DNA of 46,574 nucleotides, from assembly GCF_001194135.2 (NCBI RefSeq), contig NC_068999.1, forward strand, positions 39,063,309-39,109,882, read 5' to 3'. The position numbers and the translations under genes were made by a program. Below, one piece after another: positions 1 to 46,574 of this stretch (positions are counted from its first letter, which is position 1; every line of letters starts with the position of its first letter). This stretch comes from Octopus bimaculoides (taxonomy: Eukaryota). The notes below the pieces were generated by a model. It saw only the letters and a program-made list of their open reading frames with translations. It did no database searches and was not told where the DNA came from.

Positions 1-39
<39 letters not shown>
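1..39. repeat. (AC)n microsatellite
   Basis: Direct dinucleotide run; representative of dozens of (TA)n, (CA)n and (CT)n runs in the window. Confidence 0.95.
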
Positions 40-43
<4 letters not shown>

Positions 44-871
44 TATAACTAATTTGAGACATTCATCTACGGGACTAATAATGACGCCAGTCGGGAGTTG
101 TGAATAAAAATTATTTATAAACAGCATAAATATTTAAATGAGTCGCAGTTTTTGGACTGCATTACCAAACAGACCATATCGTTACGATTATACAATCTTT
201 CAACACAAATAACTTCACATCGAAAGGCTATGTTTATAACTTGTATAACTTACATCATTTTAAAGCGAGTGGAGAAAACGATTAGTGATTGGTGAAGAGG
301 TGACACAACACTAAGAGTAAACTTAAATATATTTCAATTGTCAAGTTGACTTGGACCTCCAGTTTTGCCTCTCGGTTTATTTAGTATATCGAACGATATA
401 CGAAATTTTATATACCAGCCGACTTGTTTTTGAAATATAAACACATATATATATATATATANNNNNNNNNNNNNNNNNNNNNNNNNNNNNNNNNNNNNNN
501 NNNNNNNNNNNNNNNNNNNNNNNNNNNNNNNNNNNNNNNNNNNNNNNNNNNNNNNNNNNNNNNNNNNNNNNNNNNNNNNNNNNNNNNNNNNNNNNNNNNN
601 NNNNNNNNNNNNNNNNNNNNNNNNNNNNNNNNNNNNNNNNNNNNNNNNNNNNNNNNNNNNNNNNNNNNNNNNNNNNNNNNNNNNNNNNNNNNNNNNNNNN
701 NNNNNNNNNNNNNNNNNNNNNNNNNNNNNNNNNNNNNNNNNNNNNNNNNNNNNNNNNNNNNNNNNNNNNNNNNNNNNNNNNNNNNNNNNNNNNNNNNNNN
801 NNNNNNNNNNNNNNNNNNNNNNNNNNNNNNNNNNNNNNNNNNNNNNNNNNNNNNNNNNNNNNNNNNNNNNN

Positions 872-908
<37 letters not shown>

Positions 909-2007
909 TTACTTTATTCTACGTGTCATGGGATCGAAACTTCGTGCATTAAAAGTCCATTGAGGTTGATTAGTGTTATTTATTTTCCGAAACTTTCTGT
1001 CACATAAACCTATTTTTGTCGAAAATGTCTGTGTGTATAACTCTTTCTGACTATCCTTCCTATTGCAGACGAGCAGTTAAATTGATCTTAGCTTCTTTCT
1101 TGAGTTTGACACAAACACTCCAACGAGACAACGCATATTACATTCCAATAGCATCTTTGTTTAACTGACAGCCATCTAATTACCGATTCAGATTTAATAC
1201 GTTTGTTATTTTGTCATAGTCCCTGAAGATCTTATTAAAGACGGCTATAACATTGAAAAGAAGCAGATAGTACAATATACGCGTGCCAGTTAATTAAAAT
1301 CTCTACCACATATCATTTTCTCTTTCTCTCTCTCTCAATGTTTCTCATTCGTTCATCATCCTCTCTCTCTTTTTCTTCCGCCAAGAATTTAAATATAAAA
1401 ATATTCAAAGGAACAATGCATCCATTCTTGGAGATATTATGTGCATATATTTGCTGTGTTTGATTTCATATGATGGCGAAAAATAATCTCACTAAATTAT
1501 CACCGACAGCCATTTAACTTTAAACCTCTCACAATCAATTATAAATAAAATATAATTGAATAAGTAAATGGTGTCTCTTATTATCTGAAGATCTTTTTAT
1601 GTTGCAAAATATTGTATTGGCTGCATTCAATGTTACACAATGCTATTAAACTTGCCTCAAAGGAAATCAAAGTTGGTGAAGTGAGAAGTAGGTTGAATTC
1701 TTACAGGACATTATCAGATGCGATGAAACGTAAAAATAAAAAGAAGCAAAATAGAAAAAGCAAAAGCAAAACAGATAGAAACTTCATCGGCGATAATTTG
1801 TTAGGTCATGGTCGTGTGCACATTCACTTTCCAGGTATAAGTATCATGGTTCAATCTCACTGTGTATACACTTGGAGAAATGTTTTATCTCAAAGAGTCG
1901 AATTGACTGGTATATATTGCAAGTGAAGAATTTCTATGAAAACTATAAGGAAGCTCGTTAATTCTATATATATATATATATATACATATGTGTGTGTGTG
2001 TGTGTAT

Positions 2008-2086
2008 GGAGTTTCAAGCGTGATGCTAGTCTTCAGCCAGTTTGAAATTCAAAATGACTGAAGACTAGCATCACGCTTCAAATTCG
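2008..2086. repeat. Imperfect palindrome (39-bp arms, 1-nt centre) with a hammerhead-like core on each arm
   Basis: Reverse complement of 2008-2046 is TTCAAACTGGCTGAAGACTAGCATCACGCTTGAAACTCC; 2048-2086 is TTCAAAATGACTGAAGACTAGCATCACGCTTCAAATTCG (5 mismatches). Confidence 0.85.
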
Positions 2087-2097
2087 GAGTACCATTG
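2053..2097 (+). ncRNA. Degenerate minimal type I hammerhead ribozyme motif
   Basis: AATGA-CTGAAGA-CT-AGC(ATCAC)GCT-T-CAAA-TTCGGAG-TA-CCATT. The GAAA box is mutated to CAAA here but intact (GAAAC) in the mirror arm. Stem I AATG(A/G)/CCATT; GUA triplet. Confidence 0.45.
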
Positions 2098-2184
2098 AAT
2101 CTGGTTCAAACTGTTTTGATCCATACATGTAATTCCTAATAAATGTCTTGAGTGCCCTGCTTTCGTGTGTCCACTCACTCTAAT

Positions 2185-2253
<69 letters not shown>

Positions 2254-2285
2254 CACACATACACACACAATCAAAAAAGTTGTCT

Positions 2286-2505
2286 AACTGGCAGAATCGT
2301 TAGCATAGCACACTGGGCAAAATACTTAGCGGTATGTCGTCTGTCTTTACGTTCTGTGTGCAAATTCCCCCGGGGTCAATTTTGCCTTTCGTCGTTTCGG
2401 ATTCTATAAAATAATAACCGGAGAACGCTGAGGACGATATAATTAACTTATCCACCTACCGCGAAATTGCTGGCATTGTACCAGAAACTGAAACCAGTAT
2501 TATTA
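2286..2505 (+). mobile_element. SINE family A (tRNA head), degenerate
   Basis: ACTGGCAGAATCGTTAGC head, CTTAGCGGTAT, TTTGCCTTTC core and GAAATTGCTGGC...TTGT tail, all shared with other copies in the window. Confidence 0.75.
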
Positions 2506-3029
2506 AATGGAAGGCTGTCCTTGGCTCCTGTTCTGACCTCAGAAGGAATTAACTTTGCATATTGAAGAACGACCATGCTGTATGAAGCACAGTTTCAGAA
2601 GGAAACCCAAATAACTGAGATAGCTATCATACTTGCAGGAATCATTCACTTGAAGATCGGAAAGGAAATTAACAAATGACGGATAGTCCCGTTCTTCCTC
2701 CCACTTCTTCGTTCCCATGTCGTTGTTGTTACTGGTTGTGGATGCAGTTTAGAAATATTGTTGGGGAGAGGAGGGGAGAAGGCAAGGTTTTTGTTAGGAG
2801 TGATTGTAATAATGCTTCTGGGATTGTTTTGTTAATGATGATGATGATGACATATATTATACAGTATGTTGAAGAGAGTAAAAGCGAGAGAGAGAAAGAA
2901 AGTGAATGAAATAGAGAGGTGTAACATGATTGAAAATAGTTAAATGTTGAGAAACTATACATGTTGATTAACCAATTTCTCATTTAGCTCTACCAATCTC
3001 ATTATCACTTCCTCCTTTACGATTAACAG

Positions 3030-3195
3030 GCCAACTTACCTATTCCAAGTCCAACAGGAGTACTGTGGCGCAGTTCCTCGTCTTCATCGTCCATCTCTTC
3101 AAGCCGTACGAATTCCGCTGCCAGTTCCAGCAGAAGTAGCCTCAGTGATAGAGAGGCAAAGAAATTAGCGTTAGTCACAGTTGGCACTGAAATAG
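3030..3195 (+). CDS. Candidate internal exon, Ser-rich, gene unidentified
   Basis: Acceptor cttcctcctttacgattaacAG, donor AG|GTGAGT, open frame ANLPIPSPTGVLWRSSSSSSSISSSRTNSAASSSRSSLSDREAKKLALVTVGTEI(G), GC higher than flanks. An alternative minus-strand exon is also possible (see findings). Confidence 0.45.
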
Positions 3196-3681
3196 GTGAG
3201 TGTTACATCTGCAGTTATTACTCTTTTATACACACACACACATTCACACGCACACACGTACATTCACACTCTCATAGTGTGGGATGTGTTTGCGGAAATA
3301 TTTGGTAATTTACTAGAAAATCACTAATCTCGAAAAAATCAATCGATTTTAAGAAATATTTGGGTAGGACCTGTTGATATGTTTTCTCAGAAGATTATTC
3401 TCTGAATCCGCTTTCTATTTCAATGACTGCTTCTGAAATCATTGCTATTCCTGTACTAAATGAACCTTATTCATTTCGGATATCGCCTGGCCATTGGCCG
3501 TCTTAAGTGAAGCTATGGTATTTTGAGGATTTTCGTTAGTCACCTTTTCAATAACTCTCCAAATCTATAAAGAATCAAAGGACGAAACACTTGTATAGGA
3601 CCTGTGTAGGTGGCTCTTCTATGGATGTTTTCTGTTTTTCGGATCTCCCTAAAAATTTCTTGTAGCTAAGATTTACGTGTA

Positions 3682-3880
3682 ACTGAAGGCTGAGTCGTTA
3701 GCACGTCAGCTAAAATGCTTAGCAGTATTTCGTCCGTTTTAAAGTTCTGAGTTCAAATTCCACTGGTTTCGACCTTCCATTTCTGAGTCGATAAAATAAG
3801 TAGCATTTGAGTACTGGGTTTGATGTAATCAACTTTAACCCTTTCTCCGAAATTACTGGCCTTGTGCCAAAATTTGAATC
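3682..3880 (+). mobile_element. SINE family A
   Basis: TCGTTAGCAC..AAATGCTTAG..TTCTGAGTTCAAATTCC (B-box), GTCGATAAAATAAGTA core, CCGAAATTACTGGCCTTGTGCCAAAATTTGAA tail. Confidence 0.85.
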
Positions 3881-4172
3881 TGATATTTATGACGGATTGT
3901 GTTTTTCTGCAATTGTACGTCAGTGTGCGTGTGGACTACACTTTTTAAGAGAGTATGGCGCAGGCTCCGATCTACGGAGCGTGTGATTCTCGTAATGTAT
4001 TGTACACATGAGGTAAAAATACCCGCGTATATTTTTCGTTTCATGATGCAGAAATAAAACGAAAAACATAAATACAGAAACTAAAGACGTCATTAATGAT
4101 TTTCTTGTTGTTTCTGTTGTTTAATCGCAGGACAGCTCTTAGCAAACAACATTGTTGTTGTTATTATTATTA

Positions 4173-4400
4173 GGTGGCGATCTGGCAGGATCGTTAGCAC
4201 GCCGGCGAAATGCTTAGCGGTATTTCGTCTGCCGATCCGTTCGGAGTTCAAATTCCGCCGAGGTCGACTTTGCCTTTCATCTTTCGGAGTCGATTAAATA
4301 AGTACGAGTTACGCACTGGGGTCGATATATTCGGTTTAATCCCTTTGCCTGTCCTTGTTTGTCCCCTCTATATTTAGCCCCTTGTGGGCAATAAAGAAAT
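4173..4400 (+). mobile_element. SINE family A, near full length (tRNA head; central domain resembles the Meta/MESC-type core)
   Basis: A-box-like TGGCAGGATCGTT, B-box GAGTTCAAATTCC, core GGTCGACTTTGCCTTTCATC..GTCGATTAAATAAGTAC, tail CTGTCCTTGT..CCTTGTGGGCAATAAAGAAAT then (AAT)n. Superfamily name is from memory. Confidence 0.9.
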
Positions 4401-4989
4401 AATAATAATTATTATTAACCATCCTATTATTTCAAGCTTCTTGCAGTTACACCACCATCTTATTTTAAACGTAACCCCTGATAACATTATCCAATGTATC
4501 CTTCCGTGAATCTAGCGCTATTCCTAGTAGGATATATAGTCAACAACCTTGCGGATCTCTAAGTGCTGAGTCTTAGAACTCCTAAAGGAATTCATGAAGC
4601 TTAGTAGGCATTGTTCAGTCTGTATCGTCAGCTTAATATTTGTTGAAAAAATCGCTATAAAACAAAACCACGATTATAATACTCATACGCCTCCTCTTTT
4701 TCTCCCTCTGGACCAGAAAGAATGAATTGCAAACAATTATTACAGTATTTACATATTTCACCAACACAAAGAAGAGCAACTATACAATAATACTTTATAC
4801 ATTATCGTTATTAAAAGAAGAATGAACTAAATAAATATGAGCTGATGATTACAAAGTGTTTATTGTACGTACGCTGCAGACATACGTACATGCAAATAGA
4901 CACAAAAACACACAGATATATACATACTCACGTACATGCACAACCGCTCGCACACATATATGCATATACATCGCCTGGACACACAAAGC

Positions 4990-5052
<63 letters not shown>

Positions 5053-6413
5053 NNNNNNNNNNNNNNNNNNNNNNNNNNNNNNNNNNNNNNNNNNNNNNNN
5101 NNNNNNNNNNNNNNNNNNNNNNNNNNNNNNNNNNNNNNNNNNNNNNNNNNNNNNNNNNNNNNNNNNNNNNNNNNNNNNNNNNNNNNNNNNNNNNNNNNNN
5201 NNNNNNNNNNNNNNNNNNNNNNNNNNNNNNNNNNNNNNNNNNNNNNNNNNNNNNNNNNNNNNNNNNNNNNNNNNNNNNNNNNNNNNNNNNNNNNNNNNNN
5301 NNNNNNNNNNNNNNNNNNNNNNNNNNNNNNNNNNNNNNNNNNNNNNNNNNNNNNNNNNNNNNNNNNNNNNNNNNNNNNNNNNNNNNNNNNNNNNNNNNNN
5401 NNNNNNNNNNNNNNNNNNNNNNNNNNNNNNNNNNNNNNNNNNNNNNNNNNNNNNNNNNNNNNNNNNNNNNNNNNNNNNNNNNNNNNNNNNNNNNNNNNNN
5501 NNNNNNNNNNNNNNNNNNNNNNNNNNNNNNNNNNNNNNNNNNNNNNNNNNNNNNNNNNNNNNNNNNNNNNNNNNNNNNNNNNNNNNNNNNNNNNNNNNNN
5601 NNNNNNNNNNNNNNNNNNNNNNNNNNNNNNNNNNNNNNNNNNNNNNNNNNNNNNNNNNNNNNNNNNNNNNNNNNNNNNNNNNNNNNNNNNNNNNNNNNNN
5701 NNNNNNNNNNNNNNNNNNNNNNNNNNNNNNNNNNNNNNNNNNNNNNNNNNNNNNNNNNNNNNNNNNNNNNNNNNNNNNNNNNNNNNNNNNNNNNNNNNNN
5801 NNNNNNNNNNNNNNNNNNNNNNNNATATTGTATGTATATACTGTATGTATATTTTGTGAATATATATATGTATATACATATATATATATATATCGTGTTT
5901 ATGTATATTTATAAATTATGTGTATATATTATGTAAATATAATATATATATATATATATATGTTTGTGTGTGTGTGAGTGTATTTGTTTGTGTGTGTGTG
6001 TGTGTGTATTGTATAAAATAGACGACTATGTTTTTGTTTCAGCCGTTTCATCAGGTTTCGCTGTTACCTTTTTCGTATGAGTACTCCGCTCTTTCTTTTC
6101 TGTTTTTCTAACATTGAACACTCTAGATCTAACAGGTAATATGCATAAAATATCATAATTTTCAATTGTGAAACGAATGATGTAGGATTATGTTGTCTTT
6201 CATCGTTATCAAGCTGAAGCAATGAGATTTGTTTCGACGTTACAAACAGAATTTGAAATTGAAATTTTAACCTACGTTTTGTTCCGTTATCAACGATTTA
6301 CCTATTTTCCATGTGACCAGGGCTTCCAGTTTGTTCTCATATTTTTTTTTTTTTTTGCCTCGTGCCATTATATAAGTATTCCTTCCTCGGTATGAGAGGA
6401 TTAGTTGGCATAG

Positions 6414-6445
<32 letters not shown>

Positions 6446-6650
6446 ATACTTTTCACTTCCCGAGCATTGAACTAATACATATGTTTGTTGTCTACACCAC
6501 CTGTTTTCGTCTTTTGTCTTTTTGTGAATTCTCTCCTTATATANNNNNNNNNNNNNNNNNNNNNNNNNNNNNNNNNNNNNNNNNNNNNNNTATATATATA
6601 TATATATACTCATACACACAGAAACACACACACACATATATATATATATC

Positions 6651-6682
<32 letters not shown>

Positions 6683-7329
6683 ACGTGTGTATATATGTAT
6701 CTACACGTGTGCCATTGGCGATTTGTTTTTCTTCTTTGGAGTTCTCCCTTTCTCCTTTCCGACAGAGCCATACTCCAAACGTCAAACTATCTCCCTTCAC
6801 CGAGCGTCAAGCTAATACCTTTCTTGTGCACGCCTCCTCACGTTCGTTTGTATTCGTTTTTTTGAATCAACCACACACACACACACATCACTGGTTGTTA
6901 AATTGTTCTCGAGTTTAAATGATTGTGATTTGTTAGTGATTGAAATGTTTAATATTCGTAGAATATTATTCCTATATTGTCTTTTATGGCGCTTTTAATA
7001 TTTTTGTAGCTATTTCACATAATACGCTAAACAACCAAATATACAGAACTTCAAAATCTTACTTTTAGCATGAAATGAGGTTGGCGAGTTTGGCTGGCCG
7101 TTTCTAATAATCAGGGATCAATGTGTTTGGTGTCGACGTAGGCGAGAAAATTTATATTTCTGGATAAGTAATCAAGGGTATACATTTGCAATTTGTATAG
7201 ACATTCTCAAAGTATAATTCAACCTTGTACTTTTCTGTGAATGTTTCTTCTCTTATCAATTGAATAGTCTTGTAGGGTGTTCTCTTGCATAGACATACGT
7301 AATAGCCGCACTCCACACACACACTGTCA

Positions 7330-7332
<3 letters not shown>

Positions 7333-7387
<55 letters not shown>
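7333..7387. repeat. (CT)n(CA)n compound microsatellite
   Basis: Direct. Confidence 0.9.
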
Positions 7388-8841
7388 TTGCTGTTTGTGT
7401 ATTTTTGTGTATGTCGGTTGTTTTTAAATAATGCGATGTATATGCTCATTTCATTTTGTTGAATTCTTCAGTTATTTCATTTCGAAGTGTATTTGTCAGA
7501 ATACCTGCTGATGATTTATTTGAGGTTCATCTCCTGGGATTGTTTTCCAGTTCTTCGTTTGTGGTGTATAATCTAAACTTCCTTTACCTAGACGAGAATT
7601 TAGATTCTAAATCTTCATCTAAGTTAGAAACTTTATATTACTTGAAAATTTCGTGTGAAAGTTAGCTTCTAATATCACATTGGTAGTAAGATGTACGTTT
7701 ACGATATAAGCTAAGTATGTAAAGAGAATATTGTATAATGGTTTGAATCGAGAAAGAGGAATACACGAATGCTTGGAAACAAATTAATACAAATATACAA
7801 CTCCTTCAATAGTATTACTAAAAACTATTTAGTAAGACAACGATTTCATTCCAAAAGTACAAAAAGAAACATTATGTTCATTGCACCGAACGCACTATTA
7901 CTTTCTATGCTTACCTGGAGACAGCAATTGTTTACACACATAAGAAGAGATTGGCAGCATCATGATTGAAAAAACGTTTAGATATTATTCTAACAAATAT
8001 GAATAAAAGAAATGTTGGTCTAATTAATTATTTATCTTTACGTTTACTTCAAAGACTCGGAATATGTTTCTGCTAGCATGGCAGCAATGTAGTCATTTCT
8101 GATATCTCTTGCAGCTAATAAATATNNNNNNNNNNNNNNNNNNNNNNNNNNNNNNNNNNNNNNNNNNNNNNNNNNNNNNNNNNNNNNNNNNNNNNNNNNN
8201 NNNNNNNNNNNNNNNNNNNNNNNNNATATATATATATGCACAAAAACACACATTACCTCTGTACAATATACACACTACAGACATTAAAAACAATTTCTTA
8301 GTATTACTCTTTTTTTGTATTTTTCACTTTTTAGATTATTTGTGTTTTAGAATTTTATCTATTTTTTCATTTACTAATCTTGCTATAGGTTTTTTAAAAA
8401 AAAGAAAACACTGTCCTCACCCCTCCCAAAACAAAATAGAACAAGTATATATGTCGTCAACGAAATAATACTTCAGAAGCGTAACTTATGTTGCTGTTGT
8501 GGAGAAATGTTTAACTGTGTATAGAGTTTTGCACAGTCGCCATTTTTGAAGTAATTCTTGTTTCAATATGGCTTCAGAATTAGCAGCTAAAAGTGTTTTC
8601 CACGGTGGTAGCTGTAGCCTCATTAACGTAAACAAACTCCCTGCCCAATTATTTTCAAACACGAGAAACACTCTTTAAAAAAATGCTAACAATGTGAACA
8701 CAAAACAAACAGACACAGCTTCAAGCATCAATATTTACAGTCGTAAAATTTGTAAAATGCAAAACATATATAAAAGAATGATATTGAATGTGTTACTTTG
8801 AAATATATAGTTTTAGAGACTCTAACTTGCTTTAGTAATAG

Positions 8842-8985
8842 GGTTGCAGCCGTGGCGGAGCACTGCCTTGCAGGGTTAGTCGGACAAATCGACATCAGGA
8901 CTTCATTTCACGTTGTCTGCTATTTATTCTATCGTTTTCTTTTGCCGAACCGTTAATTTCTAGGGACATAAACAAAGAACACACC
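8842..8985 (-). mobile_element. SINE family B 3' module, degenerate
   Basis: Reverse complement resembles 40030-40200 (ACCGCC..TTAGTCGAGCAAATCGAC; TTTGCCGAACCG..). Confidence 0.65.
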
Positions 8986-9111
8986 TGTGTTGGTATGCAA
9001 ATGCCCTGGTATCTTTGCCGGTCTCATTCTTTTCCATTCCTCACAGCTGGCACGAAAGAATGTCAGCCGAATTAAATCTCTGAAATAAAGTTGAATTAAA
9101 CAGACATCTTA

Positions 9112-9300
9112 TATTGGTTTCAACCTTTGCCACAAAGCCAGCAATTTCGATCCTCCAGTAAGCAACTGGTACTTATTTCCTCGACCCAGAAACGATAAAA
9201 ACCAAAATCGATCTTGACATAATTTGAACTCAGAATATAAAGACAGACAAAATACTGCTAAACTTACAGCACAGCGTGCTAACCATTCAGCCAGCTTTCC
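9112..9300 (-). mobile_element. SINE family A
   Basis: ATTTGAACTCAGAA (reverse B-box), GGTACTTATTT..TCGACCC (reverse core), GCTAACCATTCAGCCAG (reverse head). Confidence 0.85.
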
Positions 9301-10943
9301 GCTTTTATTCATTCATCTCAATTTACTTGCTCATATAACATCGATTCTGCTGTTTTACTCAATTCTGTAGATTGAAAAGTGTATAACTTACAAAAAAGAG
9401 AGGTATAAAACTCTCTATAACTGGAGTCTAGATGAAGAGCTTGCATTGCTTTATGTGTTAAGCTCGCGTTTTCTATTCAGTACTAAGATATGCTCTATGT
9501 AATGAAACATCTCCCTCTTTCTCCCTCTTCTGCCCCTACCCACATATTCAGGTATGTATCAATTGTAAAGGTGTATGCTGGGGGAGGGGAGAATTTTTAT
9601 ATCTAACTCTAAACATTTTAATTTTTAGTTTCAAGGAAACAAACATTTGACCTTCTCTCTGGAATATAGTAATAATTTCTCCATTTTGTTTCTGCACTTC
9701 TGTAGCTTCAACAGATGACAACTCTTAAATACAAACACGCGCACACTCACACATATACGTTTCGAAAGACACTTGCACACGTGTGTGGACATATTTATAT
9801 CATATAAACACATAGAAACTATGTCTCTCTCTTTCTCTCTATCTATCTCTCTCTCTCCCACACCCACCCATATACACGCATAAATATAAGGATATATATA
9901 TATATATACATGAGTGTGTAACTGCGGTTGTATGCATGCCAATACAATGATACCTGTTTTAACGTCGAATCATTTATTCACACACACACACACACACACG
10001 AACACACACACGAGTTTGTATGTGCTTATACATGTTTATATTTTCTATCTTTCACACAATCACACTCGCTGATATATATTTGTGTATATTTGATTGACGG
10101 TGATATATGTAAAAAAAAAAAATTCTGTTTTTGTTATTCAAAACCAGCAACCAATGAACATTTGCTTCTGCAAATATAGTTTTTGATAGTTATTTCGGTA
10201 CCTCTGCCCCAATTCCACCCTCAAAAATGATGTTATCTTATCGTTTGTAATAAAAAAATATATCCAAATGATGAATGGTTTCAAATGATATTTATCACAA
10301 TTCTGAGCACCATGCTCTACAATTTACCGTTTTGGATGAACAATATAGATTCATTGCGGGAGTAAATAACCATTTCTCAAGAATTATAGGAATAAATGAT
10401 GTTTAACATTTAAATATATGAGGGAAAAGGTTTCATTTTTTTTATATCTGTTTCAGACTGGAATTAATTTTAGAGATGAAAAATTCGATTCCTTTTTTTT
10501 CTATTTTGCTGGTGATATTTACATGTACAGTAAAGTACTATCGCTCTTATCTCGGACCCAGACGTCATTTAAATGTGGTGTAGTATAAATGTAAATATAA
10601 ATAAACTCTTGACTTGGGCGATTGTTACTCTGTTTCATGCTTTTATTCAACAAGCGGTTGCAATAGTGATATCATCTCATAATGTCGGTGCATGAGTCTC
10701 TGTGGCACGTTAGATTTGGTGGAATTTTGTAGATCAAAATAATCGAACACTTTCCATACATTTCGAGGCTTACGTTTATGTAAGACAACTGTATTTATAA
10801 TCGGTGTTTAATTAATATTCTTCTATGTGATATATGAATATAACTGTGTTTACATCGATACACACACCCTCACACTTCTACGAATATGAGAATAAAATTA
10901 TATATGCACGTTACATATGAAACTATATATGAATCTATCTCTT

Positions 10944-11008
<65 letters not shown>

Positions 11009-12369
11009 GTGTGTGCGTGTAGTGTCGAAATTTACGTGGAAACTAGTCGAAGAAGTGATATTAGTTTAATGCTTCATGCACAATGATATATTAAGCAACG
11101 AAGTGTTTGTAACGTTTCGAGAATAACACTTCTTCAAATAGGTTACATTGATGGAAGTAGGAACGTTCAGTGTTCCTTCTTTTTGAGTACTTTTCTACCC
11201 GTTCTTTAGATGTCCATTGTTGACAACGAAGTAGTAAACAGTGAAAAAATTAGCCAGGTAGAAAGAACACTAAACATCTATGTAATACCTTAAAATTATG
11301 TAAGATCCGTTTGGTGTTTCCTTTGAAACGTATGTAACGCTCACTGACGTCCTCTATTCACTGAAACGACTGATTGATAATTGCATTATTTATAACTTTT
11401 CTTGCAATATAGTGGAGTTGTAAAGTTGTATTTGTTTCGTAATTTCCATCTAATTCAATATGGGACGAAGTGAATTGCATACGTTGATTAATAAACTTTA
11501 TTGATTGAGTATCATCTCCATTGTGTTATCGATACAATCTGCTTGAAGCTAAACAATTGTTTGTACCACGACGATTTTCGATCTCACCACTTAAATATTA
11601 TTTTTATTGTTGTTATTATTATTATCATCATCATCATATGTATAATGCCATTAGGAATATCAATAATTATAGAAAACAATAGGTGCAAAAGACAAAAGAA
11701 TACGTGGCTCTTTTTCAGTCTGTCTGATAACGAAAATATTGTCTTATTTCAAATACCAGCGTCTGAGAGAGTTGTCAAACTCAATTGAACAAAAATGCCT
11801 TGAAATAGAACAAAAATTTATTATTGTTTTATAGCATAAATATAAAATAGTAATATCAATAATATTTTTTTAAGAAAAAAAGTGGTAAAATTGATATGTA
11901 TCGTATGTTATTATCATTTTAAATATTGCTATGTATCCGTAAAATATGAAACACCAATACTTATGAGAATTGAGTGTTTAAGTCAACTTGCAGACAAGAA
12001 AAATATTATGATGACAAAATATGATTAAAATATTATTTAATGTCCTTAATGTCTACACACTGTGTTGTTAGTCTTAATGCGAAGCAAAACACTCAGACAC
12101 ATACTTGCGTATATACATACGTACATACATACTAGTGAATAACATTGTAGTTCACTTGAAGCATTGTCGTACGAGAAGTAGGAAATGAGAAATAATGCAA
12201 GTTTCTCGAAATGCTGGAAATCTTTTAAAGACCTTTACATTTCGAGCGCAAGGGCTTATTTTCAGAAGGATACAATCAAGGAAATGTGTGTTAAAGGGCT
12301 ATTTTAAAAAATTTCAACCTTGTTAGAGGCTTTCGTTATATCTCCTTTCCTTCATCGTGTGTATTTAGA

Positions 12370-12425
<56 letters not shown>

Positions 12426-12788
12426 CACATACGCACACATACATATATACATGTGTGCGTGAGTGTGGGTGTGTATATATATATATATATATATACAAAG
12501 TTAATTGCAGAATAAAACCCTTAGGTCATCGACTCAAAAAGCCGTAGCCCACCAATGACCACATATAAGAAGTACAACATTGACCACAAAACCAAATTAG
12601 TAAAGGGAAGTCAAAAGTTTTATACATAAGAATAAAAATCGATTAAAAATACAATAGAATAATATAAATAAATAAACTGCGATTAAAAAGTTGATTAAAA
12701 TTATTAGAGACCGGTACAATTTCAGTAGAATAAATATATATATATATATAGAAAAAATATAGAGAACAAAAATAATACATAGGGAAAC

Positions 12789-13182
12789 GTAGCACAACAG
12801 TTCATTCGCTGAAGCTAATAGCCAAAAAAAAGTTCAAGATAAATAGTACGAAAGTTCAACTACCTCCCTCATGACAGCCAATTTAGTAGGTAAAATCCAA
12901 TTTGATAAACAGGAATACCGAAGTGCACGGGACAAAGCAACAACAGAACATCCAATGTGTGGCAAAGTAAAATCCAAGTTTCACCATTCCGCAGGTAACA
13001 TCAGTAAAGTCAAACTATAAACATCATTTACAGTGGATTACAAGTATAGGTGAAACACAAACACAGAACACCCATGGCCATTTCGGGCGTATATCACCGT
13101 ATTTAGGCCACAATAGTGCACAAATTGGTGATAACCCCTTCTTCAGGGTAAAAAAGACACACAGACATCAACGAAGTCACCA
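12789..13182 (-). repeat. Left arm of long inverted repeat (pLTR/retrozyme-like, HHR-bearing); probably extends outward to (TA)n near 12495
   Basis: Reverse complement matches 14849-15246 over about 395 bp, roughly 90% by eye; both begin TGGTGACTTCGTTGATGTCTGTGTGTCTTTTTTACCCTGAAGAAGGGG. Confidence 0.92.
13070..13150 (-). ncRNA. Type I hammerhead ribozyme motif, long stem II, palindromic stem III (H17=G in this copy)
   Basis: Minus strand: TACC-CTGAAGA-A-GGGGTTATCACC...GGTGATATACGCCC-GAAA-TGGCCA-TG-GGT; stem I ACC/GGT; stem III palindrome ATGGCCAT. Confidence 0.75.
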
Positions 13183-14520
13183 TTTCTCTTTATTATAGGC
13201 ACAAAGGCCTCATTTACAAAGAAGGGGGACATTACAAGGACAGACAACACAAAACGTGGGGTACATAGATCGAATTAGATGAAATGAGTAAATTACAATA
13301 TGATGATGGAATGGCTTACGAGTCCTCCAAAGCTCGCAGCTTCATTTCACAGTTTTCTTATACAGTTCTTATTCATTTTACTTTTTCTTTTTATGATTCT
13401 TTCGTTGTTATGTATGGTTTCAGCTCCTCCACCGTTACGACGCTTGGCAAAGTGTTGTAGCCCACATATAACCCACTTAGTTGGAAATTAAATCTGTTCA
13501 TTTCTCGCAGCTTCTTCGCTATCCATTCCTTCACCACTATTGCTTTTGTTTCATCATGAAACGTTCCGGGTTCTAATTTCAGTCGTACGAATCCTTTTAT
13601 TTTAGCTATCGTTTTTTTCCGTTTCTACACCCTTATTGTAGAAAAGTATTGTTCTAATATTTTTAAAATCTACCTTTCCGATTATCCTTCCTTCTGCATT
13701 CGCCTTTTCCTTCTGTTGCATCATCACATTCCACCAGTTTAGCCACCTCTCCTGTATTGTCAACTGTTTTTCCTGCTTCGTATCTTGGGTTTCAATCTTA
13801 GTTACGTTCTGTTCCTCGCTATCATTTCCATCTGCCATCATCTTTTTTTTCTTTCCCCTTTTCTTTCTTTTTGGGGACTTTGGCGGCGATTCAGTCCGCA
13901 TACGCTTTTTTTCTCCATGCTCCTCAGTCTCTTCCTGCTTTTCTTCTTCCTCTTCCTGTTCGGTCAGTACCATTTCCTCCTCACAGACCTCTGTTTCTTC
14001 TATTTTATCTTCTACGATTATTTCTCTGCGAGGACACACCGCTTGCATGTGATCTCTACTTCTGCATTTGTAGCATACTGGTTGCCTTCCCTCCACNNNN
14101 NNNNNNNNNNNNNNNNNNNNNNNNNNNNNNNNNNNNNNNNNNNNNNNNNNNNNNNNNNNNNNNNNNNNNNNNNNNNNNNNNNNNNNNNNNNNNNNNNNNN
14201 NNNNNNNNNNNNNNNNNNNNNNNNNNNNNNNNNNNNNNNNNNNNNNNNNNNNNNNNNNNNNNNNNNNNNNNNNNNNNNNNNNNNNNNNNNNNNNNNNNNN
14301 NNNNNNNNNNNNNNNNNNNNNNNNNNNNNNNNNNNNNNNNNNNNNNNNGGCCAATCTTATCTAGAACCCCCCAATTTAAGGCTAATATTAGCAAGTGCTT
14401 ATTATGCATTAGGGAATCCCTTTCCATTCTTAGGTCTTTTGGGCCGAAAACCTTGAATAAGTTTATCGAGGTAATCCCTTTTTGCAATCATAAATTTTCC
14501 TCCACCTTCCTAAAACTATA
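13183..14520 (-). mobile_element. ORF1/gag-like non-LTR retroelement relic with a CCHC zinc knuckle and no visible ORF2
   Basis: VEGRQPV-CYKCRSRDHMQAVC (CX2CX4HX4C at 14034-14075), then acidic and basic tracts; 3' end AATAAAGAGAAAT at about 13183; N-gap at 14097-14348. Confidence 0.7.
13391..14096 (-). pseudogene. Zinc-knuckle ORF1-like protein, C-terminal part, one frameshift in an A7 run at 13612-13618
   Basis: Removing one A joins ...ETEK to an open 73-codon frame TIAKIKGFVRLKLEPG...KPYITTKES* ending at 13391. Confidence 0.7.
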
Positions 14521-14848
14521 TAAAAATGGAAATAAGAACAAAAATAATCGTATTAGTGGTAATAATAGTAGTAATGGTGATAGTAATGGTAATGATAGAA
14601 ATAAAAATTAAAATAAAAAGACAAAAATACTGATATAAAAATAATAATAAAAATATGGATACAATGGTAGTATTTATTTTTTATCATGACTTACGTTGGA
14701 TTTGAAACCTAATAGTTTCAGTTACCAAACCTGCTTGACTATTCTAAAAGGTATACTAAAAATTAGATTTTTTTGTTTTTGGTTTATGGTTTAGTCCATA
14801 TTATTATTTATTTAAGCTTGCTCTCATAATTATAAAATCTTATTTGAC

Positions 14849-15246
14849 TGGTGACTTCGTTGATGTCTGTGTGTCTTTTTTACCCTGAAGAAGGGGTTAT
14901 CACTAATTAGTGCTCTATTGTGCCCTAAATACGGTGATATATACCCTCGAGATGGCCATAGGTGTTCTGTGTTTGTATTCCACCTATACTTGTAATCCAC
15001 TGTAAATGATGCTTATGGTTTGACTTTACTAATGTTACCTGCGGAATGGTGAAATATGGATTTTACTTTGCCACACATTGGATGTTCTGTTGTTGTTTTG
15101 TCCCGTACACTTCGGTATTCCTGTTTATGAAATTGGATTTTACCTACTAAATTTGCTGTCATGAAGGAGGTAGTTGAACTTTCGTATTATTTATCTTGAA
15201 CGTCTTTTATTGGCTATTGGCTTCAGCGAATGAACTGTTTTGCTAC
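14849..15246 (+). repeat. Right arm of long inverted repeat (runs into N-gap)
   Basis: Mirror of 12789-13182. Confidence 0.92.
14881..14964 (+). ncRNA. Type I hammerhead ribozyme motif (GAAA changed to GAGA in this copy; AUA triplet)
   Basis: TACC-CTGAAGA-A-GGGGTTATCAC...GGTGATATATACCCTC-GAGA-TGGCCA-TA-GGTG. Confidence 0.7.
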
Positions 15247-18219
15247 NNNNNNNNNNNNNNNNNNNNNNNNNNNNNNNNNNNNNNNNNNNNNNNNNNNNNN
15301 NNNNNNNNNNNNNNNNNNNNNNNNNNNNNNNNNNNNNNNNNNNNNNNNNNNNNNNNNNNNNNNNNNNNNNNNNNNNNNNNNNNNNNNNNNNNNNNNNNNN
15401 NNNNNNNNNNNNNNNNNNNNNNNNNNNNNNNNNNNNNNNNNNNNNNNNNNNNNNNNNNNNNNNNNNNNNNNNNNNNNNNNNNNNNNNNNNNNNNNNNNNN
15501 NNNNNNNNNNNNNNNNNNNNNNNNNNNNNNNNNNNNNNNNNNNNNNNNNNNNNNNNNNNNNNNNNNNNNNNNNNNNNNNNNNNNNNNNNNNNNNNNNNNN
15601 NNNNNNNNNNNNNNNNNNNNNNNNNNNNNNNNNNNNNNNNNNNNNNNNNNNNNNNNNNNNNNNNNNNNNNNNNNNNNNNNNNNNNNNNNNNNNNNNNNNN
15701 NNNNNNNNNNNNNNNNNNNNNNNNNNNNNNNNNNNNNNNNNNNNNNNNNNNNNNNNNNNNNNNNNNNNNNNNNNNNNNNNNNNNNNNNNNNNNNNNNNNN
15801 NNNNNNNNNNNNNNNNNNNNNNNNNNNNNNNNNNNNNNNNNNNNNNNNNNNNNNNNNNNNNNNNNNNNNNNNNNNNNNNNNNNNNNNNNNNNNNNNNNNN
15901 NNNNNNNNNNNNNNATATATATACATACACAAATACATTGGGTTCGAAAACTATTTGGGATGGAAAAAGTGCACGAGGCGCCTACAAGAGACATGGGTTC
16001 GTGTCCCATACGCAGTCTTCGAATAATTCCTTTCCGAAAATATTTTTTTCAACCGAATAATAATGTTTTTATGTCATTCGAGATTCATTTTTCCCAGACT
16101 TATTTCGCATTCCCTCGAAATGTTTCTAATTTTTATGCATTGAATTAAGCAATGTACATGTGTGTGTCTGTGTGTGAGAGTATGTGTGTGTGTGTGTGTG
16201 TAGGAAAAATGGTTTAGGATGTCCATATAAATAACGTTATGTAGGAAGAATACAGAGAAAAGGTAGAAAATATGTCACGTACATTAAAAATGTGTATGTT
16301 TATTATCAGAACTCGACCTTACATCTAGACTTACATAGTCACCGTTGAACAAAAGGCAATTATTCTGCCACACAATATACAACACACATATACACACATA
16401 CACACTCTATCACACGGACACATACGTAGGCACACACGCACACAAAGAATCTCACACACATACACGCACTTTCTCTCTCTCACACACACACACACTAACA
16501 CACGCACGCACCGAAAAACGCCAATGGTTTCTCAACATCACATTAGTGGATAAATATTCTTTATTCGTGAGGTAACCGGGATATCATTGGTTTCATATTG
16601 ACAGAGCTATCTCTGAGTAATTATTCAAGCCTGCACCTTGGGACGTTGGTGTTTATATTCTATGGCATTCAATATACTAAAAACACAATACTTACTCGCT
16701 AACTGTCTTAAACGTTCTCTGTCTATCTCTGTCTGTGTGTGTCTGTCTGTAAGTCTTTCTTTTTCGCTCTCTCTCACACTCACCCTGTATCTTTTCTAGT
16801 TACTTCTACATATTTTTCTCACCTTATTTATTTTTCTTTCATGTGTTTTAGCTTTATCAATTTTTATATAATTATTAATTAATTATTCAGTTAAATGATA
16901 TTATACACTGATATAGACGCACACATACACCTATTGACACAGACATACACTAGCACGCCAACACATATGCACACACTCACTCACATGTACACACACAAAC
17001 GCACATATAATCAAAATTTTGATTTTCACATTAATAAAAATAAATTTTCGAAAAATAATCTGTGATGCAATGATTTTTATGTTATAAATTCTGAAAAAAA
17101 AATGTGAAAAACAAACTAAGAATAAATATTTAAAATCTGTAAAAAGCTGGCTATTATGTTATCAGACCAGTGAACTAGAACAACAAAAAAATTTAAATAA
17201 TTGTTTGTTTATTGCTGTTTTTTTTTTTTTTTGTTCCTTTCCATTTTTTCTGTAGTGGCTTATTAAAATAGCATATTCATTCTTAAAATATAAATGAAAT
17301 GCAAAATAGTAAAGAATATGAAAGAATAAAACGTAAATAATTAGCAGATATTTTTTTTAAAAAGGCTATAGAGAAGAAATTATATGAACTGTGAAATTGA
17401 TGAATATTCTTAATTTTAATCTATTAGTTTCACAAAATCTTCTGTTGTTTGAAATAGAAGCTCTAATTTCTTTTTAAAAAAGAAAAACTTAATTTCTTTC
17501 TTTAATAGTACAGAATTGTTATACGTTGTTTGAAGTTAACAATCTGATCGGTTCAAAACCACAAAAGTGCTGTTTTGGCTGAGTGGCAAATCTAACATCT
17601 CATTTAGATACCGTCTTCCTACCATCATCCTGATGGTAATGTTATGTTCTTTCCGCTGAATCCTTGTTAAAGTATTTGAACGAGATTACTCGAGTTCTTT
17701 GTCATTCTTCACCTTCATTTAGTCTCTACTGTAAAGGACTGTGTATTCTGTCGATGACAGTCATACAAGATTTCGCATATATTAAGAATACACTAACGAA
17801 ATGCGGTTGTTTTAATCATGTCACTAATGTTGCTGGTTGGAATTCCCTAAACTTATAAGAGATAACACACATTTTCTAATGCACGTCATTTGTACAAAAA
17901 TGTATTGATTGATTAAATATTTAATCACGCTACAGATTAATGTACGGTATGTAAATTGGTTTAACCGACTCAAATAAGTAGTACGTTGTTTGTGATTTAA
18001 ATAGCTTTGTTTATAAAGCATTGTTTCGTAGAAAGGAAGGTTTAAAGTGGATCACAAGAGTCACGTTATTTTACTTGTGTGAAACATCGCTGATTTTATT
18101 TCCAAATGTAATTTCCAATACATTTTAGTCTGTTCATGCCTTATATCTCATTCTGTATTTTACATATAAATGTTGTACTGGAATTTCCCGTAAAAAATTA
18201 TTCGTTATTTATTAGTTAG

Positions 18220-18720
18220 GTGTTCGTGGACAAGCCATTACCTGAAAGCATCGTTCTGTCAGCACTCGGCCCCGACCTGGTTTTGGTAGATGAGAGTCAG
18301 AGACGTGTGGTTCTTAGGGAGCTTACTGTGCCATGAGCGGAAGCTGTTTGGCTATGAAGAGCTGATACTGAGATTCGGGAGAAGGGTTGCATCTATGAGC
18401 TGGTTGCATTTGAGGTCGGCTGCTGGGGTTTCCCAGCACCTTTTCTCAATAGGTTTCTGAAAGTGGCTGGTGTGTCTGCTGTGAGGAAGACCAAGGAATG
18501 TGGGGAGAAAGCAGTTGAGGGTACTGCTTGGATTACCAGGAGGATTATGAGTGCGGATAAGGCCACAAAACTGTCATGAGTCCGGTTGCAACACAATATG
18601 TCCAGCTGTTGCAGGCCCACTTTGTGGAGAGATACTGAGCTTAATGGGTCGAAATCTTGTCGAAACACGGCGTTCAGCTGAGGATTGCAGCCGGACAAGA
18701 ATTGGAGAACTGTGTTTTCT
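18220..18720 (+). mobile_element. 3' fragment of an R2-superfamily (HERO-like) non-LTR retrotransposon: restriction-like endonuclease relic plus 3' UTR
   Basis: VFVDKPLPESIVLSALGPDLVLVDESQRRVVLRELTVP* (cf. RPDxV...ELTVPWE), frameshifted into EIREKG..FEVGCWGF..AWITRR..* with stop at 18577-18579. Confidence 0.8.
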
Positions 18721-18741
18721 TGTACACACACACATATACAC

Positions 18742-18906
18742 ACGACGGGCTTCTTTCAGTTTCTGTCTACCAAATGCACTCACAGGGTATTGGTGGTCGG
18801 TCCGAGGTAATATTTCGTGACACTTGCCCGGGGTGCCACGCACATTGACTGAAGCCCGAACCATGTAGTTGGAAAGCAAGCTTCTTACCACACAGCCACG
18901 TTTGCG
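18742..18906 (-). mobile_element. SINE family B (tRNA head, CORE-like segment)
   Basis: Reverse complement: GTGGCTGTGTGGTAAGAAGCTTGC..GTGGCACCCCGGGCAAGTG..GGTAGACAGAAACTGAAAGAAGCCCGTCGT. Confidence 0.88.
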
Positions 18907-18943
<37 letters not shown>

Positions 18944-20029
18944 AGGACTGTACAAATCATGGACGAGTAGTACAATCACTGGCAAATCTTATCCAACATT
19001 TTACAGACGCTGTTGCCAGCAATACACGCGCTGAAATTTAAAACTTTAAATTCAATAATTGTTTGCACAAAAGTGTTAAGACTGTCACGTAAGAAGGCAA
19101 CTAAGCCTGTAAACAGCAATTGCAAGGTCTCCGGCCTCGTAAAGTAGCAGATTACCGTCTCCTACACAGATATTTAAATAAAGACACGCATACACACATG
19201 CTTATGAAAACGTATTCACACCGTTGTCACTACAAATGCTGAGTCGAATCTTTTACGCCCTCTGGAGACATTTTAAAATTATATCATCAAGAGTTTTTTT
19301 CCCTTGTAACATCTATAAGACTGAGAGTGACTTCACATGAGATTATCAAAGCGTCGACTATTCTGAGGACAAGATTAAGATAGAGAGTTCATGAATGATA
19401 GGGTGGCAGAGATTAGGAGGAAGAACCGACTCCAGCAGTAAAGGGATACTTTATTTATTTTGTAACGATGAAGGCCAAAGCTGGCCTTAGCCCATTAAGT
19501 CCCACTGTCCCATAAATATGACACTAAATGAAAACCTTATATAAACTATATCACATTGTCTCAGTGTCCTATTTATAGGACACCGAGTATTTCCATTTTT
19601 ACTTGAGGCAAAGGAGTTTTAATAATTATTTTTGTCTCCTTTTAACCTATTTTCAATCATCTGTAAAAGTTTAAAAGTAATATTCAGAAATTTAAGTAAT
19701 GTGGGACTTAATGGGTTACCCGTTATTTTAACTCACAGCGCAAAGAACTACACGAAATTCAATGTTACGTCCGATAAGATTAATAAACACATATTTCATG
19801 AGTATCGCTTTGGTAATTGTCACCTTGTTCTCACATCCATCATCACCAACATCATAATAATCGTCCTCATGAACGCCATATAATCTTTATTATTACTGCC
19901 GGTGTTACTGGAGGCTTTATTCACGCAGTCGTTGGTAATAAAATCTATAATGAATACTCTGCTATTGATTGCTAAAGTACGCGCTTAAAAATGCCATGAG
20001 TTAACGGTGAGAATATATAATTAGTCAGT

Positions 20030-20192
20030 TTTGCTAAATGCTTAGCGGCATTTCGTCCATATCTACGCTCTAAATTTAAATTCTGCCAAGGTCGACTTTA
20101 TCGGGTTCGATAACAAATATAGCAGTTAAGCACTGGGGTCCATTTAATCACCCCGAAATTGCTGGGCTTGTGCAAAATTTTGAAGCCAATAT
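20030..20192 (+). mobile_element. SINE family A, degenerate
   Basis: AAATGCTTAGCGGCATTTCGTCC..GGTCGACTTT..CCCGAAATTGCTGG tail. Confidence 0.8.
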
Positions 20193-20514
20193 ACAGGAGG
20201 CGAATCGTTTAACTGCATAGCGTTATCACTCCAGTACTTCCTCTCTATTCTGAGTTGTTGTCATTCTTCTTTGCATCTCCCCTCCCTCGCGTGTGTTATC
20301 TCTTAGCATATCATTTTGTTCTCGACAATTGCCTTCTATATATTACTATTTTTTACATGTCTGCTTGTCTCGCACGATACTTAATCCTATGTCTTCCTTT
20401 ATAAATTTTTATTGCTACTCAACTCCTCTCCGTAAATATTTTGTTCGCTCTCTCTTTCAATATTTGTAGCTCATCCTTAGCTTTCCTCGGTATATATGTC
20501 CTCCTCCTACTACC

Positions 20515-20590
20515 AGTAATAGTAGTACTAATAGTAGTACTAATAGTAGTACTAATAGTAGTACTAATAGTAGTACTAATAGTAGTAGTA
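20515..20590. repeat. 12-bp tandem repeat (AGTAGTACTAAT), about 5-6 copies, grading into (AGT)n
   Basis: Direct. Confidence 0.9.
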
Positions 20591-21989
20591 GTGGTGGTGA
20601 TAGCAGCAGTCGGTTTTATCACAGGTCAACATAAACCAAACTTACCAAAATAATCAACAAAAGCATTTCCAAAGTCACCAGATTGCTGCAATTTTTCTTT
20701 TGTTTCTCTAAGACAGTCTGCTGTCTTGAGGGCGATTTGGTTGATAATTCTATCAAGTCTAACGATCACATAAAGATTCTGTTACAGCACCGTTGCTGTT
20801 GTTGTCGCTGTTGGCGTGTCTGCTGCTGTTGCCGATATATTCCTGCAAGTGTGTTGGTTAGACTAATCAAGTCTTCCGTTTTAATCGGATAACTGAGCAA
20901 ATGTAAAAGGTGTCATCGTAGAATGTTTGAGGGTGAACTGGCATGTAACATGCAATTGCCTGATACTGAACACAATAGAGTGTATAAGTAGAGGGGAAAA
21001 GGGAGAGAGAGAGGTGAAGATGACAGAAATGAAAGACAGAGAAAGTAAGGAGAGAAACTGAATGTGAAAGAAAGGTAAAAATAGGAGTTTCAAAGAAAAA
21101 GAGAGAAAAAAGCTCGAAGAAAATGAAATAGAAAAAAAAATAAATAAATAACGGTGAGGCGAGAGGAAAAGGGAAAAATGGAGATATAAACAGAATTAAA
21201 AAGGAAGAACTATAGAAAAAGGAAAATGTAAACGACAGAAAAATAGATTGGATTTTGGCATGCGATTACCTATTTTTAAACCTAAAAAAAAAACGACACA
21301 AACGAAATGAAAAAAAAGGGGAAAACGGTGAAGTTGATGCAGGTCATTTTATCAAGAGTGACTTATACGAGGCTTTGATAATTGCTTTCCGATTAAATGT
21401 GATGGCGACAGCTTTTACAATATGCAATCTAACAAATGCTCTAAAATACGTGAAATACCGTTGTTGTGGTGGTGGGATTGAGGGCTGCGGTGGGAAGGAG
21501 AACCGTGGTGGATGCGATTTTGAAAGAGAATGAGATGAAGTATGATGATGTTTCTGTAAATTTTTGTAATGACGGTTTTTCACACTGAAAAACGTAATTT
21601 CTGGAGATTATTAGTATCTAATATATGTTTATACTTTTGTTCTGTCATTAGTAATTTATTTATTAACCTGAAACCTGAAGATTCAGTTAAGTCAACCTTT
21701 TCTCGATTAATTCTACCGTGTAAACTGATAAACGTTATCATATGTATCCCTACTATTGTTACACACACACACACACGCAAGGCTGCCTTGGAGGTGTATA
21801 GCAAACTAGTTTGTTATATCACATGTTTTCGTACTTATAATGAATGGCCGAATAAAGGTTCAATAGAGAAGCAAGGGTACAGAGACTTAATATGCCGGAA
21901 TTTATGTTATATTAATCTAATCAAAAATATACACGCAGTGAGGATAAGTAAACATTACTGAAATCTACTCAAGGAAACTATTTAATTAT

Positions 21990-22620
21990 AGTATCAGAAG
22001 TGACAATTGAAGATTAAATAAAATGCCTTTATTACCGTCTGCAGTTGGCATATCAGATTTTCAGACAAAACCATCTCTATAATTGCAGATGTGATTCATT
22101 ATCAGATTCCTTATAAGAAAACAATTCTAGAAGTTAACTGATTTTCGTTCAAGTGTTGTCATTACTTGATCGTTGGCCTTTAACTTTGTGGTGCCTTTAT
22201 GGCGCTTATTGAAGTTATCAGAAACCTCGTATAACCACTATAGATACCTCTGGCCATTCACAGAGATAGTTATGATAAATGGTTCCTGAGAATCCCCTAG
22301 GGATTCTAATGGGAACACGTCCTCCCACTTTAGAATGCAAGTTGTCTGAAAAGATTGTCGAGCAACTCTAGATAATCGTCTTTCTATCTTACAGTTTATC
22401 TTCACTCAATTAATAATCATTGATTAATTTAACCTCCGCCTCAACTGCTGTTCGATCTTTCAGTATAGAAATCACACTGACATGATTTTCCGTATTGGTT
22501 TTAGTACTGAGCGTCTTATTATCGCTTCTGTAAATTCTTTTGCCTAAAAATCAGTTGTCGTAACGCGTGGTTGCCTTCCAGAACTTTGAAAATGGATCGA
22601 CAAATCAAACAACTTATTCA
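21990..22620 (-). mobile_element. Degraded Maverick/Polinton-like relic: major-capsid-like N-terminus plus a possible upstream small ORF
   Basis: Hand translation: LELLDN/FQTTCILKWEDVFPLESLGDSQEPFIITISVNGQRYL*WLY..KGTTKLKANDQV; LLELFSYKESDNESHLQL; DMPTADGNKGI. Spacing resembles F54H12.2-like Polinton capsid proteins as recalled from memory; several stops and frameshifts. Confidence 0.5.
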
Positions 22621-24294
22621 TTAAAGTAAAAAATAGTTAACGCTGTGAGGTTTTTATATTCATTAGAATGGATAATATCCTCTAGGGGGAGGTGCAGGAT
22701 ACAAATAATTTGGTCGTGTGGATCAAATAAGCCACAGATGCCGGGAATCGCTTAGAATTACTTTCACAATTTAGCATTCATAATTTTATATATTGTGTAA
22801 GTCGTTTATTTTGTTATCCTGGAACACATCGTCAAATGTTTAGCCATATTATTTATACTTGCATTTATATCCAGTTACGTTCTGAAACGTAGTTAAATGC
22901 TGTTGTCGTTGTTGCTGCTTCGTCTAAATAGCAACCTTCACCTATCTGTTCTAGGTTGCAGCCATTGTCAATCCACGATTTTGCATTGTTAGGAATTCAT
23001 TGATCCTTATTATCTATACATTTTCAAAAAGAAAGGTTGGCATTTGATGGAAATTTCACAGCTATTTCTAGGTTTTTACGTATTTAAGAAACTACGTTAA
23101 GGTCCATATTTCCTTTCTTGAATTGGTTTAATTCATAGGTACCGATTAAAAGATTAATGGAAAGATGACGTTTACCTGTAATATCCGTCTTCTAAGAGGG
23201 GCAGGTTCCGCACCAAGAGCTCTTTTAGACACATTAAGTTTGTGTCAGATGTTTTACTGACGTTCACAAGGTGAGGTGTAGGGAATAATGTGCGATATGT
23301 AATTTAATACCATAAACGAATATGAAGTAAAAGTACGTATTTATGCATCTTGAAAAAACATTATTCTATTCATTTTCGACTTATTTCAATTTAGTAATTT
23401 ACATTTTTTCATAAATTACATTTTGCATTCATTTTTTTTTCCTTCATTATATTAAAAATTCTTGAAATTTCATAATTTACATTACTGGGTTTTTATTTGA
23501 CAAAGAAAATAAGCGGCAAATTCTATCATTTATGTTTCAATAATAAACTATTTTAGCTTATTTTGATAATTATCTCCGAATGATAATTTTCTGTAATAAA
23601 TTTAATTAAATCTGTTCATAAAAAAATTATATAATTATCAGTATTTAAATCTAAATAATTAGATACATTGAATCGTTTTGATTATAAATATAATAATCTT
23701 TAAAATATTTTCGTTATGAGACAGAAACCAACTGAAAAATATTCTGCTTCATATAGCCGTGCGTTGGCAAAATTCTTAAAAATGCACATCATAGACTTAA
23801 GACTAAGTACAAACATTTTTCTTGGAGAAAAAGCATTGTGAATTTTATAAATATAATCTGGGATTACAAGTGCATGTTACAGGCACGGCACCATTCTAGA
23901 TAATGAAGATCTCGAACCTCTTATAACACGCACTAATATACGGAAATGAACTTTAAATTCCAGCGCCTACCTTGCTGGTCTGTTCGGCGGCTCTGTTTAA
24001 CAATTCTTTCCACAGTATTAATAAAACTATATCATTAATACCAATGTACAATTCTCCGTATTTCATTCATGTATTTAAGAAACGTAACATTTATTTAATT
24101 TAGAGATGACCAAACTTGTTTCGGAAAAAATGAATTCGAAAAAGATTTTGGACACAAGATTGCGGTAACTCAGTGCTGTATGAATACTCCTCTGATATAT
24201 TCATGTATAAGATGTAACTTCAGCAATGTTTACTAATGTCGGTGCTTTTCGAAAAATAAACCTTCAAAGAAAACCATTCCACAAACCTGGAATA

Positions 24295-24610
24295 GGACTG
24301 TGTGGTTACGAAGCTTGCTTTGCAACCACGCGGGACCAGTCTCACTGTATGGCACTTTGTGCAGGTGTCTACTACTATATTCCAAGCTGGCCAATGTCAT
24401 GTGAATGAATTTGGTAGACGGAAACTGCGTCGAAGCCCGTCGTATACAAATTTATGTGTGTTTGCTTGTGTGTGTGTGTATTTGTGACTATGCGTGCGTG
24501 TGTATGTTTATCTCCACAGCCACCTCTTGATAGACGGTGTTGGTTTGTTTACGTCCCCTTAACATAGTGGCTCGGCAAAAGTGACTGATTTTTACGTAGC
24601 AGACTTAATG
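24295..24610 (+). mobile_element. SINE family B with (TG)n spacer and 3' module
   Basis: GACTGTGTGGTTACGAAGCTTGC..GGCACTTTGTGCAGGTG..GGTAGACGGAAACTG..GAAGCCCGTCGTAT, then TTTACGTCCCC..GGCAAAAG. Confidence 0.8.
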
Positions 24611-25317
24611 AACGAACATGGGTACAATCTTTTCCACAAAAACACTTCTGTGCGGACCCCTAGCATGGCTACAGAAAATAGAAACCTAAAAGTCATAATT
24701 CTTCAGATTTCTTCAAACAATTGGTTTCATAAATTAAAAATAAATATCTTAACATTTCAAGTGAAGCAAACCAAGAACTTATGTAGTATCGATTTGATTT
24801 TATTCCTCCTCAAAAAAACCTTGCTATTTTAAAAACATTCTAGAAGAGTCACTTGGTCTCTTGAACTCTAAAGACAACATCCAAGCTGATCTGGTATTAA
24901 AGCTCTCCATTCTTTTATGTTGTTCTATAAAAAAGAAAAGAAAAAAAATAATGAAGTACCATTATTTTTCGCGGAATTGATGTGAAGTGTTGGATGAAAT
25001 ACTTAGTTTCTTCAGTATTCTTTTACATCAATTTTGTTTGTCTGGCATTCTAACAACAATGTTTTTTGGCTTTTTTTCTTGTTCATTTCTTGACATTTAT
25101 TCCATCCAATATTTTTCATGATATAATTTTTTCTACATAATGAAATTATTTCAACAGCAATAGTCATATATTTTTTATTTTTACTTTGAAATTTAGGGTA
25201 TTTTTTATTGAATGTGTGTAGATTTTATTCGGTAATAACTATGAAGTATATCCGACCCTTAACGTTATAGTTATATTTGATGTTATTTAATGCGATGTGT
25301 GGCAGAAATGTCTTTTT

Positions 25318-25480
25318 CATCTTTTGGCACGAGGTCACCCATGTTGAGGGATGGGGTAAGTTGATTACATCAACCTCAATGCTCATTTGGTACCTATTTT
25401 ATCGATCCAAAAAGGATGAAAGGAAAATCTGACCTCGGTGGCATTTAAACTTAGAACATAAAAACGGACGAAATGCCGCA
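25318..25480 (-). mobile_element. SINE family A, head truncated
   Basis: GGTACCTATTTTATCGA..AGGATGAAAGG..GACCTCGG (reverse core). Confidence 0.82.
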
Positions 25481-25636
25481 CGACGAGCTTCATTCAGTTT
25501 CCTTCTACAAAAAATCACTCACAAGACTTTGGTTGGTTCGATGTTATAGTAGAAGACACCTGCCTATGGCGTTACACTGTGGGATTGAACCTAGAACCAT
25601 GTGGCTGGGAGGTAAGCTTCTTACCACACAGCCATG
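25481..25636 (-). mobile_element. SINE family B abutting the family A copy
   Basis: CGACGAGCTTC..CAGTTTCC..GAAGACACCTGCC..AAGCTTCTTACCACACAGCCATG. Confidence 0.85.
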
Positions 25637-26326
25637 TACATATTAACGCTAGGGGTATATTTAATGCAGGAAATGCTTAAATAGATGCTAGAAATAACCA
25701 CAATACAAACTGAACAAATGCAGGCATGGCTGTGTGGCTTATAAGTTTACTAGGAGCAGGGGTGGCTGATAGGACACGGAGTTTCACACTCACATGGCCC
25801 CCAGTTCAGGTCTTATACGCCCCATGACCAATAAGTGTAGATTCTTTTATTGAAAAGGAAACCGAGCGTTCGTTTCGATTATCGGGTGTAATATCTGATA
25901 TTGTAATTGTGTCTGTTCAATGATTTACCTATCGAGATTTTCATTGCTTGTATGTGATATTTTTGTGAAGCGTTGTTCGCCTTTCTTTTAAGTGGGTGTG
26001 TGTAGATGGTATTGTTATTAATTTGTTTGTTTATGTTATATATACATATGTCTGTGTATGTGTGTGTCTGTGTGCATGTTTCTTCCTTTCGCATATTTAT
26101 TGCACGCATTTTTGTTTTTTATTGTTATATTCTTCTACGCTTTTCAGACTACGCTATTTCTCATCTCTGCTTCCGCGAACTTTTTGCTCGTTCTCCTTAC
26201 ATCAAATTTTTGTCGTGAAATTTGCCTGATTTTTAGAGATACACATGTGTGGGTGCGTACGGTAACCTTCCACAGAGTTTTCCATCTACTTAATTCTAGT
26301 CGCAATATATTAGTCAGATCTTAGTT

Positions 26327-26425
26327 GTGGCTGCGTCAGAACACACGTACCCACAAAGCAAAGCAGTGGGATCGGAACACGGAGCCAAGTGGTTGCGAAA
26401 CAAACTTCTCAATCACACAGCCATT
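26327..26425 (-). mobile_element. SINE family B head fragment
   Basis: GCAGTGGGATCGGAAC..GTGGTTGCGAAACAAACTTCTCAATCACACAGCC. Confidence 0.6.
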
Positions 26426-27336
26426 ACTATTTTCCAATTAAACGTCTTTCTACGTGATTTTCTACTCGCAACACAGCAAAGAAGTTATCTTTCTAGGTCA
26501 AGACCACTGAAAATACCATCTTCTTTGAAGATTATCCTATTAGTTCTTTTTCTCTACCAATTTTGAAACAGGTTTGCTTTATTTAGTTCTTTTCCTCTTA
26601 CTTTTCGATGACTAGATTACTCCAGTCTTCATAAAAGAACAAAAGGATTATTAGTTGCAACTCAACACAGATCACAAGAATTATGTAGTGATGAAGAAGG
26701 GTGGCGGTACTTCATAGGTACCTCTCATTCACTTAATAAAACATAATCAGATTTTTCAGTTTCAATTAATCAGCTAAAGCTGACTGCTTTGAAAACCAGC
26801 TACTTTTATTGTTAACTATTTATTCGTGATACAGCACAACATACATTGATTGGTTGTTCTCCAGTTAGACGCAAGACAGGGAGAGGAAAGCAACACAATT
26901 GTTTACTTCATGGTGACAGCGGTGGACGCTTGACAACAAAAATGTGTTTCTTTTACTCTCAGTAACCTCACTCATTCCATTAAACCTAGTTGCTCCTCTA
27001 ACATTGTTAGACTAGTAAACATTCAACAGCATTCCAATTATTTTTCCTTTGTTTTTGTTTTTCTATCAAACGTGTCGAAAATCTAAATTGTATTTTATTA
27101 AGGTGTCACTGAGTGTTTTAGTTTCAGATCCATTATTATAGGTAAACACTGGCCAAGCTGTGGCATGAGGCCCACGTGCACCTCTCTTTGGCTTTGAGGA
27201 AAATGTATGAGTTTAGTAGCATTTTCATCTCAAAACTGTTTACTTTAGAAACTAAGGAAACGCAAACGTATACGCTATATAGCTGTGCCCTCACCCATAC
27301 ATACTTGCATGTATACATATGCATACAACTCTGTTT

Positions 27337-27367
<31 letters not shown>

Positions 27368-27370
27368 CTT

Positions 27371-27404
<34 letters not shown>

Positions 27405-27549
27405 GACGATGATGATTGCCTCAACTTCTCAGATGATAGACTTTTCACATTCAACTGATAGTGAGACATGTACGTCATAGGATATAACTAGCAACTATTT
27501 GTCCAATACATTTGCCATTATCTCTATCATCACATTAGGTTCTTCCGAT

Positions 27550-27635
27550 CCAGTCACAAAGTATTAGGCGGCCCAGAGCACTGGTAGAGACATTCGTTTA
27601 ACGTGCTACGCGGTGGAACTGAACCTAGGACCATT
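27550..27635 (-). mobile_element. SINE family B internal fragment
   Basis: GGTAGAGACA..GTGCTACGCGGTGGAACTGAACC. Confidence 0.5.
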
Positions 27636-27814
27636 AGTTTATATAAAGTATAAGGTGTGTGTATGTGAATGCACGTATATGTAATATGAATCTTTGACTC
27701 TAAATATTGCTAAACAAAATTTCACCAGAGAATGTGTAACTAGACGGATTATCATTGTTTATTTCATTAAATGAATTATTTAAACTAAAATCTGTCCTGG
27801 CATTCCGAATTGTA

Positions 27815-27817
<3 letters not shown>

Positions 27818-27894
<77 letters not shown>

Positions 27895-27995
27895 CCACAC
27901 AATACTCACACAGAAAAGCACACACACACACACTCACACACAAACACACGTACAACACATACAAAGACAGACACACACACACACACAGACGCAGA
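27818..27995. repeat. Long (CA)n and degenerate CA-rich microsatellite
   Basis: Direct. Confidence 0.9.
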
Positions 27996-28609
27996 TACAC
28001 AAATACGCATATCATTATATATAACACACATACGCACATGAATGCGTGTGTCTGTGCATATACATATATTTGTGTGTGTGTGTTCAGGTATTTGCTCTCT
28101 TTCTCTCTATTACTGTTTCACTTTATTTCTCTACCTCTCTTTCTCCCTTTCTATCCACATTTACTGTTTTTTTTTTCCCGTCAGTCGTTATTTCTTTCTT
28201 TTAAAATTTGAAAATTCATGAAAATTCAATTAATGGAACCCTTTGTGCTGAAGCCTCTTGTGTTCCTGTTTCAGTTCTTCACTTAATTATTTTACAAGTA
28301 CCATTTTCGGTTTTACTATTATTAAACTAAATGTTATTATTATTATTATTATTAGTTGTTGTAGTAGTTATAGTATTAATATATATTTTATATGCTTTAA
28401 AACGTTACACCGTATTAGTTTCTTTATTTATTCTCTTCTTTATCTGAAACCAAAATATGGTAATATTCTAAATTGAAAGCCATTTCAGGAAAAATTTTTG
28501 GATTCATTTAACGAATGAATACATGTATATGTGTGTGCGTGTATGTACATATATCTATGTAAATATACATATAAATATGTTATATAGATACACACACCTT
28601 GATGCATAC

Positions 28610-28660
<51 letters not shown>

Positions 28661-28692
28661 NNNNNNNNNNNNNNNNNNNNNNNNNNNNNNNN

Positions 28693-28769
<77 letters not shown>
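28693..28769. repeat. (CT)n microsatellite next to an N-gap
   Basis: Direct. Confidence 0.95.
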
Positions 28770-28773
<4 letters not shown>

Positions 28774-29992
28774 AACACATACTCATATCAAAATGTTTCT
28801 TTTATTTTAAAATTACCTGTTCGTTGTATTTATAGATTATAGCATTTGTGTTTGAGTCTGTGTGTGTCCGTGCGTGCGTGCCTCTGTGTGTGTGCCTGCC
28901 TGTGTATGTGTGCGTGTGTGTCCATGTATTATTCTAGTTGTGTATGAACATATGTGCATCTCACTGCGTGTATTGTACGAAAGTTGTAAAATAACATAAA
29001 AAACACCAACTTTCGTAGTTAGCCGACGGTCGCATGGAATATCAAAATTCTATTTATTCTATTTTCTTTCTAAAATTCCTTGAATGAATTTGGTTTATTT
29101 CGTTCCGTCTTTCTTGTCAGTTTTCAATAAGCAAGTGTTGGTGCAGTTTTTGTTTGTTTTCTCTATTTTGTTCTTGTTATCTTTTCCTAACATTCAAATC
29201 ATGTTTTAAAATGGTAACATTCGATTTACTTAAATTAGTTATTAAAAATACTGTTTAAGTAAAACGCATGCAAATAAAAGGTATTCGATAATTAATATAA
29301 ACTTATTCACCCACCGTTGCGACTAGAGATTTGTTTCTCATTTTTATTGAAAAGCTGTTAGCAGCGACGAATTCAACTTTAAGTGCTTTGTTTGGTTACG
29401 TAGTTTTTTACAATAATCATTAAAAGGGTTATTTATTTCATATGCGATAAATACTCACAGTTAGTAAAGATAAACTCAATTATAAATTGTTGCATTCAAT
29501 GATTCCTTTCGCACTTAATTTATTAAAATTCCTTGCTCTGCAACTAGACAAAGTGTCGACGTTGCTGTGCAGATACTGTCGAAAATGAAATTGTTTCGAT
29601 GCTGAGAGCAATTGGTTCGGAATTTTGCATAAAAATGTATGGATAAATATTCGGATAATGATGTTAGATTTGTTCTTTAGCTTCAATAATGTTCCTCATA
29701 TAAAGAAAGGCAATTCATACATATGTGTCACACTTCCGTTTTTAGCCATTGCAGTAAAACTTGTCAGCACCCACTTGGCAACACGCACCCTTATTTGACT
29801 CATTTGTTCAGGTGCAGATACAACCACATGCAGGAATTCACCAGCATCCGACTGGAACTCAGTATAGCTATATACATCGAAGCAATATGAATTGAAATGC
29901 CTTGCTCAAGATGAGCAGGTTACATTTCGATGATGCGTTATTCGATCAACTGAACTACTGCTCATTCAATTAGCTTGTCTATATATATACAC

Positions 29993-30050
<58 letters not shown>

Positions 30051-30053
<3 letters not shown>

Positions 30054-30216
30054 TGCATGATTAGCTATGTGGTAAGTGTCTTGCTTACCAACCACATAGT
30101 TCCGTGTTCAGTTCCACTGCTTGGCACCTTGTGAAAGTTTCTTCTACTATAGCTTCGTGCTGACCAAATCTTTGTCAGTGGAGTTGGTAGACGGAATCTG
30201 AAAGAAGCCCGTCGTA
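30051..30216 (+). mobile_element. SINE family B
   Basis: GCTATGTGGTAAG..CTTGCTTACCAACCACATAGTTCCGTGTTCAGTTCCACTGC..GGCACCTTG..GGTAGACGGAATCTGAAAGAAGCCCGTCGTAT. Confidence 0.88.
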
Positions 30217-30703
30217 TATATACAAGTAAAAGCGAAAATAAAATAAATAGCAGGCTGCACTTAGTTTAACCAAGACACTCGAGATATTAGAAAGAAAAAA
30301 TAAAATGGAACACAACTCTGATGTCGTCAATGGTTTAGCGTAAGAGTGGAGGGAGGGAGACAGAAGGGTGAAGTGCAAGAACTCACAACTGATGCACTAT
30401 CGGAGACAATGGTTGAAGGGTTGAGAAAGTTGTAACATATGTGTCACATTTATGAGTGCCTCGTGAAAATTAAAAGCTTTTCTTTTTAATCATTTTTTTC
30501 TTTCACATTTTGTGAAAATCACGAACATTTTTTTGAGTGATGAATTGTTGAAAGCAATCTTTCAATGTAATGCAGTCGTCCAAAAAACACACACAAATAC
30601 ATAAATACAGACATAGTTACATACATACATGCGCATAGACATATATTCACGATTTGTATGTGTGTGGCAGTAGCTGTGTATGTGTAGATGCTCAAATATA
30701 TAC

Positions 30704-30751
<48 letters not shown>

Positions 30752-30889
30752 NNNNNNNNNNNNNNNNNNNNNNNNNNNNNNNNNNNNNNNNNNNNNNNNN
30801 NNNNNNNNNNNNNNNNNNNNNNNNNNNNNNNNNNNNNNNNNNNNNNNNNNNNNNNNNNNNNNNNNNNNNNNNNNNNNNNNNNNNNNNNN

Positions 30890-30933
<44 letters not shown>

Positions 30934-31309
30934 ACACACACACACACATACACATACACACACACATATTTATTTATATTCAGCGTGTCACCTTCCTTTG
31001 TATTAAATAAATCAGCTGTCATCTGTTTTTTTCTGTTACTGTTTGCTTGTGTCTTTAGCACTCTATGCTTATGGTATTTTTGCATTGTATTGACGGCTCT
31101 ACTGTGGAGTCAACTAGTTACTTGAGGCATCACCTGTTCGGTCTGACCTAACACAGATGCAACATTCTTAAAGATTCATTTCAAAATGCCTTTCTCACTG
31201 TATCTTTCTTTCTTTTCTTCTTTTCTCTCTCTGTCTCTGTAACGCGCATGCACGCCCACACACACACACATGCACATACATACAAATATATGAGTGTATA
31301 GTCAAGCTT

Positions 31310-31385
31310 TCCTCCTTTGCTTATTTCAGTCATTGGACTGCAGCTATACTGGGGAAACGGCTTTAGTCGAACAAATAAACGTTGG
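31310..31385 (-). mobile_element. SINE family B 3' module fragment
   Basis: TTATTTCAGTCATTGGACTGCAGCTATACTGGGG..GCTTTAGTCGAACAAAT mirrors 40130-40190. Confidence 0.65.
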
Positions 31386-31689
31386 AACTTATCTTTAGGC
31401 CTGAGGACGCAAACACACCAACACTGACTGTCAAGATAGGCCGGGAGACAAACAAAGATTCCGACTGCCGCATGTTGCGGCACTGACGAAGCATATTTTG
31501 TGTGATGCTGTTCTAAGCTGAGGGTAGATGGTCATCGGAATAATACAGTAAAGACGGCAAGGTTGTGATGTTAGTTTATTTTGCGTATATAAATTGCTTG
31601 GGTATTTGAACTATTGAAGTATAGAGAACTAACATCACTTCGCTCAAGAATGTTCCAAAAGTATCGGCACAGATTTTGTGTGATATGAG

Positions 31690-31910
31690 TCGGGTGCATG
31701 GAGATGTGGCATCAATATCATTTAGGATGGCCATAGCTAGAGAGGGGAATGTAGGTCGCTGAAATAGAGCAGACACTATGTGGTAGAGAAAAACGTCCGA
31801 AAGTCGGATGGTCAGATGATCAGATACTTCCAACTGTACATATTGTAATGGTGCGATCTGACGGGAAATCACTGACCTAAGGGAAAAGAAATGGTTGCGG
31901 CCCAACGGAA
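31690..31910 (+). mobile_element. Highly degenerate RTE-like LINE 3' coding end
   Basis: Reconstructable W(A)GH(I)AR..R(W)NRA.TMW..R..KRPKVGWSDD pattern resembles the RTE C-terminus (WAGHIAR..W.P..R..GRP..RW.D); many stops. Confidence 0.4.
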
Positions 31911-33064
31911 AATAAGGTTTTGTTTGGTGTTTCTCATGTCTGGAGTTCTTGAAAGGGATGCTAACGTTAAGTGCCTTACCACTGTTTACACTACGTTTAT
32001 TATTGTTGTTATTCTATTAGATTCCATGAAATATGGCAGGACAACTACAACATCCAATCTTATATTTCGGAAAATGAATCTAGGTGTACAGTATCCATTT
32101 GGTGTTTGTTTTCATAAAGATGGTAATAATATGATCTGAAATAGTCCTATCTGTTGTTTCTAGAAGATTAAATGACCACATAATCCCTGCCATCGAAGCG
32201 TATCCATTTGATTTTCGGCCAGTTTCCCTCTCCAAAGCGCCAATAAGAATATTCTATACAATGTGAGGCTACAGACACGTGCCTAAGATGTTTTCTTAAA
32301 CTAAGAGACTAGTGGTTTTACGAACACACGTTTATTAACTGCTCATCGAGCATGTTATACAAATGAAATTGCCATACTTTTTCCATACAATCTGTTATTT
32401 AATTCCATGGACATGAACTTCACCACCACCATCTCGTCTTTCTCGGTAAAACAGCATATCACTTCCGGCGACGAGTGGGTGGAATTGATAAAGCATTGGA
32501 CGAAATGTCTTCTTCCGCTTCTTGGTGTTCTAGGACATAATCCGTTGTCGAACCTTTTTACCTTTGGTTGGCACTTCGGTGCCTTTAGTCACGTACCACT
32601 CTGTTGCATACATTCACGCCCAGTTTCCGGTTTGTGGATAACTTTCTCTCGAAGGCACTGATGGAGAAGAACATTAAAGACGATGAATTTGTTTCTCTCA
32701 CTAAGAGGTATAAAAGCAATGCCATTACTAGCAGCAACAGATGAACCGAACATTTATTCACTCAAACAACTTTGACTTTTGTCAACTGATTATATTAGTT
32801 ATCACCTTCAGCTAGCCGTTAAGATACCGTGTTCAGTGATTAAGGTATCCAAGTGTTAGAGATTGATTAGAATCAAAGCAGTGGGTTTCAAGGTGTGAAA
32901 AATACATCGTTAACACCGTACTGGTTTACTTTTCTATAATTACTTACCTGCTTCTTCAAGTCGATAATTTTGAATTCAAAATTATTACAATTCTTCAATG
33001 CTGAATAGATCGTAGTTAATGTGAAAGAGAAGAGATCACCTACAAAGCATTCATTACAAGTGTT

Positions 33065-33114
<50 letters not shown>

Positions 33115-33223
33115 TAGTTGTACTTGGGGATGGTCATATTGCCAGTTTAGCCAATAAAAACACACGCACTGTATATTTGGTGTTAATTTGTTTCAGCTTT
33201 ATATTACATTAATCTTATTTCGG

Positions 33224-33263
33224 CCAGAGTTCTTTCGTCACACTTCTGTGACCTCATCAGTGG
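33224..33263 (-). ncRNA. Minimal type I hammerhead ribozyme, catalytic core intact
   Basis: Minus strand: CCA-CTGATGA-G-GTCACA(GAAG)TGTGAC-GAAA-G(AA)C-TC-TGG. Stem I CCA/TGG, 6-bp stem II, minimal stem III, CUC triplet. Confidence 0.8.
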
Positions 33264-33392
33264 TCCTTTGTTTCCTTCCTTCTTATGTGTGTCTCACCTT
33301 GCTAAATATCAGCCATTTTGTATGGCTGATATTTAGCAAGGTGAGACACACATAAGAAGGAAGGAAACAAAGGACCACTGATGAGGTCACAG
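33246..33392. repeat. Perfect palindrome, 71-bp arms with 5-nt loop; right arm runs into an N-gap
   Basis: 33246-33316 is the exact reverse complement of 33322-33392. Confidence 0.95.
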
Positions 33393-33727
33393 NNNNNNNN
33401 NNNNNNNNNNNNNNNNNNNNNNNNNNNNNNNNNNNNNNNNNNNNNNNNNNNNNNNNNNNNNNNNNNNNNNNNNNNNNNNNNNNNNNNNNNNNNNNNNNNN
33501 NNNNNNNNNNNNNNNNNNNNNNNNNNNNNNNNNNNNNNNNNNNNNNNNNNNNNNNNNNNNNNNNNNNNNNNNNNNNNNNNNNNNNNNNNNNNNNNNNNNN
33601 NNNNNNNNNNNNNNNNNNNNNNNNNNNNNNNNNNNNNNNNNNNNNNNNNNNNNNNNNNNNNNNNNNNNNNNNNNNNNNNNNNNNNNNNNNNNNNNNNNNN
33701 NNNNNNNNNNNNNNNNNNNNNNNNNNN

Positions 33728-33762
<35 letters not shown>

Positions 33763-34509
33763 ATAACGAATTGGACAAATCAGTAAAGAACGCGTGAACC
33801 CTATAATACAATTCAGGTTTCTTGGAGAAACGCAATGTTTCAAGGAGACTGGAATCAGTATTTAGTGAAGCCGAACTAAGAAAAACAAACGACTCTAAAC
33901 CGTTCCTTGTTAATAACATTTATTATGGGAGCCAGAAATCCATCGAAAGATATTGTAACATATACACACAACGCATGCACACACAGACATATATGTGTGC
34001 GATGTGTACCTCAGTGTTTCTGTGTGCATATGTGTATATCTATCTATATATATATATATGTGTGTATATCTATCTATATATATATATTTATATATATATA
34101 TTTATATATATATAATGTGCGTGTGTGTGTGTGTTCGCGCATGTGCGTGTCAGTGTGCGTGTGTGCGCGCCAGCGACTATGCCTTGTAAACACTAAATAT
34201 ATGTAGAGAGATATATAAAATTGAATGAGATATAACAGGAGTAGTAGTAGTAGTAGTAACGGTGGATTAGTGGGAGTAATTTTGTATATGCGGAGGACTT
34301 GAATTAGACAATGAGCCTGGGAGGTGGCGGTGGAGTTGAAGATTACTCTCCATGTTAAAATTAGATAAGTGAGGAAGTGAGCAGAAAGATAAGAAGAAAG
34401 CCACTCGGAAAACTTTAATTTACAGGATTCATTTAAATACACATGAATATCAAACACACGCAGATTCATGAACACGTAAATGCATGCATACATTCACGCA
34501 TAAGCATCC

Positions 34510-34540
<31 letters not shown>

Positions 34541-35082
34541 TCGTATGCGAATGATCTTTCTGTTTATATATTCCGTGTCATTTAAAAAGTGTCTTCCCAT
34601 TCATCCACCTCTCCATCTATAAATTTATAATTATATTTATATCTATACACACACACACACACACANNNNNNNNNNNNNNNNNNNNNNNNNNNNNNNNNNN
34701 NNNNNNNNNNNNNNNNNNNNNNNNNNNNNNNNNNNNNNNNNNNNNNNNNNNNNNNNNNNNNNNNNNNNNNNNNNNNNNNNNNNNNNNNNNNNNNNNNNNN
34801 NNNNNNNNNNNNNNNNNNNNNNNNNNNNNNNNNNNNNNNNNNNNNNNNNNNNNNNNNNNNNNNNNNNNNNNNNNNNNNNNNNNNNNNNNNNNNNNNNNNN
34901 NNNNNNNNNNNNNNNNNNNNNNNNNNNNNNNNNNNNNNNNNNNNNNNNNNNNNNNNNNNNNNNNNNNNNNNNNNNNNNNNNNNNNNNNNNNNAGCCAGCT
35001 GGAGGAGATGTCCTCCTGGGGCTAAAAGCAACAGTAACATCCACCCCTAGGGGTCAGCCACACTTAAGTGGCAATATACTAC

Positions 35083-35151
<69 letters not shown>

Positions 35152-35169
35152 CTGTGTGTGTGTGTGTGC

Positions 35170-36177
35170 GAGTGCGTATATTAACCAGGGCAAGAACAAA
35201 ATCCAACGTACCTCCGTTTTTATTAACTCTAAGTGCAATGCATAATAATTGAACGATAATGTATTCCAAAAGAAAATTTTAACAAAGAGTGCGATACCAA
35301 CAATATTGTTAAATTTACTCGCACATGTTAATCATTACGTAAAACATCACGTGATTGTTGCTTGATCACTTCACTGCGATTGGATAAACGTAGATTTGTG
35401 AATCTATAATGTAAATACCGAGCCGGAAATGACAATTCTACTGATGATTGTTGAACGGGAACTCTATTACTGATCTGAGGTTTCTTTTGGTGTATGAGGA
35501 TGGCCTCAGAGATTCTAAGGTTGCGCCTGTTCCACTGTGTTGCGTTGATGTCCACTGTGAATTCCCGAGTCTGGCATTTCTGTAGATGTTTCTTCATGGA
35601 CGTGTGTGCCTGTATGTGTTCCTTAATGTGTAATTTAGTTTTCTTGTGCTTCCGATGTAAGATGCGCCACATTTGCCACAGATGATCTCATATACGACAT
35701 AGGTCCTCTGGCACAATTCAGTATCATTGATGGGGCAGTTCGACAATGTGCACTCCTCAGGCTAGTGAGGATTGTTGTTCTTGGATGGAGCTTTTCTCAG
35801 GGAAGGGCCGTGTTGTATCGCTACAGTAGTTCTGTCGTCAAAGTGTGGTAGCTTTAGGAAGCTCGTGTCGGACTTGGGAGGATGATGGTACTTCCGGGGT
35901 TTATTGACCTTCATGTTCTTCAAGTGCCGTTGTTTAGCTAAAGATGGTGGGTAGCCATTCAGCGTTAGGTCTTTGGGGGCTTCGTCAGTGACGTTGTTGC
36001 AATTGTTTATACGCGCAATCTCGTTTCTCATGTATGCGGCTTTGGCTCTGGTGGGTAAGGCTGATTGATAGTGGACAAAAGGTTTTCTGTAGAATTTGGT
36101 AACTATGGATCCTTCTTCTGTGAACTTAAGTTGGAAGTCGAGTAGAGAGAGGGTTCCGGAACCCGCTCTCTACTTGA
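35170..36177 (-). mobile_element. 5'-truncated Penelope-like element: RT thumb, linker and GIY-YIG endonuclease pseudogene
   Basis: GTLSLLDFQLKFTEEGSIVTKFYRKPFVHYQSALPTRAKAAYMRNEIARINNC..NGYP..LKLPHF..H*PEECTLSNCPINDTELCQRTYVVYEIICGKCGASYIGSTRK/LHIKEH..NLRISEAILIHQKKPQIS; one in-frame TAG and one frameshift. Confidence 0.92.
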
Positions 36178-36290
36178 GCAATAAACTGATAATTAAGTAT
36201 TCTCATTTACACGTCGCTCCTCGGATGCATCTCTCTCTCTCTCTCTCTCTCTCTACACACATATACTCCTCTAAATACACAGACTCACAG

Positions 36291-36330
<40 letters not shown>

Positions 36331-37682
36331 ATAGAATAGTCCCACAATGCTACCCAACTAAACAATTAACGAAAACAACAAAGGTATTTTAAACTATATT
36401 TTGTAAATCTTGTGTTCCTTGATTTTATTCCCATTCCATTTGTTTATGCATTCTGCTATTCGCTCCATAATAATAAAGTAAAAGGGAAAGAAAAGAAAAT
36501 TACTTGTAGAAACTTTCTGTGTGTCTAATATGAGGTAACTTTTATAATACTATATTGTTATGACTATTAACCATATTATTAGGTTTTGAAGCGTGTTCAA
36601 TAATTACATGTATATAAAAAATGTTTTACTACTAACCTTTACATCTAGCTCTAGATATAAATGCAAATGTTAACATTTGTTTTATCTATAAAGATCAAAT
36701 TAATAAACCGAAAAAGCATAATTTGATTCTTTTGAATATTTCTCTCGAAAATTATGTTCTTTGCACTTCTTTGTATATTCTTTTGACAGTTTTGTTTATG
36801 ATTTTCTTTGAGAGAATAATATTTTTTACAATTGAATTGATACTGCTTTGTTTATTTTTGGAAAGAAAACTTTAAATTTATCGTGAGATTCTTCAGAATA
36901 TTCAGCTGAAGAAATAATACTTCCTTGCTTTTCGAGCCATCAGTTCAACGGTTTTATCTATGATTTTATTAATGAACGCTTCGTGCTGTGCTTATCGTGG
37001 AATATTCGTGTGAGAGCACAAATGCAGTTTCTAGCTTTCTTTGTATCTCTACAGTATTTTACAAAACACGAGATAATTTTACTGGATAATACGGATAAAT
37101 TCACCATAACTTGCTGATAAGTAACAATATGAAAAGCCGGAAAAAGTTCAGGAAGACTGTTGTCCAACGTTTTAAGGATTTTGTTAGCATATTTCTTTAA
37201 CAAGTGGAACTTTTTGACCGTACCCCACCCCATATTGGGGAAGCACGTAACGTTCGAAGGAAGCGACAAACTGTCTGTTTCTATTGTAAGACCAATGAAT
37301 GAAATATACAACTGCTTCAGTGAGAGAATCTCAGGATTCTAATAAGAATTCTTAAAGAAATCTTGGCTTCAAAAGGTTACGAATAGCTTCAGTAATGCAT
37401 CGCTTTGGAATGGTACAGTATCTTATTGAGCTCGGAGGCAATGTTTCGCTGAAATGTTTGCTGAAGGTGTGCACAGAAATTTCTTTGGGCACAAAATTTG
37501 TCTTGGTGTTTGCACTGATCAAATATCATATTGACTACAAGGATGACCATGATTAAGTGGATATCATTTAAGACTTTATCATGAAATTATTCAATCAAAT
37601 TCTGCAATTGAAAGAAAATAATTTCATCTTGAAAACCTTGTGAGACCACGCGTTTTTCTCTGCTCGCTTGTTACAATATATT

Positions 37683-37884
37683 GGCGGCGAGCTGGTAGGA
37701 TCCTTAGCACGCCGGGCTAAATGTTTAGTGGTACTTCGGCTGCAATTACGTTCTGAGTTCAAATTCCGTACAGGTCGATTTTGCGGTCGATTAAATAAGT
37801 CCCAGTTACGCACTGGGGTTCTATGTCATCGACTTACTCCCTTTGTTTGCTCTTGTTTAGCCCCATGTGAGCAATAAAGAAATA
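37683..37884 (+). mobile_element. SINE family A
   Basis: GGCGGCGAGCTGGTAGGATCCTTAGCACGCCGGG head, TTCTGAGTTCAAATTCCG B-box, core, ..GCAATAAAGAAATAAAT tail. Confidence 0.9.
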
Positions 37885-39832
37885 AATATATGCATGTGCA
37901 TGACCGCACAACTTAGAAATTGCATTGTTCTCTCTCTGTGTCTCCTTTCCCTCTCTCCCTTTTCCCTCTTTCTCTCACTCTCTTCCTCGAAGTGGAAGCA
38001 GAGAAGGAGAAAGTAGAGGATGTAAAGGAAATTGCAATGGAAAGGGAACAAGCAAAAATGATTGCTTCCATTATCATTTGTGAGTTTGTGGACATCATTG
38101 TTATTATCTGACTTTATTCGACCTAAAATTAGAGGCAGTCGATGCCTAATATTTATTCGTGTATAATGCTTGATATTTAGTATAAAATATCGTGGTCAGA
38201 ATTATGGGGTGGTAAGTAATCTTGTGTTAAAAAGAAAGATACAATAAATATATATAGCCACTCAGCAACAAACCTCTGAAACACAAAGAAAAAAAGAGCA
38301 TACCAAAGACTGTAGCTAGAAGACATCTAACGACTAATGTATAAAAGTTTTATTTTATGTAGCTATGAAACACTTTAAAGTGCAGTGTTTATATCCGATG
38401 GCACTTGTTAATTCTGTTAGCAAGTTATTCCTGTTTGAAAGTGTCCATTCTTTAAAAGTGATTATTAAATTTAAAACGTGAAAGTTGCATCAGTGTCGCC
38501 GACTAATACTGTAAAAAAAAACGAAAATCTTCTATATACACCCGTCTGGTAAATGTATGATCTGAACAATATGATGTGTTGCTTACATGACAATATTTAA
38601 ACTTAGTCTGAGAATCGGCATTTGGAGAGGTATTATGTCTTAACCCTTTAACTGCGGAAGCCAGATATAGCATTACCCTAACTGCAGGAAACAGTCTTAT
38701 TTTCTTACCTATATTTTATTGAGGTATGTCATGTTTGAAACTGTTTTCAGTTGAGATATATCAATATTTTTCAGAAAATAATTATTTAACATCAAATAAG
38801 TATTTAAAATCAAAAGAATGGAATTTGATTTCGCATTTATTGGATTAAAAAATAGAAATTTCGTTGTTGGCTGGTGTTGGTCGGATGTCGTTTTCCAGGG
38901 AGTATTGTAAACTGCCTATCTTTCCAGGCCAAAATAATGATGTGGTACCATCTTCCCAATGAGCTATGCTGATAACCTGCTCTATCTTGCATTCACGTAT
39001 TGCTCTCTTCACTCAGAAAAGTTTCATTGTCCTGTGCTGCACATCTGTATCCGGGAGTTCATCTCGAACTCGAACCGACAATAGCCATTCATAGCACCGT
39101 CAATCAGGGTTTGTAGAAATTATTCATAGGTCTTCGATACTTTCGGTTCAAACACAAACCATCAAGTTGATCTTCGTCAAGGCCCAGATTTTGTCCGAGA
39201 ACTTTCGTAAGGCGTCGATTCGTGCCCACCACTAATCCTTTCTAGAAAGGAGGGAAATAAAATCGTCCATCGTCAGATTTGAAAGAAACATCTGTTTAAA
39301 AATTCTGGCGAATTTCATAGTCCTTAGATTGTTGGAAGAAAGGTCGCTTAAAAGGGCCAGTTTCGAGTGATGATTGAACAATACTGTCTGGGCGTCTGAC
39401 AAGATGATTTACGGTATTAGTTTGGCCGCATGCATTATCAGTTCAAATCTCTCCGCGAACTACTTGTGTGGTAAAAATCAGTCATTCGGTTTAACACCAC
39501 TACGTGGTCCTTGGATGTCATTAGCGGACGTTACTCTGTTGCAAGTAACAAAATCTATCCTGTTCTCCACACAGTATAAAAATGCTCTCTCTCTTACAGT
39601 AACAGGCTATGATGAGGTTTGGTAAAGTAAGCCCTTAAAACAAGATATTAATTACCAGTTTAGGGGGCAAGACTCTAATAAAACCAATGATGGTAATACA
39701 GGGGAAATTTTTATCATGGAGTACTATAGTTGAATGATTTAAGCAATATTGTTATAATGTATAAAGATAAAATTTAGGGTCATCAAGAAAAAAAATATTC
39801 AGAATATACAACCAAAAAGGATTCTTCAAATA

Positions 39833-40205
39833 TGTGTGGCACCTTGGGCAAGTGTATTCTACTATATACTCGGGCCGACCAAAGCCTTGTGAGTAGATTT
39901 GGTAGACGGAATCTGAAAGAAGACTGTCGCGCGCGCGCGCGCGTGTGTGTGTGTGTTTGTGTGTTTGTGTGTGTGTGTGTGCGCGCGCGCGCGCATGTTT
40001 GTGTGTCTGTGTTTGTCCTCCCCAACATCACTTGACAACCGATGCTGGTATGTTTACTTCCCCGTAACTTAGCGGTTCAGCAAAAGAGAACGGTAGAATA
40101 AGTACTAGGCTTACAAAGAATAAGTCCTGTGGTCGATTTGCTCGACTAAAGGCGGTGCTCCAGCATGGCCACCGTCAAATAACTAAAACAAGTAAAAGAG
40201 TAAAA
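39833..40205 (+). mobile_element. SINE family B (5' truncated) + (GC)n/(TG)n spacer + 3' module
   Basis: GTGGCACCTTGGGCAAGTG..GGGCCGACCAAAGCCTTGTGAGTAGATTTGGTAGACGG; then ACAACCGATGCTGG..GGTCGATTTGCTCGACTAAAGGCGGTGCTCCAGCATGGCC..AAGTAAAAGAG. Confidence 0.92.
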
Positions 40206-40507
40206 AGGATAAATGTTTGAATAATTTTGAGTATATACCAAAATTTACAACAAAAAAAATTTTTGTAATGTCTTAGTAGTTTCTAAGCTGAAACGAAAAC
40301 AGCATGGATTTTGTTTGTCTTCTTACCCACTTAGGGCATTTAACTAAAATTATACAAATGTGTCCGACTGACTCAATTAATTTTATTTATTTATTTATTT
40401 ATGCAGCCTTGTATTTAAATTGATGTAATGATTGCATTGTTCAGTTAAATGGAGCTGCTTGAAACGGTCGGACTGCATCACCTCCGGATATTCTGTTGCT
40501 TATTTTG

Positions 40508-40548
<41 letters not shown>

Positions 40549-41327
40549 TCACACACATACACGTATATGCATAAATAGAAATACACATATAATTTCATAC
40601 TGCTATGCTTATGAGGTATGAATATATGTATACATTTCATTCATCCATCTATCTATCTATCTATCTGGATGAGATCGTGTATTTACATATCATTATGCAT
40701 ATATATAGGTTTATATGTATACATACACGCACTCACAGATATATGTATGTATATATGTGTGTGTGTATATGTATATATATATATAAACACATATTTAAGT
40801 ATATAATATGTACATATCTATAATATACACTTATATACATATATATATATAATATATATGCGCATATATAACTTGTATGTAGGTATATGTATAGTGTATG
40901 CGTGTATATAATAGGAATTCATTCCAAATATATAGCAGGCTTTTGATATCAAAAGGATTGATTGATATCATAATTTCATCCGTTTGTGTAATATATTTAT
41001 TACGCCGTTTGATAACATAAAATTTCTCGACTCTTCAAAAATAGAATAAAAAAAAAATTGCTGTATGTTTTACAGTCCAGCAAGCATTATATTTGATAAT
41101 GTTCAGTAAAGCCTTTAGCTATAATTAAAAGAAACGACGTATAGGAACGCGAACTACATTGCTAGCACACATACACACATGCGGCCATATATATACATAT
41201 ACATAATTTATGAAGCTATTGTATATTTATTTAATCATAAATGTATATCCGTAATGTTTATGTATGGGTGTGTATGTTTATAGCAATGTATATATATGTA
41301 TATAAACAATTGTATATATGTCTATAA

Positions 41328-41359
<32 letters not shown>

Positions 41360-41751
41360 GCATGTATATCAAGGTACATATGTATGTGTGTGTGTGTGTG
41401 TGTGTGTATACGTATCTAATTATCAATGTATATGTCGATACGTTTGAAGATACAAGTCAATGCATTTTCGCTGTAAGTTTTCAATATTTATAACGGACAG
41501 ATTGTACAATATTTGATGCAATGGTGCTATAGTATTCGTTTAACATTCATCTGCACGAGAAAGAGAAAGCTTATTAGTTTACGCCAAGAAGTTTTAATTT
41601 TCAAAATTCTTTGAGACGCTAAATTCGATTAAATGTAAATAAAGGGGATTGCAGACCATTGTAAAATGTTCAAGAGATATATGAGAGGAATTCTTTGCAT
41701 GAAGAGAAGGTCGTTGGGCTTTATACCATTATCATTATCATCATTATCAGT

Positions 41752-41930
41752 ATCGTTAGCACACCGGGCGGTATTTCATCTACGTTCTGAGTTCAAATTC
41801 CGCCAAAGTCGACTTTGCCTTTCATCCTGTCTTGGTTGATGAAATCTGTATCAGCTAAGTGCTGGTGTCGATGTAATCGACTACCCCCCCCCTTTCCCCA
41901 GAATTTTCAAGACCTTTGCGAAGAGTAGAA
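41752..41930 (+). mobile_element. SINE family A
   Basis: ATCGTTAGCACACCGGGC..TTCTGAGTTCAAATTCCGCC..GTCGACTTTGCCTTTCATCC..GTCGATGTAATCGAC. Confidence 0.85.
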
Positions 41931-42344
41931 ATTATATTATTATTATTAATAATAATTATTATTATTAATAATAATGATTATTATTATTATTATGGCCTGG
42001 CAAGCTTCGCATGATCTCACTCCGTAGATTTTATAAGGAAAAAACACAAAATAATGTAGTTTCAGCCTTCAATTTTATACCATTCTGGCAAACAAGTTAA
42101 TTAGTGTCGAGTGATAAGATTATTTTCCTATCCTGTCCCCCAGTTTTGGGGATAGGTCAACTGATTTTGTTTTTGAATCATAGTTGTTTGCGTTTCTCCC
42201 ACCAACATGGAGAAACACAACAAAACGCGGTGATGTGGGAGAGGGGGAGATGGACCAATTAATAATGAATAGTTCGCTCTGAAAACAGCATGCTGAACAT
42301 TTAACTGCACATCGTGGTATTTTTAGCAATGGCGTTGCAGTAAG

Positions 42345-42455
42345 AGGTTTGTTTCCCAGCCACATTTTCCGGTTTCTATCACATTCCATGGCACCTGGAG
42401 CAAGTGCCTTCTTCTATAGCCTCGGGATCTGGTAAACGGAAACTGAAAGATATCT
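42345..42455 (+). mobile_element. SINE family B, degenerate
   Basis: GTTTCCCAGCCACAT..GGCACCTGGAGCAAGTGCCTTCTTCTATAGCCTCGGG..GGTAAACGGAAACTGAAAGA. Confidence 0.8.
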
Positions 42456-42508
<53 letters not shown>

Positions 42509-45500
42509 AAGAAACATTGAAGCGTTGAGTGAAGGGCTTATCTTTAGAAATTATGAAAATATCGAACACAGTAGAATCGATGTGAAAACAGCTTTGAAAA
42601 CACTGTTCTATTACCCACATATAACTCGGGTGTTGAACGTTAGAATGTTTGAGCGATATTTATTGTTATATTTCGTATTCCAATTGTTCAGTATTGCACT
42701 TAATGCAAATGTCAGCAACCTTGTAATCACTGAACAAATTGCGGTCTGGGTTAAGAACACATCTGCTGTAGTTTCCAGAAGTCGCGTTAATCTACATACG
42801 CAAGAGCACACACACACACATATATATATACTAACACGAACACACATTCACGTACACTCACTAAAATACACATTTGCCTTAAGGTGTTTCAAACGACTGC
42901 AATATTAAATTTACTTACGATAGCAAAAAATATTAAACAAAAGACAACTATAATTTGATAATATTTATTAGAAAATGTTTTGTATTCCACTGTTCTCCTC
43001 TAACATGATTTGATTTGCGTTAATTTTTCTCCATGTTTATATTTCTTGTCAGATTATTTTTCACACTATATCCGTTAGCTCATACACACACACACGCACG
43101 CACGCACGTAATAAAATCTGTCAGAATTTTTTCGCAGAAGACTCGTATATGATTGAACTAACATTTAAAAGCGATTTAAAAATAAAAATAAAATTTAGCT
43201 GCTTTGGCATATATGATAATAAATTTTCTGAAAGTAGAAATCTGTGTAAATGACCTCAGATTGGGAAATTTTTACCAAATTTCTAATTGTAAGTTATTGA
43301 AATTTTAACTTTATTTTTGTCGTCCACTCTTGATTGAAGAGAAAAGATTGGGAAACAGCCATAAGAAGTTTCCATTTCTATCATCGTCAAAGATTTGCTA
43401 GATGTCATTGAGGGAGAGGGAAATATTAATATTGTTGGTTTGAGGTGGAGGCGTGCACTGAGGGAAATAGACGCGTTGTTAAGGCTGTAGTCGTTGATAC
43501 ATATGACAGGCTTCCCAGCAGTTTCCGCGTAGCATTCCTGAAACATTGCTCGGCCCTCTGATTGCAGAGTACACAGAGCTATGCCTACGTTGGTTATATT
43601 TCTTTTGCAGATCATTATATTTGAGTAATTTCTACATTCCGTTCAGAGACTCCAGTATTATCTGCTAGGGTTGATATTTCCATAAAGTGGTACTTTCTCT
43701 CTTCCTGTCCCTAAAGTGATTCACTGCCACACATCCTGTTGTATGTTCGTGTCTTTCCTTTCCTCTGGTCATTTGATAATGCTGCAATAATCTCCACCGT
43801 ATGAAAAACCCCAACATGCCCTTCCTGGAGATGAATTCTCTCTTGATTAAGTTCAGCAGATAGAACCAGTATACCCTTTATTTCTTCCTTCCATATATTC
43901 TGCTGTTGCTTAAAATATTCGGGTTCCAAGTATGTTTCCGGAAATTTTGGTGACGAGGAGTTGATCGTATTCTGTTGTTGCTATAAATCAACTTCGAAAC
44001 TTGCATTAAAGCCAGTGAAGCGATGGAAATATATATATATATATAACTTCATTATTTGTTTCTTCATCTCCTGAATTATCTCATATTTAGTTCTATGCTA
44101 AATAATTCCCGGTTTCCTTTCTTGCTTGTTATTTATCAGCTTCTATTAACTTTCCATTTGTTTTTTACTGTATATTTTTATGATCGTAAATATTTTCTCT
44201 TAGTTTAACAAGATGCAGAAGGCTCCAGTTTTCCTGGATTCTTGGTAAATATAATTTGTTGCTGCGATAGAGATTCGATGCCCGTTAACTTATTGATTGC
44301 CTATGGATTTGTCTGTAATTTTCTATTCCAAACTGTTTCATTCATTTCTGGGTATCGTAGTGTGTTCGGTTCTTTACTTCCAAGTAATAGTACTTCTTTA
44401 TTTGAAGTAGTTCTCGTGTCTATGTTTCACTAGCTAGCATGACATAATTATTCGTAATTGCTTTTTCTCCTTTCTTCAAGCTTGTCTTGTTGCATTTTTC
44501 TAATCCTAATTACATATCAATGCCTTTATTAAATCTATATAATGCCCGCGGTAATTCGTAATATTTAAATTATCTTCAGCAGACAACCTGAGGTCGTGCA
44601 AACACGAAAAAAGCTCGATTATTATTCCTTAGCTTCTATATCCGATTCTAGTCCGGTGAAATTAATATTTTGGTAAAACGTATAAACGGCAGATTGGAAA
44701 GGAGTAAAGAGTATGCTTGCAATAATATTTTACTTCTAATAAGATTACGGTTAATATTTTTTATAGCACCATGTTTGTGTTTTCAGTCGCTTCTGTTATT
44801 GGCAGACATCTTTCGATTGACCAAGAACTTCTCCAAGGTTTTAACCTAGAAGTTACTTCCATTCGTCACTAATAACATCTTTCATCAGTTTTAAATATTT
44901 TACTCTTTCCACTTGTAGACTAATGTCATAATTCTCTGTTTATAAATTTTCCTCTCTTACTTTTTCATCAATACTTATTAATACTGAGGTTTCCATAACC
45001 TTACATGTTTTTTTTTTCCTTTTTCAATGAAAAAGACAAAGACAAAAAACGTCGCGGTTCATCTCAACCCCTCTTGCAATGTATCTACTGGTTGAGAAGC
45101 AACAAGTTAAATTAATCATAGAATTGAGGAATTTATGGCTTTTGACATGCTCATACAAAACGGTAAAAATTTCAAGCCTAATTGTTGCAATCCATTATAC
45201 ATATAGTTTTCGTTCATCATATCTGATGAAATTATTCTCATGAAGGTAGTATAACAACATCTGGTGAAAAAAACCTGCAATCTTTCGATTAAGCGATTAT
45301 TATTTTAGCTTTTGTTGAAGAAATTATCTGGCTCCAGTGAGAAATTATCTGACTCCCAATTGAGTGATCATCATTTAATTGATCTGGCTGTCATCCTGAC
45401 TTCCTGAACTGAAAATTTCAGAAGTGAGCAAGTGACGCCAGATATCAGGGAGACGCGGTCAAATTTTTGCCAGCTCAGTTTACTTCTCGCTCTATAATGC

Positions 45501-46002
45501 TTGCCACATTACTAAAGTAAATTAATAAATTAATAAGCGAAAACAGCTTCAACACTAATATGCTTCACTAATTTAAACATATTAATGAGTTTATCTGACA
45601 GATCTTTTCAAATCACACATCATCTAACTCGTCCACTTAAGTCCGTCCGTTTTCTTTCCACGCTTACCGACAATGGCACTAACAAGTCTATCTGCAAATG
45701 CCGGCTGTTTCAGTAACGCTGCTGCTACATATCTCTGTTGTATGTAGAGGTTGGCATTAACATAATTAGTTATTCCTTCTGTTCAAAGCATTCAGTTCAG
45801 ATCAATGATTTATGTTAAACAAGTGTAATTATCAATTTGCAAACTAGCAATAATCGTAATCTTTCCTACCGTCCGTTCTGTAACACTGCTGCTACAACCA
45901 GCCACTCTAACGTATATATCATTAAGTTGGAATCATCAATTATAATAATTCCTATTGATTTTCTCCTGGAAAGAATTCCTCTCAGAAGAGCAAAATTAAT
46001 TT

Positions 46003-46037
<35 letters not shown>

Positions 46038-46511
46038 TGGGGAGTGTATGCGTTAAAATATTTATATATTTATAAATATACTTATATGTAGACAGAAATC
46101 CGTAAACACGCATATATATAAGAATATACGTATAAGTATACCAGTCCAAACATTTGTGTGTGTGTACGTGCGTGTGTGTGTGTATGTTTTGCATCTTGTC
46201 TAAAGATAGTAAGTCTTATATGAGCCATCTTTACATAAATGGATTCTGATGACATATGCTTGAATGCCATAAGCAGCACTCTAAATAGGCAGACACAATA
46301 ACTAAACAACAGAAGACGAACAGAAGTAAGATGACAGTAAATGATTCCAAGTGTAATATTTATATCAGAGAGCCTTCTCTTCGATTTTCTCCAGAAATGG
46401 CTATTTACAATTTAGTGATAGTTGCATTTTGGAAATATTACCACTGCATTTACCGATTGGTTTATTGTGACCCGGAAATAAACAGCATCATGTGTTTATA
46501 TATCTATGTAT

Positions 46512-46574
<63 letters not shown>

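What the first reader, a model, noticed from the sequence alone, without database searches (positions are those of the whole stretch)
12789..15246. Composite element: divergent hammerhead-bearing ~400-bp inverted arms bracketing a zinc-knuckle ORF1-only unit
Seen: 12789-13182 and 14849-15246 are reverse complements, about 90% identical by eye, so not a simple assembly duplication. Both start at the same inner base (TGGTGACTTCG) and point outward, each carrying a type I HHR about 30 nt from the inner end. The 1666-nt spacer holds a CCHC-knuckle ORF whose AATAAAGAGAAAT 3' end abuts the left arm exactly. The left arm appears to run to a (TA)n at about 12495; the right arm enters a 667-N gap that also ends in (TA)n. 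Known: Penelope-like elements (PLEs) and retrozymes carry minimal HHRs in pLTRs, often in inverted arrangement, and DIRS elements have inverted termini plus gag. Inference: either a non-autonomous, ribozyme-bounded, gag/ORF1-carrying mobile unit, which I do not recognise as described, or an ORF1 retroposon inserted at the centre of a PLE fold-back. A minus-strand transcript through the ORF would be trimmed at the left-arm HHR shortly after the polyA-like signal.
Basis: partly seen in the sequence, partly recalled or inferred. Interest (0 to 1): 0.85.

Follow-up and report, generated by a model that had tools for sequence, protein, structure and literature searches.

The report
Inverted ribozyme-relic repeats flanking LINE fragment
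Two inverted copies of an octopus repeat that carry a decayed hammerhead-ribozyme motif flank a broken fragment of an ordinary LINE retrotransposon gene; this looks like nested retroelement debris in a gappy assembly, not a new kind of mobile element.

Summary
The inverted repeat is real: 12789-13182 against 14849-15246, 398 aligned columns, 92.7% identity, and the first 55 nt from a shared inner end are identical.

The "hammerheads" are relics. Each arm has a full type-I layout: CUGAAGA, a bulged A, a long helix II, a palindromic AUGGCCAU helix III and a short helix I. Each also has one disqualifying core base (left G17; right GAGA instead of GAAA). Rfam finds nothing.

The ORF belongs to an octopod LINE ORF1 family (tandem RRMs plus a CCHC knuckle). 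At 7 of the 8 family copies with readable downstream sequence, in Octopus sinensis, O. bimaculoides, O. vulgaris and Argonauta, an APE/RT ORF2 follows. The window copy lacks the N-terminal ~208 aa, has a frameshift and has no ORF2. It keeps the LINE's conserved 3'-terminal motif, which ends exactly at the left arm.

The right arm lies on an 898-bp mini-contig between two gaps. Sequence across gap 14097-14348 is neither in frame nor homologous.

Best reading: a Penelope-like inverted repeat pair joined end-to-end to an ORF2-less LINE fragment, by reverse-transcriptase template jump or by insertion at the fold-back centre. Whether the composite recurs could not be tested. Interest is low to moderate.

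The parts
12789..13182 (-). Left arm of the inverted repeat, read outward on the minus strand from its inner (5') end at 13182. Non-coding repeat, PLE-pLTR-like.
   Evidence: blastn 92.7% over 398 columns to the right arm; the repeat finder I1/I2/I10; alignment; no protein homologue in six frames.
14849..15246 (+). Right arm of the inverted repeat, read outward on the plus strand from its inner end at 14849. It is cut off by gap 15247-15914.
   Evidence: It lies on the 898-bp contig 14349-15246, which is bounded by gaps on both sides.
13070..13149 (-). Hammerhead-like relic in the left arm. Helix I 5' strand ACC 13149-13147; CUGAAGA 13146-13140; bulged A 13139; helix II with a 55-nt insert 13138-13085; GAAA 13084-13081; palindromic helix III UGGCCAU 13080-13074; position 17 = G at 13073 (forbidden); helix I 3' strand GGU 13072-13070.
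   Evidence: Descriptor scans; sequence. No Rfam hit. The MFE fold is not the hammerhead fold.
14882..14963 (+). Hammerhead-like relic in the right arm. ACC 14882-14884; CUGAAGA 14885-14891; bulged A 14892; helix II 14893-14948; GAGA 14949-14952 (A14->G, forbidden); UGGCCAU 14953-14959; A17 at 14960; GGU 14961-14963.
   Evidence: No Rfam hit.
13391..14096 (-). C-terminal ~235 codons of a LINE type-I ORF1 (pseudogene). Holds the CCHC knuckle, an acidic/basic linker and the conserved C-terminal domain. A frameshift in the T7 run 13612-13618 splits it into two frames (stop codons at 13602-13604 and 13391-13393).
   Evidence: 77-86% identity to O. bimaculoides P0001/P0002. The family profile matches positions 184-276 only. 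P0063 and P0005 alignments span both frames.
14034..14075 (-). CX2CX4HX4C zinc knuckle (CYKCRSRDHMQAVC).
   Evidence: Pfam zf-CCHC E=0.02, below threshold for the single copy. The family profile hits retroviral nucleocapsid and ZCCHC8 knuckles at E 7e-6 to 1e-5.
13183..13390 (-). LINE 3' UTR (208 nt) ending in the conserved family 3'-terminal motif GCCTTTGTGCCTATAATAAAGAGAAA(T) at 13208-13183, which contains AATAAA at 13194-13189. It abuts the arm exactly.
   Evidence: The motif GCCYTTGTGSC-N-ATAAA occurs 3 times in 157 kb on both strands, each time about 210-230 nt after the last LINE ORF: window, L001 15322, L002 15220. No ORF2 homology.
14097..14348 (.). Assembly gap (252 N, estimated length). 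The flanks are neither in frame nor homologous.
14349..14848 (.). Unassigned AT-rich 500 nt between the gap and the right arm. It has no homology to the ORF1 family, to LINE 5' regions or to anything else fetched. It contains an 18-nt tandem repeat (14543-14594) and an intron-like GTAAGT...TTTTAG pair on the minus strand (~14690 to ~14519).
15247..15914 (.). Assembly gap (668 N) that hides the outer part of the right arm.
12734..12750 (.). (AT)n about 40 nt beyond the last alignable base of the left arm. It is a candidate 3' end or microsatellite target of the arm element. A larger (TG)n(TA)n block lies at 12366-12495.
   Evidence: Sequence; TRF and the repeat finder. The (TA)n target preference of PLEs is from PMC8557442.

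Best explanation
This is a one-off nest or chimera of two ordinary retroelement types, not an autonomous or demonstrably mobile composite.

(1) The arms are two inverted copies of a non-coding repeat of at least 0.4 kb. It has the hallmarks of a Penelope-like-element (PLE) terminal repeat: a dimer-type type-I hammerhead layout near the 5' end (now inactivated by a different single core substitution in each copy), sense strands pointing outward, and microsatellite (TA)n at or near the outer ends.

(2) Between the arms lies a dead LINE derivative on the minus strand. It is the C-terminal half of a type-I ORF1 (RRM-RRM-CCHC family), frameshifted, with no ORF2, followed by a full-length (~208 nt) LINE 3' UTR. 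The UTR ends in the family's conserved terminal motif.

(3) That authentic LINE 3' terminus is joined, base for base and on the same strand, to the 5' end of the left arm.

The mechanism I favour (inferred, about 35-40%) runs as follows. During a PLE-type integration, primed from both sides of a break in a (TA)n tract, the reverse transcriptase copied the arm RNA to its 5' end. It then jumped onto the 3' end of a LINE RNA, giving a LINE-3'end/arm-5'end chimera. The second, inverted arm came from priming on the other side of the break. The two cDNAs were then joined with about 0.5 kb of filler.

Shown: the repeat, its motif layout, the LINE identity of the ORF, its truncation and frameshift, the absence of ORF2, the conserved 3' terminus and the exact junction. 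Inferred: PLE ancestry of the arms, the order of events and the template jump.
For: Inverted repeat and shared inner end.

Hammerhead-type layout in both arms, with a bulged nucleotide 5' of helix II and a palindromic helix III. This is expected 0.125 times per window by chance. The same traits are described for metazoan and PLE hammerheads, and pairs of such motifs 100-700 bp apart on opposite strands are reported in PMC4209133. Inverted 5'-truncated copies, (TA)n targets and short-read assembly trouble are described for PLEs in PMC8557442.

In-window analogue. A near-perfect fold-back at 33233-33392 has outward arms. It carries the only strict-descriptor hammerhead in the window (33260-33222, minus strand) and a (TA)n about 110 nt downstream. 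It lies ~2 kb downstream (same, minus strand) of a PLE RT/GIY-YIG-like remnant.

LINE identity of the ORF. There are 346 relatives, and all those carrying a name are octopod. The AlphaFold model matches tandem-RRM proteins. The knuckle profile matches nucleocapsid proteins. An APE/RT/zf-RVT ORF2 follows ORF1 in L001, L002, L005 (two copies) and L007 (three copies).

Window copy truncated, frameshifted and without ORF2.

Conserved LINE 3'-terminal motif exactly at the junction. No target-site duplication around the LINE piece or the arms.
Against: No other copy of the arm could be retrieved, so its family, its true 5' end and its PLE ancestry are unproven.

The arms have no RT/EN coding remnant. 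Rfam gives no hammerhead. Each copy breaks one invariant core position, and with only two copies the ancestral state cannot be inferred.

The right arm is on an 898-bp contig between two gaps, so its orientation and adjacency depend on scaffolding.

A template jump usually cannot be told apart from a precise TPRT insertion at the same site.

The 500 nt at 14349-14848 are unexplained.
Confidence: 0.4

Rival explanations
1. There was a pre-existing PLE-type fold-back: two head-to-head arms with little or no loop, like the one at 33233-33392. It was later hit at its centre by an ORF2-less LINE copy. The route was either target-primed reverse transcription using ORF2 protein supplied in trans, or capture during repair of a break at the fragile palindrome centre.
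For: The two arms end at exactly the same base. A zero-loop or 5-nt-loop fold-back of the same style exists in the window. The LINE piece ends in its authentic 3' terminus at the junction, as TPRT would produce. It is incomplete at the 5' end, as is typical of TPRT. Intact autonomous relatives exist in tandem arrays.
Against: No target-site duplication is visible. The two relatives with clear flanks sit in microsatellites, not in unique sequence. The 500 nt at 14349-14848 are not LINE-like. Hitting the exact centre by chance is unlikely unless the centre is a hotspot.
Confidence: 0.25
2. Scaffolding artefact or chance proximity. The right arm belongs to another copy of a dispersed repeat, and the 898-bp contig was misplaced or misoriented. 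In that case 'arm-ORF-arm' is not a real contiguous structure.
For: Contig 14349-15246 is bounded by gaps on both sides. The flanks of gap 14097-14348 are unrelated and out of frame. PLE tandem and inverted structures are known to break short-read assemblies (PMC8557442). The window has 10 gaps, many of them at microsatellites.
Against: The arms differ by 7.3% and have unrelated inner flanks, so this is not a collapsed duplicate or a haplotig. Mate-pair scaffolding placed the contig within about 1.7 kb.
Confidence: 0.15
3. One reading: a recurrent, non-autonomous composite retroelement. An ORF2-less LINE (ORF1 plus 3' UTR) is fused to a hammerhead-bearing PLE-type terminal repeat, and the unit inserts with the PLE-style inverted copy.
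For: ORF1 and the left arm are on the same strand and joined end to end. The layout of an inverted copy upstream plus a unit downstream matches the usual PLE insertion layout (PMC8557442). A PLE with an upstream zf-CCHC ORF and a 3' HHR exists in Chara (PMC8557442). An ORF1-only relative exists in a gapless O. vulgaris locus (L006).
Against: If the right arm were just a 5'-truncated inverted copy of a longer unit, its truncation point would have to coincide exactly with the LINE 3' terminus. The ORF1 here is truncated and frameshifted. The arms are absent from about 131 kb around six other ORF1-family loci. No inverted arms flank ORF1 in L004 or L006.
Confidence: 0.08
4. The arms are long terminal inverted repeats of a DNA transposon or fold-back element that captured a LINE fragment internally.
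For: Arms of about 0.4 kb or more with a sharp inner boundary and an unrelated 1.7-kb interior.
Against: No transposase is present anywhere in the window. The outer ends and any target-site duplication are hidden by a gap. The exact LINE 3' terminus at the inner boundary and the hammerhead layout are unexplained by this model.
Confidence: 0.05

Closest known systems
Penelope-like element (PLE) pseudo-LTRs with minimal or dimeric type-I hammerheads in inverted arrangement (Cervera & de la Pena 2014, PMC4209133; Craig et al. 2021, PMC8557442)
   Same: Outward-pointing inverted copies of a terminal segment. A hammerhead-type motif on the outward strand, with a bulged nucleotide 5' of helix II, a long helix II, a short helix I and a palindromic helix III. 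Microsatellite (TA)n at the outer side. Associated short-read assembly gaps.
   Different: There is no RT/GIY-YIG coding sequence in or between the arms. Both motif copies break an invariant core base. Helix II carries an unusually long 55-nt insert. The interior is LINE-derived.
LINE type-I ORF1p (RRM immediately upstream of a CCHC knuckle; Khazina & Weichenrieder classification as summarised in PMC4120745)
   Same: The family model has two tandem RRM-like domains followed by one CCHC knuckle. At seven of the eight family copies with readable downstream sequence, an APE-RT-zfRVT ORF2 follows ORF1.
   Different: The window copy retains only the knuckle, the linker and the C-terminal domain. 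The family has an extra conserved C-terminal domain of unknown function and a single knuckle, where many type-I ORF1s have three.
HAL1 ('half-L1') ORF1-only non-autonomous LINE derivatives of mammals
   Same: ORF1 is followed directly by the LINE 3' UTR, with ORF2 missing.
   Different: It is unknown whether this deletion defines a propagating family here. This copy is truncated and frameshifted, and it belongs to a different LINE lineage and ORF1 type.
Chimeric retrocopies made by reverse-transcriptase template switching (e.g. U6-L1 chimeras; end-to-end template jumping of R2 RT; from my own knowledge)
   Same: The 3' end of one RNA-derived unit is joined precisely to the 5' end of another in the same orientation.
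   Different: The enzyme and the event are inferred, not shown. No poly(A) tract or extra nucleotides mark the junction.
Animal non-LTR retrozymes (PMC7229834; bioRxiv 10.64898/2026.07.22.740005)
   Same: Non-coding units that carry a type-I hammerhead and are linked to PLEs.
   Different: Retrozymes are head-to-tail tandem repeats of about 170-400 nt. Here there are two inverted copies and no tandem array.

Membership tests
Hammerhead ribozyme, type I | Core C3-U4-G5-A6-N7-G8-A9 | tested here: met
   CUGAAGA at 13146-13140 (-) and 14885-14891 (+).
Hammerhead ribozyme, type I | Core G12-A13-A14 plus the A15.1-U16.1 pair | tested here: inconclusive
   The left arm has GAAA...U (met). The right arm has GAGA, i.e. 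A14->G (not met).
Hammerhead ribozyme, type I | Cleavage-site nucleotide H17 (not G) | tested here: inconclusive
   Left arm G at 13073 (not met). Right arm A at 14960 (met). With two copies the ancestral state is undetermined.
Hammerhead ribozyme, type I | Three helices around the core, open at helix I | tested here: inconclusive
   The descriptor is satisfied: helix I 3-4 bp; helix II with 3-4 closing bp plus a 7-bp distal stem; helix III 2 bp plus a GGCC loop. The MFE fold differs and the z-scores are -0.9 and -0.5. With only two copies no covariation test is possible.
Hammerhead ribozyme, type I | Match to the Rfam hammerhead covariance models | tested here: not met
   No hit at gathering score or at E<=10. 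Rfam also misses the strict-descriptor motif at 33260, so this test is insensitive to minimal PLE-type motifs.
Hammerhead ribozyme, type I | Self-cleavage | not testable with these tools
   Needs in vitro transcription of monomer and dimer constructs.
Penelope-like element (PLE) | PLE-type RT plus GIY-YIG endonuclease ORF | tested here: not met
   No protein homologue of the arms in six frames. No RT or EN homology in 12.3-16.2 kb.
Penelope-like element (PLE) | Pseudo-LTR, tandem or inverted terminal copies with 3' ends outward | tested here: met
   Inverted arms with the motif-bearing strand pointing outward. The definition is from PMC8557442.
Penelope-like element (PLE) | Hammerhead motif in the pLTR | tested here: inconclusive
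   See the hammerhead rows above: a relic layout with one core violation per copy.
LINE type-I ORF1p | CCHC zinc knuckle | tested here: met
   CX2CX4HX4C at 14075-14034. The family profile matches nucleocapsid and ZCCHC8 knuckles at E~1e-5.
LINE type-I ORF1p | At least one RRM immediately upstream of the knuckle | tested here: inconclusive
   Met for the family: the AlphaFold model of P0002 (pLDDT 78) matches tandem-RRM proteins. In the window copy that region is missing or hidden in the gap.
LINE type-I ORF1p | Encoded upstream of an APE/RT ORF2 in a LINE | tested here: inconclusive
   Met for relatives in L001, L002, L005 (x2) and L007 (x3). Not met in the window, which has no ORF2 homology.
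ORF1-only (HAL1-like) LINE derivative | ORF1 followed directly by the LINE 3' UTR and terminus | tested here: met
   208 nt from the ORF1 stop to the conserved terminal motif. ORF2-bearing relatives have 212-232 nt after the ORF2 stop.
ORF1-only (HAL1-like) LINE derivative | Multiple copies sharing the same ORF2 deletion (a propagating family) | not testable with these tools
   No octopus nucleotide database was available. One other ORF1-only locus was seen in O. vulgaris (L006), but it is only ~27% identical.
Animal retrozyme | Head-to-tail tandem repeats each carrying a type-I hammerhead | tested here: not met
   No tandem array. The two copies are inverted.
DIRS retrotransposon | Tyrosine recombinase plus RT/RNase H ORFs between the inverted termini | tested here: not met
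   Only a LINE ORF1 fragment lies between the arms.
DNA transposon or fold-back element with long TIRs | Defined outer termini flanked by a target-site duplication; transposase in autonomous copies | not testable with these tools
   The right outer end lies in gap 15247-15914. No transposase is present in the window.

The most novel reading that the evidence does not exclude
The arm-ORF1-arm structure is one copy of a recurrent, non-autonomous hybrid retroelement of octopuses. An ORF2-less LINE (type-I ORF1 plus LINE 3' UTR) is fused to a hammerhead-bearing Penelope-type terminal repeat, and the unit is mobilised with PLE-style inverted insertion architecture. That would make it an ORF1-carrying element that borrows the termini of a different retroelement class.
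Probability: 0.08. Interest if true: 0.7.

Novelty: new member of a known kind. Interest (0 to 1): 0.3.

Why it matters
As it stands this is a worked example of how repeat nests in a gappy cephalopod assembly can look like a new element. Three points may interest specialists.

(1) It shows an octopus hammerhead variant with a 55-nt helix II insert and an 8-nt palindromic helix III that Rfam models do not see.

(2) It documents an octopod-wide LINE lineage with an RRM-RRM-CCHC ORF1, a conserved 3'-terminal motif, microsatellite targets and tandem arrays, plus ORF2-less (HAL1-like) derivatives.

(3) It has a base-precise junction between a LINE 3' terminus and the 5' end of a PLE-type repeat. 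If that junction recurs, it would be evidence of template switching or hybrid-element formation between two retroelement classes.

None of this is established beyond the single locus.

Tried and rejected
(1) Rfam at gathering score and at E<=10 gave no ribozyme in the arms. Rfam also missed the strict motif at 33260, so I wrote my own descriptor with shuffle controls.

(2) Finding other arm copies failed by every route. A six-frame concatenated protein query found nothing. Exact look-ups of the arm ORFs found nothing. Two exact-pattern scans of JGI metagenomes found nothing. blastn against seven fetched octopod loci, ~152 kb, found nothing.

(3) Testing the arm as a LINE-tail SINE: there is no significant similarity to the LINE 3' UTRs and no tRNA.

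(4) Searches for target-site duplications around the left arm, the right arm and the LINE piece found none.

(5) Testing 14349-14848 as a LINE 5' UTR or the ORF1 N-terminus found no homology.

(6) A 'simple PLE unit plus inverted truncated copy' model looked attractive. I demoted it once the conserved LINE 3' terminus was found exactly at the arm boundary.

(7) Pfam did not confirm the PLE remnant at 35.4-36.2 kb. It rests on motifs read by eye plus one weak homologue.

(8) P0001, P0002 and P0129 could not be located on contigs.

(9) Two DNA-search runs failed on pattern syntax and were replaced by a regex script.
Full report
OBSERVATION.
The inverted repeat is real. Positions 12789-13182 and 14849-15246 align as reverse complements over 398 columns at 92.7% identity with two small indels, and there are no other copies in the window. 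Read outward, both arms begin TGGTGACTTCG, and the first 55 nt are identical. The sequences just inside the two arms are unrelated, so the inner boundary is sharp. The right arm stops at gap 15247-15914 (668 N), so its outer extent is unknown. In the left arm an (AT)n at 12734-12750 lies about 40 nt beyond the last alignable base.

THE GAP (tested first, as asked).
The window has 10 gaps. The right arm plus 500 nt of spacer form an 898-bp contig (14349-15246) with gaps on both sides. Its placement and orientation therefore rest on scaffolding alone. At the nominal 252 N the minus-strand reading frames on the two sides of gap 14097-14348 differ. The ORF's relatives need about 208 more residues (~620 nt) upstream of the first readable codon. 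A profile of 88 family members matches the window only at profile positions 184-276 (13764-14099). It matches nothing in 14349-14848 or elsewhere. Continuity across the gap is not supported. Either the ORF is 5'-truncated or the gap is much larger than estimated.

THE 'HAMMERHEADS'.
Rfam finds no ribozyme at gathering score in the window, nor at E<=10 in 12500-15246. I wrote a type-I descriptor: helix I of at least 3 bp, CUGANGA, an optional bulge, helix II closed by at least 3 bp, GAAA, A15.1...U16.1 enclosing at most 10 nt, and H17.

With no deviation the descriptor finds a single site in the window, at 33260 (-). With one deviation it finds both arms plus three background sites.
- Left arm (13149-13070, minus strand): ACC-CUGAAGA-A-GGG[55 nt, with an inner 7-bp stem UAUCACC/GGUGAUA]CCC-GAAA-UGGCCAU-G-GGU.
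- Right arm (14882-14963): the same layout, but GAGA instead of GAAA (A14->G), with A at position 17.

Helix III (AUGGCCAU) is an 8-nt palindrome. PMC4209133 describes a short helix III capped by a small palindromic loop for metazoan type-I hammerheads, which are thought to act as dimers. It also describes the unpaired nucleotide 5' of helix II for PLE hammerheads.

In 40 dinucleotide shuffles, sites with at most one deviation average 3.3 per window (6 observed). With a palindromic helix III they average 0.125 per window, and both arms have one. The MFE folds are not the hammerhead fold and are not unusually stable. Rfam also fails to report the strict motif at 33260, so its silence is weak evidence.

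My reading is that the arms carry a decayed hammerhead-type motif. Neither present copy should cleave. With two copies the ancestral state cannot be inferred.

THE ORF.
The minus-strand ORF has one CX2CX4HX4C knuckle (14075-14034). Its closest relatives are two O. bimaculoides proteins at 77-86% identity. An exhaustive HMMER search with one of them finds 346 representatives, and all those carrying a name are octopod: O. bimaculoides, O. sinensis, O. vulgaris and Argonauta hians. An AlphaFold model built on a 26-sequence alignment (pLDDT 78) matches tandem-RRM proteins such as NONO/SFPQ, HuC RBD1-2 and U2AF65. The family profile matches retroviral nucleocapsid and ZCCHC8 knuckles. RRMs directly upstream of a CCHC knuckle define the type-I LINE ORF1p (PMC4120745).

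At every family locus that carries an ORF2, the ORF2 follows ORF1 closely (39 nt in Argonauta) and is of the APE / RVT_1 / zf-RVT type. This holds for O. sinensis L001, Argonauta L002, O. bimaculoides L005 (two tandem copies) and O. vulgaris L007 (three tandem copies). One gapless O. vulgaris locus (L006) has ORF1 with no ORF2.

The window copy is dead. It lacks the N-terminal half. A frameshift in the T7 run at 13612-13618 splits the C-terminal domain into another frame; alignments of P0063 and P0005 span both frames. There is no ORF2 homology anywhere in the window.

THE JUNCTION.
The 208 nt after the ORF1 stop end in GCCTTTGTGCCTATAATAAAGAGAAA(T). The pattern GCCYTTGTGSC-N-ATAAA occurs only three times in 157 kb on both strands. 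The sites are here, in L001 232 nt after the ORF2 stop, and in L002 212 nt after the ORF2 stop. In L001 the motif is followed at once by (ATT)n, and the same microsatellite precedes the LINE's 5' end. So the motif marks the LINE's 3' terminus.

The spacer therefore holds an ORF2-less LINE derivative (ORF1 plus a full 3' UTR, HAL1-like) whose authentic 3' end meets the left arm's inner end base for base. It lies on the same strand as the left-arm motif. No target-site duplication is detectable around the arms or the LINE piece. The arm is not detectably related to the LINE 3' UTRs.

WHAT THE ARMS ARE.
No other copy could be retrieved, so their family is inferred. The features point to a Penelope-like terminal repeat. 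These features are a hammerhead-type motif on the outward strand, the inverted outward arrangement, nearby (TA)n and associated assembly gaps. PMC4209133 reports pairs of minimal hammerheads 100-700 bp apart on opposite strands. PMC8557442 describes inverted 5'-truncated copies forming inverted repeats, (TA)n targets and short-read assembly problems.

The window holds an independent analogue. A near-perfect fold-back at 33233-33392 has arms that point outward and carries the strict hammerhead. A (TA)n follows about 110 nt later. About 2 kb upstream on the same strand lies an RT/GIY-YIG-like remnant (...FYRKPF...; C..C..YVVYEIICGKCGASYIGSTRKL..KEH..EAILIHQKKPQISN). That remnant is identified by motifs read by eye and one weak homologue only.

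MECHANISM.
One model treats the right arm as a 5'-truncated inverted copy of one longer ORF1-plus-arm unit. It would need the truncation point to coincide exactly with the LINE terminus, so I rank it low. Two models fit the end-to-end junction.
(a) The reverse transcriptase jumped from the 5' end of the arm RNA onto the 3' end of a LINE RNA during a two-sided PLE-type integration.
(b) An ORF2-less LINE copy later inserted, by TPRT or repair, at the centre of a pre-existing fold-back.

I favour (a) slightly. There is no target-site duplication, and the two relatives with clear flanks sit in microsatellites rather than unique sequence. The data do not separate the two models. A scaffolding error remains possible.

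NOVELTY.
PLE inverted repeats with hammerheads, type-I ORF1 LINEs, ORF1-only LINE derivatives and template-switch chimeras are all known kinds. A PLE with an upstream zf-CCHC ORF and a 3' HHR is also on record (PMC8557442). The locus is a new instance, possibly a chimera, of known kinds. A simple genome-wide BLASTN of the two junctions would settle it, and I could not run that here.

Noticed in passing
window 33222-33392 (minus strand), with (TA)n at about 33066-33116: Near-perfect fold-back: arms of ~67-70 nt, a 5-nt loop ACAAA, cut off by gap 33393-33727. On the minus strand its outward arm carries the only strict-descriptor type-I hammerhead in the window: CCA-CUGAUGA-G-GUCACA-GAAG-UGUGAC-GAAA-GAAC-UC|UGG. 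A (TA)n follows about 110 nt later. Rfam reports only spurious miRNA-hairpin hits there.
   Followed up: partly
window about 35380-36150 (minus strand, two frames): Decayed Penelope-like RT C-terminus and GIY-YIG-like endonuclease remnant (FYRKPF...; CTLSNCP..C..YVVYEIICGKCGASYIGSTRKL..KEHIQAH..EAILIHQKKPQISN). It lies ~2 kb upstream of the 33.3-kb hammerhead on the same strand. Pfam gives no hit. One ENA homologue was found (P0152, E 2.4e-8).
   Followed up: partly
window 2288-2493, 3688-3878, 4174-4333, 9147-9305, 25315-25474, 37683-37843, 41768-41993: Copies of a short interspersed repeat (~130-200 bp) shared at 67-86% identity with several sites in the O. sinensis locus L001 (16662-16861, 21823-22021, 23006-23145). 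Probably an octopus SINE family.
   Followed up: no
L007 (O. vulgaris OX597840.1) 4900-19050; L005 (O. bimaculoides CM046605.1) 10060-20290: Full-length LINEs of the same ORF1 family sit in head-to-tail tandem arrays: three copies at ~5.28-kb spacing in L007 and two in L005.
   Followed up: partly
L001 (O. sinensis CM016872.1) 9720-9780 and 15346-15375: The LINE in L001 is flanked on both sides by (ATT)n, which suggests this LINE lineage inserts into microsatellites.
   Followed up: partly
L006 (O. vulgaris OX597815.1) 9998-11080: An ORF1-family gene with no ORF2 homology within 10 kb downstream in a gapless assembly. It could be a second ORF1-only derivative or a domesticated copy. A 151-nt-arm palindrome (9359-9811) lies just upstream.
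   Followed up: partly
L003 (ENA ERZ21867824 ctg96447l) 4915 (+) and 5725 (-): Two strict-descriptor hammerhead motifs about 800 bp apart on opposite strands, in a contig that also encodes RVT_1 and HTH_animal-like products. This is another example of the dual opposite-strand arrangement.
   Followed up: no
window about 14519-14690 (minus strand): An intron-like pair: a perfect GTAAGT donor, then an AT-rich ~171 nt, then a TTTTAG acceptor, in the unassigned 500 nt next to the right arm. By composition, GTAAGT alone is expected about 0.18 times per 500 nt of one strand (hand estimate, no tool call). No transcript evidence is available.
   Followed up: no
window 15935-16010: tRNA B-box-like strings (GGGTTCGAAAAC, GGGTTCGTGTCCC) just right of gap 15247-15914. 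ARAGORN calls no tRNA. Possibly a SINE head.
   Followed up: partly
ORF1 family C-terminus (e.g. window 13391-13620 minus strand; ends of P0005, P0008, P0022, P0026): A conserved C-terminal domain (..LIEKxxxxKLKExFPxD..) after the low-complexity linker. It has no Pfam match and unknown function.
   Followed up: no
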